In this document: in pieces, positions 1-64,000 of the stretch
Position numbering within the stretch: position 1 is the first letter of the stretch
How the letters are laid out: each line of letters opens with the position of its first letter
DNA from: a virus
Lineage: Duplodnaviria > Caudoviricetes
Reading direction: 5' to 3' (one strand)
Virus record (IMG/VR): IMGVR_UViG_3300001598_000034
Location: 64,001 to 128,000 of that record
Length of the DNA stretch: 64,000 nt
Position numbers and translations under genes: made by a program
The notes under the pieces: model-generated
Seen by the model: only the letters and a program-made list of their open reading frames with translations
Told to the model about the DNA's origin: nothing
The model's database searches: none

Positions 1-375
1 GCAACATCCGTACAAGTAACAACACTTCAAGAGCTTAGATGTGAAGAACAAATAGTTTTACCAGGAAAAACGCAACCAGTTAATATTACTATTTCTAGAT
101 TTTGTGGAAAATGGGCTAATTTATTAAATAGGCTACATGGAATAAAAGACGATTTAAGCTGGAATATGAGTAATCAGTATGATGGAATGAGAAAATTATT
201 TGGTCTTTATTGTATAGTAATGGACACAAGCCGTAGAAATATAGTACATTCCTTTTATGTAGAAAGGTGTGCTATAGAACAAATATCATTTGGAATAACA
301 GCTGGTCAAATACAAGTAATAGAATCTTGTGGAATAAAAGCAGGAAGAATAATAGACCCAAACTATCAAAAATAA
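1..375 (+). CDS. 5'-truncated virion structural protein, tail-tube-like
   Basis: Frame is open from base 1 to the stop at 375, so it is longer than the ORF-track call. The beta-rich C-terminus (SFYVERCAIEQISFGITAGQIQVIE) resembles tube-fold proteins, and it precedes a spike-like gene. Confidence 0.4.
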   Translation, partial: ATSVQVTTLQELRCEEQIVLPGKTQPVNITISRFCGKWANLLNRLHGIKDDLSWNMSNQYDGMRKLFGLYCIVMDTSRRNIVHSFYVERCAIEQISFGITAGQIQVIESCGIKAGRIIDPNYQK

Positions 376-399
376 TATAAGAAAGAATACAGGTATAAT

Positions 400-1176
400 A
401 TGACACCAACAGGAGAAGTCAAAACTGGTATAGTAACTAAATACGATGAAACTACGATGACAGCAGTAATTCAAGACAGTGAAGGAATTATGCATAATGT
501 AGTTTGTCTCTTCGATAGATATGATCCTAAAACCGGAGCCTATTCTTTTAGAGCACCATCAGAAGAATCCCCATGTTTATATACCACTATTGGGGAAACA
601 ACTTATCTATTAGGGTTATTTCCTCCATTAAACATGACACCAGAAGGTATCCATCCTAAAAATTCTAGCTGTAATAATACAGAAAATCGTACCCCACAAG
701 GGATGCTAGAAAGCATAGTAAAACCAGGTAATGTTATAGATACAAATTCTAATGGATCAAAAGAGAATTTTACTGATTCTGAGAAGAATATTATTTTAGC
801 ATCAGGAAAGTTAGAGTCTTTATGGAATCTAATTAATTTTGTGTGGAAAAATACTTGTCAAATGTTCAAGTTATATTCCGGACCGATGGACGTTACAGCA
901 GAAGTAACAGATAAAGAAGAGTGTAATACAACAATAAAATGGCGTAAAACATTAGAAGAACGTAAAGACGGCGTAAAGCATACTCTGTTAGATCTACGTA
1001 TTGGGAAAGACGCTGGAGTAGTTGAATTACAGGTAAATGGATCTACCTTATTACATATTTATGAAAATAAAGATATTCTATTAATAGCTAATGATATAAA
1101 AATAAATGCTAAAAAAATAGAATATAATGCAGATGAAGTAAACATGTTAAATGTTGGCGTCGTTCGATTACCTTAA
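400..1176 (+). CDS. putative baseplate spike (gp5/gpV-like) protein
   Basis: N-terminal OB-fold-like segment (GIVTKYDETTMTAVIQD...RAPSEESPCL) and a C-terminal beta-strand repeat region. Confidence 0.45.
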   Translation: MTPTGEVKTGIVTKYDETTMTAVIQDSEGIMHNVVCLFDRYDPKTGAYSFRAPSEESPCLYTTIGETTYLLGLFPPLNMTPEGIHPKNSSCNNTENRTPQGMLESIVKPGNVIDTNSNGSKENFTDSEKNIILASGKLESLWNLINFVWKNTCQMFKLYSGPMDVTAEVTDKEECNTTIKWRKTLEERKDGVKHTLLDLRIGKDAGVVELQVNGSTLLHIYENKDILLIANDIKINAKKIEYNADEVNMLNVGVVRLP

Positions 1177-1185
1177 GGAGCATAT

Positions 1186-1680
1186 ATGGCAACCAAAACA
1201 ATTAAAATAAAAAAATCGGAAGTAGATCAAAAAACGTTAAACATTTCCGAAACATTACAAAATTTATCTAACTCCATTATTACTCCAAATGATGTTCGTT
1301 TAGCCCTCATGGATTACCCAGAAATGAATAAGCCCTTATATATAGAACATTTGGATGACGAAAAATTATGGAAATGTATAGATTGGGGTGTTGGTACTTT
1401 TAATAGCCAACCTCCCAATATAGGAAAATATACAGCAGAAAATTTCCCTGATAAGCAACTATTACTACTCTTAGCGGTAGTGGAAGCATTAAAGCTAACA
1501 GCATTAATGGAATTACGTGGAGAGATGCAATATAGTGACGGAGGAGTACAGTCGTCCATTTACTATAAAAGCCCTCAATTTACAGCATTAAGACAAGAAT
1601 TACAACAGCAAGCATCCCAAAATATAACAGCGATAAAACGATCTATGAATATTAATAGCTGTTATGGACACCTCTGTTGA
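1186..1680 (+). CDS. putative virion structural protein (head-tail connector-like)
   Basis: 164 aa, AAGGAG RBS, structural gene context; the family call is only a resemblance. Confidence 0.35.
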   Translation: MATKTIKIKKSEVDQKTLNISETLQNLSNSIITPNDVRLALMDYPEMNKPLYIEHLDDEKLWKCIDWGVGTFNSQPPNIGKYTAENFPDKQLLLLLAVVEALKLTALMELRGEMQYSDGGVQSSIYYKSPQFTALRQELQQQASQNITAIKRSMNINSCYGHLC

Positions 1681-1739
1681 GACCTCAAGAGACACCTCTG
1701 TTGAACTATCTATTAATAGCAAGGAATAAATATATACTA

Positions 1740-3020
1740 ATGATTAATATAGAATATCTAGAAAAAATTGCATATGAAAAATACGCGGCAAATGTACTAA
1801 CGAGTATTATTAAAAATGTCGGAAAACCAATAGCAGGAGCATTAGCAAGGGTTCCTGTTGCAATGTCCAATAGCGCCGCAGCAGGGTATCTTCAAGAAGG
1901 TGCTAGGTTTGGAGCGGGGCTACAATTAGCTGGACTTGGTATGCAAGGTAAACTCATGCCATCAATAAAAAATAGGGTGTCAAAGTTACTTTCTAGCATT
2001 GGAATAGTTAAGAAGCCCGGATTAGGTGATATTAAAAATACTTCAATAAGCATACCGGCACAATCTAGTAGAAAATTGCCCCAAAATAAGCCAAGGATTT
2101 ATTCTCCACAAACGTACAAAAAATTTACTTCGCCTGCCTTCTATCAAGTTTCTTCTAATAAAACCACAAAACCAGTTGTTCAAAGAATAGGGGAAAAATT
2201 AGAAAATGTAGGTGGAAATATAACACATACCATGCTAAATGAGGAAAACTTATTTAATAGAGATGCTGCAGAAATAGCAAGAAATGCTGTAAATACTATC
2301 GGTAATAATCTATCTCCAAAAAAGTACAAAATAATAAAGTCAAATGGACTAGTATCTGATAGCTTAACTGGCTCGGAATTAAAATTTACAGGGAAAAAAA
2401 CTAATTATGCAGACCAATATAGAAGAGGACTCCTAGACGATATTAGAGAAGCCGGTTATAGGGCTAATGAAAAACCAGTGCAAATAGCTCGAAATAATGT
2501 AACTAATACAGACCCATTCTTTAGAAAACAGCATCAAGAAGCGCTTAAAGAGCGCCTAAAAGATCTTCAATTTGGTAGAAGGCATGGACTTGCAGTACCA
2601 GTTGGCATTACTGATGGAGACATGGTAGCTTATTATAAATCAATAAAAAGACATGGTTTAGCATCTAGAATATTTGATACAAACTACAATGGTAATAAAC
2701 TTTTTAGTAGTGAAAAAACTAAGAATATACAGAATCAACGTCAAGGAACTTTTAGTAATATTATAAATACTGCTAAAATCAAGGTAGAAGACTTTTTCCA
2801 TGGGAGTAGGGGAAATAGAAATTTTGAATATGCCCTGTATACGCATGACCCAAAAGTATTTTTAAGAGAAAGACACCAAAATAACATTAAACCTCAAATC
2901 AATACTACTTCTCAATGGAAAATGATGCGTCAACCACTAGAACCTAATACTCCCAAAATTCCACGCCAGCAAATAAAGATAAACCCTAATAGAGGAGAGA
3001 TGATGTCGAACACCAATTGA
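1740..3020 (+). CDS. basic hypothetical protein with MINIEYLEKIA leader (candidate internal virion protein)
   Basis: ATG at 1740 with upstream AAGGA is preferred over TTG at 1677; leader shared with neighbouring genes. Confidence 0.65.
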   Translation: MINIEYLEKIAYEKYAANVLTSIIKNVGKPIAGALARVPVAMSNSAAAGYLQEGARFGAGLQLAGLGMQGKLMPSIKNRVSKLLSSIGIVKKPGLGDIKNTSISIPAQSSRKLPQNKPRIYSPQTYKKFTSPAFYQVSSNKTTKPVVQRIGEKLENVGGNITHTMLNEENLFNRDAAEIARNAVNTIGNNLSPKKYKIIKSNGLVSDSLTGSELKFTGKKTNYADQYRRGLLDDIREAGYRANEKPVQIARNNVTNTDPFFRKQHQEALKERLKDLQFGRRHGLAVPVGITDGDMVAYYKSIKRHGLASRIFDTNYNGNKLFSSEKTKNIQNQRQGTFSNIINTAKIKVEDFFHGSRGNRNFEYALYTHDPKVFLRERHQNNIKPQINTTSQWKMMRQPLEPNTPKIPRQQIKINPNRGEMMSNTN

Positions 3021-3042
3021 TATTCACATTATTACTAATATA

Positions 3043-3366
3043 ATGATTAATATAGAATATTTAGAAAAAGTCGCTATGACTTCTGAAAAAGAATTAAAGA
3101 AAAAGCGTTTTATGGGATTACCATACAATAATTATATAACAGCTGGAGCTTTAGGTGGCATAAGCACTTATAAAACTAATAAAGCATTACGCTTTATACC
3201 AGGTAAATACAGATATCCTTTGGCAGGAATATCTGGGTCTCTTGGGGCCGCAACAGGTTTTGATTTACAAGAAGCATGGGATCATACAATTAATAACAAG
3301 TTAAATAACATAAAAATATTGGCTGCAGATACAGGTGAGTATTTACTTAATAAGGCAACAAAATGA
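3043..3366 (+). CDS. small Gly/Ala-rich protein with MINIEYLEKVA leader
   Basis: ORF track; shared leader; glycine-zipper-like segments. Confidence 0.65.
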   Translation: MINIEYLEKVAMTSEKELKKKRFMGLPYNNYITAGALGGISTYKTNKALRFIPGKYRYPLAGISGSLGAATGFDLQEAWDHTINNKLNNIKILAADTGEYLLNKATK

Positions 3367-4070
3367 ACAATAGTCAACAAGATCTACAACTTTGGCAAGA
3401 TTATAAACAAGGTAAACAAGGTGCAAAGTGGAAATTACTAGATAATTTTAGAGGAATAATTACCCAGACTGCTCGTCAGCAGTCTAATGTTCGCCCTTAT
3501 TCAGTAGTCGAGGCAGAACTCAAAGAGCTCGCTCTCAAAGCTTTTGACTCCTATGATCCTAATAGAGGTGTAAAGTTATTAACACACCTTACTAATAATT
3601 TTAAGAAGTTAAGTAGAGAAAATATAAATAATCAACATGCTATCAGAGTACCAGAAAATGTACACTTTCAATTTAAACCATTAGTAGAAGCTAATGCTTT
3701 TCTCTCTGATAGTTTAGGTCGAGAACCTACCCATCAAGAAATAGCAGATTACACTGGTTGGTCATTGCCTAAAGTAGTAGATGCATCTTCCCGTTTACGT
3801 AAAGAATTAGTAGAATCTAAACAGACATTTGACCCTAAAGTATATGGATTAGATGCTGAAAGACAAGGTATGTATTACGCTTACCAGTCATTAGATCCAG
3901 TTGGAAGATTTATCATGGAACACTCTATGGGTTATAATGGAGGCAAAGAAATGCCAGAATCACTAATTCAAAAGAAACTAAAACTTACTGGTTATGGATA
4001 TAATCAAGCTAAAAACAATGTAGTCAATACAGTGCAAAGAGCAATAGGAATTGCTAATAATGAGGAATAA
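3363..4070 (+). CDS. sigma-70 family RNA polymerase sigma factor (virion cluster)
   Basis: Region 2 (AFDSYDPNRGVKLLTHL...AIRVP) and region 3 (LGREPTHQEIADYTG). Confidence 0.85.
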   Translation: MNNSQQDLQLWQDYKQGKQGAKWKLLDNFRGIITQTARQQSNVRPYSVVEAELKELALKAFDSYDPNRGVKLLTHLTNNFKKLSRENINNQHAIRVPENVHFQFKPLVEANAFLSDSLGREPTHQEIADYTGWSLPKVVDASSRLRKELVESKQTFDPKVYGLDAERQGMYYAYQSLDPVGRFIMEHSMGYNGGKEMPESLIQKKLKLTGYGYNQAKNNVVNTVQRAIGIANNEE

Positions 4071-4484
4071 ATGATTAATTTAGAATATTTAGAAAAAGTA
4101 GCAGAAGAAAATTTCGTTAGTCGTACTATAGACGATTTAGGTAATATTACAACAAAAGAAGAACTTTCTAACTGGAAAGGTGGAATACGCAATATTTGCG
4201 AAAACCGTCTTGTAAGTGTAGTTCCAGGAGTAGCCGCGGCATTAATAGCAAGAAAAGCAGGGGCTACGCGCGATAAAGCCCTTCTTATCGGTACTGCAGC
4301 TGGTGCCCCAGGAGCAATATATAAAAGATGGCAAGATGTTAATACTGTTTTCCCAGAAGCATCAACAAAAAGAAAACTTGTTTATGGTTTTTTACCATTA
4401 GGTACTACAGGTAATAATATGCGAGGTATTAGTATACCCTATATAGCCGGGGCTAAAAAATACAAACAATATAGAGAAGAGTAA
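4071..4484 (+). CDS. small protein with MINLEYLEKVA leader
   Basis: ORF track; shared leader; Gly/Ala-rich hydrophobic segments. Confidence 0.65.
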   Translation: MINLEYLEKVAEENFVSRTIDDLGNITTKEELSNWKGGIRNICENRLVSVVPGVAAALIARKAGATRDKALLIGTAAGAPGAIYKRWQDVNTVFPEASTKRKLVYGFLPLGTTGNNMRGISIPYIAGAKKYKQYREE

Positions 4485-5975
4485 ATGATCAACACAGACT
4501 ACCTTAGAAAAATAGCAAGTGCAGCACAATATCGACTTAAAGACTATCAACAAAGAGTAGTAGATAAAGTTATTACTAATTCTGATACTCCTACATCTTT
4601 GATTGCTCTTCATTCTATGGGGTCTGGTAAGACATTAACAGCATTAAGTACTTTTGATAAAATGCAAAAGCTCAAACCAAATGCTAAGATGTTATATATA
4701 GTACCAGCACCATTAGTAGCACGTACACCTCAGGAGATGAAGCAGTATGGGCTAGGGAATCTGATAAACAAAGTAGATGTACTTAGCTATGAAGCTGCCT
4801 CTAAGGTGCCACCTGGAAGTAAGACTCAGTATGATCTTGTAGCAATAGATGAAGCACATAGATTGCGCAATGCAAAATCTCAGAGAGCACAAAATATTCA
4901 GAATATTTTAGATAATAGCAAACATAGGCTACTTCTTACAGGCACAGCAGGATATAATCACCCAGCTGACATGTATGGCCTAATAAATAGGCTTAACCCA
5001 GATCTTAAACTTCCAGAAGACCATACTGCCTTTATGAACAGATATGCTCCAGATGGTGAAAATTTAAGACATAAAGACGAGCTAGCTAAAATTCTTAATA
5101 AGTACATAGACAAATATGAGGTAGATAAGAATAATGAACACTTCCCTTCTGTTTCTCAAAAAGTAATTGACGTGCCAATGTCTCCTCAGCAAGAAATTTT
5201 ATATCAACATATTGCTGAGAGAGATTTACCAGAAGAGTTAAGAGCAAAGCTCAAAGCGGGCATAAAGCTAACAGCAAGAGACGCTCAAGTATTCAATATG
5301 TTCATGGGCGGTACACGCCAAGCGTCTAATACCGGAAGCAAATTTTTAAGCACAATGTCATATAAGGACTCCCCTAAGATTATGACTGCATTAAAGTCTG
5401 TACAGGAACATGCTAAAAATAATCCAAATTTTAGAGGAGTAGTTTACTCTAACTATTTAGAGGCAGGGGTTTTACCGTATGCACAAGCGCTACAGGATAG
5501 TGGAATAAGATCATATATCTATACTGGATCCACGCCAGTGAAGGAAAAAGAGAAAATTATACGTGAGTATAATAAATTTGATAACAAACCTAAAGCTCTT
5601 ATTTTATCCTCAGCTGGTGGTGAAGGTCTAGACCTAAAACGCACTAACTTGATGCAAGTCCTGGAACCACACTGGAATGAACCTAAGTTAGACCAGGCAA
5701 AAGCTAGAGCAGTACGATATGATAGCCATGCAGACTTACCAAAGTCACAGAGACACGTAGACATAGAAGAGTATCATAGTGTATTTAATAAACAACATGC
5801 GATACCGCCAGTAGATACTGTATTGTCTGATCTAAGTTACCAAAAGAATAGTATAGTCAAGCAAATGAATGATTTAATTGGCAAGAAACCGCCAAAACAA
5901 ACATTCATGGATAGTTTAAGTGATTGGAATCCATTTAATAGTAGTAAATATAAAAATCTTAGTAACAAAATTTAA
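4485..5975 (+). CDS. SNF2-family helicase/ATPase with MINTDYLRKIA leader
   Basis: HSMGSGKT, DEAHRLRN, LLTGT, GGEGLDL, EPHWN...QAKARAVR motifs. Confidence 0.9.
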   Translation: MINTDYLRKIASAAQYRLKDYQQRVVDKVITNSDTPTSLIALHSMGSGKTLTALSTFDKMQKLKPNAKMLYIVPAPLVARTPQEMKQYGLGNLINKVDVLSYEAASKVPPGSKTQYDLVAIDEAHRLRNAKSQRAQNIQNILDNSKHRLLLTGTAGYNHPADMYGLINRLNPDLKLPEDHTAFMNRYAPDGENLRHKDELAKILNKYIDKYEVDKNNEHFPSVSQKVIDVPMSPQQEILYQHIAERDLPEELRAKLKAGIKLTARDAQVFNMFMGGTRQASNTGSKFLSTMSYKDSPKIMTALKSVQEHAKNNPNFRGVVYSNYLEAGVLPYAQALQDSGIRSYIYTGSTPVKEKEKIIREYNKFDNKPKALILSSAGGEGLDLKRTNLMQVLEPHWNEPKLDQAKARAVRYDSHADLPKSQRHVDIEEYHSVFNKQHAIPPVDTVLSDLSYQKNSIVKQMNDLIGKKPPKQTFMDSLSDWNPFNSSKYKNLSNKI

Positions 5976-5985
5976 TCCACTAAAA

Positions 5986-6016
5986 AAAAAGAGACTACAT
6001 TAAGTAGTCTCTTTTT
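5986..6016. terminator. bidirectional intrinsic terminator
   Basis: AAAAAGAGACTAC-attaa-GTAGTCTCTTTTT between convergent genes. Confidence 0.8.
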
Positions 6017-6401
6017 CCTTTTCCGTACACTCTGTACACATAGCTAAATTCTTTAAACTTGTCATAAATTCCCACACTTTGTGAGTAAGTTTCATTTTAA
6101 AAGAATCTAATGCCAGGTCTGGATAGAATGCTTTTTTTGTATGCTCAGAGTATGTTTCACTCCAAGTTTCCCCACCCATTAAATGGGCAGTCACCACTAA
6201 AGCATTGTCTTCTTTTTGCTCGGATGCAGTAAATCCAGTAATTAAATTAACTGCATCAGACAAGCTGAAAGTATCATCTTCATTCAATATGTAAGATACA
6301 CCTGCAGTCAAAGGCTCATGAGTATTTACGTCTTCAATAAAGATACGTACTGCTTTATTTCCTTTTTTATTCATGGGTTTCTTATTAACAACATCAGTCA
6401 T
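6000..6401 (-). CDS. hypothetical protein
   Basis: 133 aa, GAAAGGA RBS, last gene of the replication operon. Confidence 0.7.
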   Translation of the reverse strand: MTDVVNKKPMNKKGNKAVRIFIEDVNTHEPLTAGVSYILNEDDTFSLSDAVNLITGFTASEQKEDNALVVTAHLMGGETWSETYSEHTKKAFYPDLALDSFKMKLTHKVWEFMTSLKNLAMCTECTEKEKETT

Positions 6402-6416
6402 AATAATATCCTTTCT

Positions 6417-6833
6417 TTATTTTACAACCGTAGTTTCATTACAATATATTACTGGTGGATATCCTGGATAAGTAGGAGTATCTTGATTAGGTGGGTATGT
6501 CCATGGGTTAGTAAATGGTACCCATTTCTCTATAGTTTTAGGAGCTTCTATACCTATAGGAAGTTTGTAGCTATCAGGTAATTTAAACTTAACAATAGTC
6601 ATAGACATAATAAGTTGTTCATTATTATCGTCTCCGTCTAAAATAACTATTTTGTTTTTATTACCCTCAACCTTGTACCAATAGGATGTATCCCAAGTAT
6701 TGTCTTTTGCTGCTTGCTCCATAGCAGAGAAAGCTTCTTCTTTGCTCCACCACGCTCTAGCAGCCCCTCTAGGATACCCATCACAACTGTCACCATATTC
6801 AACATATATATATGAATAAACTTCTAAATTCAT
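6417..6833 (-). CDS. hypothetical protein
   Basis: 138 aa, tightly packed in the operon. Confidence 0.65.
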   Translation of the reverse strand: MNLEVYSYIYVEYGDSCDGYPRGAARAWWSKEEAFSAMEQAAKDNTWDTSYWYKVEGNKNKIVILDGDDNNEQLIMSMTIVKFKLPDSYKLPIGIEAPKTIEKWVPFTNPWTYPPNQDTPTYPGYPPVIYCNETTVVK

Positions 6834-6840
6834 TTATATT

Positions 6841-7062
6841 TTATCTTCCTGTGCAACCACAGTTATGCCTTTCTGCTACAGTTACAGAAAAAGACGTATT
6901 TTTATCCAAATGATCTAACAAGTCTTTATTCAAGTATTTAAGAATAGCTAATGTCTTAGCTTCTTCTAAGTTATCTGCTTCAACATTAATAAGTGTGTGT
7001 GATTCTTCGTTAATCATTATGTCAAATTTTTCCATATTATTTTTAAGCCTTTCTATCATCAA
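6841..7062 (-). CDS. hypothetical protein
   Basis: Short ORF in the operon; start may be the internal MEKFDI. Confidence 0.6.
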   Translation of the reverse strand: MMIERLKNNMEKFDIMINEESHTLINVEADNLEEAKTLAILKYLNKDLLDHLDKNTSFSVTVAERHNCGCTGR

Positions 7063-7067
7063 TAATA

Positions 7068-7361
7068 CTATCTGTCACCATATTGAAAATGTGGTATTAT
7101 ATTATCTTTATTTTTATATACTCCTAATTTGTATGCTAAACGTAAACAAATCCTCATAAAATAAGGTAAGTTATACCATGCCCTATCACATGGTATAACT
7201 TTTTCTACAGGAACCCATATCAGACTTCCATCTTTATCTTTGTATTCTACAGGAACTTCCGTAAAATAACCACCCAATTTACCCCTCACCATACCAACTT
7301 TATAATAAGGTTTAGTTTCTACAAAAGTACCTTGACGAAATTCATAACTATATCCTTGCAT
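7068..7361 (-). CDS. hypothetical protein
   Basis: 97 aa, operon packing. Confidence 0.6.
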   Translation of the reverse strand: MQGYSYEFRQGTFVETKPYYKVGMVRGKLGGYFTEVPVEYKDKDGSLIWVPVEKVIPCDRAWYNLPYFMRICLRLAYKLGVYKNKDNIIPHFQYGDR

Positions 7362-7365
7362 GTTT

Positions 7366-7662
7366 TTACTCTGTAATAGCTTCTAGTTCTTCTCCAGATT
7401 CCATAAGGTATTCAACTTCATAGAGAAATACATCAACAACAAGTCTATCCGTATCTTTAGTACGAAGTTGCAACTTACCATCATATACCGTATGTATATA
7501 AAGTTTCGGTGTGAGCATCCTACTAGTATGTCTAACAAGATCACGCAAAGCATCTTTTCTATCAGCCCATACTACGGAACTGATAGTATCTTGATTACAG
7601 ACAGGATGTATATCTCTTGGATATTCTACTTTAGCTACCCCATAATACTTTACTTTTTTCAT
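7366..7662 (-). CDS. hypothetical protein
   Basis: 98 aa, start overlaps the polymerase stop; GAGGAG RBS. Confidence 0.65.
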   Translation of the reverse strand: MKKVKYYGVAKVEYPRDIHPVCNQDTISSVVWADRKDALRDLVRHTSRMLTPKLYIHTVYDGKLQLRTKDTDRLVVDVFLYEVEYLMESGEELEAITE

Positions 7663-10520
7663 TATGTTTTATACTCCTCTAATTCTCCATAACTTGGACC
7701 AACTTCTGTTTCAGCCACAAAAGGCATCACCTTACATATTGGTAATTCTTTATTTCCTAAAACAGGATGCTCTAAACAATGTTTAGCTATTTGTATAAAC
7801 TCATCTACATAAGTAGATTCTACCTCACACACAACAGAGTCATGTACTGTTGCTACTAATTTATATCTATTTGGATCTAAACGATCATGCATATTAATAA
7901 TTCCACATTGCATCAATTGACTCCCAAATCCCTGAACACAGGTATTCTTAGCTCGACGTTCATCTTTAGCTTTTTCTTTGAAGTCATTTTGATTATCAAT
8001 GTTTGGCAAGTAACGTCTAAATCCAAATGGGTTTACTACATATCCATTCTTTCTAGCAAAACGTACCTGTCCCGTTTGCCACTTTGCCAAAGTTGGATAA
8101 CCCTTGTTAAAATTGTTTATCATTGACTTACAGTCATCTACATTAAACTGCATTGGTACTCCATTATTTCTTGCGTCATTCCCTAGAGTCATGTGTAGAC
8201 CATATGGGCCCATACCATAGAGTACACCAAAGGAAATTGTTTTCGCAGCTTGCCTGCGATCAGGATAATGTTGTTTAATGTATTTACACTGTTTCTTTGT
8301 TAGCTCAATGTCGAACTCTTTTGTTCCTGGTTTAAGTCCTTCTTTTATAAGGTCTTCTTTGAATTCCTTGTCTGGAGTTTGTAACAAGAAGGATACCTTT
8401 GCATTACGAGAGTGAAGATCTATTCCAGATTCATAACTCTCTATAAACAATGGCTCTTTTGCCAAAGCACCCGCAACACGTAATTCCAACTGCGATTGAT
8501 CAAGGTTTACCATTACCCAATCAGGATTTCTTGGAATAAAAGCTTTCTTAATTTTATATTCATGCAGGTCTTCGTAACCAGGGTCAGTTGGTGCCATAGC
8601 AGACGGGATATTCTGCATGTTAACCGCACTTTTACCACCACCAGAACTTAAACGCCCTGTAGCTGTACCCGTAATATTGTATCTTGCCCTTAAGCACCCA
8701 TCTAAATCTGTATTAGAAAGATAGCCATTGAAATACGTAGATAAAAGTTTTGAACACTTACGGTATTTACGCAATGCTTGACTAAATGGAGTATTAATCA
8801 TAGCTAAAGCTACGTCTCCAGTAGGACGATGTCCACCATCATAAAGTTCACCGTCATCATCTTGCACTACGCCTTCTTCTAAAATAGGTACAGCATAACC
8901 AAGCAAATCATATAGAACATGTTCCATTTCTTGTGGGCTATTCCAGTCATATTCATGTCCATTTGCCAATGTTTTTAGTTCTGACTTATAACGCTCAAGG
9001 AGCTTCTCCATATACTCCTTAGTACTCTTTACCCATTCGCCATTTACATGCATTCCATTATGTTCCATTTCACCTAAAGTGATAACGGACTTTGTCATGA
9101 TCCAATGAGCAGGAAGCATATTTTCTTTTTGAATTTGAGCTAAGAATAATTTATAAATACGTAGAGTAGCATCACTATCAGCGGCATTATATGGAGCCAT
9201 TGTTTCCATATTTGCCTGCTCCCATTTAGTCTGTATTATATGACCATCTTCACTGTATTCATCAGGTGTACCCTTCATGTCAGTCTCATATCCGCCTAAA
9301 CTAGTATAGGTCGCAGCCAACATTTTTAAACCTGCATAGCCACCCAAGCCACATAAATAAGCCATATTCATAGTATCGCCTACTATATTTTTTGTAACAA
9401 TATTATTTACTAGACGCAAAAACCAATAGTCAAAACCTACATTATGCCCTATGAATTTAACATCACTAGTCATAAACCTATTTAAAATAGGTAAATACTT
9501 TTCTGGATCATTTTCAATTGGAACACATACGGCACACCCAATATCCCAAGCAAAACTAATGCACCTTAATTTTGCAGGGTGTTCTAAATCGAAAGCGTCC
9601 TTTGGATGTATATCACGGCCGTTAGACTCAATATCGAAAGCATGTACTAACTTCTTAAACCTGTCTTCAGTAGTATGTGCAGTTACAAACTTATCAAATT
9701 CTTCTACAGTTTCCAATAAATAATAGTTATCAGGCATTGAATCCTTGTCGCCAAGAAGTTGCCTATTTACTTGCTTAAAGGCAGCCTCTGCTGCTTTAAA
9801 GGCTTTTTGATCACTGATAACTTTTTCTGGACTTTCTGTAGCTATAAGTTTGCACACCTCTGTATGGTCTTCTCCAATTACAATCGGATTAACCTCAAAT
9901 ATTCTATTAAAGATATCCTTAGAAGGGCCTTCCAACCCAAACGGTACACATGATGGTTTTCCCATACAAATAATAACATTTGGTTTTGCTTTAACGATTG
10001 CTTTACGTAAGTGCTCATTGCAAAACAGAATCATATTTTTTGTTGGGTCTTTTACGTGAGGACAAAACACAGTTGGGAACATATAGATTTTTGTAGCAGA
10101 AGTTAAAGTAGTTGTAGTTAATTCTGCCATTGTGTCCCTCTGATCAAACGGTAATACTTCCTGGCTGTCAAAAGGTCTCGGAACAATAATTACAACTATT
10201 TTTTCTTCTGCACTTTCTCTAATTGTTTTATATGGGACTAACTTATCTAGACTATAAAAAGGGGTTTTATCTAACCCCTTTCCTAATGAACAGGCTTCAC
10301 AGCCTGTCTTCTTCTTTTTCTTTTTAGATGCCAAACGTTTTTTAGCACCAGTTATCTCTGCTGTATTGAAAAGGAGCATCTGTTGAAGATTTTCGTCAGA
10401 CACTTCTTTAGCAATATCAATTCCCTGACTCCTTTCCAGTGTTAGATCTGGGGTCACGAATGACAGCCGTTTGAGATTCGATTTTATCTCTAGCTTCTTC
10501 ACGTTGCTCTTCCTCGACAA
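7662..10520 (-). CDS. polA: family A DNA polymerase with N-terminal uracil-DNA-glycosylase-like domain and 3'-5' exonuclease
   Basis: Exo I AFDIES, Exo II GHNVGFD, Exo III YNAADS; TATGRLSS; motif A DQSQLELR; motif B RQAAKTISFGVLYG; motif C VHDS. N-terminal CEAC...CP...C...KPNVIICMG. True start is probably near 10380-10421. Confidence 0.95.
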   Translation of the reverse strand: MSRKSNVKKLEIKSNLKRLSFVTPDLTLERSQGIDIAKEVSDENLQQMLLFNTAEITGAKKRLASKKKKKKTGCEACSLGKGLDKTPFYSLDKLVPYKTIRESAEEKIVVIIVPRPFDSQEVLPFDQRDTMAELTTTTLTSATKIYMFPTVFCPHVKDPTKNMILFCNEHLRKAIVKAKPNVIICMGKPSCVPFGLEGPSKDIFNRIFEVNPIVIGEDHTEVCKLIATESPEKVISDQKAFKAAEAAFKQVNRQLLGDKDSMPDNYYLLETVEEFDKFVTAHTTEDRFKKLVHAFDIESNGRDIHPKDAFDLEHPAKLRCISFAWDIGCAVCVPIENDPEKYLPILNRFMTSDVKFIGHNVGFDYWFLRLVNNIVTKNIVGDTMNMAYLCGLGGYAGLKMLAATYTSLGGYETDMKGTPDEYSEDGHIIQTKWEQANMETMAPYNAADSDATLRIYKLFLAQIQKENMLPAHWIMTKSVITLGEMEHNGMHVNGEWVKSTKEYMEKLLERYKSELKTLANGHEYDWNSPQEMEHVLYDLLGYAVPILEEGVVQDDDGELYDGGHRPTGDVALAMINTPFSQALRKYRKCSKLLSTYFNGYLSNTDLDGCLRARYNITGTATGRLSSGGGKSAVNMQNIPSAMAPTDPGYEDLHEYKIKKAFIPRNPDWVMVNLDQSQLELRVAGALAKEPLFIESYESGIDLHSRNAKVSFLLQTPDKEFKEDLIKEGLKPGTKEFDIELTKKQCKYIKQHYPDRRQAAKTISFGVLYGMGPYGLHMTLGNDARNNGVPMQFNVDDCKSMINNFNKGYPTLAKWQTGQVRFARKNGYVVNPFGFRRYLPNIDNQNDFKEKAKDERRAKNTCVQGFGSQLMQCGIINMHDRLDPNRYKLVATVHDSVVCEVESTYVDEFIQIAKHCLEHPVLGNKELPICKVMPFVAETEVGPSYGELEEYKT

Positions 10521-13473
10521 CTCCTCTCTTTAATTTTATTACACGTACTATAAAGCCATTAATGCGTTTAGTGGTTGAATTTTTACCAGTCTTAGGATCT
10601 ACTATAATATACCCCATAGCGGCCAATTGATCATAGATAGTTCTCGCGGTATAGTTGATACCACTACCAGTAATTTGCATACGCATTTTATTTACTTCAG
10701 CGATGCATTCATTACCAATTAGATATACACCTTCTTCATCTATCCATCCTAAGCGAACTGAGTTTTCAGCGTGTGGAGTATCTGGATACCCACCCATACC
10801 TTCAAGATGATGTTTACCTGAGTATAATAATGACCGTATAGTATCAACAATAATAGCACCAGCTTGTTGTGCTGCAGTAGCCTGATTCATATTTGCAAGT
10901 ATTAAATTAATACCCTCTTTGTAATATTTATCAAGATCTTGCAGTTCAAGAAATTCAGATGCGTATTTCCAAGATAGTGCATTTACTGCCAAGTTCTCAC
11001 GTACACGAGCATGCATTGCTGGAAATTGAGCTCTAAATGTATTCAGCTCTCTTTCCAACTCAACAGTATTTAAGTGCTTGTTGCACAAAAACTCAATGTA
11101 TTTAGCCATAACCCCCGGTAACGTAGCAGCACCTGCTTGAGCATTAGTTAAATGCTCTGAACTACCATTACTAGGAACACGTAATTCGAGTGTTCTTGCA
11201 GTAATAGAGGTCTCTCCTTCAGGTGGTACGTCCTCTGCCGTAACAATCATATTTCCTCTGATCCACCAAACACGATCATAAGAACTATTCTTACTTACAT
11301 GCATACGAGATCTACCATGACGGTCTGCATAGTTTTGAATTAACCTAGTAACATCTGGTTTCTTACAGTCAACTGGTTTATAGTCATCAATAACGAATGG
11401 CATATCTTTCACATAATAACCATTAACTTCAAGTGAGTTAGGTGTTGATCTCCATGTATCAAAATTCTGATCTTTGAAATCTCCAAAGAAAGAATTCATT
11501 ATACCAGTATAAGATGTTTTAAAAGAACCAGTTTGACCAACAACCCACAAACAATATGGTTTTGCAATTGGTACAAAGTCAGATAATACAGTCCAAAATA
11601 TATGCGACAAATACGGTAAAGTTATTTTATAAGGGAATACCTGAAGAACTTCTTCTCTTATAAATTTCTTAGACTGAGTAAGATCAGATGGACCATCAGT
11701 TAGAAAATAGTTACTATAGTAACTAGGAGAATCTGGTAACTGTACCTGTACATCTTCCAACTCATGAAATCCTTTTTCATCTATATACCCTTTTGGAGTA
11801 TAGTATCTACCGTCTCTCCATCCGGTATGATAGTATACAGTTGCTACATTACCTGCTTCTCCACCTTTAGCAATGGAACTCAATGCCGCCATTGAATTTC
11901 GCAGATTTGCTTCTTGCTTTGGTTCAATAAGTACAGCAGCCGCACCTAACTTCTCGGTTAATACCCTACGTAATTTCTTATCGTCAATAAACTCATCAAT
12001 ATCTATATTAATAACTTTATTTTGATTAATAGTTATTAAACGTACAGTAACACAGCGTTTAATATTGTCGTCACCACTGCCATCATCTAATAGCGTATCT
12101 TGTACGTGCTCCAGTATTACATTTGAAATATGTTTCCACTCTTTATTTTTTCCTTTCTGAGCTAACATCCATATCCCAAAGTTACCATCTGGTTTTAGCG
12201 ATTTACGAAATAGCTCAGCACTAGCTTCTTCTATTTCTTGCATTATGGATTCAAACGTAACACCAGATAAGCTGCCAAAAGCTCTAATAAATAGTTCCCT
12301 ATTTACAGGTGAAAGTCTACGTCCATAATCAACTATTTCAGCACGTATAGATGCACGTTCTTCAATAGTTGCATCAGAATATCTCATGGCTAATTTTTGA
12401 CCAATCCACATAAATGCAGGACGCCTATTTTCAAAGGCTTTTTCTAGATCTGCATATGTATGCTTAGTTGCCCACTCTGATGGGTCTGCATCAGCCTTAT
12501 AATCTTCTGGAAATAAATTAAATGTATCAGGAAATGCCTCTGCAATGTCTTGTGCGTATTTAATACCAGCAGCATCATTATCAGGGAAAATATACAGATT
12601 TTTAATACCCATATTCTGCACAGTAGTTATCCCTGTAGCTATGTTGCCGCCACCACTAAAGCAATAAATTGGCTCTCGTTTATTTGGGTCTTCTTCATAT
12701 ACTAATGAAGACAATGTGCCAACATCAAATTCACCTTCTACAAGTACCGCTTTATCAGGCATAGTACAGTTCATAAACCAGGAAAAGAAACCCATACTGG
12801 TTTTACTTCCAATTTTAGAACCAAGGAAAAACGTTTTCTTTTCTTTACCTTTTTCGTTAGCTACATTACGTACTTTTAATCTACTAATTTCACTATATGA
12901 ATTCTTATAAAAGAATATCAAAGATCCAGATACTTGCAGATTTTTTGCTTCAGATACACAAACTTCTTGTTCCAGTATTTCCGATAAATTATTCTCAACT
13001 ACCCACGCACGCACCTCTTGCAATGACGGATAGTAGCCCAAAGCAGCTAAAGGTAATGTATCAGTATTAATATGCCTTCTGGCAATATATGCACGCACTC
13101 CAGCAGCTTGAGGAGAATTACACAACAGGTCATTAGTCCATCTATAAAAACGATGCAAAGCCTCGTTTCGCTCACGATCTATTTTCTGTTGTGCAGTTTC
13201 TTGTAAATATCCCTTCTTTAAAAGCCAGTTATTCGCTCCAGGGATACTTTCAGTGCCAGGAATACCTGATAATCGTACTAAATCAAGTAAATTACCACCA
13301 ATATTCTCAGCAAAACAATGCCATTTATCCCGCCCCTTAGCATCTACATATACAGCAAAGGCGGGAGTGTGAGTGTTTTTATGTAGCGGGCAATAACCTT
13401 TAGCATAAGGCCCCCTACGATCCCAGTTAAAATTAAAATCGGGAAATAACGTTTCAATAGCATCTATGAGCAT
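10417..13473 (-). CDS. DNA primase-helicase (CHC2 zinc finger + Toprim + DUF927-like P-loop domain)
   Basis: CPLH...WHCF; Toprim EGEFD and PDND; Walker A GQTGSFKT; Walker B FVIDD. Confidence 0.9.
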   Translation of the reverse strand: MLIDAIETLFPDFNFNWDRRGPYAKGYCPLHKNTHTPAFAVYVDAKGRDKWHCFAENIGGNLLDLVRLSGIPGTESIPGANNWLLKKGYLQETAQQKIDRERNEALHRFYRWTNDLLCNSPQAAGVRAYIARRHINTDTLPLAALGYYPSLQEVRAWVVENNLSEILEQEVCVSEAKNLQVSGSLIFFYKNSYSEISRLKVRNVANEKGKEKKTFFLGSKIGSKTSMGFFSWFMNCTMPDKAVLVEGEFDVGTLSSLVYEEDPNKREPIYCFSGGGNIATGITTVQNMGIKNLYIFPDNDAAGIKYAQDIAEAFPDTFNLFPEDYKADADPSEWATKHTYADLEKAFENRRPAFMWIGQKLAMRYSDATIEERASIRAEIVDYGRRLSPVNRELFIRAFGSLSGVTFESIMQEIEEASAELFRKSLKPDGNFGIWMLAQKGKNKEWKHISNVILEHVQDTLLDDGSGDDNIKRCVTVRLITINQNKVINIDIDEFIDDKKLRRVLTEKLGAAAVLIEPKQEANLRNSMAALSSIAKGGEAGNVATVYYHTGWRDGRYYTPKGYIDEKGFHELEDVQVQLPDSPSYYSNYFLTDGPSDLTQSKKFIREEVLQVFPYKITLPYLSHIFWTVLSDFVPIAKPYCLWVVGQTGSFKTSYTGIMNSFFGDFKDQNFDTWRSTPNSLEVNGYYVKDMPFVIDDYKPVDCKKPDVTRLIQNYADRHGRSRMHVSKNSSYDRVWWIRGNMIVTAEDVPPEGETSITARTLELRVPSNGSSEHLTNAQAGAATLPGVMAKYIEFLCNKHLNTVELERELNTFRAQFPAMHARVRENLAVNALSWKYASEFLELQDLDKYYKEGINLILANMNQATAAQQAGAIIVDTIRSLLYSGKHHLEGMGGYPDTPHAENSVRLGWIDEEGVYLIGNECIAEVNKMRMQITGSGINYTARTIYDQLAAMGYIIVDPKTGKNSTTKRINGFIVRVIKLKRGVVEEEQREEARDKIESQTAVIRDPRSNTGKESGN

Positions 13474-13520
13474 TTTACGTTTTCCCTCCTTTCTACTTTT
13501 ATTCGAGATATGTGCCTACT

Positions 13521-14429
13521 CTATATTATACCTGATGCTGTAGGATGCGTTTTTATATCCTCTCGGTGAGCTGCAAGTGTATTCAGATTAGACATTTGCG
13601 CAGTTGCACAAGTATCTTTAAAACTACACATACCACACATGTAGCTTTCTTCTTCTGGAAATACACCATTCATTTCACAGTCAAGTATCCTGTCTTCTAA
13701 TGTATGTAGAGTATTAATATATGTTTGCATGAAAAATTTATTTTCGTCTCGTGTGGTCATGCTCCATACAGCTTTTCCCCTACGTAAATAATTGAGACAG
13801 AAATAACACTTTTCCCAATCAAGTTTATACGTATTGGTAATAAAGCCTACATATAAATTTAATTGAGGATTTTCATGAACTTTCTTTTGTGAAGAAATTG
13901 ATTTATTTGTTTTATGGTCAACAATATAAAGAGTTTTTTCCTTCTGATCATAAGCCCATAAATCAACTCTTCCACGCAGATAAGTCCTATAGGTACCTGG
14001 TTCATATTGTGCTCTTGTTAAATTTTCTTGTAATCCAAAAGCACTTTCTATTTTCCAGTGTTTGATTTGTTTTTCCGTTAAAAATGTTTTCCATTTGGAA
14101 ACAAAAGACACCATATAATTTAAAAGCGGGAGTGCATCTCTATATGCAACTTCTTTGTCTCCCACCCCATCATAGGTGTCTCTTATTTGTTGAAGATATG
14201 CCTGAGCTTTTTCTAATGTTGGAGCTTCAGTGTCTCTAAGCATATTTTCAATAGTTTCATGAGCAAAACTCCCAAGAAGTAAAGCCGGAGAGTTTTCACG
14301 CTCTCCGGACAAATAAATTCTTGCAAATTTTGCCATACAGGTTTTTGCTACTTCGGCTTTTGAATGACTAAATGGCAAATGACCTTCTCGACCTTCCATC
14401 AGTCCAAACCCAAGTGTATTAATATTCAT
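13521..14429 (-). CDS. PD-(D/E)XK (RecB/Cas4-like) exonuclease
   Basis: FSHS...C, GRVDL, IVDHKT, QLNLY, C-terminal CGMCSFKDTC. Confidence 0.85.
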   Translation of the reverse strand: MNINTLGFGLMEGREGHLPFSHSKAEVAKTCMAKFARIYLSGERENSPALLLGSFAHETIENMLRDTEAPTLEKAQAYLQQIRDTYDGVGDKEVAYRDALPLLNYMVSFVSKWKTFLTEKQIKHWKIESAFGLQENLTRAQYEPGTYRTYLRGRVDLWAYDQKEKTLYIVDHKTNKSISSQKKVHENPQLNLYVGFITNTYKLDWEKCYFCLNYLRRGKAVWSMTTRDENKFFMQTYINTLHTLEDRILDCEMNGVFPEEESYMCGMCSFKDTCATAQMSNLNTLAAHREDIKTHPTASGII

Positions 14430-14433
14430 TTTT

Positions 14434-15054
14434 CTAACTACTTTTTACAAGATTTTTTTCTTGTGCTTTAGAAATACTATCTTTTAGAGAATCTAAAGAT
14501 ATTGTCAAATAGTTACGTGATGCGATATAGTCACCTAAGTGAACAATAAACTGGCCTCTATTACCCGGCGTTTGATTACCCCATTCACCCATGTGAGCCA
14601 CAACCAAACCCCCAATAATTTTGCCAATTTTCTCTTGATTTCTTTCCTTAGCAAACTTTAATATTTCCTGCGCTGCTATGTTAGGATGGCTACGCTCATA
14701 CTTAGCGCCTTCCTTTCCATGCTTAAAGGTGTCATGTAACAGTGCTGCTGATAATATCAGATCTTTGTCTACAGATTTAAATTGCAAATATTGTAACTGA
14801 ACAATATCCAACAGTACAGCTACCATAGCGAGTGTATGACGTACTAAGCCCCCTTCGCCATGGGATCCTGCCATATGATGTTCAACATGTTTAGCTGCAG
14901 GAATTGTTTGAAAATATTTGGGAACTCGTTCTGCAATAAATGCTTGTACGAATTCTCTAATTTCTTTGTTATTAATTAAGTAAGTGGAATCCATATATAA
15001 GGCGTAGTCGTCCCTTTCAGGGACGGCCACGTTTTTCTCTGCAATAGATTCCAT
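14434..15054 (-). CDS. HD-domain phosphohydrolase (YhaM-like)
   Basis: PAA..HH...GGLVRHT, LLHDTFK, AHMG, HLGD. Confidence 0.85.
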   Translation of the reverse strand: MESIAEKNVAVPERDDYALYMDSTYLINNKEIREFVQAFIAERVPKYFQTIPAAKHVEHHMAGSHGEGGLVRHTLAMVAVLLDIVQLQYLQFKSVDKDLILSAALLHDTFKHGKEGAKYERSHPNIAAQEILKFAKERNQEKIGKIIGGLVVAHMGEWGNQTPGNRGQFIVHLGDYIASRNYLTISLDSLKDSISKAQEKNLVKSS

Positions 15055-15076
15055 TTTGATTAATCCTCGCTATTAA

Positions 15077-16006
15077 TCAAAACGGCAACTTTGCCTCTGC
15101 AGTATCGGTCGCTGCTTCCGTCTCTACGTCTAAACCCATATCTTCTGCGATATTAGAAGATACATCTTTAAAGTCATTAGTCGCAGAGTCTGCTTCTTCT
15201 TTCATGTTGTCCAAAGCAATTTTACGTGCAGTTTCAATCTGACGTTTACGCAGATTCATTACTTCTTTAAATGTTTCAATGAACTCAGCTTTTATAGCTT
15301 CATCCATGGTAGGTGCCTCAGCAATAGGAGGAACATCCAAATCAATAACGTAGTAAGTTGCATTAATTTTAGCATTTTTAACCTTCTTTGCAGTAACTAA
15401 ACTCTCAAACATAAACATAGGAAGGTTAAGTTTCTTAAACTTCTGACTTTGGGTATGAAGTTTACCCGCAAACTCCTTTCCAGACTTGTAACTAGTACGA
15501 GACAAAATAATACGATAAAGATCATTAGGATTATCATTCAATGCCACAACTAATGTATATTGAGGTGCACAATGATCTTTACTATCAAAGTTCATAAAGT
15601 TACAGGTTGCGCAAGGACCATAGGTAGTGCCAATATCACCTTTGGCAAATTCACTAGCAGTTGGGCAACTACATTCGATATTGCTGTTTCCAGCATCACG
15701 AGGTGGGAACTTAACTCTTTGTCTCCACATTCCAATAAGCCTAAACTTTGCAGAGTTACCAATGATTTCTCCAGTAACGTCGTTAATAAAGATACCAGGA
15801 TGAATGTTCTCATTATCACCAGAAGTTACTTCTGGGCTCAATGCTTGCATCAATTTCAAAGTAGGAATTTGACTCAAAGACATTTCCATGCCTTCAATTG
15901 CTTCTCCCCAATCTTCAAAAGAGGTATCTACATCACCAGATACTGTAGTGGTAAGAGCCTCGCTCTCAATAATTTCTTCTGCCATTTCTTTCTTTTTTGT
16001 TGCCAT
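15077..16006 (-). CDS. putative single-stranded DNA-binding/annealing protein
   Basis: IPTLKLMQALSPEV motif, Cys cluster, acidic tail ending LPF, replication context. Confidence 0.6.
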   Translation of the reverse strand: MATKKKEMAEEIIESEALTTTVSGDVDTSFEDWGEAIEGMEMSLSQIPTLKLMQALSPEVTSGDNENIHPGIFINDVTGEIIGNSAKFRLIGMWRQRVKFPPRDAGNSNIECSCPTASEFAKGDIGTTYGPCATCNFMNFDSKDHCAPQYTLVVALNDNPNDLYRIILSRTSYKSGKEFAGKLHTQSQKFKKLNLPMFMFESLVTAKKVKNAKINATYYVIDLDVPPIAEAPTMDEAIKAEFIETFKEVMNLRKRQIETARKIALDNMKEEADSATNDFKDVSSNIAEDMGLDVETEAATDTAEAKLPF

Positions 16007-16077
16007 GTTTTTGTACTCCGATCTTGTTAAAATAAATTAAAATAAGTTAAACAATATATACAATAACTAATTCTATT

Positions 16078-16386
16078 TTAGTTATTTTCTTGAGAAGTAG
16101 CAGCTTCCTTTTTGTTAGGATCAACTGCTTTAAAGCTATATTTCAATTTCCACTTTTCTGGAACTGATACTAACTCGCCAGTTTGAGGACTTCTAGCCTG
16201 TCTGGCAGGCACAATTACTTTCTTCAAGGTTCCGCCGATCTCAGGAAAACGAAAATCCTTACCATTATCAACTACTTCTTCTTTAATAAACTTAAAGAAC
16301 ATAGAAACCATATCAGAAGCTTTGTTTTTAGAAAGCCCCAATTCTTTTGCTACCTTTTCCACAAGGTCTTCTCGCTTAAATAACAT
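16078..16386 (-). CDS. HU/IHF-like DNA-binding protein
   Basis: REDLVEKVAKELGLSK...ARQARSPQTGE. Confidence 0.9.
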   Translation of the reverse strand: MLFKREDLVEKVAKELGLSKNKASDMVSMFFKFIKEEVVDNGKDFRFPEIGGTLKKVIVPARQARSPQTGELVSVPEKWKLKYSFKAVDPNKKEAATSQENN

Positions 16387-16995
16387 TTACTTTATTCTCT
16401 CTTTCTTCTTTGTTTTTATAGCCAAACTATTTTTAATTAGTGGTTTAGACCCTTGAGCAATTCTTGCCATTACATAAGCATCATTAACGTCATTAGACTT
16501 ATGCTTGTATTTCCAGCGTCGTCTAACTCCATTTATTACTTGAACTTTAGTCGCTGCGCCATTACTACAGGCTACCTTTTTCACATAAGGTGGAGCTACC
16601 AAATAATAGGTATACCCATGTGTAGCTAACCAGTATTCGAGCACCCCTGACAGTTTACCAAGTTTAAATGCGCCAAACTCCGCAGCAAAAGCTGCCCCTT
16701 CCATTACTACAAGAATAGCACTTGCAGGATAGTCTTTTAGCAACGTTTCTAACTGTGTTATAAGTGAATTCATACGTGCTATAAAAGTATCCCCAGGTTT
16801 TCCAGCTTTAATTGTACAAGCAATTAAAGGCTCAATTTCTCTACTCTCATGCGGAAGCAAAACTATTCCAGTAGAAGAATAGCTCGGGTCTATACCAAGA
16901 TAGTAATTAAAGGTAGACCTATCCACTACTGTCTTTTCGTCAAGATACTCTACAGTAGCTTTAGCTTTTTTAGCTTTAGCGGCCATTCCTGTCAT
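16387..16995 (-). CDS. RuvC-like Holliday junction resolvase
   Basis: LGIDPSYSSTG, VVMEG, VKKVACSNGAATK, DVNDAY. Confidence 0.85.
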   Translation of the reverse strand: MTGMAAKAKKAKATVEYLDEKTVVDRSTFNYYLGIDPSYSSTGIVLLPHESREIEPLIACTIKAGKPGDTFIARMNSLITQLETLLKDYPASAILVVMEGAAFAAEFGAFKLGKLSGVLEYWLATHGYTYYLVAPPYVKKVACSNGAATKVQVINGVRRRWKYKHKSNDVNDAYVMARIAQGSKPLIKNSLAIKTKKKERIK

Positions 16996-17866
16996 ACCAT
17001 CCTGCAGAAATTAGCTCTCCTCTTAACAACATATTTCCCTTGCGTTCTTGTTTACTATATTCAGAAATAGAAAGCCCGAGTTTTTCTCTGATTTTCTTCT
17101 TCGGTGTTTCTTGTTCTCCGTTAGTACCAAGACGCATATTAAGTATTTGTGCTGCTATTGGAAAATTTTCTGCTATCGCATTAATAGCTTTTTCTACAAA
17201 TATGTTAAGTTCTTGCTGTTCTAATTGGCGTTCAGTATTAGAATTTTTATCTTCTATTAGTTCGCCAATAGGCTCAACATCACCCTCTGCATTTTCATTT
17301 TCATAGTCCAAGCTTTTAATACGAGATGCAGTGATGTTCATGATTTTTAATTCATTTAATTTCTTGCTATTTATTTTAAGGGTATCCATAATTTCCTGGT
17401 CTGTCTTCCCTTGTAAAGATAACTTAATAAAATTAAATAAACGCTCTTTCGCATCACGCCCAATAACTAATCCGCCCATAGGCAGTAGTTCATTACGCAC
17501 TTCAATATAAATAAATTTATTTATCCATGAAGTTGCGTAGGTGAGAAAAGTATACCCTCTTGTAGGGTCAAAACGCTTTGCTGCTTCTAGGAGCCCAAGT
17601 ATTCCTGCTTGGAGTATGTCTTCAGCAAACCAATGTCCCTCTGTAATATCAATGATATTTTTAAGAATATACTTATAATGCTTTATTACAAGTAAGTTCG
17701 CTGCTTTAAGACTCCCTTTTTTATAGTCATTAATCAAAGTAACATCATCTGGAGTAGGACGCTCCATCTTTTTAAGTTGAGCCAATAAAGGGCAATTAAA
17801 CCCGCCTTTATAAGTTCTACTAGTTTCTGCCTCAGCTTCGCCTAATACATAATTTTCAGCTTCCAT
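16976..17866 (-). CDS. sigma-70 family RNA polymerase sigma factor (replication block)
   Basis: EDILQAGILGLLEAAKRFDPTRGYTFLTYATSWI (region 2); region 4-like C-terminus. Confidence 0.9.
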   Translation of the reverse strand: MEAENYVLGEAEAETSRTYKGGFNCPLLAQLKKMERPTPDDVTLINDYKKGSLKAANLLVIKHYKYILKNIIDITEGHWFAEDILQAGILGLLEAAKRFDPTRGYTFLTYATSWINKFIYIEVRNELLPMGGLVIGRDAKERLFNFIKLSLQGKTDQEIMDTLKINSKKLNELKIMNITASRIKSLDYENENAEGDVEPIGELIEDKNSNTERQLEQQELNIFVEKAINAIAENFPIAAQILNMRLGTNGEQETPKKKIREKLGLSISEYSKQERKGNMLLRGELISAGWYDRNGR

Positions 17867-17985
17867 AAATTTTCCTTTCTCGTAATAAGTGATTGTACTT
17901 AATATTATACCTAAGAAAGTAGTTTTTAGAAACCTTGCGATATAGTGCTTACAACTGCGACTTACTTATAAAAAGTTAAAAAACA

Positions 17986-18080
17986 AATGTAGTAGGTGTC
18001 CTTGGATATATAAAGAAAGGGGCCCGTGTATTTCAACGAACACACCCCTCTCTATATATCGCAAGGATTCCTACTACATT
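17986..18080 (-). ncRNA. candidate ~95-nt hairpin sRNA
   Basis: Stacked stems AATGTAGTAGG/CCTACTACATT, TCCTTG/CAAGGA and GATATATA/TATATATC; starts directly after a GGTATAAGTAT motif; U-rich tail. Confidence 0.5.
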
Positions 18081-18081
18081 A

Positions 18082-18132
18082 TACTTATACCTAATTTTTT
18101 AATATTTTTTTGAATTAAAATAAGGTATAAAA
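18082..18132. promoter_or_regulatory. divergent pair of GGTATAA promoter-like motifs
   Basis: - strand AGGTATAAGTA (18082-18092) and + strand AGGTATAAAA (18123-18132) around an A/T tract. Confidence 0.5.
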
Positions 18133-18137
18133 TATAG

Positions 18138-19988
18138 TTATATTACATCGAGGCTCTTTAAGAAATCCTCGGTGGAATCAAGTTGAGAATCCTGTGATAT
18201 AGATACAGGTGATTTAGGTTTTTTCTTGGATCTGGTCTTTTTTATTCCAATAGATCCTCCTTTACCAAGTAAAAGCTCTAAGTCTTTTTTACGAATATAC
18301 TCTGATATTTTTTGTTTGTTTTCGAGCAGTAGCTTTATTCCCTCGTCATAGGTGTCTTCACAGATTAAATCAATATAAACAGAAGTACCCTTCATTCCAA
18401 TTCTATGGTGACGGTCTTCTGCCTGACTTCGCTCTTCTATTGAAGCTGTATTTTCAAAGAATATACTGCTTACAGGATTAGTTTCACAAGTAAAGTCATT
18501 GCCCCTACATTCTGATTGAATTTGAAGTATTAATACTTTTATTTGCCCCTGTTTAAACTGCTCTTTAATAGTTTTGCGCCTTGCATCAGAAACACGTCGA
18601 TCTAATACTGTAGCTTCTATTTCATGGTCGTGGAGGTATTGTTGCAATTTAGATAAGATAAAAGTATGTCTAGCCCAGATAATAAACGAGTCTGAACTAT
18701 TACGAATAATAGATAGCATCTCTTCATACTTAGGGCTATCCAGCCAGATAAAATCTCCGTCATCTGTAGTAATATACCCAGAAGTTATTTGTTGAAATTT
18801 CTCAAGCATAGATACTACGTATTCAACAGTAACTGGAGAAGTATTTTCTTGTTCTATATTTTCCTGTACGGTACATACAGCATCTATTTGATCTAGTAAA
18901 TTCGTATACCATTCATATTGTGCTTCATATATAGGCAATTTACGAACCTGGTACACTTTAGGTGGTAAGTCTAGGCATTGATCTTTAGAACGACTAAATG
19001 CAGCTAAATACGCTCGCGATTTTAGTTCGTCCATATGCTTAAATCCCTTAATGACTTTACCAAATGGTAAGGATACATAATCAATGTATCTATTACTAAA
19101 CACCCACTGATTAGTACCATAGATAGTTTTATCTACAGCTAAACATTGTGCAAAAAGATCTAATGGGTTTGACACATAAGGCATACCCGTAAGCAGCAAA
19201 CCATATGGAATGCTATTACAAATATCAATAGCCGCCAATGTTCGCTTAGCTTTAGGATTTTTTATCTTTGTTGCTTCGTCAAGAATGAACATATCAAAAT
19301 GTGCATTTTGCAGCCATTCACTAGCAGAATCTACGCCTTCATATGTTATTAATGTAAAAGTAAACTTACTATCATCAATATTGTGGAGGATATTGTTTTT
19401 CTGTCCAGGTGTTCCTTTAACTGGATATACAACAGCATCAGGTGCAAATCTATGTACTTCTTGTTCCCATTGATACATTAATGACCTAGGAAGAATAACT
19501 AAAACTTTTTTAATACCACCTAAAGCTTCATCCGTATGACGTAATTTAGCAATAGTAATAGAAGTATACGTCTTGCCCATACCCAAGTCCAAGTATAAAG
19601 ACGCTTTAGGTATATTGAGTGCAAAAGCAATAGCCTCACGCTGGTGTTGAAAAGGAGGTAATACATAGTCAATAGTATCGGGAAGAACTACTGGACGTGA
19701 GTCATCTTTTAGTCCTTGTTGAAGTTCAGATAAACGTATTATTGTATTCTTACAAGAAGTATACCATTGTCTAGTTTCAGCATCTGTTACAGCAATATAC
19801 TTTCTAAAGTCCTTCCAGAGATCTTTAAATACTGTCAATGTAGCTGGAGTGGTCCACATACGATGAATACGGTCGAACACCATATTTCGCAAGACACTTT
19901 TGAAAATATTTTCCCCAGATATTCCTGGGAAATAGAGGGTAGTACCCCTCTTATATATTTTTAGGTTTATATTTATCGCATCTGCCAC
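18138..19988 (-). CDS. SNF2-family helicase
   Basis: DLGMGKT, DEATKIKN, LLTGMP, QAEDRHHRIG. GTG start at 19988 after an AGAGG RBS is preferred over 20060. Confidence 0.9.
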   Translation of the reverse strand: MADAININLKIYKRGTTLYFPGISGENIFKSVLRNMVFDRIHRMWTTPATLTVFKDLWKDFRKYIAVTDAETRQWYTSCKNTIIRLSELQQGLKDDSRPVVLPDTIDYVLPPFQHQREAIAFALNIPKASLYLDLGMGKTYTSITIAKLRHTDEALGGIKKVLVILPRSLMYQWEQEVHRFAPDAVVYPVKGTPGQKNNILHNIDDSKFTFTLITYEGVDSASEWLQNAHFDMFILDEATKIKNPKAKRTLAAIDICNSIPYGLLLTGMPYVSNPLDLFAQCLAVDKTIYGTNQWVFSNRYIDYVSLPFGKVIKGFKHMDELKSRAYLAAFSRSKDQCLDLPPKVYQVRKLPIYEAQYEWYTNLLDQIDAVCTVQENIEQENTSPVTVEYVVSMLEKFQQITSGYITTDDGDFIWLDSPKYEEMLSIIRNSSDSFIIWARHTFILSKLQQYLHDHEIEATVLDRRVSDARRKTIKEQFKQGQIKVLILQIQSECRGNDFTCETNPVSSIFFENTASIEERSQAEDRHHRIGMKGTSVYIDLICEDTYDEGIKLLLENKQKISEYIRKKDLELLLGKGGSIGIKKTRSKKKPKSPVSISQDSQLDSTEDFLKSLDVI

Positions 19989-20622
19989 AACTATTTTCCT
20001 CTTTGCAGAATCCGTTTTGGTCACAGAATGCTCCTGCCTTTTCAAAAAGAACTGGTGCAACTTCTTTTACAAGATCTAACATTTGTTTTGCTAATTTGCG
20101 TATTTCCCACTGCTCCCTTGTGCAGCACCTAAGACTAAAGAAATTGAATAAGCTACTAGCATTAATAGTCATCGTGAGTTCAGTTTCTGTAGCATTAGGA
20201 AGAATATAACGAGCATTTTCTTTCGGAATCCCAGACTCTACTAATAAATTATACGTAGCTCTGATATACTCCATCATATCTTTATACACCTGTTCATTTT
20301 CAGTGCCAGAAATCTTTGGAGGTATTACATAATCAAAATTATCTTCTTTAATATACCGTTGGCTTCTTTGATTAAAACTAGCAATACGGTGCCGCACTAA
20401 TTCGTGGCTACAAGCTCGAGATATTCCTTTAATCAAAAATGTAAATGAAGCATGCTCAAGAGGTGTACCATGTCCAGAAGAACATAGCATACGAAGCATT
20501 TTAGCAACCTGTTCATCTGTCATTTTTCCAGAAACTTTATCTGCATCGAAATAACAAATTTTCGCTGCTTCTGCAATAGCACGTTCTGGATTAGGAGTAT
20601 AATTTATAAGTGTTACTTCCAT
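19951..20622 (-). CDS. thyX: FAD-dependent thymidylate synthase
   Basis: GHGTPLEH, signature RHRIASFNQRSQRY, ENARYILP. Confidence 0.97.
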   Translation of the reverse strand: MEVTLINYTPNPERAIAEAAKICYFDADKVSGKMTDEQVAKMLRMLCSSGHGTPLEHASFTFLIKGISRACSHELVRHRIASFNQRSQRYIKEDNFDYVIPPKISGTENEQVYKDMMEYIRATYNLLVESGIPKENARYILPNATETELTMTINASSLFNFFSLRCCTREQWEIRKLAKQMLDLVKEVAPVLFEKAGAFCDQNGFCKEENSCGRCDKYKPKNI

Positions 20623-20848
20623 TAAACAAATTCCTTTCTTTTCCGATAATAGATATTATACCTAAATTTTTCTAACTATAGGTATCAAGGCTAATCTTTG
20701 CAATACTTCATGTAGCTTATCCATATCATTTTTTCAATTGCTTTATGTGCCTCAGACATACATTCATCGATACGCTCCTGAATAGTATTATAACCGTCTT
20801 CTGAAACAGTAATAGGATTCGATGTAATTGGAGAAAAAAGTCCCATAA

Positions 20849-21040
20849 TTAATCCCCCGTTTCTTCAATAATTTGTTCTTCTGTAAATTCATACATGCCA
20901 GTATTTTCAACTAACTCACGCATAGCTAAATACTTAGCTTCTTCTTCGTTCCTTGCCTTTACTGTAGTTGTAAGTGAGAATGTGCATGTATAGATTTTTA
21001 AATTAGAATCTGGCATAGCTACTTTTACTTTTGTACTCAT
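20849..21040 (-). CDS. hypothetical protein
   Basis: ATG at 21040 (MSTKVK) with AAGGAG RBS; the longer ORF-track call overlaps the upstream gene. Confidence 0.6.
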   Translation of the reverse strand: MSTKVKVAMPDSNLKIYTCTFSLTTTVKARNEEEAKYLAMRELVENTGMYEFTEEQIIEETGD

Positions 21041-21056
21041 CCGTGTCTCCTTTAAT

Positions 21057-21704
21057 TTAAACTCTCGCTTTATAAGGGACACGCACACGCACATGAACCA
21101 ATCTTCGTCCCCATTCCCATGCTTCTGCCCTATTAGGCATTGCAATATCAATAATACGTCCATTAATTGCGTTACCTGTGTCATTCGCTCTGCACCATCC
21201 AATAGTAGGAACATACACTTCAGCCTGCAAAGGAATAACTTCAGGATCTACAGCTAATGTCTTATAGGCAATAGCAGGTGTCCCATCATAAGCAATGCCA
21301 TCACCACTCGCCTCTATAGGATCATGCGTCCAATAAGCAGTAGCCTCTACTAGCATCGTTTTTTCAATAAACTCTCCTGGCATTTTCAAAAATACAGGAT
21401 TGGCGTTCCCCTTTACTTCTTCCCCTGGTACAGCAAATATAGGCTCTTTCTCAAATAATTTGTCTGTATATTTGCGTGCCAGCATTTCAATCTCACTCTG
21501 AGTATGCAATGCAGACAACTCTGCTGCCCGATCAGCAATACGTATTTCACACCGCTTTTCAATCCAAGCATCAAAATCTCTACATATCCCAGCCCAGATA
21601 ACATTACAGAAGAAGATAACGGTTGCTATAACAATACAAATATGTGTAATCATATATCCGGCAATCCAGTATTGATCTTCTTCTAAATGTAATTGTAAAT
21701 TCAT
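21057..21704 (-). CDS. membrane-anchored 3D-domain (MltA-like) cell-wall protein
   Basis: N-terminal TM; ATAY, AVDPEVIPL, ANDTGNAINGRIIDI, AWEWGRR. Confidence 0.9.
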   Translation of the reverse strand: MNLQLHLEEDQYWIAGYMITHICIVIATVIFFCNVIWAGICRDFDAWIEKRCEIRIADRAAELSALHTQSEIEMLARKYTDKLFEKEPIFAVPGEEVKGNANPVFLKMPGEFIEKTMLVEATAYWTHDPIEASGDGIAYDGTPAIAYKTLAVDPEVIPLQAEVYVPTIGWCRANDTGNAINGRIIDIAMPNRAEAWEWGRRLVHVRVRVPYKARV

Positions 21705-21883
21705 ATTTTACACCCCCTTCGATTTCTCCCATTCGCCTTTATAGAAGTTACTGTAAGCATCCCAAACAGCATCGTGGATTCCATCATAGAAATCCCCGGT
21801 TTCTTCAATTTGAAACATTGGATAATATTGTATAAACATAAAATGCATCAGCCATAGACGCATTTCCCCGTATTCCTCTTTTG

Positions 21884-22110
21884 TCATTTCTTATTTTCCT
21901 TCTCTACTACTTGTTGAATTTTTTCAAAGATATAGTCAACGCTAGCTTTTGCGTCTTCTTTAAGAAGACTAATATTGTTTGTAGTAGCATAGTGCGCTAT
22001 AAACATTTTCTTTCCAAAAATAAAATTAACCCACCAAACCCACATAGGAGAGCGATAGTGGTCACCATCTGTAATGCATAAAATATCCAAGGGTTAATAA
22101 TAGGTTCCAT
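21884..22110 (-). pseudogene. frameshifted phage membrane protein gene
   Basis: GGAGG RBS + ATG 22110 gives MEPIINPWIFY...ERKCL-stop; a plausible C-terminus (MFIAHYATTNNI...VDYIFEKI) lies in another frame. Confidence 0.5.
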
Positions 22111-22128
22111 AATTTATACCTCCATTTC

Positions 22129-23145
22129 TTAATACAATAAAGCTTCCTTAATCAAAGGAGAAGCTAATTTACTAATATGTTTATTAATATATTTTTGTGT
22201 AGACTTGTCTAGCACCAAATCGGCATGATCTTTATTAAAGTCATCCAGCACATCCGCTGCAAAGTCCTTAATCACCTCACTAAAATCTTCAATATACTTC
22301 TTAACACCATAATGACTCAATACATTCTGCAAACGAGCTTCTGTTACATAGGGCTCTACCATAGCATAATATTTAGCAATTTCTTCTGGCAGTTCTTTCA
22401 TTTCTTCTGATTTTGCTTTGGATGCAACTTCTTTAAACTTATCATTTTTAGATTTAAAGATAATGCGATGATCCCCACACCAAATATCTGCAAGCGCTGG
22501 ACGTATCACAATACCTTCCATGATATTAGGTTCTTTAAGTTGCTGATTTTCTTCCAGAGTAAACTTTCCACCAACTGTTTTTTGCAAATCTCTCCAAATT
22601 TCTGATTCCCTATCATTTGGATACGCTAATGCCTCATCTAACGTTTCACAAAAAGCAAGTAAATGCGGCATAAATATCCCCAATTCTGTACAAAGTGCAT
22701 GTACCGTGCAATGAGGTAGGTAATTCCCATCTTTGTAAATATCGAAAACTGCAAACTCATTGCGTGGTGTATAATACACACCTCTTTGTACACGCTCTCC
22801 AACAGAAGGATAATTCTTCCAAGAACCACCAAAATATTCTCCAAAGATCGTGAGTTGCTCCTTGCAATCGAGCTGCTTCCAAATCTTAGGAATGCAATCA
22901 ATTATATGTTGGAATGCTTGTTTCTGGCAGGGAGTAATCTCAGGAACCATTATGTTACGGCTTTGAAATTTAATAGTAGTACCATCTACTGTGCCAATAC
23001 CAAAATTAGCACCGTGTATCTTTTCATGAATTACCCAAGGTCCGTCATACTCTTTAAGCCCCGTGCAGTTTTCTTTCCAATAATTAATTTCGTCCTCTCT
23101 ATATGCTTGTTCTATAGAAGGATATTTTTTATGTTCATATTGCAT
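22129..23145 (-). CDS. Rnl2-family RNA ligase
   Basis: Motif I HEKIHGANF, III FGEYFGG, IIIa FAVFDI, IV EGIVIRP, V FKSKN; C-domain RLQNVLS. Confidence 0.92.
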   Translation of the reverse strand: MQYEHKKYPSIEQAYREDEINYWKENCTGLKEYDGPWVIHEKIHGANFGIGTVDGTTIKFQSRNIMVPEITPCQKQAFQHIIDCIPKIWKQLDCKEQLTIFGEYFGGSWKNYPSVGERVQRGVYYTPRNEFAVFDIYKDGNYLPHCTVHALCTELGIFMPHLLAFCETLDEALAYPNDRESEIWRDLQKTVGGKFTLEENQQLKEPNIMEGIVIRPALADIWCGDHRIIFKSKNDKFKEVASKAKSEEMKELPEEIAKYYAMVEPYVTEARLQNVLSHYGVKKYIEDFSEVIKDFAADVLDDFNKDHADLVLDKSTQKYINKHISKLASPLIKEALLY

Positions 23146-23263
23146 AATTATGCTTACTCCTTACAATATCTGTATTTCTTTATTTTATCTAATATTTTAT
23201 CTACTAATTTACTATGATCTTTTAAACGCCATTGATAGTCAATAAGTAGAGTTTCTAAGTCAT

Positions 23264-23485
23264 CTACAGCTGTATCGCCTGATCATTACATAAATTATTA
23301 TCTTTATCATATACATTATCAACGCACGCAAAGTTTAACGAGTATAGCGCATCCCAATAACACCCGCAGTATTTGCATGCAAATCTATATGTATATGTAT
23401 TATCTCGCAAAAGAGAATCATAACAATCAGCATCTTCTCTTCCACAGAGAGGGCACTTTCCCTTACGCCATTCTTCTTTTTCCAC
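23264..23485 (-). CDS. small zinc-ribbon protein
   Basis: CPLC...CKYC; GTG start overlaps the DUF3310-like gene. Confidence 0.5.
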   Translation of the reverse strand: MEKEEWRKGKCPLCGREDADCYDSLLRDNTYTYRFACKYCGCYWDALYSLNFACVDNVYDKDNNLCNDQAIQL

Positions 23486-23646
23486 CGCCAGATGTATTTA
23501 ATTACATTGGCTGTGCAAACAGCTTCAAGACCGGTAAGTTCTTCAACAGCTGCCTCTATTGCCTGAATACATTCCACACCATTCTTTGATTGGTAATGTT
23601 GTGGAGAATTAATCATATCTTTACTCACGTTTATATCCCCCCCCAC
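23335..23646 (-). pseudogene. DUF3310-like protein, C-terminal motif missing
   Basis: INSPQHY..NGVECIQAIE...ANVIKYIWRWKKKNG is present, but the usual EDLxKAxWYL tail is replaced by off-frame sequence. Confidence 0.55.
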
Positions 23647-24005
23647 CCCATTGCGTCTTCATATCCTTCCGTATAACCAGCGTCTACTCCTGCCTCGTAA
23701 CCTGCATCGTATCCGGTTTGATAGTGATGCTCAGTAAGTTCTCGAAGAGCTGCTTCAATAAGAGGCTCACACGACTTTACTTTCCCTTTAGATGTATGTA
23801 CAAGTTTTTCTAATACTGCATTTAAATGTTCCTGCGGAAGTACAGTTACAAATTTATAAATATATTCTTTTTCCTCAGTCATCTTCACAATACTCCCCAT
23901 AGTCATGTTCATTATTATAATATCCATGTGGGTGCTTTTCCATCCATTCTTTAGCATGTGCAGGATCGTAGTCATCCGTATGGCCTTCTTCAATAGGCGC
24001 TTCAT
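23631..24005 (-). CDS. hypothetical protein with GYDAGY repeats
   Basis: Likely starts at the internal MTEEKE; Yae1-like GYxxGY repeats. Confidence 0.6.
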   Translation of the reverse strand: MKRLLKKAIRMTTILHMLKNGWKSTHMDIIIMNMTMGSIVKMTEEKEYIYKFVTVLPQEHLNAVLEKLVHTSKGKVKSCEPLIEAALRELTEHHYQTGYDAGYEAGVDAGYTEGYEDAMGWGGI

Positions 24006-24141
24006 CCTCTACCTGTACGTGCTCCCAGGTATTAACTACACGGTAATAATAAATCTTTTTCTTATCCTCCATATGCATTAAAAGATCTTCTAATTCCGGT
24101 AAATCTTTTTCTAAAATATCAATTTCTAATTCAACTCTCAT
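23875..24141 (-). CDS. hypothetical protein
   Basis: 88 aa, GGAGG RBS, acidic tail. Confidence 0.65.
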   Translation of the reverse strand: MRVELEIDILEKDLPELEDLLMHMEDKKKIYYYRVVNTWEHVQVEDEAPIEEGHTDDYDPAHAKEWMEKHPHGYYNNEHDYGEYCEDD

Positions 24142-24143
24142 TC

Positions 24144-24455
24144 TTATTCCTCCGTTCCATAATTTGCATAATCTGTGTCATCATCTGACGAGATTGCATC
24201 CTCATATCCCTGTGCATATGATCCTTTTTCAGCATAGTATTCGCACCAGTCATTATCTGAAACTTGCTTTTTATCTACAAGACTACAATACCATTTGCTA
24301 CCTGCAAAAATTCTGTGATTACAGGTACTGCAGTTCATTATTAAGCAATGACTCGGAAAGTGATAAAAGTTAACAGTATTCTTTTTCTCCAACATAGCGA
24401 AGGCAGCTTTTACTAGTTCAACCTTATCTTTATCTACATCAAACTCAACAATCAT
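24144..24455 (-). CDS. hypothetical Cys-rich protein
   Basis: CSTC...C...C; N-terminus resembles the adjacent 88-aa protein. Confidence 0.65.
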   Translation of the reverse strand: MIVEFDVDKDKVELVKAAFAMLEKKNTVNFYHFPSHCLIMNCSTCNHRIFAGSKWYCSLVDKKQVSDNDWCEYYAEKGSYAQGYEDAISSDDDTDYANYGTEE

Positions 24456-24462
24456 CCATTTA

Positions 24463-24732
24463 TCACTCCTTCTCTAACTTAGTATAATACTGTGTCTTTT
24501 GCAATTCTTCCCTTTGAATCCAATAAATGCAGTTCATTGCAGTTTCTTCCTTATACCTATTACGCAGCCATTCCCTATCCATATTAGCATCATGTTCATT
24601 TAAATAAATCTTTTTTATAGTAGGAAGTTCGGTAATAGGAATACTCGCATCTTTAGGAACAATAAGTTCCCACAAAATATAAATATAAGTTCCTTGCGTT
24701 GTTTCCATTTTAACACTCCGTGTTGTTTCCAT
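24463..24732 (-). CDS. hypothetical protein
   Basis: 89 aa with a duplicated start region (METT...METT). Confidence 0.65.
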   Translation of the reverse strand: METTRSVKMETTQGTYIYILWELIVPKDASIPITELPTIKKIYLNEHDANMDREWLRNRYKEETAMNCIYWIQREELQKTQYYTKLEKE

Positions 24733-24743
24733 TTTAACACTCC
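24698..24743. repeat. 22-bp direct repeat (24-bp period) duplicating RBS and start codon
   Basis: GTTGTTTCCATTTTAACACTCC at 24698-24719 and 24722-24743. Confidence 0.9.
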
Positions 24744-25106
24744 TTATAGTAGTTTTACATACCCAGAAAACATTTCAGCAATTTCTTCTGAATCTAACTG
24801 TTCATCCTTAAGAATACCAAAATGTCTTAACACGCGCTTGCTTGGTTTTTGCATGAGCCACCAGCGTGTAATCAATTCAACAGGATGCCCATTTGCAAAA
24901 AACTCAAGCAATGGTTTTGGTTGTGGGTCTCTACACTCTTGATCATTGGCGTCCCAATCATAATCATACCATTGAAAATATAAATCCCACAAAAATCTAG
25001 CCATAGGATTAATTTCATAGTCAGTCACTTCCTCACAAGTTAAAAACTTAACCATACCTTCTTGCCCTAAAGATGTAATTAAGTCATAGTTGGTTTTATA
25101 CTCCAT
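24744..25106 (-). CDS. hypothetical protein
   Basis: 120 aa, operon packing, GAGGGG RBS. Confidence 0.65.
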   Translation of the reverse strand: MEYKTNYDLITSLGQEGMVKFLTCEEVTDYEINPMARFLWDLYFQWYDYDWDANDQECRDPQPKPLLEFFANGHPVELITRWWLMQKPSKRVLRHFGILKDEQLDSEEIAEMFSGYVKLL

Positions 25107-25107
25107 T

Positions 25108-25425
25108 TTAGCACCCCTCTTCTGAAGTTATATCAGCTGCTTCTATTAGTTTAAAGCTAACCAAGTAATTATCTTCATCAGTAATAAACTCAGCTACATA
25201 ATCATGTGCTATACCGCGTTTTTCAAACTCAGTAGCAGGATCTTCACATTCGTCTAATATTTGATAGTATGCTCCAGGATCATTTGAACAAGGAATAATT
25301 CCTGTAACTTCTGCTAAGAGTACTTCAAAATCTGACTCTTCTATAATTACGGCCATTGCACCTTTAGAAAAGTTGTTTAAATATACTTTCCACTCTTCAT
25401 AAGTACTGCAATATCTAAAGGTCAT
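25108..25425 (-). CDS. hypothetical protein
   Basis: Likely ATG start MTFRYC with GAGGA RBS. Confidence 0.6.
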   Translation of the reverse strand: MTFRYCSTYEEWKVYLNNFSKGAMAVIIEESDFEVLLAEVTGIIPCSNDPGAYYQILDECEDPATEFEKRGIAHDYVAEFITDEDNYLVSFKLIEAADITSEEGC

Positions 25426-25592
25426 TTTCTTCCTCTCCTTTTGTCTCTCTTTCTCCACTCTGGATCAATAAACTCGTATTCTCTGGGTCTAACATGTCCT
25501 AATGCACGGTTAGGAGCTGTACCACCTCTACGTTTTCTGTGATCTGCTCTACACCTGTTATACCAAAAATAATTCTTATCATCCCAAGCCAT
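25422..25592 (-). CDS. small basic protein (56 aa, not in ORF track)
   Basis: MAWDDKNYFWYNRCRADHRKRRGG...RRGRK; overlaps both neighbours; GGAGG upstream. Confidence 0.55.
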   Translation of the reverse strand: MAWDDKNYFWYNRCRADHRKRRGGTAPNRALGHVRPREYEFIDPEWRKRDKRRGRK

Positions 25593-25828
25593 TATTCTTC
25601 CACCTCCTCAATACTAAACTCCTTGTGGTTTCTCAAAGCTAAATAAATATTTTTTGCTAAGACAGCTTCTGAAAAACTTTGAAAATGAAGTGCATCTTCT
25701 TTATGTATTACTCTAATAAAATCACAATCTTTATTAGTACCAACATATCCATCAGGCTCATATTCTACTTTTTTACCAACCTTATCCCAATTGATGGGCG
25801 CATAAAGCACAATTATAAATTTTTTCAT
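25592..25828 (-). CDS. hypothetical protein
   Basis: 78 aa, GGAGG RBS. Confidence 0.65.
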   Translation of the reverse strand: MKKFIIVLYAPINWDKVGKKVEYEPDGYVGTNKDCDFIRVIHKEDALHFQSFSEAVLAKNIYLALRNHKEFSIEEVEE

Positions 25829-26067
25829 TAGTTATCTACCTCCACCACATCAATGACATATCCGTCCTTCAGTACGGTAGTATGCTTATCATTGTAGGCC
25901 TTGACAAACTCTTCAATCTTGTTCTTATCTTTACCAATCTTGACAACGGGAGAATTCTCCCAAGGCCACTCTCCTGCCTCCGTATTTAGTACTACGAATA
26001 CTATTTCTTTCTTTTTATTAGCTACTCCTGCCATGTATTTATTCCTCTCTTTTCTCTGGATTTTCAA
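25828..26067 (-). CDS. hypothetical protein
   Basis: Likely starts at the internal MAGVAN. Confidence 0.6.
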   Translation of the reverse strand: MKIQRKERNKYMAGVANKKKEIVFVVLNTEAGEWPWENSPVVKIGKDKNKIEEFVKAYNDKHTTVLKDGYVIDVVEVDN

Positions 26068-26245
26068 CTTTACCTATATATGCTCCAGGCGCGCAGTCAA
26101 ATCCCCAGATTTCAATTTCTTTCTCTGGATGAGCTATCTTAGCCATCTCAGCATAATGTTGCGTTACTTCCTTTGTCAGTGACGCGGAAGCTAAGTTTAT
26201 TACGCCATCAGCTACATAGGCGTAGAAATATGTTTTATTCAGCAT
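26039..26245 (-). CDS. hypothetical protein
   Basis: 68 aa, GGGGAG RBS. Confidence 0.6.
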   Translation of the reverse strand: MLNKTYFYAYVADGVINLASASLTKEVTQHYAEMAKIAHPEKEIEIWGFDCAPGAYIGKVENPEKREE

Positions 26246-26258
26246 CTATTTTCTCCCC

Positions 26259-26529
26259 TTACCAATCACTATCTGTTTGTAATATTCTACGCAGAGAGAT
26301 AATGCAAAAGCCATCTGGTACGTCCTCCCAGTCACTGTGCCTTAATACAGTACCGACAGAGGCAAGACGTGATCTTCCTGTATACTCTTGCTTATCAGGA
26401 TCCCACTCTCGTAGCCACAGTACATCACCTTCTTGGATGTTGTCTTCATCTTTACGATATTCAAAAGTTTTTCCCATAGATAACTGGTATAAACCACTTA
26501 TGCAATATTTTCTTTTCTACAATTTTCAT
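26259..26529 (-). pseudogene. ASCH/DUF3850-like protein, frameshifted at GGGAAAAAC
   Basis: MKIVEKKILHKWFIPVIYGK in one frame; KTFEYRKDEDNIQEGDVLWLREWD..YTGR in the +1 frame. Confidence 0.7.
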
Positions 26530-26533
26530 TTTT

Positions 26534-26956
26534 CTACTTGGTATCCTTTCTTAATAAATCTGGTTCGTGCCCTTTCTTAATAAATGGGACATCGACTACA
26601 GTAAATTCAGTACGGGAACCTTCGCTTCTACTTTTCAAAACTTCATTATATGCATATGCTTCATCCTTATCCTCAAATACTCTTAACGTATGCACTTCGC
26701 CATTAGCAAGTGACATTCGTATTACATATGCATTTTCTATATTCATTTTTTCTACATCGATTAATTCAAATTTCATAGCATGTTTATCATTTTTTTCTAA
26801 CCAATCTTCTGCAACCTTTTGGGCTTGATCTTTTGATATAAATGTCCATGCCATTTCAAATAAATATGTGTGTGATTCATCCGTTCCTTTTGAGCTTCCA
26901 ATATAATAGGGCAAATCATATTTATTATTTGGAATGATTTTTATTCTATAACTCAT
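26534..26956 (-). CDS. hypothetical protein
   Basis: 140 aa, GAGGGAG RBS. Confidence 0.65.
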   Translation of the reverse strand: MSYRIKIIPNNKYDLPYYIGSSKGTDESHTYLFEMAWTFISKDQAQKVAEDWLEKNDKHAMKFELIDVEKMNIENAYVIRMSLANGEVHTLRVFEDKDEAYAYNEVLKSRSEGSRTEFTVVDVPFIKKGHEPDLLRKDTK

Positions 26957-26960
26957 ATTT

Positions 26961-27191
26961 CTATCTCCCTCTTATTTCACATAATTCTTCTTCAGTAAAA
27001 TTGTGCGACATGAGAACAGCACGCCCACTGCCTGCGTAATATGCTACAACTACAAATGCAGCATCACTTGGGGCTTCACGCACAATTGCTTTACGAAGTG
27101 TCTTCGATGCCATAGTATATTTTCTGGAATATAACGTGTCATGATTCCAAATATTTCCATCAGTACACAAATAACTAAAAACGTATTTCAT
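26961..27191 (-). CDS. hypothetical protein
   Basis: 76 aa, GGAG RBS. Confidence 0.6.
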   Translation of the reverse strand: MKYVFSYLCTDGNIWNHDTLYSRKYTMASKTLRKAIVREAPSDAAFVVVAYYAGSGRAVLMSHNFTEEELCEIRGR

Positions 27192-27336
27192 TTTTCTAAC
27201 TCCATATGACTTAAAAGAGAATCAATCGCATTCTCCACAGCTCCTGGGATATACAACGTAAAGCCGAACCAAGGGTGATATCCATGCTCGGGATATTGTT
27301 CAATAAGGTATTCCCAAAGCCATTTATGCATGTCAG

Positions 27337-27552
27337 TCATTTTTCTACCCCTACCAGCTTCAGTTCACCATTTACTAATTTTTTAGCTACAACATCATAG
27401 CGCGCAGCTTCCGAGTGATCACCATATTCCTCACAATCTCTTGCTATGAAATCTAATGCTTCTAAAATTGCTTTTACATTATCCTCTTCAAATCTAGTTT
27501 TATCCATTATTATCATCTCCTTATTTACAAAATAAAAGGACCAGGAGTGCAT
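27337..27552 (-). CDS. hypothetical protein
   Basis: Likely starts at the internal MDKTRF after AAGGAG. Confidence 0.55.
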   Translation of the reverse strand: MHSWSFYFVNKEMIIMDKTRFEEDNVKAILEALDFIARDCEEYGDHSEAARYDVVAKKLVNGELKLVGVEK

Positions 27553-27575
27553 AAGCGCTCCCAGCCCGTCAATAA

Positions 27576-28067
27576 TTATTCAGTTTTTAAATTTCCGTTA
27601 TCTCGCCAAATATTTAACGTTTTGGTGAGACGATCTACTTGATATAATTCTTGATTACTACTTCCATAATATGGGATCTTGCTGCTACGTAGAGATTCTA
27701 CATATGGACCTACTTTAACGAAGTCAATGTAGTTTGGGTAATCAGGAAATTCTTCCACAAATCTTTCTACGGTATACCCTGTGTAGAGTGTAACTGTAAG
27801 ATCTAGTTTATGTACTGCCACAGCTAACTCTTTGACTACATCTAGTTGTAGCATCGGTTCCCCACCAGAAAATGTAAATCCTGTAGTAAGAGCTGTGCGT
27901 TCTTTGAGTATATCCTCTATACTTACTAACTTACCCCCGTTGCAGTCATGAGTATGTGGGTTATGGCATCCAGGGCAATTTGCTTTACATCCCTGAAATA
28001 CCACAACTGTGTTTATACCTGGTCCGTCAGTAATAGAATCAAGTAGGATTTGATTTATTCTCGGCAT
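27576..28067 (-). CDS. nrdG: anaerobic ribonucleotide reductase activating enzyme (radical SAM)
   Basis: DGPG...FQGCKANCPGCHN, TFSGGEP, GSSNQ; ATG 28067 after GGAGG. Confidence 0.93.
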   Translation of the reverse strand: MPRINQILLDSITDGPGINTVVVFQGCKANCPGCHNPHTHDCNGGKLVSIEDILKERTALTTGFTFSGGEPMLQLDVVKELAVAVHKLDLTVTLYTGYTVERFVEEFPDYPNYIDFVKVGPYVESLRSSKIPYYGSSNQELYQVDRLTKTLNIWRDNGNLKTE

Positions 28068-29469
28068 TGTCACATACCTCCATAAGTTCGTCCACTCCGA
28101 TAGGTATGCCCATATGAGCTGTACGATCATGGAGTTCTGCTAATTTGCCATTGTTGAAGTTTTCAATTTTGCTGAAGTATCCTGTAATACGACGTACTCT
28201 GCGTAGGTCTTTGGATCCACACACGGGACATCCTTCTAATGGAATGATTCCTAAGAAATCACACTTATTGCAGAAGTCGATAGGAAAATTAAGGGCTATG
28301 TACCCTGCATCCTGATCACAAGCAAAATTCACTAATTTCTCTATTGATTCTATATTGCCAATAGGGGCTGATCCAAGTTCTACATAAAGAATATGACCAG
28401 CATTTGCAAACTTATGATAAGGAGCTTCCAAACGAATCTTTTCTTCAGCAGTTACTCGTGCAAACGGAGCCACATGACAACTGTTTACAAAGTAATCTCG
28501 ATCAGTAATGTTTGGAACTATACCAAACTTCTTACGAGTTGCTTTTAACAATGTATGACATGCACTCTCTGCAGGAGTAGCAATTACAGAGAAATTAAGA
28601 TGATACTTCTCTGTTAATTTATTTGTAAAGTTATACATGAATTCAGCGATCTTTAATCCTAATGCTTGTGATGCTGGATCTTCATGTTGTGCTTTACCTG
28701 TAAGACACATAAGAGTTTCATAAATTCCAATATATCCAATTGTATGAGTACCGTTCTTTAAGGATTCTTCAATACTTTCATCTTCAGGTCTATTTTCGGA
28801 ATTGAGCCAGAGACCTGTCATATTGAAGGGAATATCTTTGCGTCTTAATTGCTTTAAGACGTTATAACGATGAATTAATTGTTGCTCACACAATTCCATT
28901 GTTTCTTGTAAGAGCTTAAAGAACTCATCAACATTTCCTTTTGCCTCTAATGCTAAGTAAGGCAAGTTGATTGTCGTAAAGGATACGTTGCCACGTCCAT
29001 TAGCAACGCATGGTCCATTTACATTTGATGCAATGCGTGTTCTGCAACCCATGTAGGAAACTTCTTTTCCAAAAGGAGCATTAAAGGAACTATTCATATT
29101 AATGTATGTTGGGAACATACGCTTAGCCGTTACTCTTAATGCTAATTGGAATAAATCATAGTTTGGATCTTCTGGTCTACGATTAACACCAGTTTTAATT
29201 TTGAACAATATATTAGGAAACATCGGCTGTTCATGATGGCCTAGACCTGCATCATAAGCTTCAAGAATCGCTTTTGTCACCATACGTTCTTTAGGACTTG
29301 TGCCCATTCCTAATGTAATTGAGGAAAAAGGCACTTGATTACCAGCTCTTGCATGCAAAGTATTTAAGTTTCCAATAAAACCTTCACACGCTTGAAATAA
29401 TTCTTCGTAGGTAGTATCATCTGTAACATACTCTGCCATTTCCATATCAAAGTCTGATACACCTATACC
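28039..29469 (-). CDS. nrdD: anaerobic (class III) ribonucleotide reductase, exon 2
   Basis: RAGNQVPFSS, MFPN, YMGCRT, GRGN, ATPAES, CxxC...CPVC and glycyl-radical motif RRITGY. Exon begins GGT ATA GGT after the intron terminal G. Confidence 0.93.
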   Translation of the reverse strand, partial: GIGVSDFDMEMAEYVTDDTTYEELFQACEGFIGNLNTLHARAGNQVPFSSITLGMGTSPKERMVTKAILEAYDAGLGHHEQPMFPNILFKIKTGVNRRPEDPNYDLFQLALRVTAKRMFPTYINMNSSFNAPFGKEVSYMGCRTRIASNVNGPCVANGRGNVSFTTINLPYLALEAKGNVDEFFKLLQETMELCEQQLIHRYNVLKQLRRKDIPFNMTGLWLNSENRPEDESIEESLKNGTHTIGYIGIYETLMCLTGKAQHEDPASQALGLKIAEFMYNFTNKLTEKYHLNFSVIATPAESACHTLLKATRKKFGIVPNITDRDYFVNSCHVAPFARVTAEEKIRLEAPYHKFANAGHILYVELGSAPIGNIESIEKLVNFACDQDAGYIALNFPIDFCNKCDFLGIIPLEGCPVCGSKDLRRVRRITGYFSKIENFNNGKLAELHDRTAHMGIPIGVDELMEVCDNAENKSNPT

Positions 29470-30464
29470 CGTTTAATCTTATACTTTCATATAAGCCTGA
29501 CTATATCTTCTCTCTTATCGGAGAGCTTCGCGCTTTGAATAAAAGAGTTTCACTTTTACTCTACTCTACTTAGTTACTTTCTGCTGGAGCAGATACCTGT
29601 TCGATAGTCGATGCACTTTTTAAACTAAGAGTGTGGTTAATTAAAAATAGATATTTAGGATTATTTAATTTATATAATACATCATGATAAGACTTATTCA
29701 ATTTCACAGCTAACTCCTTAATATTATTAGCTTCATAAATTATTTTTCCATTATATATAGCTTGAATAGTTGTTGATGTTTTAACAATTATAATATATCT
29801 CCAAATAACAATTTCTGGGTGTAATATTATTTTACGTATTGTACACTTTTTAAGTGGTAAAATACAGCTTGCAGTATGAATGTTTCTATACTCTATAATA
29901 CTTGACGTAGCTATATTTTTAACTATAACTGGTTTAGAACATGCAGGTATAGCGTCTGGTACGTTATGGTGATAATGTCTAATATTATCCCCATTTGTAA
30001 TTAATTCTAAATTATCTAAATTATTATTATGTTTATTTAGATCTTTATGGTTAACAACTAAACCATCATCAGGAGTATGATTTAAAAATGTATCAGCCAT
30101 TAGATTATGAATTTTCTTATAATTATGTTTTGTGTTTGTAGACAGTACAACTCTATAATAGCCATCTCTGTCTTGGCCATAGGCCATTTTACGCGGATTG
30201 CTATAATCTGTTTTACCGTGTGCTCCTTTCACAAACATACTATACAAATCCCCAGTTTTTGTGATAAAATAATGGGGAAAATTTTTTACAGGGTAAGCTT
30301 CTTCCCCATTTATTATGATCATTATTTATTTTCCTTTTCTTAGTTTAACTTAGCACAGGATAACCCTACGTATTACTTTAAGGGCTTCCCCTGTTAGCCT
30401 TCAGATTACTGAAGACACCTGGTATTTACCAGTTCACGAAGTTTTAATTCGGCAGTATTTATTT
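29470..30464 (-). mobile_element. group I intron in nrdD (995 nt) carrying an HNH homing endonuclease
   Basis: 5' exon ends TTCGGT and pairs with IGS GCCGAA (U.G wobble); P7 GACTA/TAGTC with AAGATATAGTC; terminal G. Splicing restores ANSQFG|GIGVSDFD in frame (711 aa). Confidence 0.92.
29570..30322 (-). CDS. intron-encoded NUMOD4-HNH homing endonuclease
   Basis: YFITKTGDLYS, GYYRVVL, HNLMADTFL, VNHKDLNKHNNNLDNLE. Confidence 0.9.
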   Translation of the reverse strand: MIIINGEEAYPVKNFPHYFITKTGDLYSMFVKGAHGKTDYSNPRKMAYGQDRDGYYRVVLSTNTKHNYKKIHNLMADTFLNHTPDDGLVVNHKDLNKHNNNLDNLELITNGDNIRHYHHNVPDAIPACSKPVIVKNIATSSIIEYRNIHTASCILPLKKCTIRKIILHPEIVIWRYIIIVKTSTTIQAIYNGKIIYEANNIKELAVKLNKSYHDVLYKLNNPKYLFLINHTLSLKSASTIEQVSAPAESN

Positions 30465-31169
30465 ACCGAACTGGCTATTTGCTGCACTCTGGAGTGCAAT
30501 TGCTGCCAAAGCAAATGCCGTACCAATGTGACTTGGACGACGTAAGTACCCATGAGGCATCTTCATATTATTTAATACTTTGTGGACTTCAAAGTTCAAA
30601 CAATTATAGGTAATGCCATAGAAACCTAAATCATGGATATAAATTTTACCATCCTTATGCGCTTGCGCAATATCAGGCGGTAACAACTTTTCTAACGCAT
30701 ACATCTTATTTACTGACTCTGCTATTTGAGCCATCTTGCTTGCAGGACTTAGTAAAGTGTTTGCATTAGACTTGTCTGTCTCTTTGGTAATAGCTTCTAC
30801 CTGGTCCATAAGACTAAGCATTGCTTCTTTACCCTGTTTACGGTCATTTCTGTACTCAATGTAACTACGGGCTGCATCCTTATCAACATCCATCAAGGCA
30901 TCTTCAACCATATGATGAATAGACTCGTATGTGATCACCGTGTTACTCTTGCTGAAATTAGCAACTTTTTCAGTAACAATAGCTGTTACAGATTTGGCTA
31001 ATTCATCAGCTTTTTCTCTGTCATATCCACATGACAATAATGCTGCCCAAGCCGCACGTTCAATTTTCATTGCATTAAAACGTACTAACTTTCCAGCTTT
31101 GTTTAGGACTTTAATTTCATTCTGATTTCGTGCTGCCTGTGCAGTCCCCGAAACTTCATTTTGTACCAT
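30465..31169 (-). CDS. nrdD: anaerobic ribonucleotide reductase, exon 1 (ATP cone)
   Basis: ATP cone (VLNKAGKLVRFNAMKIERA...ARSYIEYR), AHKDGKIYIHDL, YNCL. Confidence 0.92.
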
Positions 31170-31439
31170 ATTTAGGTACCTCCGTTATTAAATTAAGAGC
31201 TATAAAAGCTCCGTAATATATATTATACCTGTATTAGTGCCTTTCTATCCAATCAGCCATAGCACCAATTAATATTAGTGGAGATAATAGGAGTAGTACT
31301 ATTAATGAGAGAGCTATACCAGGTAGTATTAGTAATAAGAATATAGCTAATAATACCAAGCCTTTTCCTATGTCTTTTAAATATTGCCAGTCAATATCAA
31401 CCATACTGTTTATTCCTTTAACTTATATGCTATCATATC

Positions 31440-31649
31440 TCAATGAAGTTTCATTGAACAATTAATGCCATGTAACGAATCACGTATATTTTCCAATATA
31501 CTATTATGCGCATTCATATAGCTATTATACATATGTAACTCATCTACCAACCTAGATATAGATTTAGCAATCAAAGACATTGATTCTTGTGGTGTTAAAT
31601 AATCTATTTTATATGCTTCCTCAAATTCTTTTGGTGTTGAAAAACTCAT
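31440..31649 (-). CDS. hypothetical protein
   Basis: 69 aa, GAGGAG RBS. Confidence 0.6.
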   Translation of the reverse strand: MSFSTPKEFEEAYKIDYLTPQESMSLIAKSISRLVDELHMYNSYMNAHNSILENIRDSLHGINCSMKLH

Positions 31650-31653
31650 AATA

Positions 31654-32253
31654 TTACTCCTCGACTACCTCTAACTCTACAGGTGGATATGTCCAAGCTC
31701 CATGAAATTTTTCCCTAGGCATATTCATTTCCATTGTCATAGCACCGCCTATGTATTGTGGTAGCCAGTGTATACATTCATTACAGAGTCTTAGTTCTCT
31801 TGTTTTGATCCTTCTGTCGTCGATTCTAATATCAAGTTGGACAAGGTGACTTTCTCCATTGCTTGATCCAAAACTTCCCCCGCAGAATCTGCAAATGGAC
31901 CTAGAGCTATCTCCGTCCTTTCCTGTATCCATTTCCACATGTTCATCACGTCTAGATCGTCCACTTTCTTTTCCTTTCGTAGCCATGCGGTCAGCGATTG
32001 CTTGTTCCACTTTTGCTGCTCTACTTCTTCCTGGCCTAACTGTAGATGTAGCATCTTTACTGCTTCCTCCACTATTTTTGCTACTTTTAACAATACTGGC
32101 TCCGGAACTGGTTGCTTTTTCAGCCAATCGATCTCTTTCAATTTCTGCTTTTGTTCGTCTGTGTCGTTTTGCAGGCATGGATAATACTTCTCCGCTAATT
32201 GCAATGTTTCCAGTTGATTTGCTGGAAGAGTTATTTCCTTTTTCTTTAGCCAT
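31654..32253 (-). CDS. hypothetical protein with RRTKAEIE motif and C-terminal CxxC pairs
   Basis: Low-complexity basic N-terminus; CRFC...CNEC. Confidence 0.6.
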   Translation of the reverse strand: MAKEKGNNSSSKSTGNIAISGEVLSMPAKRHRRTKAEIERDRLAEKATSSGASIVKSSKNSGGSSKDATSTVRPGRSRAAKVEQAIADRMATKGKESGRSRRDEHVEMDTGKDGDSSRSICRFCGGSFGSSNGESHLVQLDIRIDDRRIKTRELRLCNECIHWLPQYIGGAMTMEMNMPREKFHGAWTYPPVELEVVEE

Positions 32254-32936
32254 TCTTTCATTCCTTTTTGTTCATTATTTAAGAGTAATTTTCTTCGTTC
32301 TTTTAACTCCTTATATATTGTATTCATTGAATTTGTCTTATCAAATACATATACTGAGGCGGCATTAACAAAATCTGATAAGCATATTAATGCCTCATTC
32401 TTTTCTGCCTTGGTTAAAGGAATTCCATACTCTTGACTAAATTTGTTTTTAATGTGGTCTGATCCACGACGTAGAATTCCTCGTTCTTCTAAGAAATAAA
32501 CAAAATAAGCACTTAAAATATCTAAACAGTCTTTACATAATGGAAATACTGGGAATAACTCTATTCCATTAATAACAACCTTGCCTTCCCATTCTGGATG
32601 TAACTTATTTTTATATATTTCTCCATGTCCATCTATTGCACAAAATTCACGTTCTTTTTTAATTTGATTTAGTTGTACTAAGCGTGTTTCTAATTTGCGC
32701 AAACGTTTAACGGCACATATAGGGCATTCACCATCTATCATATTATGTTGTGCGCAATTATTACCACATGTTTTACAATGAATATCCTTTGTTGTAGTAG
32801 GTTTATTAGCATTGTCAGGATAAAACTCTGGTGAATACTTAGTAGTGTCTATTTCGATATCAGAAGAACTATTTTCATACTCAAGGTCTTGGCTAGAATA
32901 AGACTCACCGGCTTCCCCTAAACTTGCTTCATTCAT
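31791..32936 (-). CDS. hypothetical zinc-finger protein; 3' part overlaps the next gene
   Basis: CKTC, CPIC, CKDC motifs; 463-nt same-strand overlap. Confidence 0.6.
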   Translation of the reverse strand: MNEASLGEAGESYSSQDLEYENSSSDIEIDTTKYSPEFYPDNANKPTTTKDIHCKTCGNNCAQHNMIDGECPICAVKRLRKLETRLVQLNQIKKEREFCAIDGHGEIYKNKLHPEWEGKVVINGIELFPVFPLCKDCLDILSAYFVYFLEERGILRRGSDHIKNKFSQEYGIPLTKAEKNEALICLSDFVNAASVYVFDKTNSMNTIYKELKERRKLLLNNEQKGMKEWLKKKEITLPANQLETLQLAEKYYPCLQNDTDEQKQKLKEIDWLKKQPVPEPVLLKVAKIVEEAVKMLHLQLGQEEVEQQKWNKQSLTAWLRKEKKVDDLDVMNMWKWIQERTEIALGPFADSAGEVLDQAMEKVTLSNLILESTTEGSKQEN

Positions 32937-33165
32937 TCTTGGATCCCTTTACCATTCCGCACAAGGACTTTACTACCCCAACTACAATGTCAGCAAGATC
33001 ATTACTGATTTTAATACTAGTAGTATCGCTTCCTCGCTCTCCTGATATTTGCAGATTTAAAGATTGGTTTGAGTGGTTCTGTTCCTCTTCTTTTTTCAAT
33101 AAATTTTCTAAGTCGTTCATTATAACTCTCCAATTCTGGCTGATTTTTAGCCATACTCTTTTCAA
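32929..33165 (-). CDS. hypothetical protein
   Basis: Likely starts at MNDLEN; bridges two larger genes. Confidence 0.45.
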   Translation of the reverse strand: MKRVWLKISQNWRVIMNDLENLLKKEEEQNHSNQSLNLQISGERGSDTTSIKISNDLADIVVGVVKSLCGMVKGSKNE

Positions 33166-33745
33166 AATAAGGCTTCATTAACATTATGTATTCTTTATTA
33201 CACCCCTGATATTCTCGAGTAATATAAGAATATACATCTTCCCAAGTATACCTATCTGGATCATAATGTTCTTGAAGCTTGTTAAATACATTTACATAGC
33301 CAATAATAACTTGACGTTCTTTATTGGTTATTTCTTCTTTAACTCTTAGCTCTTCTTCTTCAATTTGAAGTTCTTCTGGTGTCTTAAATATTATACCTGA
33401 AGGAATAGGAAAGAAGTCTAAAGTTTGTGGTATCCAATTATTAATAATATTAGAATAATGAAACAATTTTACATATATACCAACATTATATGCAGCATTT
33501 AATACAGAGATAGTAGCTCCAACTAACCCACTTAAATACAGGTTAATAGCTTTAATTCCTTTAGCTTTCCATCCTAATAGTTTTATTGTTGCGATTCCTT
33601 CAAAGGTGCTAAAATCTCGTTGATCATATCCCTTATTTACTTCTTCAAAAATAAAATCCTTGACATAACTTGGCCACTTATGCCTTTTTTCGAATAAAGC
33701 AACATTAAGAACTGCATTACTTGGCATGGCTAATCTTAACTCCAA
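33017..33745 (-). CDS. hypothetical protein
   Basis: Likely starts at MPSNAV after GGAG. Confidence 0.65.
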   Translation of the reverse strand: MELRLAMPSNAVLNVALFEKRHKWPSYVKDFIFEEVNKGYDQRDFSTFEGIATIKLLGWKAKGIKAINLYLSGLVGATISVLNAAYNVGIYVKLFHYSNIINNWIPQTLDFFPIPSGIIFKTPEELQIEEEELRVKEEITNKERQVIIGYVNVFNKLQEHYDPDRYTWEDVYSYITREYQGCNKEYIMLMKPYFEKSMAKNQPELESYNERLRKFIEKRRGTEPLKPIFKSANIRRARKRYY

Positions 33746-35588
33746 GCTCTGGTACTGAGCTCATTCGCCAATTGTCGTCTTCACGTCCTCTTTGAATACT
33801 AGGGCCAAAAATAATTAAAGAGATTCCAATTTTTTCCTGTAAGGTTATTTCACGTTTCGCTAACTGCTCATAATTACGAGCTCCTGGAGGAATAATTGGG
33901 AATATTTGTGTGCTCAGCAGTTTAAAGTCAAATGGATTCGTATAAATATTTTCCCCCGTGAACTTGTCTGCTTTATCAATATAAGTATCAAATACTCTTT
34001 GAATACTATTTACAGTAACTGCTCCATAATAATTACTGCCATTAAACCCATCTTTTGAGTCTTTAGCTACCTCTTCTTTACTCAATGCAATAAGGGGTTT
34101 TTCTGCTTTATTTACCCAATAGTCTAAGAAAGATTCATTATTCAACTTTTCCAATGTTCCACTACCTAAAACAGCCAGAATAATATATGCGTCAGAAGCA
34201 TGAGGTTCATGAGCATTAAAGTCAGAAGCTGTGAATTCAGGTCTTTCTACATCGTTTCTTTTGTTAATAGTGAATACACCATTACGACACTTAGTGGTAA
34301 CTGTACGTATAATATTGAGTGGTTTAAAACTTTCAAAACTAATTTTTTCTACTAACTTGGGATCAATACCATTAAAATCATTATAAATATATTGAGCTAA
34401 TGGTACAAATACATCTGATAGTGCCTCTTGTTTTTTACATGCTTTAAAAGTATTTTCAAGTGGGGAACCCATCATGAAAGCAGTATATAATAAGTCACTC
34501 AGATTTTTAAACAGCATAAAGATATTATTAATTTTGTTAAGTTCTTTAAACCCTTCTTTTAAACTTTCTTGCTTTATACTTGCTATTGAAGACAAAGCTA
34601 GTTTTATATTAAGTATATTTTCTTGAGCTGTTTGTTGAATATTGTCAATAGAGGAAAATAAAACTCCCAAAATACCAGCAAAAGAAGAAATTCTTTCCCC
34701 TGAAGTGACTCCTTGATACCCATAAGGAATACAAGCTAAACCAGAAAAATTATGATCATCAGGAATTGTTATACGATGTCTATCTTTTTTCTTATCATAC
34801 AAAGCCCCAGCACCAATTAAATAATTATAATAAATCCCCAAAAATATAGATAAATAGAAATAAATATTTTCTAAAATGCAAATAAACGCTTTACGGATAT
34901 AGTCTTTGTTTTCTAAATTAGACAATTCATTAGTACCTACACTCCTGTAGTAAAAACGGTTTCCAGTTGGACAATCTATTCTTCTTCCACCAGGATCAAA
35001 AAACAAAAGTGTATCAAAACATACATCACGTGTTTGCATGTCTGTATCTTTAAGGATCTTATTAGGAATATGTTCTAAAATCTTCTTATAGAAAAACGTT
35101 TCTGTCCATTTAGGGAGTGTATAAAATTGTTTATTTACATCAAAAATATTGCTAATATTACAAATAGTTTTATTTAATAACGGTGTAAAATCTTCTAAGA
35201 ATTCTCCTAAAAGAACTTCATTTGATAACTTCGTACCGAAAGCAGTTTTCTTATTTCTAGAAATTATCTGGAGTGTTCGTTTAGACTCTTTTAAAAACGG
35301 AATAATATCCTTCTCGATTGAATATAATTGGTCTTCACTATTTACTTTTCTTAACTTAATAGAATCTAAAGGATTTTTACTTTCAGTTTTAACCCCTCCG
35401 TTGACTTTCTGTAAAAATTTACTAAACATCTTAATAAAATGAATAGATTCTTGAAAACTATTAGCATGAATAGTATCAGGTGTAAGTCGGCTCTCCCTAG
35501 CAAAATTATAGTTTGTGTGTGGGAAATTACCTTTAAAAGTAAGTCCAGCTAAAAGTTGGTCAGTTATGACCGTAGTAGTTTCTTCCAT
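33717..35588 (-). CDS. hypothetical protein (623 aa)
   Basis: Long ORF, GAAGGT RBS, first gene after a GGTATAAGTAT motif. Confidence 0.75.
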   Translation of the reverse strand: MEETTTVITDQLLAGLTFKGNFPHTNYNFARESRLTPDTIHANSFQESIHFIKMFSKFLQKVNGGVKTESKNPLDSIKLRKVNSEDQLYSIEKDIIPFLKESKRTLQIISRNKKTAFGTKLSNEVLLGEFLEDFTPLLNKTICNISNIFDVNKQFYTLPKWTETFFYKKILEHIPNKILKDTDMQTRDVCFDTLLFFDPGGRRIDCPTGNRFYYRSVGTNELSNLENKDYIRKAFICILENIYFYLSIFLGIYYNYLIGAGALYDKKKDRHRITIPDDHNFSGLACIPYGYQGVTSGERISSFAGILGVLFSSIDNIQQTAQENILNIKLALSSIASIKQESLKEGFKELNKINNIFMLFKNLSDLLYTAFMMGSPLENTFKACKKQEALSDVFVPLAQYIYNDFNGIDPKLVEKISFESFKPLNIIRTVTTKCRNGVFTINKRNDVERPEFTASDFNAHEPHASDAYIILAVLGSGTLEKLNNESFLDYWVNKAEKPLIALSKEEVAKDSKDGFNGSNYYGAVTVNSIQRVFDTYIDKADKFTGENIYTNPFDFKLLSTQIFPIIPPGARNYEQLAKREITLQEKIGISLIIFGPSIQRGREDDNWRMSSVPELGVKISHAK

Positions 35589-35669
35589 TACAAATTAAAT
35601 ACCTTCTTTCTATAACTAAAAATACGTGGAGCATAAATAGAGAAGCTAAAATGGCGCTTCTCTGCATAA

Positions 35670-35720
35670 TACTTATACCAAATTTTTAATACTTTATTTG
35701 TCCTTAATTTTAGGTATAAT
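35670..35720. promoter_or_regulatory. divergent promoter pair at the strand switch
   Basis: - strand GGTATAAGTA (35670-35679) and + strand AGGTATAAT (35712-35720). Confidence 0.6.
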
Positions 35721-35785
35721 ATCTAATAGAAAACAAAAATTATTTTAAAGAGGACTACTAAAGTCCCAGAAAGGTAACAATTACA

Positions 35786-36592
35786 ATGGAAAATAACAAC
35801 CCGTTTGAACTTCAAATCAAAAAAATGCAAGCAACAGCTCCCGAAGGATTAGGCGAAAATTCTAATATGCCTGATAATGCAGAAGAGGAATTAAAAAAGA
35901 TTCAAAATGTAATCCCCCAAGAGGCTGATAATAACCTTGAAGAAGGGTTTCAAAAAATGATGAATATTCTGGAGAAAACAGCACCTAAAATGCCTGAAGA
36001 AGGACAAGTTAAAAAGGAAAAACCGAAAGTTAAAAAGGCTGTAGCATTAGAAAAAGCTATTTCTACTAAAACAGACGATGATGCAAAAGCTTTAACTAAT
36101 ATAAACATTGACGAAACGTCTACTTCTACCGCAACTTCTCTAAAAAATAAGTCAGAAGAATTAGGGCTAAATTATAAAGACGAAGAAATTTTGCCTTTAA
36201 TTGATAGTTTATTGACAAAAGGGTATGCTTCTGAAACAACTACATTACGTGGTTATAATATTACTTTTAGAACATCTTATCTTTGGGAAGATCAGGAAGT
36301 AGTATCTCGCACAGATGCTAAAGCCTCTGAATTAACATTGAATGCAAGCGGCTCATTTTTCTATGATATTTATTCTTTGGCCGCAAACTTAGAGCAATTT
36401 GGGGCTAACTATTTTAAACCAATAAGTAAAGGTAGCCCTTCTGATTTACAAGAATCATTCAATGCTAGAGTTGAATTCATTGAAGGTTTGTCTTCTCCTT
36501 TCGTTAATATTTTAATGCGTAAAAAACTTGAATTTCTTAAAAAAGTTCAATTTTTATTAGATAACTACGATAGACTTTTACAGGCTTTTTAA
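35786..36592 (+). CDS. putative tail assembly chaperone (gpG-like)
   Basis: Lies upstream of the tape-measure-like gene; ends at slippery GCT TTT TAA. Confidence 0.65.
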   Translation: MENNNPFELQIKKMQATAPEGLGENSNMPDNAEEELKKIQNVIPQEADNNLEEGFQKMMNILEKTAPKMPEEGQVKKEKPKVKKAVALEKAISTKTDDDAKALTNINIDETSTSTATSLKNKSEELGLNYKDEEILPLIDSLLTKGYASETTTLRGYNITFRTSYLWEDQEVVSRTDAKASELTLNASGSFFYDIYSLAANLEQFGANYFKPISKGSPSDLQESFNARVEFIEGLSSPFVNILMRKKLEFLKKVQFLLDNYDRLLQAF

Positions 36593-36936
36593 AAAGCCCC
36601 AAGTATTTAATTCGGGGCGATTTCTTTATTAATAAAATACCTTTACCTGAGTTAAATAGCATTCAAGACGCTTTAATGCAATCTTTATGGCTAAGAAATC
36701 ATCAGCTAAAGGCATTTGAAGTACTCATTAATATATTTGCTAATGGCCTTGCAATAAATCCTGATATTAGTAAAAAAATAAATGAACTTACAGAAGAATA
36801 TCTAGATCTTTGCTTACCTGGAACTAAAGAAGTAAATAAGAAAAACAACGAAGATTTTATTGCTAAATCAGCACAAACATTAAAGGAAGTAGCAAACTTA
36901 TTAGCAAACAATTATCAAGGAAATAGATTAAAATAA
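36586..36936 (+). CDS. -1 frameshift extension of the tail chaperone (gpGT-like)
   Basis: The -1 frame is open from 36586 (FLKSPKYLIRGDFF...) into the 86-aa ORF; GCCCC/GGGGC hairpin just downstream. Confidence 0.65.
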   Translation, partial: FLKSPKYLIRGDFFINKIPLPELNSIQDALMQSLWLRNHQLKAFEVLINIFANGLAINPDISKKINELTEEYLDLCLPGTKEVNKKNNEDFIAKSAQTLKEVANLLANNYQGNRLK

Positions 36937-37428
36937 ATGGCATTTGAATTCAATATCTTACATAAAACTCCGATAGTAAATGATTTAGTGCATGCTGCAC
37001 AAACAGTAAATGATGATCCTGGAAATTATAAGAAAAAAGCTTTATTATCTGGAGCGCTTACAACGGGCATGGGAACTTACGGATTATATAAGTTACATAA
37101 AGAGTTTCCTAAAGTAACTGGTAAACAGAGCATGTTACGAGCACTTACTGCTCTTGCTTTTCCTGCTGGAATATATTATGCTGTTACACATAATAATTCT
37201 AATAAAGATATAGCAATTGGCGCTGGAACCTCTATTGGTGGATTGGCTTTACGGCATAAACTTAATCTTAGCCCAACAATAGAAAATATGGATATAACAA
37301 ACATACCATTAAAAACACATGCCCGGACTGCTGCTCCATTATTGGGAGCTACACTTACTGGAACATATATGTTTAACCAGTTACAAAATGCTAAAAAACT
37401 AGAACAAAGAAAATTTATTAATAGTTAA
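36937..37428 (+). CDS. hypothetical protein with Gly/Ala-rich hydrophobic segments
   Basis: 163 aa, abuts the previous stop. Confidence 0.65.
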   Translation: MAFEFNILHKTPIVNDLVHAAQTVNDDPGNYKKKALLSGALTTGMGTYGLYKLHKEFPKVTGKQSMLRALTALAFPAGIYYAVTHNNSNKDIAIGAGTSIGGLALRHKLNLSPTIENMDITNIPLKTHARTAAPLLGATLTGTYMFNQLQNAKKLEQRKFINS

Positions 37429-37454
37429 ACATTATAATAGAGGAAATATAACCG

Positions 37455-40400
37455 ATGGCCACTGGAATATCAGATTTTGAAAATCGTTTAAAAACGACTA
37501 CAAGAGACTCTAATTTACTTTTTGAAAATGAACTTGGATCCACAAATACACAGCTAACTCAAACTTTAACTGATACGATGAGAACGTTCAAAGATCAGAT
37601 GTCTTTTAATTTACAATCGTTGAACTTGACACTGAGTACTTTGTCGTCCTCTATGAATAATTTAGGAAGCAAAATCAGTGGTCTATCTCCCAATATAGCT
37701 GGACGTTATATTGAGTCAAACGTTAATCCTGGAACACTCTTAGGACCATTAAGTAGAGAATATGTTAATGCCCAGGGCAGTATATTTGGCGATATTTCTC
37801 CTTTTTTGGGAAATTCTGCATTTATTCATAGACCTTATAATGTAAACCCACTTGAATACTATACTGGGGCGCAAATGCAGAGAGATCTATATTCCCCAAA
37901 ATTTCTTAGTAATCTTGCTGCAAAAGCTCTTGGAGCAATAACACCAGGAAACACTATTGCTACCATTGGACTATCAGGATTATGGACTGGTACACATAAT
38001 TATATGAATACTGGAGATATGATTAGACGTATGTCTGGTAGATTTACCAGTTCACCATTTTCTTTAAATGATTCCTTAGGAGTTGCAAAAGAACTTCAAA
38101 AGCTTTCTTATGATGAGATAATGCGTAGCACATCAATAGAGAGTCGTCTTGGTTCTTCTGGGTACAACGATATTGCTGGTTTAGGACTGCAACTTGATTT
38201 ATTTAGAGGTAAAACTCCAGAACAATTATTAGGGCAGATAAAAGAAGCAGGCAAGGTAGTAAAGTTACTAACAGGAGTACTTGCTGCCAAAGATGTAAAG
38301 GATGCAATGGATGCTCTTGGACAATTAAAAAACATGGGTGTCAATCTAACGCGTCCTGGAGGGCAAGACTTTGCTAGGGAAATAAGTACTAAGTCATTTG
38401 GTTATGGTTTTATTAATAGCATGTCTAGCAACCAAATGTTAAATACTGGCTTACAGATTGCACAAGCTGGCTATGGAACTAATGGAATCCCAGCTGCGAT
38501 AGGTTTAATGCCTGGTATGCAGAATTTAGCCCTTATAAATGAAATGAGAAAAAGAGGGTTGGTATCTGACACTACTATCTCTGCTAGTGGTGGAGTTAAT
38601 ACTATGGCTGCCGGAATGCTCGGGGCTATAGGTGGTTTTTATACTTCTCCCGCTGGATTTGCTATGCTTGCTGCTGGAATGCAGGATGGAAAATTAAACC
38701 CAAATCTAACAAACGGTTTACTGGGTGGAAGCAATGGCCTAACTAATACTATTGGTGCTGGATTACGTAATCTGTTTACTGGTCCTGGAATGTTTGTTAA
38801 TTACGCTCGTGCTAGAGTTGACATGCCAAATATGCTAGCCGAAGCTGGACTAGAAAATCCATATGGACTAACTGATACATTTAAGTTGTGGAATATGAAC
38901 ACAATGCGCTATATGCCTCATTTTAGAAATTCATCTATGTATGATAAAATGTGGTTATTGTCAGACTTTTTGATGCGAAATCAAGGTATGACTTCTGGCG
39001 CTGCTAAAGCAACTGCTATGGATTGGTTGGATCCAACAATACGTCGCGATGTTGAATACTTGTCTAATATGGGTATTCTACGCGGAGAAGCTGATAAAGC
39101 AGCAGTATATGGTTCTCTTGGTGCAGAACTAAATAGACTAACTATAGAACCTGTAGAACGTTTAGCAAATAGAGCTACACAAGGTTTTGTTGATTTTGGA
39201 CAAACATTAACGGACTTTGCAAAACGGAGAGAAACTTATCGTAACCCAGATGAAATGTTACAAACTGGGTACAATCTTCTATATAGTAATGTTGACAAAA
39301 ATGGAAAGAAAACACCCGGGGTTCTGAATTATAATCCAGATAAAAAACTTAATAAACTCCTTTCGGCTAATACTATAAATAGATTTAACTCTTCGCTGTT
39401 TCCTGAATTAGAAGCTCAAGATATTAGAGCTATTGACATGTATACTGACCCAACAAGTATTGGTGGAGGCATAAAAAGGGCTGCTTATGGTGGCCTAAAT
39501 TGGTTAGCAAAACTGGGGTCGTTAGGTATCGCACAATATACAAACGAATCAGAAAGAGCTGTGATGAGATATGGAATGACCTTTTCAAAAGCTTATGATG
39601 GTATGTTGCAAATAATAGATAACCAATCTGGATGGAATCTTACGGAACTAAATGCTTACTATAGTGCCGCCTCTAATGGTAAAGCAAAAAAACTAACTTT
39701 AGATAAAGTAAGAGAACTAGGAAATGAATATCGTAATAACCCTTTTGCTTATGGATTAGCGCTAGGAAAAGAAGCAGGACTAGAAGGAGTAGGGGACTAT
39801 ACTATAGACTGGGGAGAAATTGCTTCAGACAATGATATTGATAATGAAGTAACTTCTTATATGAACCAGAATCCTGTTGGCGGGGAAAATCTTGAAAGAT
39901 ACATAAGTGGAATATTATCTGTTATTAGGAATGGAGAGGGGCTATATAATCTAAATACTAAACAAAAAATATTAAAAGCAATAGCAACAAATCCTCGTTT
40001 CAATACTTCTAGAAGATCCAAATCCGAAATGGAAAAATTAGATCCAGTATTACGAATGGCCGCCACACAGAAAGGATATGGAGTAGTTGCGGGTGGAGCA
40101 ACTAATATTAATGGTACAGCTGACTGGCAAGTAAAAGACCTCATACGTAAGGGAAATGGGGATATAAGTGCTTTATTTAGTGATAAAGGGCATGACTTTT
40201 GGGAAAGATCTAGACGTGCTGGCTTGACAGACGAACTTGTAAAAGTTGTTAAACTAGTAACAGACTATAATGCTGAAGCAAAAAAATCTGGAAAAAAACT
40301 AATAACAACTACCGATATATCTAAGGAGACTGCTTCTGGTGATAGTGATTATTTTAAACTTTTAAACTCTAATAATTACGATTCAAAAAAAATATTGGGT

Positions 40401-41237
40401 ATTACTTCTGATTTTAATAAAGTATTTAATAAACTAGGAAAATACGATAAGTTTCTTACTAAGTGGTCTGAACAAAGTGATGAAGAAGCTTTGCGCGGAA
40501 TACAAAGTGTCCTTGCCTCTCAAACAAATGGTGCATATACCCTTGACGATTTTCGGCAAACACTTTCTTTGCTTAAGGGAAATGAAAAGATATATAAAGA
40601 TATGCCTTCTCTTCTAACAGCTGGGTTATCTTTAGATATTTTAACACAGGATAATATCGATAATTATAAAACTAGTCTTGCGGAGAAGGATTTTAGTTCT
40701 TGGCAAAAGTATAGAGAAAAGGCCAGGATATTAACGGATAAAATTAATAAAGGCAGACCCTCTGGCCAGAAATTTACCACTGATTTATTGCTAAATCCTG
40801 CTAAGAGAGCTCGCTGGGAAGAAGAAAACGGTAAATTATCTACTGAGCAAGTAACCGATATAAAGAATCTAACCACTGAGATGTTAAATACTGGTAATTC
40901 TATTGTTAAACAAAAACTTGAAGAAGCAAATACAAAACAGCTACAAGAGACTGTTACAGGTAGTTTTCTAAAAGATGCTGAGAAAAATCCTGTAGCTAAA
41001 GCGATGAAACTTGTTCAAGGCGAATATTGTTTGAGAACAACTTCTGTAAAAGATGAAACTGAAGTCACTCCTGGAGATGGACTTAATGCTCTTTCTGAAG
41101 TTAGAAGTGGAATAGACAAAGCAATGGAAAAAGACAACAATAAGTTAGACTTCGGTCTTACACTTAAAGATTATATGGAAAGACACTTTACGCAGGTAAA
41201 TACTAAGCTTACTTATACTAGACAAATAAAAGGATAA
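37455..41237 (+). CDS. putative tape measure protein
   Basis: 1260 aa, helical, Gly/Ala/Met-rich; between chaperone and baseplate genes. Confidence 0.65.
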   Translation: MATGISDFENRLKTTTRDSNLLFENELGSTNTQLTQTLTDTMRTFKDQMSFNLQSLNLTLSTLSSSMNNLGSKISGLSPNIAGRYIESNVNPGTLLGPLSREYVNAQGSIFGDISPFLGNSAFIHRPYNVNPLEYYTGAQMQRDLYSPKFLSNLAAKALGAITPGNTIATIGLSGLWTGTHNYMNTGDMIRRMSGRFTSSPFSLNDSLGVAKELQKLSYDEIMRSTSIESRLGSSGYNDIAGLGLQLDLFRGKTPEQLLGQIKEAGKVVKLLTGVLAAKDVKDAMDALGQLKNMGVNLTRPGGQDFAREISTKSFGYGFINSMSSNQMLNTGLQIAQAGYGTNGIPAAIGLMPGMQNLALINEMRKRGLVSDTTISASGGVNTMAAGMLGAIGGFYTSPAGFAMLAAGMQDGKLNPNLTNGLLGGSNGLTNTIGAGLRNLFTGPGMFVNYARARVDMPNMLAEAGLENPYGLTDTFKLWNMNTMRYMPHFRNSSMYDKMWLLSDFLMRNQGMTSGAAKATAMDWLDPTIRRDVEYLSNMGILRGEADKAAVYGSLGAELNRLTIEPVERLANRATQGFVDFGQTLTDFAKRRETYRNPDEMLQTGYNLLYSNVDKNGKKTPGVLNYNPDKKLNKLLSANTINRFNSSLFPELEAQDIRAIDMYTDPTSIGGGIKRAAYGGLNWLAKLGSLGIAQYTNESERAVMRYGMTFSKAYDGMLQIIDNQSGWNLTELNAYYSAASNGKAKKLTLDKVRELGNEYRNNPFAYGLALGKEAGLEGVGDYTIDWGEIASDNDIDNEVTSYMNQNPVGGENLERYISGILSVIRNGEGLYNLNTKQKILKAIATNPRFNTSRRSKSEMEKLDPVLRMAATQKGYGVVAGGATNINGTADWQVKDLIRKGNGDISALFSDKGHDFWERSRRAGLTDELVKVVKLVTDYNAEAKKSGKKLITTTDISKETASGDSDYFKLLNSNNYDSKKILGITSDFNKVFNKLGKYDKFLTKWSEQSDEEALRGIQSVLASQTNGAYTLDDFRQTLSLLKGNEKIYKDMPSLLTAGLSLDILTQDNIDNYKTSLAEKDFSSWQKYREKARILTDKINKGRPSGQKFTTDLLLNPAKRARWEEENGKLSTEQVTDIKNLTTEMLNTGNSIVKQKLEEANTKQLQETVTGSFLKDAEKNPVAKAMKLVQGEYCLRTTSVKDETEVTPGDGLNALSEVRSGIDKAMEKDNNKLDFGLTLKDYMERHFTQVNTKLTYTRQIKG

Positions 41238-41243
41238 TAACAT

Positions 41244-42326
41244 ATGGGCACAAATCCAATAGATCTCGCACAATACACAAAGAAAGCAACAGGTGATAGT
41301 GTTATAACCCTAGAAACTGTTGATAGCGATATTTTAAAAAATACAACAGTTAGTGTTGGTGGGAATATTGCTTCTTTAGCTGATAGTACAATAAGTGCCA
41401 AAGCAGCAAATGCTATATCTATTGATAATGCTGGTATTGCTCTAAAGGATCAATATACTAGCAAAAATGGTAGTAGACTTGTTGCTTTTGAGTATACTTC
41501 TGGAGATGATGATGACCAACGTAGAGCATATTTGCGTTTACTTGGCCCTGAAGAAGGATTTAATGACTTAATAAAAGATACTCAAAATACATCTCTTCAA
41601 GCAATTATATCTGAACTTAAAAGTGATACTGGTTTTAGAAGTTTTATACTAACATCTTTAACAGAAAATTTTCAAGAAAAACAATCTATAATTCAAACTA
41701 TAAATGATTATTTTATTACTACTTTTTCTGGACAGGAGCCACAAATTATTCAAATTTCTGGAATACTTCCTTTTGACGCGGCTTCCTACACTTCTTCTTG
41801 GTTTTTAAATTTTATAAATGCTTATAAATTTATTTTTAGAGCTAGTATTTTAGCTAAATATAAACTTCAACTTTATATAATTTTACCAGATTTTTCTAAA
41901 TATAGATGCTATCCAATTTCATTTTCTTCTGGAGTGCAATCAAATCAAGATAATTTAACACAATTTCAAATGAATGCAATTGTAGTACAGGAAGATATTC
42001 AAGAAGCAAAGGGGATCTCTGCTTCTGTATCTACCCCATCTACATTATCAGAAAAAGTTGCGGCAAATATTACTGATACTAAAAATAAAGAAACTAGTGG
42101 TGATAATCAAGACCCAAAAGACGTTGGTAAAAAAAGCGCTCTAGAGAAGGCTCTTAATAGTACGCGTGATTTTATTAATACCATTGCTACAGGACAAGGT
42201 ACTAATGAGGTAGCAAAAACAATAAATAAAGTTAATAGAATTCTGGGGTCTGCTAAAATTGCTAATAAAGTAATAACTTCTGCCGGTAATATTTTTGGAG
42301 TTAGAACTGGAGTGAAACTTTTTTAA
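41244..42326 (+). CDS. putative baseplate/tail-tube initiator protein
   Basis: Tube-fold-like core (FILTSLTENFQEKQSII...FSGQEPQIIQISG); follows the tape measure gene. Confidence 0.5.
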   Translation: MGTNPIDLAQYTKKATGDSVITLETVDSDILKNTTVSVGGNIASLADSTISAKAANAISIDNAGIALKDQYTSKNGSRLVAFEYTSGDDDDQRRAYLRLLGPEEGFNDLIKDTQNTSLQAIISELKSDTGFRSFILTSLTENFQEKQSIIQTINDYFITTFSGQEPQIIQISGILPFDAASYTSSWFLNFINAYKFIFRASILAKYKLQLYIILPDFSKYRCYPISFSSGVQSNQDNLTQFQMNAIVVQEDIQEAKGISASVSTPSTLSEKVAANITDTKNKETSGDNQDPKDVGKKSALEKALNSTRDFINTIATGQGTNEVAKTINKVNRILGSAKIANKVITSAGNIFGVRTGVKLF

Positions 42327-43069
42327 TGTCAAATTTTTCAAATAAGGATAATACTTTTTACTTAGAAGCAAAAGTATTATTAGAGGGAGTCGAAATACCT
42401 TATAATAATGTAAGTATATCTTATGGTATAGATACTGAACCATCATGTACCATATCTATGCCAGGATCTTCAATTCTTAAGGATTTACCTTTAAATACAA
42501 AGGTATTAGTTTTATATAAAAACTTTTTAGAAAATTCCTCAAAGAATACTTGGTATGTTCTTTTCGAAGGGGAATTAGAAAATGTACAAGTAGCTAATGA
42601 TTATGCTGCTTCTACTATGACTATTAATGCTATTCATTCAACAAAATACTTGAATTTAATGCAATTATTATTGCAAGAAGCTACAGCAAAAGCAGTTGGC
42701 ATGGAGAACATTGATTGGGGTGGAGGGCTGGCTACTTGTAATCAGATATCTGGTAACACATATGCTGATTCTATTTTATTAGAAGGGCTTTTCCCCGAGA
42801 AAGGCAAAAATGAAAACTTCGAAACTATGGCAGATTTAGTGTATTGTTTAATAAAAGTTTTGCTAAATGAAAAACTATATGGAGCGGCAACAACAGGATT
42901 TTTCCGTAACAAAATATGTAATACATATAAACTTCCTGACCGTATTTTCAATGTTAGTTCTACTGCACGTAAAGCTGTAGATAAAATAATTTCTAAAATG
43001 AAGGAGCGCACCCTTGCCTCTACTGGATCAGGGCAAAAAATAGCTTTCGATGCGCTTCATTCGGATTGA
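42326..43069 (+). CDS. putative baseplate hub protein, N-terminal part
   Basis: VLLEGVEIP...SCTISMP...VLFEGE pattern; operon context. Confidence 0.5.
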   Translation: MSNFSNKDNTFYLEAKVLLEGVEIPYNNVSISYGIDTEPSCTISMPGSSILKDLPLNTKVLVLYKNFLENSSKNTWYVLFEGELENVQVANDYAASTMTINAIHSTKYLNLMQLLLQEATAKAVGMENIDWGGGLATCNQISGNTYADSILLEGLFPEKGKNENFETMADLVYCLIKVLLNEKLYGAATTGFFRNKICNTYKLPDRIFNVSSTARKAVDKIISKMKERTLASTGSGQKIAFDALHSD

Positions 43070-43088
43070 AAGGGGTATCTTTTAAATT

Positions 43089-44570
43089 ATGCCGATAAAT
43101 AGTGCACCTATTAAACCAGATGAAAATAAAGTAAATGACGTAATGCAAAAGGGGGTTGAAGCTGCTGGCAACGCTCTCACCCCTGAACAGAAAGCAGAAA
43201 TAGAAGAACGCCTAAAAGCAAATGGTAAGGGTATTAAAGATTCTGATAAGTATACCGAAAATACCATCAGCACTGAAAAAAAGACTACCACAACAGATTC
43301 TAATAGCGAAAATAAAGCTAAAGAAGAAAATAGCACTGGTGATGGAGTTGAGAAAAAACAAACCCCTATAATAAATTTTACTAAATTAGTTTTAGGAACA
43401 AGATTTCAGAGTACTCTTAAAAGTCCTTTTTTAAAACCTGGCTATATGTCACTATTAGATGCAATAAAAAGTCTATTGAGTTTTACTTATTATAATATTT
43501 ATACAGTTCCAACATTAAAAGATAATAATTGTATTATTATAAAGCCAGAAACATTTTTTGTAATGATACCAAAATGTAATATAATATTACCATCGATGAA
43601 ACATAGTGTTTCTTACAGCCTGAATTCTAAATATGCACCAACTAGAGTTTTATTTATAACGGATCCTTTGCAAATCCAAGGTAGTTCTGATAAAAGTGTA
43701 AAAATGGCAACAGTTGCTGCAGTAAAATACGGTGATAGTGAGAAAGGGTTATCTGGTGACATAGACATCCTTGCTAGTAATATTAAGAAAGTAGAAGTAA
43801 CTAATTCTGACTCCTGGCCTGTATATCAATTGACTGACTATGAAATTGACTTTGGGCCTAGACTATATAATGACATGGGCGGAGGAGATCTAATCGCATA
43901 CATAGAGGCTTATTCAGTTAATAATCCTGATATAAAAAGTGCTGAAGTTGCAGAAGCAGTTGAAAATTTAGCTAAATATACACTTTTGAAAGCTCGCTAT
44001 ATTTCAAGGACAGGCAGCGTAGCTACTTATTTTAATCCTTATATTGTTCCAGGATTTCCTCTTGCTATTATAGAAGATAAAACAAAGAATTCTGCCGCTA
44101 CTAATATTTATGGTTATGTTACTGCAGTAATACATAATATAACATACAACTCTTGGTCTACATCTGTAACATTTAGTGCATCTACTGTTGATGGTGAAAT
44201 TCGTCCAGATGCATTTCCTGTGGCGGAAGATGACTATAAGCCAGAAAATATTAGCAGCACATATGCAAATCTTTTAGGAACGTCTGATTGCTATGATACT
44301 AAAACTATTTCATCTATGTTAGAAAAAGAAACACAAGATTCCTATACTGTAACAGATAGCTTTAATTTCATAAAAAGACCAGTAACAACTTTACAAGAAT
44401 TTTTGCAAAGTATGACTGGAACAGCTACTGAGCCAATAGTTAAAAATAATGTTATGCGAATTGAAAGTTCTCTATATAAAAAAGATATCCAAGAAAAAAT
44501 AATTGAATATTCAGAAAATATTTTAGCTAAAGACAAACATTTTGCATTGCATACAAAGGATATACGATAA
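43089..44570 (+). CDS. putative baseplate hub protein, C-terminal part
   Basis: RTGSVATYFNPYIVPGFP...GYVTAVIHNI...STSVTF (gpD/gp27-like end). Confidence 0.5.
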   Translation: MPINSAPIKPDENKVNDVMQKGVEAAGNALTPEQKAEIEERLKANGKGIKDSDKYTENTISTEKKTTTTDSNSENKAKEENSTGDGVEKKQTPIINFTKLVLGTRFQSTLKSPFLKPGYMSLLDAIKSLLSFTYYNIYTVPTLKDNNCIIIKPETFFVMIPKCNIILPSMKHSVSYSLNSKYAPTRVLFITDPLQIQGSSDKSVKMATVAAVKYGDSEKGLSGDIDILASNIKKVEVTNSDSWPVYQLTDYEIDFGPRLYNDMGGGDLIAYIEAYSVNNPDIKSAEVAEAVENLAKYTLLKARYISRTGSVATYFNPYIVPGFPLAIIEDKTKNSAATNIYGYVTAVIHNITYNSWSTSVTFSASTVDGEIRPDAFPVAEDDYKPENISSTYANLLGTSDCYDTKTISSMLEKETQDSYTVTDSFNFIKRPVTTLQEFLQSMTGTATEPIVKNNVMRIESSLYKKDIQEKIIEYSENILAKDKHFALHTKDIR

Positions 44571-44571
44571 T

Positions 44572-44817
44572 ATGTCATTACTTAAGCATTATACTACATC
44601 ACCAGAAATAACGTGTTCTTTTGGGGCAACAGAATTAGAAGCTCAAGAGAAAAAAGCCGAAGCTATCATAGAACTCAAAAATAAGGGTGCAGTTATAGTA
44701 CCAGGGTATGAATATCCAGAAGAAGATAAAACCCTGCATAAATTAAAAAATGCAGCAAACGGCTATAATGATATTTATGGTAATCAAACTAAATACTGGG
44801 ACATTATATATAGGTAG
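44572..44817 (+). CDS. hypothetical protein
   Basis: ATG at 44572 after AAGGA. Confidence 0.6.
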   Translation: MSLLKHYTTSPEITCSFGATELEAQEKKAEAIIELKNKGAVIVPGYEYPEEDKTLHKLKNAANGYNDIYGNQTKYWDIIYR

Positions 44818-44844
44818 AGAAAATTCTCTACCTATATTTTTTTT
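44808..44844 (+). terminator. intrinsic terminator
   Basis: ATATAGGTAGAGA/TCTCTACCTATAT followed by a T tract. Confidence 0.8.
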
Positions 44845-44886
44845 ATTTTTTAAAAATAGGTATAATATCTATATAGAGGTAAAAGA

Positions 44887-46704
44887 ATGCTATTAATATT
44901 TCCTAAAAAAATAGAAGCTGCTTCTGATTGTAATTATAAATTAGCAGAATACATAAAAAAATATATAGAAGAACGTGGCGGACAAGCTGAAATATCTCGT
45001 AAGTCAAGTGACTCACCAGAGATAGAACCTTTAGTTTGCAAAAATACAGTAAACCCAGATATTTTTTTAGGACTATATACTGGTGAATATGTTGGTGGAA
45101 CATATATTATAGTCTGCAATGCCTATTCCGCTTTGGCTGGTACTTATAATGCTTTGCTGTGTAAAGAGTTTGGTGATCCTTTAGAAAGCGAAACTTCTGG
45201 TTTAGATATTGTGGGCGAATTAAAACTAAGCAATACTTGTGATATTACATTACACTTGCCTGCACTTGTTAAAGATTACACTGATGATCAGTTAGAATCA
45301 CTAGCGAAAAAACTTGTTGAAGAAAGCTGCTGGTATCCTATTTATACTAAAACAAAAGATACCAGTGTTCCTAATATGTCTGATCCTTACTTATATAGGT
45401 TTTCTTCTGATACTTCTTGGCATGAAGAAACATATGAGTTTAAGCCTGCTCCAGAACCAGAAATAGAGACAGATGCCGTTATCAATGATGATCCAGAACC
45501 AGAGGTTAAATCTTCAGGTAAAATTGGATATGATGATAAAGATGAAAAAGGCCATCCCATACACTATTTAGAAATAGATTCTAAAGAAACTGGAGATTAT
45601 CCAGTAGACCAAGCTATAGTTCCACCAGAAACCCCAATACAAAAGCACTATGTATGGTCTATACCACTATCCAACGTGCCTTCAACCGCTAAGAAAATTA
45701 TTTTTCAAGCTAAGGGAATGTCCGGTGGTGAGAAAATATATGTTAAAATTGGAAAAACTCAAGCAACATATGAAAGTGATATACCAACAACCTATCAAGA
45801 GTGGACTAGTGATGTAGCTACAACAGCCTATACACAATTCGATTTACATGACATTACTCTTAAAGCTGATAATTTAGAATCCCTTGAACTTGGTGTAATA
45901 GGTGAAGGTAAAGTTCGTTTTACTGGTATTTGGATTACTGATTCTACAACTAATTATGAGAAGCTCCCTTACCCATATCGAAAAGAGTACTCTGAAGAAG
46001 AAATAGAGAAGCAAGAAGAAGTACCAAAAAAACCTGGTATTACTTTAACAAAAGCTGCTACTTTAGATGATAGAGCAAAAGATCAAATTTCTCCACCAGA
46101 ACCTGTCCCAGAACAAGATACTTCTGAGGATCCTGCCGGTGGTGCTTCTACTGCCACTGCAGAGGGCTTTGCTACTGCAGTAAGTGGTGTAATGGAAAGT
46201 TTAACTGGAGCTGGGAAGATACTGGATACTCAAAGTTTAATGAAACTAGACACTAATGCTCTTACAGATAAAATAACAAAAGAACTAGACTTCGGTAAAA
46301 AACTAAATATGTCTAAAGCTAAAGAAAAATTAGAGGGGATCAAAAATGCTGCTTTAGCTCAAGCAGAAGAGTTGAAAAAGGTTTCCGAAGATAAAACAAA
46401 TGCACTGAATTCTATGATGACTAAAGACGCACTATCTGGTATATTGCCAATAGCTATACCTACAATACCAACTACTGAATCACTGAGCCAGATAGTGGCA
46501 TCTAAAGCACTCCTAGAAAATAAAAAGGATGCTTTAGATGCTGGAATAACTAATTTGAAAAAAGGTTTACCAAGTATTAATGTTCCGGATTTATCTAATT
46601 TGCAGAGTAAAATACAAGGAATACAAGCAGTTCAAACAGTAGCTAAAAATGCAGTAGATACTGCATCTGCGTCTGCTTCTACTAAAATTATAGAATTATT
46701 CTAG
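44887..46704 (+). CDS. virion-associated protein with degenerate amidase_3-like N-terminal domain
   Basis: DCNYKLAEYIKKYIEERGGQAEISRK...NPDIFLGL resembles Amidase_3 without the His ligands; beta-sandwich middle; helical C-terminus. Confidence 0.45.
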   Translation: MLLIFPKKIEAASDCNYKLAEYIKKYIEERGGQAEISRKSSDSPEIEPLVCKNTVNPDIFLGLYTGEYVGGTYIIVCNAYSALAGTYNALLCKEFGDPLESETSGLDIVGELKLSNTCDITLHLPALVKDYTDDQLESLAKKLVEESCWYPIYTKTKDTSVPNMSDPYLYRFSSDTSWHEETYEFKPAPEPEIETDAVINDDPEPEVKSSGKIGYDDKDEKGHPIHYLEIDSKETGDYPVDQAIVPPETPIQKHYVWSIPLSNVPSTAKKIIFQAKGMSGGEKIYVKIGKTQATYESDIPTTYQEWTSDVATTAYTQFDLHDITLKADNLESLELGVIGEGKVRFTGIWITDSTTNYEKLPYPYRKEYSEEEIEKQEEVPKKPGITLTKAATLDDRAKDQISPPEPVPEQDTSEDPAGGASTATAEGFATAVSGVMESLTGAGKILDTQSLMKLDTNALTDKITKELDFGKKLNMSKAKEKLEGIKNAALAQAEELKKVSEDKTNALNSMMTKDALSGILPIAIPTIPTTESLSQIVASKALLENKKDALDAGITNLKKGLPSINVPDLSNLQSKIQGIQAVQTVAKNAVDTASASASTKIIELF

Positions 46705-46714
46705 GAGATAAATT

Positions 46715-47155
46715 ATGATTTCCGGATTACAACTTTTAAAAAATTTTGATAATAAATATGCTACTAAAAAGGAAATTAACTACACTTTAGATAGCTATTC
46801 GGTAACAAAGGGACCTCTAAGATCTATGCAAAAATTTGTAGTTATTTTGCAAACTGAGCGTGGGTCGGACCCTATACGTCCATGGTTTGGTACTAAGATT
46901 GCAAATATTAACTTAATGAACATTGTGAATAAGACAGAACTGGAATTATTTTTACGTTCAGAATGTTCTTCTGCTATTTCTCAGTTTTTTAAACTACAAG
47001 AAGAAGAAAGTACTCAAAGTGCACAAACTGGTTATGATATAATAGAAGGATTAGAATTGCTGAAAGTAAAGATAGACGAGAGCAATACTATTTCGTTGGT
47101 ATTTAAATTTAAACCATTAAAATATGAATCAATATTATTTTCAATAAATGTTTAA
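46715..47155 (+). CDS. baseplate wedge protein, gp25/gpW-like
   Basis: QKFVVILQTERGSDPIRPWFGT. Confidence 0.75.
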   Translation: MISGLQLLKNFDNKYATKKEINYTLDSYSVTKGPLRSMQKFVVILQTERGSDPIRPWFGTKIANINLMNIVNKTELELFLRSECSSAISQFFKLQEEESTQSAQTGYDIIEGLELLKVKIDESNTISLVFKFKPLKYESILFSINV

Positions 47156-47167
47156 CAAGGGGTATAA

Positions 47168-48970
47168 ATGGCTAATACATCACCAATTTCTGCTTTTGAT
47201 GCAGAAGAAAATATAGAGGTAAAAGCATTAGAAATAATGCGCGAATATTACCCAAGTATAGACTGTGGTCCAGGTACTCCTGTCTATGAAATGGTAATAC
47301 GCCCTATTGCATATTTATGGTCAAGACAGTCCATGGGTTTAGAAGAACTCATAAAGTCTGTAAGTTTTAATGACTACGTAAACATGGCCACAGAAGATTT
47401 AGATAGACTTATGAACCGCTATTTTCTTACTAGACGTGTTGGTAAAAATACTACAGGTATAGTACGTTGTATAACAAAAGGAAATGTAGATATCTATATA
47501 ATGTCTGGTGAAATATGGGAGATAGAAGACGGAAGAACTTACGAGGTACAAACTACCATTGATATAAAAAAAGATGAATGGGATGACATGAAGGATAATG
47601 GCGACCCATTATATTGGTATACGGAGTTAACAAATGTAGTAACAGCTAAGGGAAGACTTGCTACTATTGCTGAATTATATGCTCTTGTAGGTATGAAAAT
47701 TGGCGATAAGTATATTGTTACTAGTACCGATTCTGTTTGGGAATATAAAGATGTTTCTAACGAATATATTTGGGTTGAAGATAAAAGCATAACTCATCCA
47801 ATACTATATAAAGAAGTTCCTGATGATAAAAGGGTATATTATATTGATACTTTAGTAGTATCTACAGGTACTGGATCTATTTATAATGCTGCTCAATATG
47901 ATACTTTAATACCAACAGGTACTTCTTCTGCTGATATTGTATCTGCATATTTTTTGCATTCAACAAATGATGGTGGCGCATCTGAAAGTAATTATGATTT
48001 TTATACTAGAGCTAAAAATGAATTAGCCTTTAGGGGTATGTGTTCATACAAATCTACATCATCTCTATTATTAGAAAATTTTGATACTATAAAAGAGGTT
48101 GTATCTATAGGATTAAAAGATACGGAAATGATAAGAGACCTTGTACAAATTTCTACTGGATCTTCTACTACTCCGATAACAATTCATTCTGGGGGTCGTT
48201 GTGATATCTATATTAAACCGACTCAGTATTATGCCGAAAATGGCTATAATGCACCGCTAGGATTTCCTTTAATGTATGAAGGTATTAATTTAAAAGATGA
48301 TATACAAGATGCATTAATGACAAAATGGAATACTGAAGTAGCGCCACGTTTAACCTATCAAATAGGATTAAGAGGATCTCTTAGAGAATCTGTTGGAGAT
48401 TATTTAAATAGTAAAACAAATATGACTAATTTAAAGTCTGATTTAGATGACATAACTGAATTTGTTGAAAATGGAGAAAACACACCATTACATACAGATA
48501 GTCTTGTTAAGCAGATGTGGCCAATAATTATTAAGGTAAATCTTGAAATAGAATCAGACAACCCTGAAGAAGACATTTTATTGGCAAAAATGACCGTAAA
48601 TGAATATATAAAATCTCTTAAGTCTTCTGAGGCTCCTCAAATTGCTGAATTAGCGCACGTATTAAGATCTGCAGGAATTAAATCAGTACATGTTCCTTCT
48701 ACATATAAGTACCCTCCAAAAACTTCTGTGGATTTAGAGCGTCCAATATTAAAAGCTTATTATATAAGAGATTCTTTCGATATGGAATGGTTTGGGTTAA
48801 ATGGAACCACTTCTTCAACAAGTACTAAACCTACATTATTAAAGCCTGTGGAGACAGACAGTCTAAAGTTTGAAATAAGAGAAGACTATGCGAATCAGTC
48901 CCAAATAACTTTACGTACATGTACTTGGTATACTAATATGGATTTAATAAATATTGAGGTGAGTGGATAA
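47168..48970 (+). CDS. baseplate J/gp6-like protein
   Basis: LDRLMNRYFLTRRVGKNTTG, STGTGSIYN, GGASESNYDFYTR, GGRCDIY. Confidence 0.8.
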   Translation: MANTSPISAFDAEENIEVKALEIMREYYPSIDCGPGTPVYEMVIRPIAYLWSRQSMGLEELIKSVSFNDYVNMATEDLDRLMNRYFLTRRVGKNTTGIVRCITKGNVDIYIMSGEIWEIEDGRTYEVQTTIDIKKDEWDDMKDNGDPLYWYTELTNVVTAKGRLATIAELYALVGMKIGDKYIVTSTDSVWEYKDVSNEYIWVEDKSITHPILYKEVPDDKRVYYIDTLVVSTGTGSIYNAAQYDTLIPTGTSSADIVSAYFLHSTNDGGASESNYDFYTRAKNELAFRGMCSYKSTSSLLLENFDTIKEVVSIGLKDTEMIRDLVQISTGSSTTPITIHSGGRCDIYIKPTQYYAENGYNAPLGFPLMYEGINLKDDIQDALMTKWNTEVAPRLTYQIGLRGSLRESVGDYLNSKTNMTNLKSDLDDITEFVENGENTPLHTDSLVKQMWPIIIKVNLEIESDNPEEDILLAKMTVNEYIKSLKSSEAPQIAELAHVLRSAGIKSVHVPSTYKYPPKTSVDLERPILKAYYIRDSFDMEWFGLNGTTSSTSTKPTLLKPVETDSLKFEIREDYANQSQITLRTCTWYTNMDLINIEVSG

Positions 48971-50943
48971 TGCAGCGCTTTGATTCATGGAATCTAAGTA
49001 AAGCAGGTGATTTTTGGACAAAGAAGTTTAAACCATCTAAACTTATTAATACTGCAGCATTCATAAACTCAGCTTTAAGCCAACAATTAGATTCAGAACT
49101 CCTAGAAAGATATGATATAAATGATATTTCTGAACATACCCCAGGAACGTCTTACACCTGGGTAAAAATCAATCTAGATAAACCAATTTATGACGAAAAT
49201 TCATATCCCTATTGTTACATATATAAAGTGGATGAAAATTGGTTATATATAGATGCAATATATGATAAACATATTAATCCAGAAATTTCTTTGCAAAATA
49301 GCATAGACTTCTCATACAAACAAGGCAGTGGTAAATTAAAGTGTAAAAAAGAAATCATTGATAAGAATGGCACATTACCTATATTATATATTTCTAAGGG
49401 CTGGTATGCTGAGTATAGAGTCTATAATGAAATAGGGCATTTTTTAGACTATCTGGAAAAAGACTCAACGCTATATAGGGATTCTATTGCTCCAATTCTT
49501 GCTTCTTTGTATATTTGTCCCTCATATTTTTACTTACTAGCAGTTTTAAATGTTATGGTAGGTCTACCAATAGCTAAGTATGATGGAGAAACAATCCTTA
49601 GTATTATTGATGGCGTAATTAAGACTGATAAATATCAATATGAAATCGGTACTATCCATACACATTTAAATGTTGGAGATACGCTAGTTAAATTTCAACC
49701 ATTAACTGACGTAGTTGAACTTCATACAAATGAAATGGAGCCAAAATGGTGGGAAGGGCACCCAACAGCATTCTTTACTAAGTATACTCCAGGAACAATA
49801 TTGGATGATAAACTTCGTAATTATATTATGGAGAATTATCTTTTTGATTCTGTAGCTGGCATAGAATTTAGGCAAGATAAGCTTGGTTTAAATCCTGTAA
49901 ATTTTAACTACCAGATTAGAGATATATTTTTAAAGGCTGCACCCTCACACTCAGACTTCTTATTTGCTCAGTCTTATCATGTTGGTACTAGTTATGATGT
50001 CTATAACCTAATGACACCAACGGATGATTCTCATACTATACCTAGAATTATTCTCAGAAGTTTATTTGGTAGGTTTTTGAATAATGTACCTAAACAGGGA
50101 CTTACTGCTGGGCAATTTGGTATTTCATCTTACTTATTTCCGTCTCCGAAAATAAACACAACATACATAGATGGAAAATCATTAAAATTTAGTTCATCTT
50201 TCTGGCATTTATATAATGAATATGATGCGTTTAATGATTCTTGGAAATTTTTAGATACTCGTTTAGCTGAACCTAAATATAAAATATTTATAGAACCTTG
50301 GGAAGATAGAGTATATCTACGTCAAGGAGAACTGCCCCTCTTTAAAGACTCAGAAAGGAAATTTATCCCAGAAGATTTGGAAGAAAGGTTTAAGCCAACT
50401 ATATTCCTTGAATATGGTACTCCTTCTACAGATTCTGTTGGTGGCAAACATACAGATAGATACTCACCATTATTTTCGAGTCTTAATAATATAGGAACGC
50501 TCTTAGAACCTAATGTTCCAACCAATACGTCAATTCCAGCTTTTTCTAACTATTCTGCCCAAGACGTTCTAAATATAAAATTTCCAATACAATGGACTAG
50601 ATCTAATGTAACTGGAATAAGCAAAGATAGCACCTTTTATATTACAACGGAGAAAAGGGATGGCTATGTAATTAGTCCAGAAATAAATATTGGCTGGATT
50701 AATAAGATTCTAATTCCTGAATTACAGGATACATATACTCCTGCTGGAGGAGGATTATATATGGAATATTCTGTACGTAAAATTGAAGATGATAGTTGGT
50801 CTGCATGGACCCCTGTAGAAAGTGCTGAAAAACTGTATAATATTAATGGAAAAATAAAGTTTAAAATAAATCTTTTGTGTAATACTTCTATACTAGATGG
50901 AAATCCACGTTTTAGTGGTTTTAGACTCACTGTTAATGTATAA
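48970..50943 (+). CDS. putative baseplate wedge protein (gp7/gpI-like)
   Basis: Follows baseplate J; LNVMVGLP and APSH motifs. Confidence 0.5.
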   Translation: MQRFDSWNLSKAGDFWTKKFKPSKLINTAAFINSALSQQLDSELLERYDINDISEHTPGTSYTWVKINLDKPIYDENSYPYCYIYKVDENWLYIDAIYDKHINPEISLQNSIDFSYKQGSGKLKCKKEIIDKNGTLPILYISKGWYAEYRVYNEIGHFLDYLEKDSTLYRDSIAPILASLYICPSYFYLLAVLNVMVGLPIAKYDGETILSIIDGVIKTDKYQYEIGTIHTHLNVGDTLVKFQPLTDVVELHTNEMEPKWWEGHPTAFFTKYTPGTILDDKLRNYIMENYLFDSVAGIEFRQDKLGLNPVNFNYQIRDIFLKAAPSHSDFLFAQSYHVGTSYDVYNLMTPTDDSHTIPRIILRSLFGRFLNNVPKQGLTAGQFGISSYLFPSPKINTTYIDGKSLKFSSSFWHLYNEYDAFNDSWKFLDTRLAEPKYKIFIEPWEDRVYLRQGELPLFKDSERKFIPEDLEERFKPTIFLEYGTPSTDSVGGKHTDRYSPLFSSLNNIGTLLEPNVPTNTSIPAFSNYSAQDVLNIKFPIQWTRSNVTGISKDSTFYITTEKRDGYVISPEINIGWINKILIPELQDTYTPAGGGLYMEYSVRKIEDDSWSAWTPVESAEKLYNINGKIKFKINLLCNTSILDGNPRFSGFRLTVNV

Positions 50944-50975
50944 ATAAAATATAAATATATAAGGAGAAATAATTC

Positions 50976-51542
50976 ATGGAAGTGGCTTCAATGGCTAAAA
51001 AAAATAATATGGGGATGTGTAATGGAATTAAACTTCGGGGTATTGTTACCTATAAGGCTTATGATAAAGACCACAATTTAGTAGATACTAAAACTACCCA
51101 TAATAATATCGTATTAGGTATTCGCGAACCTATTATTGAGCTTCTCTCTGGGTATCAAGCTCTTCTCTACCCTGAGAAACTAGCTAATTTGCACTTTATT
51201 CGTAAGATTAGACTTGGAAATAATCCCCAAGCTCCTACGGCACTTGATAATAAACTTTACGGTGAGATACCCGGGTCAGAAAACATGTGCATTAGCGAAC
51301 CTCAAATAAATACTTCCGGACCTAATGTTACGTTTGCATTTATGTATAACCCAACATCTTCGATAGATGGTAAGATTATTAAAGAAATGGGTCTGTACGC
51401 ATGTAAGCAAGATGGTACTGGTGATGTATTAGTTGCGCGTACTGTTGTTGGTGATGAAACTAGCGGTTGGACAAAATTAAACGGTTTATATTTTGAAATT
51501 TACTGGACTATTGGTTATCAGGGTGAGATAACAGCCGAGTAA
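50976..51542 (+). CDS. putative baseplate/tail-fibre attachment protein
   Basis: HNNIV...IRLG...PTALDNKL...IKEMGLY...LVAR...YWTI pattern. Confidence 0.6.
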   Translation: MEVASMAKKNNMGMCNGIKLRGIVTYKAYDKDHNLVDTKTTHNNIVLGIREPIIELLSGYQALLYPEKLANLHFIRKIRLGNNPQAPTALDNKLYGEIPGSENMCISEPQINTSGPNVTFAFMYNPTSSIDGKIIKEMGLYACKQDGTGDVLVARTVVGDETSGWTKLNGLYFEIYWTIGYQGEITAE

Positions 51543-51551
51543 TAAACTAAA

Positions 51552-51713
51552 AAAATATATACATAACCTGAAACCTAATATCACGGTATCCTGATTGGGA
51601 AGTTACCTGCAGCGGGTGAAACAGGAATAAGTCGTCTACATATGTAGACGACTTTTTTTATTAAGTAAAAGAATTCTTTTACATAATAAATAAATTCCTT
51701 ATGTATATATTTT
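51552..51713 (-). ncRNA. candidate retron-type msr-msd RNA downstream of the RT gene
   Basis: Perfect 15-bp terminal inverted repeat (51552-51566 / 51699-51713), unpaired G right after the 5' arm, two internal stem-loops, then a structured msd-like segment. Confidence 0.55.
51629..51659 (+). terminator. intrinsic terminator of the tail operon (nested in the candidate ncRNA)
   Basis: Palindrome AAGTCGTCTACATATGTAGACGACTT followed by a T tract. Confidence 0.65.
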
Positions 51714-51721
51714 GTGTTTTT

Positions 51722-53299
51722 TTATTTAAAGTTTTCTGGAACTAATTTTGGTAAACAATCACTAAGACCAGATTGGTCCATCTTAGTTAAAAACACCACT
51801 AATTGATCGTAGCATCTTTTATAGGATTCGAAAATAATACTTAATAGTTTTACCTCTTTTGCTTGATCTACTGTGTGCAGATGACTCATTATTCCCCAGA
51901 AATTGTTGATATCCAAAGGATTCTCCAGTAGGTTTCTATAATTAGGATTATTGCTTTCTTCTTTCTTGGCGAAGATATTTAGCAGATTAAGTAATTTTTC
52001 TTTAAATTTTTTTTCTCTATAAGAAAACTGGTGTGAGAAGGGATCATCGCCTGTATTTCCTTTGCGTTCGGATGTAACTACTGCCCCTAATACTCTTTGA
52101 AATAGTACTTGGCGTCCTAATAGCATAGCGATTAAACGTAAGTTCTCATAGGATTTTCTTGGGTAATTAATTTTTCCATTTACAATATTCATGCCTAATA
52201 GATGCTTAGTGCTTTGAATATAATAGAATTTCGGTTTAATGGCTAGATCTGCTATACCATTCAAGTTATTGGCTAGTATTTCTAAATTAGCTTCTACTGT
52301 ATCTCTATCTAATTTATCCATGTTGGCACTTACAACTTTATAGCTTCCGGATTCTGTTATATTGAAAGAGGAATCTCCAAAGAGTTCATAACATTCTTTT
52401 AATACTAGCGTCAAGTCCTTCTTAGAAAATTTATTTTTCTTTTTGAACTCAATACTTGTTAAGATGCTCTTCGAAGAAGTCCTCATAATCTTGAGCTTTT
52501 CCCAATTAATTGTAAATGGAAGAATTTCTTTCGTTAATTCTTTAACAAACTTTCTGGACGTGCTATAATCTATACTCCCAGAAAAGGCTAAATCATCAGC
52601 ATACCGACTGTAAGCTAGATTATATTTACTTGCCAGCTCTGCTATTTTTTCGTCCATCTCGTAATTAAGCGCTACTACTAAACAGGGGGATGTTGGTGCT
52701 CCTTGTGGTAAACAACTATTGCGAGTAATTAAACACATGATACCATTCAGTGTATAGTCGTCTAACCCTACATTATAAGAGGCTTTAAACTTTTCTTTTA
52801 ACTTAGTTTTGACATAATTATACTTATGATTATCAAAGAATTTATTAAGATCAACATGGATTAATGTTTCACCATCTTTAACGGCCGAGGCTGCATCATA
52901 AATATTTTTTCCACTGACAAAGCCATTATTAGCTGGATGAATTGGAAATTTTGAAAATACGCTTATCAATTTTTTCTGCAAACTTTTCAATTCGTCTACT
53001 GGAGCATTAATTTCTCTAAGTTTACCCGGAAAACTTCTCGGAACGATCTTATGTGAGCGTTTGTCAATATAAAATGTTTTATATAATTTGTTAGGATATA
53101 TTGTTTTAATTTCTGACAGCTCTTGTGGTGTTAACCCAAGAAATACACTTAATGTAACAAAGTCAATAAATGGTGCATTTTCTGTGCATTCTGGAACACA
53201 CTGACAAGAATTAAATGAACATCCATTTTCTTCTATAAATACTTGCTTATTGTATATGCGATCTTTAGCCGAATTTTTTATTGATTCAAATACTTTCAT
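51722..53299 (-). CDS. retron-like reverse transcriptase
   Basis: KLREINAP..ELKSLQK, HPANNGFVSGKNI, VDLNKFFD, LPQGAPTSP, YSRYADDLAFSG, FTINWEK. Confidence 0.92.
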   Translation of the reverse strand: MKVFESIKNSAKDRIYNKQVFIEENGCSFNSCQCVPECTENAPFIDFVTLSVFLGLTPQELSEIKTIYPNKLYKTFYIDKRSHKIVPRSFPGKLREINAPVDELKSLQKKLISVFSKFPIHPANNGFVSGKNIYDAASAVKDGETLIHVDLNKFFDNHKYNYVKTKLKEKFKASYNVGLDDYTLNGIMCLITRNSCLPQGAPTSPCLVVALNYEMDEKIAELASKYNLAYSRYADDLAFSGSIDYSTSRKFVKELTKEILPFTINWEKLKIMRTSSKSILTSIEFKKKNKFSKKDLTLVLKECYELFGDSSFNITESGSYKVVSANMDKLDRDTVEANLEILANNLNGIADLAIKPKFYYIQSTKHLLGMNIVNGKINYPRKSYENLRLIAMLLGRQVLFQRVLGAVVTSERKGNTGDDPFSHQFSYREKKFKEKLLNLLNIFAKKEESNNPNYRNLLENPLDINNFWGIMSHLHTVDQAKEVKLLSIIFESYKRCYDQLVVFLTKMDQSGLSDCLPKLVPENFK

Positions 53300-53919
53300 T
53301 ATTTATAAATTTCTCCCTCTGTTGATTCCCAAAATTCTCCTAATGTTTTCAAATCTTCTGTGGTGTATTCCTTGTCTACTTTTATTTCTTGCTCTTCATT
53401 TTTAGGAATATCACAATTAAATAAACAATCGTATGCTGTTGTTTTGTACAGGCAGATACCAGATACTTGCTCAGCCTTTAACCTACAAATATCACAGGGT
53501 GAAGATACTTCTTTACCATCTATAATAATATTAGCAATATTTAGTGCTATATGAGTATCGTCTGATCCTTGACTAGTTATAAAATTACCAAAACATGTAG
53601 GAAGTTTATTCTTTAAGTCCTTTTCAAAGTTAAATATGGGGATAGAAACAATAACGTCTTTCTTTTCATTCTTGGCATAAATAAGAAATTCTTCTAATAC
53701 TTCTATATTACTCAGATTATATAGAGTATATTTTTCTACTTTACGAATGAAGGATACTAGCTCCGAATTGGCGATAACTAATTTGAAATAGTTCTTCAGG
53801 AATGAAATATTCTCAATACTGAAATATGCCATTAGGGGAGAATAATTTGAAGCTACCAGAATATTAACTGATGTCTTCTGTGGTTTAAAAAATACCACAC
53901 TCTTACTACTGAAATCCAT
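53299..53919 (-). CDS. RT-coupled accessory protein with C-terminal Cys cluster
   Basis: Stop overlaps the RT start (TAATG); CDIC...C...C..C; GAAAGGA RBS. Confidence 0.7.
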   Translation of the reverse strand: MDFSSKSVVFFKPQKTSVNILVASNYSPLMAYFSIENISFLKNYFKLVIANSELVSFIRKVEKYTLYNLSNIEVLEEFLIYAKNEKKDVIVSIPIFNFEKDLKNKLPTCFGNFITSQGSDDTHIALNIANIIIDGKEVSSPCDICRLKAEQVSGICLYKTTAYDCLFNCDIPKNEEQEIKVDKEYTTEDLKTLGEFWESTEGEIYK

Positions 53920-53967
53920 AATAAGTTTTCCTTTCTTGTTTTTTTTAATACCTCTATGGTCTTATGC

Positions 53968-54066
53968 TTACTTATCGTAGAAGCCACGGAGTCCACATAT
54001 TGTTAAGCAATCGGAAGTTGACCATATAACTTCCCACAATATTAGACACAAAACTTTTTTAAACAC
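53968..54066 (-). CDS. putative 32-aa peptide (MFKKVLCLILWEVIWSTSDCLTICGLRGFYDK)
   Basis: AAGGAG RBS 5 nt before GTG; not in ORF track. Confidence 0.35.
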   Translation of the reverse strand: MFKKVLCLILWEVIWSTSDCLTICGLRGFYDK

Positions 54067-54080
54067 TAATTCTCCTTACT

Positions 54081-54165
54081 ACATTAGACGTTGTACGGTA
54101 TAGCGTTTACACGCTCATACCTGTGTGACAGAATGCTTATTCTGTCCGCTCATTTTATCTAATGT
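54081..54165 (-). ncRNA. candidate three-way-junction RNA in the RT operon leader
   Basis: On the - strand, ACATTAGA/TCTAATGT closes hairpins GACAGAAT/ATTCTGTC and GGTA..AGCG/CGCT..TACC. Confidence 0.4.
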
Positions 54166-54193
54166 TGTGTTTATATACTAAAAAACGTAAAAC

Positions 54194-54229
54194 AAAAAAA
54201 GGAGATACTTAATTACTAAATATCTCCTT
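54194..54229 (-). terminator. intrinsic terminator after terL
   Basis: AAGGAGATA/TATCTCCTT hairpin followed by a U tract on the - strand. Confidence 0.7.
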
Positions 54230-54275
54230 CAATATACTTATACCATTTTTATTTAATTTTTTATGTATTACTCTA

Positions 54276-55379
54276 CTAGTGTTCTTCCTCTATATCAAAA
54301 GATCCTTGAGGGGGTGAACTTTCTACTTCTTTCTTTACTGCATCAGGTGGTTGAAATTCTTCTAGCTGATGTTCTGCGCGATGCGGATGTGGTAAAAAGA
54401 AACGTGCACCTAAACGTAGATATACTAATGTGTGAGCAAAGTCATCTGGAACATTGGGGTCACGAATAATTTGAAATGACCTTGTTTTTTCATTATATTC
54501 ACAAGATAAGGTAAGTAAGTCTGGAGCAAACATGTCTTTAATTCGTTCATATTTTGGTAATATAATTCTATGTGCTTTAATGTCTAATATCATACCGGCC
54601 ATAGCCCTAGTACGGTCTGTTATCCATGACTTTGAATCTACATTGAATTTCATTCCAGCTTGTACTCTAGCTTTATATTCTATTTCATATAGAGGTTTAT
54701 TTGGAATATTACGTCTAAGTACTGAATTTGCTAGACTACCACCGCCTCTATCGGCTACGATTAACGAGACGTTTGCTTTGTTTATAATTGAACAAATATC
54801 ATCCATTTGTGTAAGGGGGTCTTGGTCAACTGGATATTTCTTAGAAAAGATAACTCTGACTGCACCATCACTATCTAAGCCACCAATCGTTAATACTGTA
54901 TGTGTGTTTCCACCGAGTACACCCCAATCGCAACTTGCTATAAGCTGCCTTACATGCCATTCTGACTTTCTATCTAGAGTAAAATCAGACATATTATTAT
55001 CGCAGCAACTTTCAATATCTGCTTCGATAAGTAACTTAGCACCATTATCATAACTAAAGCCTAAACACTCGTTGTAGAGCTTTGCTTCGGAGTACATTGG
55101 GTTATCTAATTTTTCATAAAGACGTTCCCAAGGTATTCCTGTAGCTGGAACACCTGCAACCATTGCTTGAGAGATGTGGTACCCAACAAACTTTCTATCT
55201 GGATGCATAGCTACGTATTCTCCAGTATTGACATCTATATGTCCTCCACACTTCTTGCATATTAAACCAATTGGGGAAAGATTCTCTATTTGAATCGGTA
55301 CATTCCATGTATTACAAGACGGACATTTAATTGCCCAATAATGTTGTGTTGATGTATCCCAGAGCTTTTGAATTGTATT
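54276..55379 (-). CDS. terL: terminase large subunit, exon 3 (zinc ribbon + nuclease domain)
   Basis: Frame open 57 codons upstream of the ORF-track start: NTIQKLWD...CPSC...CKKC; NECLG, SCDWG, ADRGGG, PDDFAH. Confidence 0.85.
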   Translation of the reverse strand, partial: NTIQKLWDTSTQHYWAIKCPSCNTWNVPIQIENLSPIGLICKKCGGHIDVNTGEYVAMHPDRKFVGYHISQAMVAGVPATGIPWERLYEKLDNPMYSEAKLYNECLGFSYDNGAKLLIEADIESCCDNNMSDFTLDRKSEWHVRQLIASCDWGVLGGNTHTVLTIGGLDSDGAVRVIFSKKYPVDQDPLTQMDDICSIINKANVSLIVADRGGGSLANSVLRRNIPNKPLYEIEYKARVQAGMKFNVDSKSWITDRTRAMAGMILDIKAHRIILPKYERIKDMFAPDLLTLSCEYNEKTRSFQIIRDPNVPDDFAHTLVYLRLGARFFLPHPHRAEHQLEEFQPPDAVKKEVESSPPQGSFDIEEEH

Positions 55380-55639
<260 letters not shown>

Positions 55640-56044
55640 ATCGAATGTTTTTGGTGTACCAGTGTAGTACATTCTTTTAGGATTTTTACGGGACGTACAC
55701 TCCTCAATGACTGGAAGTGAATCATAGTGTATATCTTGCACCTCATCAATATACACACTATTAGCTGTCAATCCACGGATACCGTCTGCGTTTAAATAGC
55801 AAGAACGCAGATAAATAGCTGATTGATTGAGCAGTTCTCTAAGAAATACCTGCTGTTTACAAGAAGAATCAATATAATATTTTTTAATTAAAGGTGAGTT
55901 AAGTAACATTGGTCCAAGTTTATCAGTTGCAAAAGCAGTTATCTGATCTTGCCTTGGAGCTACATATAAACTTCTCCAATAAGGATGGGAAGTTAATTCT
56001 GTAACTGCTAGACTACTTACTGTGGTGCTTTTTCCTACTTGTCT
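55640..56044 (-). CDS. terL: terminase large subunit, exon 2 (ATPase)
   Basis: RQVGKST (Walker A), IRGLTANSVYIDEVQD (Walker B), YTGTPK. Confidence 0.9.
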
Positions 56045-56298
56045 CATTTGTGTTTAATTGGTTCGTTAATCCAATCTGGTTAATACCACTGTATATTTCT
56101 ATACAGATCTGACTATATCTTCTTCCCTCATGGGAAGCTCCGCGCTTCGATTGCACTTGCAACCTACTCCTTTACAGGATAGTCGATGAACCCGATTTAA
56201 CTTGGCTGCTGATTTCCCTACGCTTAGCTTTAAGGGTTTCCCAGCAATTCACGGAGTTATACTCTGTAATGTTACCACTACAGACGGCAGTTTTATTT
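56045..56298 (-). mobile_element. ORF-less group I intron 1 in terL (254 nt)
   Basis: Exon ends GGT followed by AAATAAAACTGCCG; AAGATATAGTC core; terminal G; join gives ILMTG|RQVGKST. Confidence 0.9.
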
Positions 56299-56439
56299 AC
56301 CTGTCATAAGTATCATTTTCTCAACGTTTGTATCTATAATTGTTCGCATATATGGAAGCAAGTATAATGGTTTCCCATCCATATATATTAATTTAGATGC
56401 AAAGTCTGATGGTCTTGTTTCTATGTTATATAGTGCTAT
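56299..56439 (-). CDS. terL: terminase large subunit, exon 1 (not in ORF track; possible ATA start)
   Basis: 47 codons: (I/M)ALYNIETRPSDFASKLIYMDGKPLYLLPYMRTIIDTNVEKMILMTG; spliced product about 549 aa. Confidence 0.75.
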
Positions 56440-56444
56440 TTAAA

Positions 56445-57179
56445 TCACCTTCTTTTTCTTTTTTTTATCATATCTTTTAAATTATCTATGTTTATATATT
56501 TAGTAATAGACTTATATACACTTTGAAAATCCTCTGATTTATTTTTTAAACCATACATTTTATAGAATAATATATAAAGCGCCCCTTTGAATAGGGATTC
56601 TGGATTGTCGTGCAAATATCCTATTCCTCTATTACATGTATCACACAATAAGCCTCTTAATATACCAGAATAATGATCATGATCAGCGTGTAGTACATCT
56701 CGTTTTTCTTTATTATAAACTTTTTTACCACATAAAAGGCAACAGTTATCTTGTGTATTTTGAACTCTCATGTACTCCTCGTGTGACCAACCTGTTCGTT
56801 GCTTTCTTGCTAATGCTGTAAAATAAGGTCGACTTTCTTCTTTGTGCATTAACCTATATTGTCTATTATATTCTTTGTATTTTTTATCTTTTTGTGGATC
56901 TGATTTTCTTTCTATATATTGTCTTTTAACTGTACATTTTTTACATGTATGGGAGTAACAATTATCTCTTTTAAAAAAATAGTAATCATGAAATGTATAT
57001 ACATTCTTACATTCTTTACATCTTCTAGTCCCAATTACTTCTGGTATAATCAGTGGGTCCCAAAAGTCATCTAAAAATAACCTCTCCTCATGTGCCCATC
57101 CACCTTCTATAATGTTTAAATCAAAGTCTGTCAACGTTAAAGCCTTTCTAAAAAAAATGAGATAGCAACTAGTCTTCAC
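56445..57179 (-). CDS. free-standing endonuclease VII-family (HNH) nuclease, probable homing endonuclease
   Basis: CKEC...CKKC; QDNCCLLC...HADHDHYSGILRGLLCDTCNRGIG. Confidence 0.85.
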   Translation of the reverse strand: MKTSCYLIFFRKALTLTDFDLNIIEGGWAHEERLFLDDFWDPLIIPEVIGTRRCKECKNVYTFHDYYFFKRDNCYSHTCKKCTVKRQYIERKSDPQKDKKYKEYNRQYRLMHKEESRPYFTALARKQRTGWSHEEYMRVQNTQDNCCLLCGKKVYNKEKRDVLHADHDHYSGILRGLLCDTCNRGIGYLHDNPESLFKGALYILFYKMYGLKNKSEDFQSVYKSITKYINIDNLKDMIKKRKRR

Positions 57180-57310
57180 CTCTAGCTGCTATCTCGTATA
57201 TATAAATACTCTTATAGGGATCAGCTATCTGAGTATTTTACGAAGTAAAATAGAGAGGTGAAGAAGTTCTCTTAATATATATTATACCTAAATACTAAAA
57301 AATAAAATAG

Positions 57311-57349
57311 TAATAAAAAGAGGAATCAATTTTGATTCCTCTTTTTATT
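57311..57349 (-). terminator. intrinsic terminator
   Basis: TAATAAAAAGAGGAATC/GATTCCTCTTTTTATTA. Confidence 0.8.
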
Positions 57350-57357
57350 AAATCTGT

Positions 57358-57543
57358 TTAGTGCCAAATGGAAGAGATCTTATTGAATAAACTTTCTGTG
57401 TTTGTTGTTCTTCTTTCGATCTCTTCCACTGTAGGTTCTCTTGGAAATTCTGGTAATTCCTTAGTCTTGTTGGCAACTCTCTCTGCCTCTTCTGCTGTGC
57501 TTGCAGCTAAACCTGCTGCAGCTAGTAAAATCCCAAATAGCAT
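57358..57543 (-). CDS. small protein with hydrophobic N-terminus
   Basis: 61 aa, AAGGAG RBS. Confidence 0.6.
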   Translation of the reverse strand: MLFGILLAAAGLAASTAEEAERVANKTKELPEFPREPTVEEIERRTTNTESLFNKISSIWH

Positions 57544-57746
57544 TATATTATCTCCTTTTCTACCCAGTAGGGAGGTAGCTCGATATTCTCGCCTTGAAGA
57601 AGAATATTCAGAGCTGCCTGTGCTTCTCTGGGGTTTCTGAAGTGTACTACGAATACACTACTTGCATCATAGTACACTTTGACATCACGGCCGCTCAGTT
57701 CTTTGGCGCGAGCAGTTTTACGTCATGCTCAGGACATGTGACTGGA

Positions 57747-57812
57747 TTACTTCTCCTCTTCGAGGGCTTTCATCCAGGTCTCAACGTACATTTTTTCAAT
57801 AAAACTCATCAT
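57747..57812 (-). CDS. putative 21-aa peptide MMSFIEKMYVETWMKALEEEK
   Basis: GGGAGG RBS; start codon lies in a hairpin. Confidence 0.45.
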   Translation of the reverse strand: MMSFIEKMYVETWMKALEEEK

Positions 57813-58004
57813 AGTTATAATCCTCCCATATAACTATAAGATGCCCACGCTTAGCCATAACCCTTGTTACAGCTTTACTACATGAGCTTGTCCAGTTTGC
57901 CTGTACTCTGGTAAACATGCACCTTTTTCGCAAGGCCGCGAGAGATCTTTTACAGAGATCCCTAACAGAGAACTGCTCCTTCTACGTAGAGTAACTATTT
58001 AATT

Positions 58005-58112
58005 TTACCGGAATTGATCCATAATTGAATCTAAGATGTCCTGATATTGTTCATATGTCAACTTTCCTACGATATGCTGTACCATAAACCAAACATCATA
58101 AAACCTTACCAT
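58005..58112 (-). CDS. putative 35-aa peptide MVRFYDVWFMVQHIVGKLTYEQYQDILDSIMDQFR
   Basis: GGAGGTG RBS 5 nt upstream. Confidence 0.5.
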   Translation of the reverse strand: MVRFYDVWFMVQHIVGKLTYEQYQDILDSIMDQFR

Positions 58113-58129
58113 AATAACACCTCCAAGTG

Positions 58130-58460
58130 CTTAATATATTTTAAAATCGGAATTGCAACCGTATCTATGTTTATGCCCTCCCGATGCAGGGAGGTGTTTG
58201 GAACGTTAGCCGGAACTGATGTTCCGTTTCTAGCCCACACCACGTAGAGGTGTTCCTTGTGGGCCTTACGAACTCTTCAGGAAGTCGAGAGAAAGATTGG
58301 TGTGCCATTTTTGGTACCTTCTAGCATCGCCACGTAGAGGCTCTTTCATGATGCCATTTACGGGATTTCGACCGGGTCTATATTTTAGTGTTAAAATGAA
58401 GGCGATCTTACCGCCCAGTAGAAAAATCAGCATAAATTAATACGCTAATCTTTCTACACC
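58130..58460 (-). ncRNA. candidate structured leader/ncRNA with tandem covarying hairpin motif
   Basis: GC-enriched, many hairpins, starts after GGTATAAGTAT (58462-58471); two copies of a stem-bulge-stem with UCUACGU loop. Confidence 0.45.
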
Positions 58461-58617
58461 ATACTTATACCCTATTTTTAGCATTTTTTTTGATGTTTTT
58501 TAATGCTTTTGCCACGTTCGTATTCGTCAAAATTTTTCTGTAAAATGCGTAATAAGTATTGCGAAGGAGAATTTAGTTTCTCTTTCTATTTTATATATGC
58601 GTAAGGAGGTACGTATT

Positions 58618-58797
58618 ATGTTAAAACTTTTTGTTAAAACTACAGCTCCGACATTGTTTGGATCGGTAACTCTAGGATTATTAGGGCAGGCTTTGCTTGG
58701 AGGGCTAATTGGATTAGCCCTCGGAGGAGTCGCGCTTGGGATTTCTTCTTTATTTAAAAAGAAGAAGAACCCTTGGTACAAACGGATCTTCGGATAG
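58618..58797 (+). CDS. small membrane protein (glycine zipper, basic C-terminus)
   Basis: AAGGAGG RBS before ATG 58618; own terminator at 58796-58826. Confidence 0.65.
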   Translation: MLKLFVKTTAPTLFGSVTLGLLGQALLGGLIGLALGGVALGISSLFKKKKNPWYKRIFG

Positions 58798-58862
58798 GGA
58801 TATAGTTTTCACTATATCCCTTTTTTATCTCTTTTTTTTAGCAATAAAAAAGACGTAGATTT

Positions 58863-58961
58863 TTAATCTACGTCTCTAATCTCTTTAACTTCTATTTTAC
58901 CTGTTTCGTTATCTTTAACCACTACAACTGTATCACCTGATACTGAATCTCCATCATAATC
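58863..58961 (-). CDS. RNA polymerase gene exon 3: catalytic DYDGD followed by split-intein N-fragment
   Basis: Reads DYDGD-SVSGDTVVVVKDNETGKIEVKEIRDVD-stop; terminator hairpin overlaps the stop (58846-58876). Confidence 0.85.
   Translation of the reverse strand, partial: DYDGDSVSGDTVVVVKDNETGKIEVKEIRDVD
58866..58946 (-). mobile_element. putative atypical split intein N-fragment (27 aa, Ser1)
   Basis: SVSGDTVVVV...GKIEVKEIRD matches the intein block A pattern and replaces the expected beta' continuation. Confidence 0.7.
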
Positions 58962-59193
58962 CAATTTTGTTACCTTAGAAGCTTTTTATCTTCTAATTCT
59001 ATACGTCACCATATAGTTCAGCGTACATTTTGAAGCTTGCGCAACTCGGACACTCTTGGGGGAATTATATTCTATTGCTAGGTTCATCCCCTACGCGTTA
59101 CGGAGTCTAGAGTTTTTTGAGATCTAGATTTCCTCGGTATTGTCTACTAGAGATTTTTACCGATTTTGCCCGATTTTATGCCGGCAACTTTTT
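58962..59193 (-). mobile_element. ORF-less group I intron B in the RNAP gene (232 nt), distinct subtype
   Basis: Exon end GCCGGT pairs with IGS GCCGGC; P7 GCGTA/TACGC (AAATGTACGCTG); terminal G; join gives GFAG|DYDGD. Confidence 0.85.
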
Positions 59194-59284
59194 ACCGGCA
59201 AAACCCGTTAATGTCAACGGATTTGTCATGATGCTTTTTCCTTTTACTGGTATTGGTAAAAAGGCTTGATGATTCAGTTTCCAA
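59194..59284 (-). CDS. RNA polymerase gene exon 2 (91 nt)
   Basis: Encodes WKLNHQAFLPIPVKGKSIMTNPLTLTGFAG, colinear with beta' [30 protein letters not shown]. Confidence 0.88.
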
Positions 59285-59543
59285 CATTTTGTTATAGATA
59301 ATTCGTTACTCTATCTAGAGCTATTGCTCCTGTATATTTCTATACAGATCAGACTATATCTTCGAGCGACATAGGTCGTTCGTTCCGCACTTCGATTGCA
59401 CTTGCAATCTACTCTCTTTCGAGATAGTCGTTGAACCCGATTTAACTTGGCTGCTGATTGTCTTCGGCTTTGCCCGGTCAGAGTTTCCAGCAATTCACGG
59501 AATAGTACTCTATACTGTTGCCAATATAGACGCCTAAGAATTA
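59285..59543 (-). mobile_element. ORF-less group I intron A in the RNAP gene (259 nt)
   Basis: Exon end CGCT pairs with IGS GGCG; AAGATATAGTC core; terminal G at 59285; core nearly identical to terL intron 2. Confidence 0.9.
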
Positions 59544-62500
59544 AGCGAAGGTGCACGGTTTATAATTACAGGATGATCTTTTGTTAAATCATATAGAATT
59601 TTTTTAGCAGTTTCGGACTTGTTTTGCAACTCCTCTTTTGCTTGCATAATACTTAGTCCACGTTTACGCAACTCTGCGATTATAAATCCTTCGTATGTTT
59701 TCCACAACATATCTTCAGGAATTCCTACATGATCAACATCTAACCCTGGATCTGGAAGAATCGTACCACGTCCAGATATTTGTTGTTGTCTTTTTAGAAT
59801 TTTACGTTGGAAGAAACTATTTTTACTTGATCCAGATACTTGATAGTTACTACCTACTAACTGTGGCATAAAGCCAGTTACACCACGTTTTTGGTTTTGT
59901 TTGTTTACTGGCGCCATTAGACCAACTACTGCATGCGCTGATTGACGTAAATCTTTAAGAAGTGCTCCCTTTTCGCTATCAGGGAAGTTCTTCATTTCGT
60001 TTAGTTTTTCGTTCACATTCAGCATATCTTTATATAGATAATTATAATCAGATACCATTGGTAAGCCACCTGATTGACTATCATATATAGGTCTAAACTG
60101 CGGAGGGATAATTGGGAACTTAGTTAATACGTATTCATCTGGATGCATTCCAGAGCGTTTTAAGGCAGTAAGGTATTTTAATTCTTTAAGAAGCTTATTA
60201 CGATCGCTACCTTTAGCTACTTTTAACCCTGCACTAATTTCACCAATACGCTTATCGGCATTAATTGCTGCCAATTCTTTTTTAACATCTTTACCATTCA
60301 TTCCTGTAATATCTTTATGTAGTAATACCTTTACTACATCTTCAAATATAGGATTAACGATTGGGGCAGCTAAATCAATATGACTCCAGTACTGACCTTC
60401 CATGCCACCAGTAATTGCTGGATCAAAGATACCACCTTTTTCGGGAATATCTTTGCCCATGTGATTTTCCAGTATTGCTCCCTTACGAATTGCTCCACTA
60501 GACATTTGCATAATGCTTTTGTCTGTCAAAGGAGATATACTTGTAGCATTCTCGTCTTCTTTTACTTGCATACCAGCAGCAGTAATCAAAGACTTAAATT
60601 TCTTAAAAGCAAAGGGTTCTTTAGCTGGGAGTTGTGGTACTCCGGCCTCTAGTCTATTCCAGAAGTCATCATTTTTATCAGACTTATAAGTAGCCATTTC
60701 CGCTAAGTTAGCACGAGCATTATGGCCTAACAACGCATATACATCTAACAGGCCAATGCCTTTAGAACCTTCCTCGCCGCCTTTTAATGGCTGCTTGTTA
60801 GCATCATAACTACCACGATATAAACCAGAGAAGTTTCCTTCTGTCTGTTTATGTAGCTTTAAGAAATAAGGTGTTCCAGTAAACACTTTACCAAGGTTCT
60901 CACCTGTCTTACCATCAATAAGTTCCTCTTCGATTTTAATACCGTCCTTTTTAAGGTCGTTTAAAACTTTTACTGAGGAGTCACTCTTATCGAAGTTGTC
61001 GACGGTTACTTTATGCCCTAATGCTAAAGCCCGCTTACCTGACATGGCTTCATATAGCTGACCAGGATTTACACGGCTAGGAACAGATGCTGGATTTAAC
61101 ATAATGTCCATGACTGTTCCGTCTTTAGTGCGGGGCATTTCATTATCTGGAAGAATTAATCCAATCGTACATTTATTACCATGAAGACCAGTTAACTTGT
61201 CTCCTCGTTTTGCTTGATCTTCTGTAGTGGCTACAATGCGGATTGTTTTAGTTCCTTTATTAACGTTTGTTACAAGTCCGGGAGCGTCATGATCCCATAC
61301 TTCAGCCGCATCCCTATAGGGATTTACTAGGCTGCCTCTTAGTTTCTTTAACATTGCGTCTGAGGACGTGAGCGTCTTACGACGCAAGCCTGTAACAAGT
61401 ACGTCACCTTTAATAACGGTTTGTCCTTCTTTAACTACACCTTGTTCATCTAACTTTTTGATGTTCTCAGGTGTAATTTTTGTCGGGAACCATTTTATAA
61501 AAGATCCTTTATCAATATATGTATCAGGAGTTATTTCAAACTCTTTCATGTACATATGTTGACTTGTGAATTTTTTAGAAGCAGATTCTGATATTACTAC
61601 CGCGTCATCATGCGTCCATCCTTTATAGGGCAAATACGCAACGTTGACATTTGTACCAATGGCTAATTCACCATTCTTAGTAAAGTTACTATCTGCTAAT
61701 ACTTGTCCTTTTCGTACCTTATCGCCAACCTTAACCAGAGGGTACATTGTAATAAATGTCTTCTGGTTAAGTGGGAAGTTATGATACATTTCTACTTTAG
61801 TATGATCTACCTTAATATAATTATCAGTTACTTCGGTGATAGTTCCTGCGTGTGGCGCAAGAGGTACAAAAAATTTCTTCCCATATTTTTCGTGTAATGT
61901 TTCAAACTCCCCGCTTTGGTCTTTTATCTGTACCAGAGGGGCTTCTCTATGAATCAATGGAACTGCTTGTGTTACCATACGACCAGCCATGGTTACACGG
62001 TTTCCTTGGTCGTTATGAAGATATGGTACCAGATTAGTAGTTACCGTGAACATATCGGAAGATGCAGGTAACCAGTAATCAACCTTATCTCGAGGCATCT
62101 GTTTCGTTTCGCCATTAATAATAACTTTTACAATGGGTAGTTTATCCTGTCCAGGAAAACCTATTACTTTATTGTACGTATCCATTGGGCGCAACTCTAC
62201 TTTGTTGCCTTTTCTGTCCAAAAACTCACTATAAATACTGCGATTCTTGATTGTAGTACCGAGTGTACTACGTACGTCCACACCTACTCTGACTGACTCG
62301 GCTGTACGTACAGGATCAAGGAATCCCAAGTGCGATGGATGAAGATTACGTGCTCCCATTGGAATGCCACGATCTGACTGAATACCTCCCTCGCCCATAG
62401 GGGTTATTTTATGATTTGTTTCTAGAATTTCGATAGGATTAATTTCTGTTTGTGGGGCAGAAAGACTGGATGTCGTGAAGAAGTTTTCCACAAGTTTACT

Positions 62501-63475
62501 GAATAAGTTAGGGATAATAATGCTTTTCAAGTCAGCTCCAGAATCAATACGATTTTGGAGTTTATAGAGCAACCCTGTTTCCTTGAACTTCTTTTCAATA
62601 CGAAGCATCAAATGGTCTTCTACGCCTAGGACTTCTTTAAATAATAAGCTATCTAAATCGTCCTCTTCTTCTTTATTAGCGTACACATTCATAACTTTCT
62701 TGGAAGCCTGGATTAAAGTATTTGCATCTACTTTATCTGTGGGTATTCCAAGTGTTACTTGCGTAGTGTCTTTATTAAGTATATTAGAAGCGAAGTAATC
62801 TTTTAAATCCTGTGCTGTATTGCCAGTACGTTTTGTTGGATATACTACTTTCTCTAATATGGTCTCTAAATCTGTATCACCATGAGAATTCATAACATTA
62901 ATGTTAAAAATTTCTTCTCCCCAAGCTGCCTTAAGGGCTTGATCTCCAGCTCCTAAAAGTTTTAACAAGGGGTATAATGGTGTTTTCTTAGCAGATGTAG
63001 ATAATGCTGATTTATCGAATACGATGGTAAATAAACCATCAGAATCCATGTGTATTTTAAACCCTAAGCCTTTACCTAAGTTAAAAGTTGCAAATGTTTC
63101 GTTGCTTCCTTCTGGCTTACGTACATAAACTCCAGGTTTAAGACGTGTTTGATTAAAGACTGAATAGTCTTTTCCAAGGACTATGAAAGTCCCGCGTTCA
63201 GTTAAAATAGGGAGATCTAATATTTTTATTTTAGCAGTTTCATTTTTTCCATTGTTTCGTGTTAATTTTAAATTAGCGTAAACTGGGGTACCAAGTGACT
63301 TTCCAGCTAAAATATGATCTTTTTGATTAGAAATGGTCGCCTTGACCTTATCGGGTATTTCTACACTGATAATATCAATGCGGCCAGTCTTTGCTTCGAT
63401 AGGAAATACTTTTTTAATGCCTTCTTCTACTTTACGAAGAATATCTCTCCATTTATCTTCTGTTTGTAAGTACAT
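59544..63475 (-). CDS. multisubunit RNA polymerase beta subunit fused to beta' N-terminal half, exon 1
   Basis: Beta motifs RNLHPSHLG, PYLHNDQGNR..MVTQAVP, GDKLTGLHGNK, NPASVPSRVN, YFLKLHK; then beta' motifs GIFDPAITG, IIPPQFRP, SGRGTI, NRAPSL. Confidence 0.93.
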
Positions 63476-63495
63476 TTTATACTCTCTTTCCTATA

Positions 63496-64000
63496 TTATA
63501 TTTGTTGATTTCCGCCTTCTGATTGTGGAGGATTTTGCTCTGGCAGATCTCCATGTTGTTGTCCGCCAATATCACCTTGTTGTTCTGGTTGAGGTGGCTG
63601 AATACCATACATCATTTGGGCATTTGCGGCGATCATTTGTTGTTTCATTTGCTGCTCTTGTTGTTCAGCAAACTCATTCTGGATGTATTCTTGTTCTTTA
63701 TCCCAATCCAAATGATTCATAAGTTCTTTAAGTACTGTATGCTTAGAGATGATGCCCGCATCAGAGAGACGCAATAACAAGTCTTTCTGTGCAACATCGT
63801 CTGCCATCTTAAATGGCTGCATATATACTTTAACGGATGCTATGCCAAAATGAATGGAGCACTCTTTGATAACATAGTCAATAACTTGTTGCATCATGCT
63901 GCGATAGTTGATAAATTGATTTTCCAACATACGCATTGATACATTCGCCCCGCTCCATTGTAATCCACCAAATACAAATTCTTGAGGTACTCCCATACCT
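63496..64000 (-). CDS. putative portal protein, C-terminal part (5'-truncated)
   Basis: GVPQEFVFGG..WSGANVSMRMLENQF, IISKHT, Gln-rich tail. Confidence 0.65.
   Translation of the reverse strand, partial: GMGVPQEFVFGGLQWSGANVSMRMLENQFINYRSMMQQVIDYVIKECSIHFGIASVKVYMQPFKMADDVAQKDLLLRLSDAGIISKHTVLKELMNHLDWDKEQEYIQNEFAEQQEQQMKQQMIAANAQMMYGIQPPQPEQQGDIGGQQHGDLPEQNPPQSEGGNQQI

Follow-up and report, generated by a model that had tools for sequence, protein, structure and literature searches.

The window, by which we mean the whole 64,000-nucleotide stretch of phage DNA analysed, raises the question of how an RNA polymerase (RNAP) could be completed when its gene breaks off in front of the catalytic loop. 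An uninterrupted ORF at 59534..63475 (-) encodes 1313 residues, and its listed translation has the C-terminus ...VIINRAPSLNS*, in agreement with the initial annotation that the frame stops after NRAPSL. Pfam domains found in this ORF are Rpb2_6 (4.5e-57), Rpb2_3, Rpb1_1, and Rpb1_2. As Rpb2 and Rpb1 domains are present in one ORF, the protein is a beta subunit fused to the N-terminal part of beta'. The RNAP described here is the phage's only multisubunit RNA polymerase; the 146.6-kb genome that was searched has a single beta gene and a single beta'-C gene, and the exon 1 protein is the sole PF00562 match of the whole genome. With a probability of roughly 85%, the sequences point to an enzyme made from two opposite-strand genes ca. 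82 kb apart, by means of two group I introns and a split intein that would ligate the two proteins in trans at the catalytic loop. We establish here the gene structure, the intron identity, both intein halves, the family-wide conservation, and the modelled docking; from these we infer that RNA splicing occurs and, most likely, protein ligation as well.

Gene 1, the fused RNAP beta/beta'-N gene, is composed of three exons. Exon 1 (59544..63475 (-), from the ORF list, its translation, and Pfam) encodes 1310 residues and ends two bases into the Leu codon that completes ...NRAPSL. It is followed by the 259-nt group I intron 1 (59285..59543 (-)), which matches RF00028 with 80.5 bits (gathering score 50, E 7e-20) over 59330-59553 (-), corresponding to model positions 1-253. 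Direct reading locates the P1 U.G pair at U59544, hence the intron extends from 59543 to 59285 and its last base is G59285. Intron 1 has a P7.1/P7.2-type insert of 33 nt and no endonuclease ORF. Its removal gives NRAPSL|WKLNHQAF, the same as in homologues, so that a covariance-model match, the U.G at the 5' splice site, the terminal G, and in-frame joining are all present. Exon 2, read directly at 59194..59284 (-), is a micro-exon of 91 nt that codes for (L)WKLNHQAFLPIPVKGKSIMTNPLTLTGFAG. Its ca. 30 codons complete the Leu codon left open by exon 1, and they equal in length and register the segment NRAPTLHK...IKGFAA of 32 intron-less homologues. After the 232-nt group-I-like intron 2 (58962..59193 (-)), exon 3 is read directly from 58961 to 58863 (-) as DYDGD, SVSGDTVVVVKDNETGKIEVKEIRDVD, and TAA. 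Both introns interrupt the last 500 nt of gene 1.

Excising the two introns yields NRAPSL-WKLNHQAF...GFAG-DYDGD, which is collinear with the intron-less homologues, and the spacing NRAPSL-(35 residues)-DYDGD is identical to theirs. The joined exons correspond to these homologues residue for residue, in line with the earlier proposal that removal of two introns restores the catalytic loop. Exon 3 opens with DYDGD (58947..58961 (-)), the five residues that close the N-extein. In the family alignment they fall on the D.DGD motif, of which D1, D3, G4, and D5 are invariant. By this alignment, DYDGD is the Mg-binding catalytic loop, the equivalent of NADFDGD. It is followed by 27 residues, the stop codon TAA (58863..58865 (-)), and an intrinsic terminator (58849..58877 (-)) with a 13-bp stem and a T run, which overlaps the last codons; direct reading and the hairpin scan thus confirm all three as annotated. 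The region has three terminator-like sites compared with 0.3 expected. In the 32 intron-less homologues, one continuous ORF reads ...GF[AN]ADFDGD-SV.GDT.V...IKDV-stop. Judged from sequence, this arrangement of exons, introns, and IntN is far beyond chance.

The spliced mRNA of gene 1 would encode a 1373-aa protein ending in DYDGD and the 27-residue IntN, SVSGDTVVVVKDNETGKIEVKEIRDVD (SVSGDTVVVV..., 58866..58946 (-)), whose assignment is based on conservation and modelled docking. The IntN shows a block A pattern, with Ser directly after DYDGD and then S-V-x-G-D-T-x-V. Among the 33 sequences of its family, Ser1, G4, and I23 (intein numbering) are invariant while V2, D5, T6, and V8 are nearly so; homologues stop 24-32 residues after DFDGD, and 32 IntN tails have the invariant Ser1. 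Removal of the 27-mer by a further RNA splice, raised earlier as an objection, is ruled out because the 27-mer is in frame and terminal in the intron-less homologues. As a very short query, the 27-mer alone hits none of the families in Pfam and NCBIfam, and the profile of this short family gives chance-level matches among PDB sequences (E 0.9 and 4), none of which is an intein. The reading of the 27-mer as block A is supported in that it supplies exactly the block-A part missing from IntC and docks into IntC in the model; alone, the fragment is too short for profile scores to decide the matter.

The remainder of beta' is encoded outside the window. The genome's only copy of the beta' C half is a 902-aa gene at genome 38276-40984 (+), found by genome search; this bears out both its absence from the window and the suggestion that it lies elsewhere behind a long IntC. 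The IntC coding part (genome 38276-39031 (+)) precedes beta'C, and the product comprises the 252-residue IntC and then the remaining 650 residues of beta'. Gene 2 has its own strong RBS, AGGAAGGAG, and an ATG start, and a sigma-70 promoter scan upstream of it gave four sites compared with 2.8 expected, not above background. IntN and IntC are hence encoded by two genes, and each is attached to a different half of one host protein. IntC matches the Pfam family PF14890 (Intein_splicing) with 47.5-51.9 bits (cut-off 35.8), TIGR01443 with 24.6 (cut-off 15.6) over residues 232-251, and TIGR01445 with 26.6 (cut-off 24.5) over profile positions 16-83 of 83 only. Since TIGR01445 positions 1-15 are unmatched, block A is absent from IntC and the break falls after block A. 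Block B is T62-N-D-H65; its T, D, and H do not vary among 41 sequences, and it reads TDDH in nearly all homologues. Block F has an invariant T232-Y-D234 that aligns with the block F Asp of the DnaB and CDC21 inteins. IntC ends in F251-D252, where a canonical block G has HN, so that Phe stands for the penultimate His and Asp for the terminal Asn. The annotation had called for a separate ORF with blocks B, F, and G followed by Ser/Thr/Cys and beta' C: TNDH, blocks F/G, the Thr, and the beta' residues are there, but the intein ends in FD rather than HN. IntC is probably the Hint domain of a class 1 intein, the non-canonical end lowering but not excluding its membership. As for a Cys-free intein, IntN has zero Cys residues, whereas IntC has two, C97 and C130, which are not conserved.

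At the border VFD|TVMVHTPV, the C-extein begins with what unsplit relatives have directly after DFDGD. The prospective junction DYDGD|TVMVHTPV matches DFDGD-TMxVHVP in unsplit relatives of ca. 2000 aa, and the joined exteins (1346 + 650 = 1996 aa) are collinear with these relatives of 1987-2091 aa. The +1 residue Thr253 is invariant in homologues. It is likewise conserved in intein-free relatives, hence it does not argue independently for ligation.

The AF2 model of IntC (pLDDT 83) has inteins as its best structural matches, with Z values of 10-19 against solved inteins. The first is 2cw7 (Z 18.8, 244 residues aligned), and the second-listed score among endonuclease-bearing inteins is Z 17.6 with 243 residues aligned. 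Residue 8 of the model aligns to residue ca. 23-31 of solved inteins, which indicates that about 25 N-terminal residues are missing. In the model of the complex, IntN docks against the IntC strands 18-22, 59-62, and 245-247. The ipSAE is 0.88 compared with 0.00 for the best control, the runs share at least 85% of their contacts, and the partner pLDDT is at least 81; the mark used is one that 58 of 80 solved complexes reach, as do 2 of 110 mismatched pairs. IntN and IntC are thus predicted to associate into one Hint fold, though passing the docking mark may stem from likeness to solved inteins.

Such an assembly would proceed as follows. IntC, a Hint domain without its first strand that would retain an endonuclease-derived insert, would have its fold completed by IntN. 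Ser1 would perform an N-O acyl shift, the ester would be attacked by Thr+1, the terminal Asp would cyclise, and the exteins would be joined as ...GFAGDYDGD-TVMVHTPV.... The expected junction peptide of the ligated protein is ...GFAGDYDGDTVMVHTPVSAEAR, with ...GFAGDYDGD-TVMVHTPVSAEAR spanning the joint. The product would be a beta-beta' fusion of ca. 1996 aa, collinear with the unsplit ca. 2000-aa proteins of related phages.

Relatives were taken from protein-cluster searches; a single-protein search for related loci in IMG/VR found no relative. Neither megablast with the locus nor tblastn with IntC gave a match in 50,697 GenBank phage records, which indicates that this collection of deposited phages does not include the clade. 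In more than 40 metagenomic homologue clusters that keep both halves, Ser1, TxDH, the block-F Asp, the terminal Asp, and Thr+1 are invariant. Specifically, 43 IntC-beta'C clusters with 43-59% identity have TxDH intact and all end in [Y/F]D|T (44 homologues in the end comparison), and PF14890 matches 41 of the 41 IntC members scanned. The insert is the least conserved part of IntC. As none of the 41 members matches a homing-endonuclease Pfam family, the insert is read as an endonuclease remnant from structure only. A 104-kb relative contig repeats the two-gene, opposite-strand layout with the halves ca. 78 kb apart, and one homologue cluster has 272 member sequences on contigs of up to 171 kb. 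A pseudogene or an assembly artefact was rejected, given that the same architecture recurs on many independent contigs. More distant relatives (P0166, P0173, P0175, P0188) have contiguous LAGLIDADG-bearing inteins at the identical DxDGD|T site with the [Y/F]D|T end. The concatenated IntN and IntC align collinearly with these across the break by BLASTP (E 7e-6), and a profile-profile comparison of IntC with them covers the C-terminal blocks only (97% probability).

The main competitor of ligation is as follows. The intein halves may form a module that tethers or cleaves itself without ligating, with the enzyme being a non-covalent complex of two chains; we consider this unlikely. Related RNAPs of a sister group function with a beta' that is split 86 residues further downstream and has no intein (pairs of ca. 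1450 aa and ca. 605 aa), which means that the split as such does not demand ligation. The terminal Asp and the missing penultimate His of this intein are non-canonical, and changes of this type (Asn to Asp, penultimate His to Phe) slow step 3 in some inteins; Thr+1 is in any case under constraint from the extein. Cyclisation is nevertheless possible for a terminal Asp or Gln, and some inteins do without the penultimate His, working variants being documented (PMC4031507). Against a non-ligating module, the break lies inside the catalytic loop, where an uncleaved Hint domain of 279 residues would occupy the active centre. At 43-59% identity the insert drifts freely while Ser1, TxDH, the block F Asp, and the terminal Asp never vary, as one would expect of a working splicing site. 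Moreover, the inteins that are contiguous at this site have the identical [Y/F]D|T end, and no enzyme could form there unless they were excised.

Trans-ligation at the catalytic loop further depends on intron 2, where RF00028 finds no match even at E<=1, neither in the window nor in four homologous loci. The group I assignment is consequently based on manual topology and covariation. P1 is GCCGGU/GCCGGC with the U.G at the 5' splice site, and direct reading gives G58962 as the last base. Helices P3, P4, P6, P7 (pseudoknot with P3), P7.1, P9, and P9.1 are present. In the family alignment, 94.6% of cells are paired and 29 of 43 pairs have compensatory changes (one of five for P7 alone), and P1 covaries with five unrelated exon contexts. 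None of 500 shuffles was as good, and pairing drops to 34-46% when the structure is slid. Homologues of 67-74% identity lie between the pieces of split terminase or capsid genes in Staphylococcus, crAss-like, and Clostridium phages. The closest relative, whose RNAP protein is 85% identical, has an Rfam group I intron at the codon position of intron 2 (L005:7020-7317, 60.5 bits), followed by DFDGDSVSGDT...KDV*. Intron 2, which has no homing endonuclease ORF, shows group I topology and probably belongs to a family that RF00028 misses. Both introns thus appear real as annotated, intron 1 by Rfam and intron 2 by covariation and position. That the segment is no intron or splices only with a host or phage factor, so that DYDGD-IntN would be made separately from TTG 58964 or never, is very improbable. 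The silence of RF00028 and a TTG-start ORF of 33 codons (58863..58964) would fit this reading, but not the P1 U.G, the terminal G, the P3/P7 pseudoknot, and the covarying pairs, nor the family members placed exactly between terminase or capsid gene halves in unrelated phages, nor the genuine group I intron that the closest relative has at this codon. In addition, excision gives an in-frame GFAG|DYDGD, and a free 32-aa catalytic loop is structurally senseless.

Four group I introns, a second intein, an HNH gene, and a reverse transcriptase are found in or near the window. These elements could suggest a decaying, non-functional RNAP gene overrun by mobile DNA, which we regard as the least credible reading because every exon is open and in frame, no catalytic or splicing residue has been lost, more than 40 homologue clusters, including the one with 272 members, keep the architecture, and neither frameshifts nor loss of DxDGD was seen in close relatives.

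Trans-ligation would place this intein next to the atypically split natural inteins with short IntN, namely AceL/GOS TerL, VidaL, and PolB16 OarG (15 + 168 aa; PMC10189870). As here, these come from phage or metagenomic sources and have a break just after block A, a short IntN of synthesis size, and a long IntC. PolB16 and VidaL also share Ser1, a hydroxyl +1 nucleophile, and oxyester chemistry, and the VidaL structure 6vgv matches the IntC model with Z 10.1. No sequence similarity to any of them was detected beyond the Hint blocks. Different from them, the host is the catalytic loop of RNAP beta' rather than a terminase, recombinase, or DNA polymerase; the C-terminus of the intein is Asp preceded by Phe/Tyr, where those have His-Asn; IntC has 252 aa and retains an endonuclease-like insert of ca. 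130 residues; and the genes are ca. 82 kb apart on opposite strands. The best structural matches of IntC are the contiguous endonuclease-bearing inteins PI-TkoII (2cw7) and Tli/Pho VMA (7qss, 7qst), compared with which the domain is broken into two genes and has no detectable Pfam endonuclease family.

For the introns, the phage group I introns of T4 td/nrdB, SPO1, and Twort, which we take to be of subgroup IA type, offer the comparison. Like these, introns 1 and 2 interrupt an essential gene at its most conserved codons; intron 1 resembles them by RF00028 and its P7.1/P7.2 insert, and intron 2 by the P1 U.G, P3/P7, P7.1, P9, and the terminal G. In contrast to them, the intron 2 family escapes RF00028, neither intron has a homing endonuclease ORF, and two intron types occur at one codon position in phages with 85% identical RNAP protein. 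Multisubunit RNAP beta and beta' are known from metagenomic tailed phages (Weinheimer and Aylward 2020, PMC7481178). Those phages and the split jumbo-phage RNAPs of phiKZ and AR9 have, as here, Rpb2/Rpb1 Pfam domains and beta' in more than one gene, whereas in the present case beta and beta'-N form one protein and an intein bridges the second break. The words intein, intron, and split are absent from PMC7481178. We found no prior description of a split intein in an RNA polymerase, within a literature coverage that is incomplete and does not prove novelty. The present intein, a variant within a known kind, is atypically split, Cys-independent, and conserved across a phage clade, and it lies in an RNAP active site.

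Few atypically split inteins are Cys-independent and have an IntN of peptide size, and such inteins are in demand (PMC10189870, PMC11923092, PMC12707363); the present family offers protein engineering some 40 natural variants, their IntN fragments being 24-32 residues long. It also provides a natural series for intein splitting, from a contiguous endonuclease-bearing intein to a split derivative with a decayed endonuclease-like domain, and its invariant C-terminal Asp with Tyr/Phe for His is material for studying step 3 without Asn. For the phage, the locus raises the question whether trans-splicing is a timer of phage transcription. A tentative and rather doubtful extension is that the split intein has ceased to be a parasite and become a fixed, obligatory maturation step clade-wide and a post-translational AND gate on the RNA polymerase; none of the roughly 40 homologue clusters that have the split showed an intein-free allele. 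With the halves in distant transcription units, phage transcription would be switched on only once both accumulate, and the Asp-terminated, oxyester-only chemistry could tune its timing or condition-dependence. The locus shows the extent to which a gene's most conserved codons are open to colonisation by mobile elements. If both splicing levels operate, the Mg-binding loop of an essential enzyme would be built by three self-catalysed reactions, two on RNA and one on protein in trans, an arrangement conserved across a widespread uncultured phage clade.

The window spans positions 64001–128000 of a single viral contig of 146,590 bp (ca. 92% complete by CheckV), and the GC content around the RNAP locus is 32–40%. 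The minus-strand ORF at 59534..63475 encodes 1313 aa and has the C-terminal end ...DHPVIINRAPSLNS before its stop. Its Pfam matches run from Rpb2_3 and Rpb2_6 (β) to Rpb1_1 and Rpb1_2 (β′), and the ORF is therefore a β–β′N fusion, ending at the NRAPSL motif. Two minus-strand exons follow: exon 2 (59284..59194) supplies the rest of the Leu codon and encodes WKLNHQAFLPIPVKGKSIMTNPLTLTGFAG, and exon 3 (58961..58863) reads DYDGD-SVSGDTVVVVKDNETGKIEVKEIRDVD-TAA, its end being overlapped by a terminator with a 13-bp hairpin and a T run. Intron 1 has a group I match in Rfam at 59330–59553 on the minus strand (80.5 bits, gathering score 50). In the Rfam alignment, its P1 pairs CGCUU with AGGCG and has a U.G pair at U59544, which therefore places intron 1 at 59543..59285 with the terminal G59285. 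Intron 2 (59193..58962, minus strand, 232 nt) ends in G58962 and is preceded by GCCGGU, which pairs with GCCGGC eight bases downstream as P1, with a U.G pair at the junction. The coordinates and exon reading of the initial annotation, which had proposed these two introns, were correct.

The exon joins were compared with 233 homologues found with the C-terminal 414 residues as query. Thirty-two of them (P0124–P0157) are intron-less, with the consensus ...NRAPTLHK(Y/F)N.MA.KP....GKSI.IPPL.IKGF(A/N)ADFDGD-SV.GDT.V.V....G.I.LK.IKDV and a stop codon 24–32 residues past DFDGD. With both introns removed, the spacing from NRAPSL to DYDGD is identical to that in these homologues, and the predicted product of 1373 aa (1311 + 30 + 32) compares with 1365–1376 aa. 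Intron 1 is absent from the two closest relatives (85% identity), whose ORFs end ...KGFAA, exactly at the intron 2 site. In the contig of one of them, L005, the gap at this site holds an Rfam-recognised group I intron (7020–7317, 60.5 bits), 3′ of which come DFDGDSVSGDTLVLVQDISGKVKLKQIKDV, a stop, and a terminator. Two unrelated group I intron types occupy one codon boundary, GFA[AG]|D[FY]DGD, in L005 (7020–7317) and in the window (58962–59193); among other homologues, the ORFs of at least P0140 and P0148 end there too. The sequences suggest that introns invaded the catalytic-loop codons repeatedly and independently.

The only match to PF04998 (Rpb1_5) in the genome is at 39830–40696 on the plus strand, outside the window and inside an open frame of 919 codons. 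The gene starts at the ATG at genome position 38276 (plus strand), preceded by AGGAAGGAG, and encodes a 902-aa protein (P0002) in which the C fragment of the putative split intein (IntC) is followed by the C half of β′ (β′C). Residues 1–252 are the intein, with Pfam Intein_splicing scores of 47.5–51.9 bits (cut-off 35.8). Two NCBIfam models also score above their cut-offs: TIGR01445 for the intein N-terminal region (residues 9–69, covering only profile positions 16–83 of 83) and TIGR01443 for the C-terminal region (residues 232–251). Block B is T62-N-D-H65, block F includes T-Y-D234, and directly after the C-terminal end N246-G-I-I-V-F-D252 comes T253-VMVHTPVSAEARQEALDKMLPSKN. The catalytic loop of unsplit relatives (ca. 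2000 aa) has the consensus DFDGD-TM.VHVP..E.A..EA..M.PS.NL, which makes the DYDGD|TVMVHTPV junction seamless. Ligation would yield a β–β′ product of 1346 + 650 = 1996 aa. An IntC-bearing β′C gene elsewhere in the genome and a seamless junction support the earlier proposal of a split intein acting in trans.

The residues of class 1 splicing through an oxyester, namely Ser1, Thr and His of block B, Asp of block F, and Thr+1, are all present and invariant. Block G is non-canonical in that Asp replaces Asn and Phe/Tyr replaces His. According to a review, cyclisation is possible with Asp or Gln instead of Asn, and certain inteins do splice when the penultimate His is missing (PMC4031507). For Ser1 inteins, a further conserved histidine, "NX", located N-terminal to block B, is described by Pasch et al. 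(PMC10189870). Its candidate counterparts in the IntC family are H42, which is invariant, and H45, which is nearly so but is Tyr in this phage; both touch the N fragment (IntN) in the structural model. That the halves only associate or cleave, without ligating the exteins, is improbable: the RNAP active centre would then contain an unexcised domain of 279 residues, and the insert drifts, unlike the conserved splicing residues.

The AF2 model of IntC, based on the IntC alignment, has a pLDDT of 83.4 and a pTM of 0.82. Its top structural matches by Foldseek and VIA-align are endonuclease-bearing inteins (2cw7, Z 18.8, rmsd 3.7, 244 residues aligned; 7qss, Z 17.6, 243 aligned), compared with Z of ca. 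10–13 and 100–138 aligned residues for mini-inteins. Hence the insert, modelled as an α-β-β-α-β-β run at residues 126–182, looks like an endonuclease-region remnant. The first aligned IntC residue (8–18) corresponds to residue ca. 22–31 in most solved inteins, so IntC lacks the first ca. 25 residues of the Hint domain. We then predicted the complex of IntC (270 aa) and the exon 3 peptide (32 aa) from alignments of 41 and 33 rows, respectively. The ipSAE values were 0.88, 0.89, and 0.88 (best control 0.00), which indicate likeness and are no proof of binding because many inteins have solved structures. Among solved complexes, 58 of 80 attain the docking mark, against 2 of 110 for mismatched pairs. 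Contact agreement between the runs was at least 85% and partner pLDDT at least 81. Modelled IntN contacts IntC residues 18–22, 59–66 (block B strand), 243–247, and 250–253 (block G and the C junction), and this predicted position is where the block A strand canonically lies.

The IntC–β′C architecture is common to 43 clusters (P0003–P0045; 43–59% identity, 860–905 aa where complete). The 41 aligned IntC N-termini start just ahead of (V/I)LTYNP, block B is intact wherever covered (TDDH; TSDH/TNDH in the closest relatives), and the intein end ...ILV(Y/F)D|TM..HVP is found in 44 of 44 homologues. Invariant positions of the 41-sequence alignment include H42, T62, D64, H65, W217, R228, T232, Y233, D234, D252, and T253, and the stretch of ca. 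130 residues from block B to block F varies most. All 41 members match PF14890, and none matches an endonuclease family in Pfam. One cluster has 272 member sequences on contigs of up to 171 kb, annotated only as "hypothetical protein" or "RNA polymerase subunit beta'". The distant, opposite-strand layout of the two genes is repeated on a 104-kb relative contig, with the IntC gene at 82–2769 (plus strand) and the β–β′N gene at ca. 80.8–84.8 kb in reverse.

More distant RNAP relatives fall into three classes: unsplit β–β′ fusions of ca. 2000 aa; intein-free forms split ca. 86 residues past DYDGD (ca. 1450 aa, with partners of ca. 605 aa); and the same split form with a contiguous intein of ca. 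495 aa exactly at DxDGD|T (P0166, P0173, P0175, P0188). The contiguous inteins carry LAGLIDADG_3 and Intein_splicing domains and also end (Y/F)D|T, and their C-terminal blocks match the IntC profile with 97% probability. Concatenated DYDGD+IntN+IntC is collinear with P0188 residues 1–120 across the break (E 7e-6). Because of these same-site relatives, matching ends, profile match, and collinear alignment, the most probable ancestor of the split intein is an endonuclease-bearing one that homed into the DxDGD|T site.

Intron 2 has no match to the Rfam group I model RF00028, even at E<=1, and neither do four of four loci holding its relatives. Relatives with 67–74% identity over up to 96% of the length occur in 46 phage records, including Staphylococcus Sextaecvirus phages, crAss-like cr7_1 and cr131_1, and Clostridium phiCP39-O; they lie exactly between two terminase large-subunit CDS pieces in several records and adjoin a capsid gene in one. 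The RNAalifold structure of an 11-sequence alignment has compensatory changes in 27 of 36 pairs, and a long-range helix GCRUA/UAYGC, crossing the P3-like helix, was added by hand. The element order, P1, P3 5′, P4(-P5), P6, P7 5′, P7.1, P3 3′, P8 (variable), P7 3′, P9, P9.1, and terminal G, is a group I topology with a P7.1 insert. Such an insert is typical of subgroup IA, and it is in the same place as the 33-nt insert of intron 1 in the Rfam alignment. In the extended structure, 94.6% of cells are paired and both sides changed in 29 of 43 pairs; none of 500 shuffles was as good, and pairing drops to 34–46% when the 3′ partners are slid. One of five P7 pairs covaries, the others being invariant. 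At least five members rebuild P1 and the splice-site U.G from very dissimilar exon sequences (GCCGGU/GCCGGC, GACGGU/GCCGUC, CCCGU/GCGGG twice, CAUGGU/GCCAUG). We conclude that intron 2 is a putatively self-splicing group I intron of a family missed by the Rfam model. Family members (L008–L017) are ca. 210–230 nt with conserved GUAACGCAUAG...GAUAAAAAGC...GAUAACAAAAUG; they are also found in Clostridium perfringens phages, are inserted in terminase and capsid genes, and have flanks annotated as separate CDS pieces in deposited records.

Other elements lie nearby on the minus strand. The terminase large-subunit gene (region 54276–57179) is interrupted, with ORFs at 54276–55208 and 55637–56047 and two group I introns at 55428–55649 and 56089–56309 (Rfam, 78.4 bits each) that are closely similar to intron 1; an Endonuclease_7/HNH-type ORF (56445–57179) is just upstream. 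A reverse transcriptase ORF of 525 aa (51722–53299; RVT_1, Pfam, 5.6e-14) has a YADD motif. Ca. 600 nt downstream of the RNAP gene is an HDV-like ribozyme candidate (58199–58265; RF02682, E 3.5e-5; its 41 bits fall slightly short of the gathering score, 44), and in the 85%-identical relative the equivalent place shows a type III hammerhead match instead (L005:7797–7851, 45.9 bits vs 48.5). Two different candidate small self-cleaving ribozymes at one genomic position look non-accidental. Outside the window, a 985-aa plus-strand ORF at genome 45887–48844 (L020:67–3024) holds a second, canonical contiguous intein that starts C-FPAGTDVLL, ends SIAVHN|C, and has two LAGLIDADG-like motifs, IIGYFLAEGSF and IIGKYFDGDGTF. 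One phage thus has a classical Cys/Asn intein and a split Ser/Asp intein.

The host proteins of known inteins with an atypical split are terminases, UvsX-type proteins, and PolB (PMC10189870). Full-text literature searches found nothing relevant on a split intein in RNA polymerase, and a paper on RNAP-encoding tailed phages (PMC7481178) mentions no inteins, introns, or splits. The split intein at the RNAP locus is real; it is natural, atypically split, Cys-independent, and Asp-terminated, and its splicing activity is predicted. It is fixed in a phage RNAP catalytic loop, adjoining two group I introns around a 30-codon exon. As the genome holds only one β gene and one β′C gene, the phage relies on this locus for its own RNAP. 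Many β–β′N relatives of 1690–2130 aa (P0124–P0137, P0146, P0151, P0153) have, beside the terminal IntN, an extra contiguous intein (PF14890 with or without LAGLIDADG_3) elsewhere in β/β′N. If spliced, some RNAPs of the clade would need two protein-splicing events.
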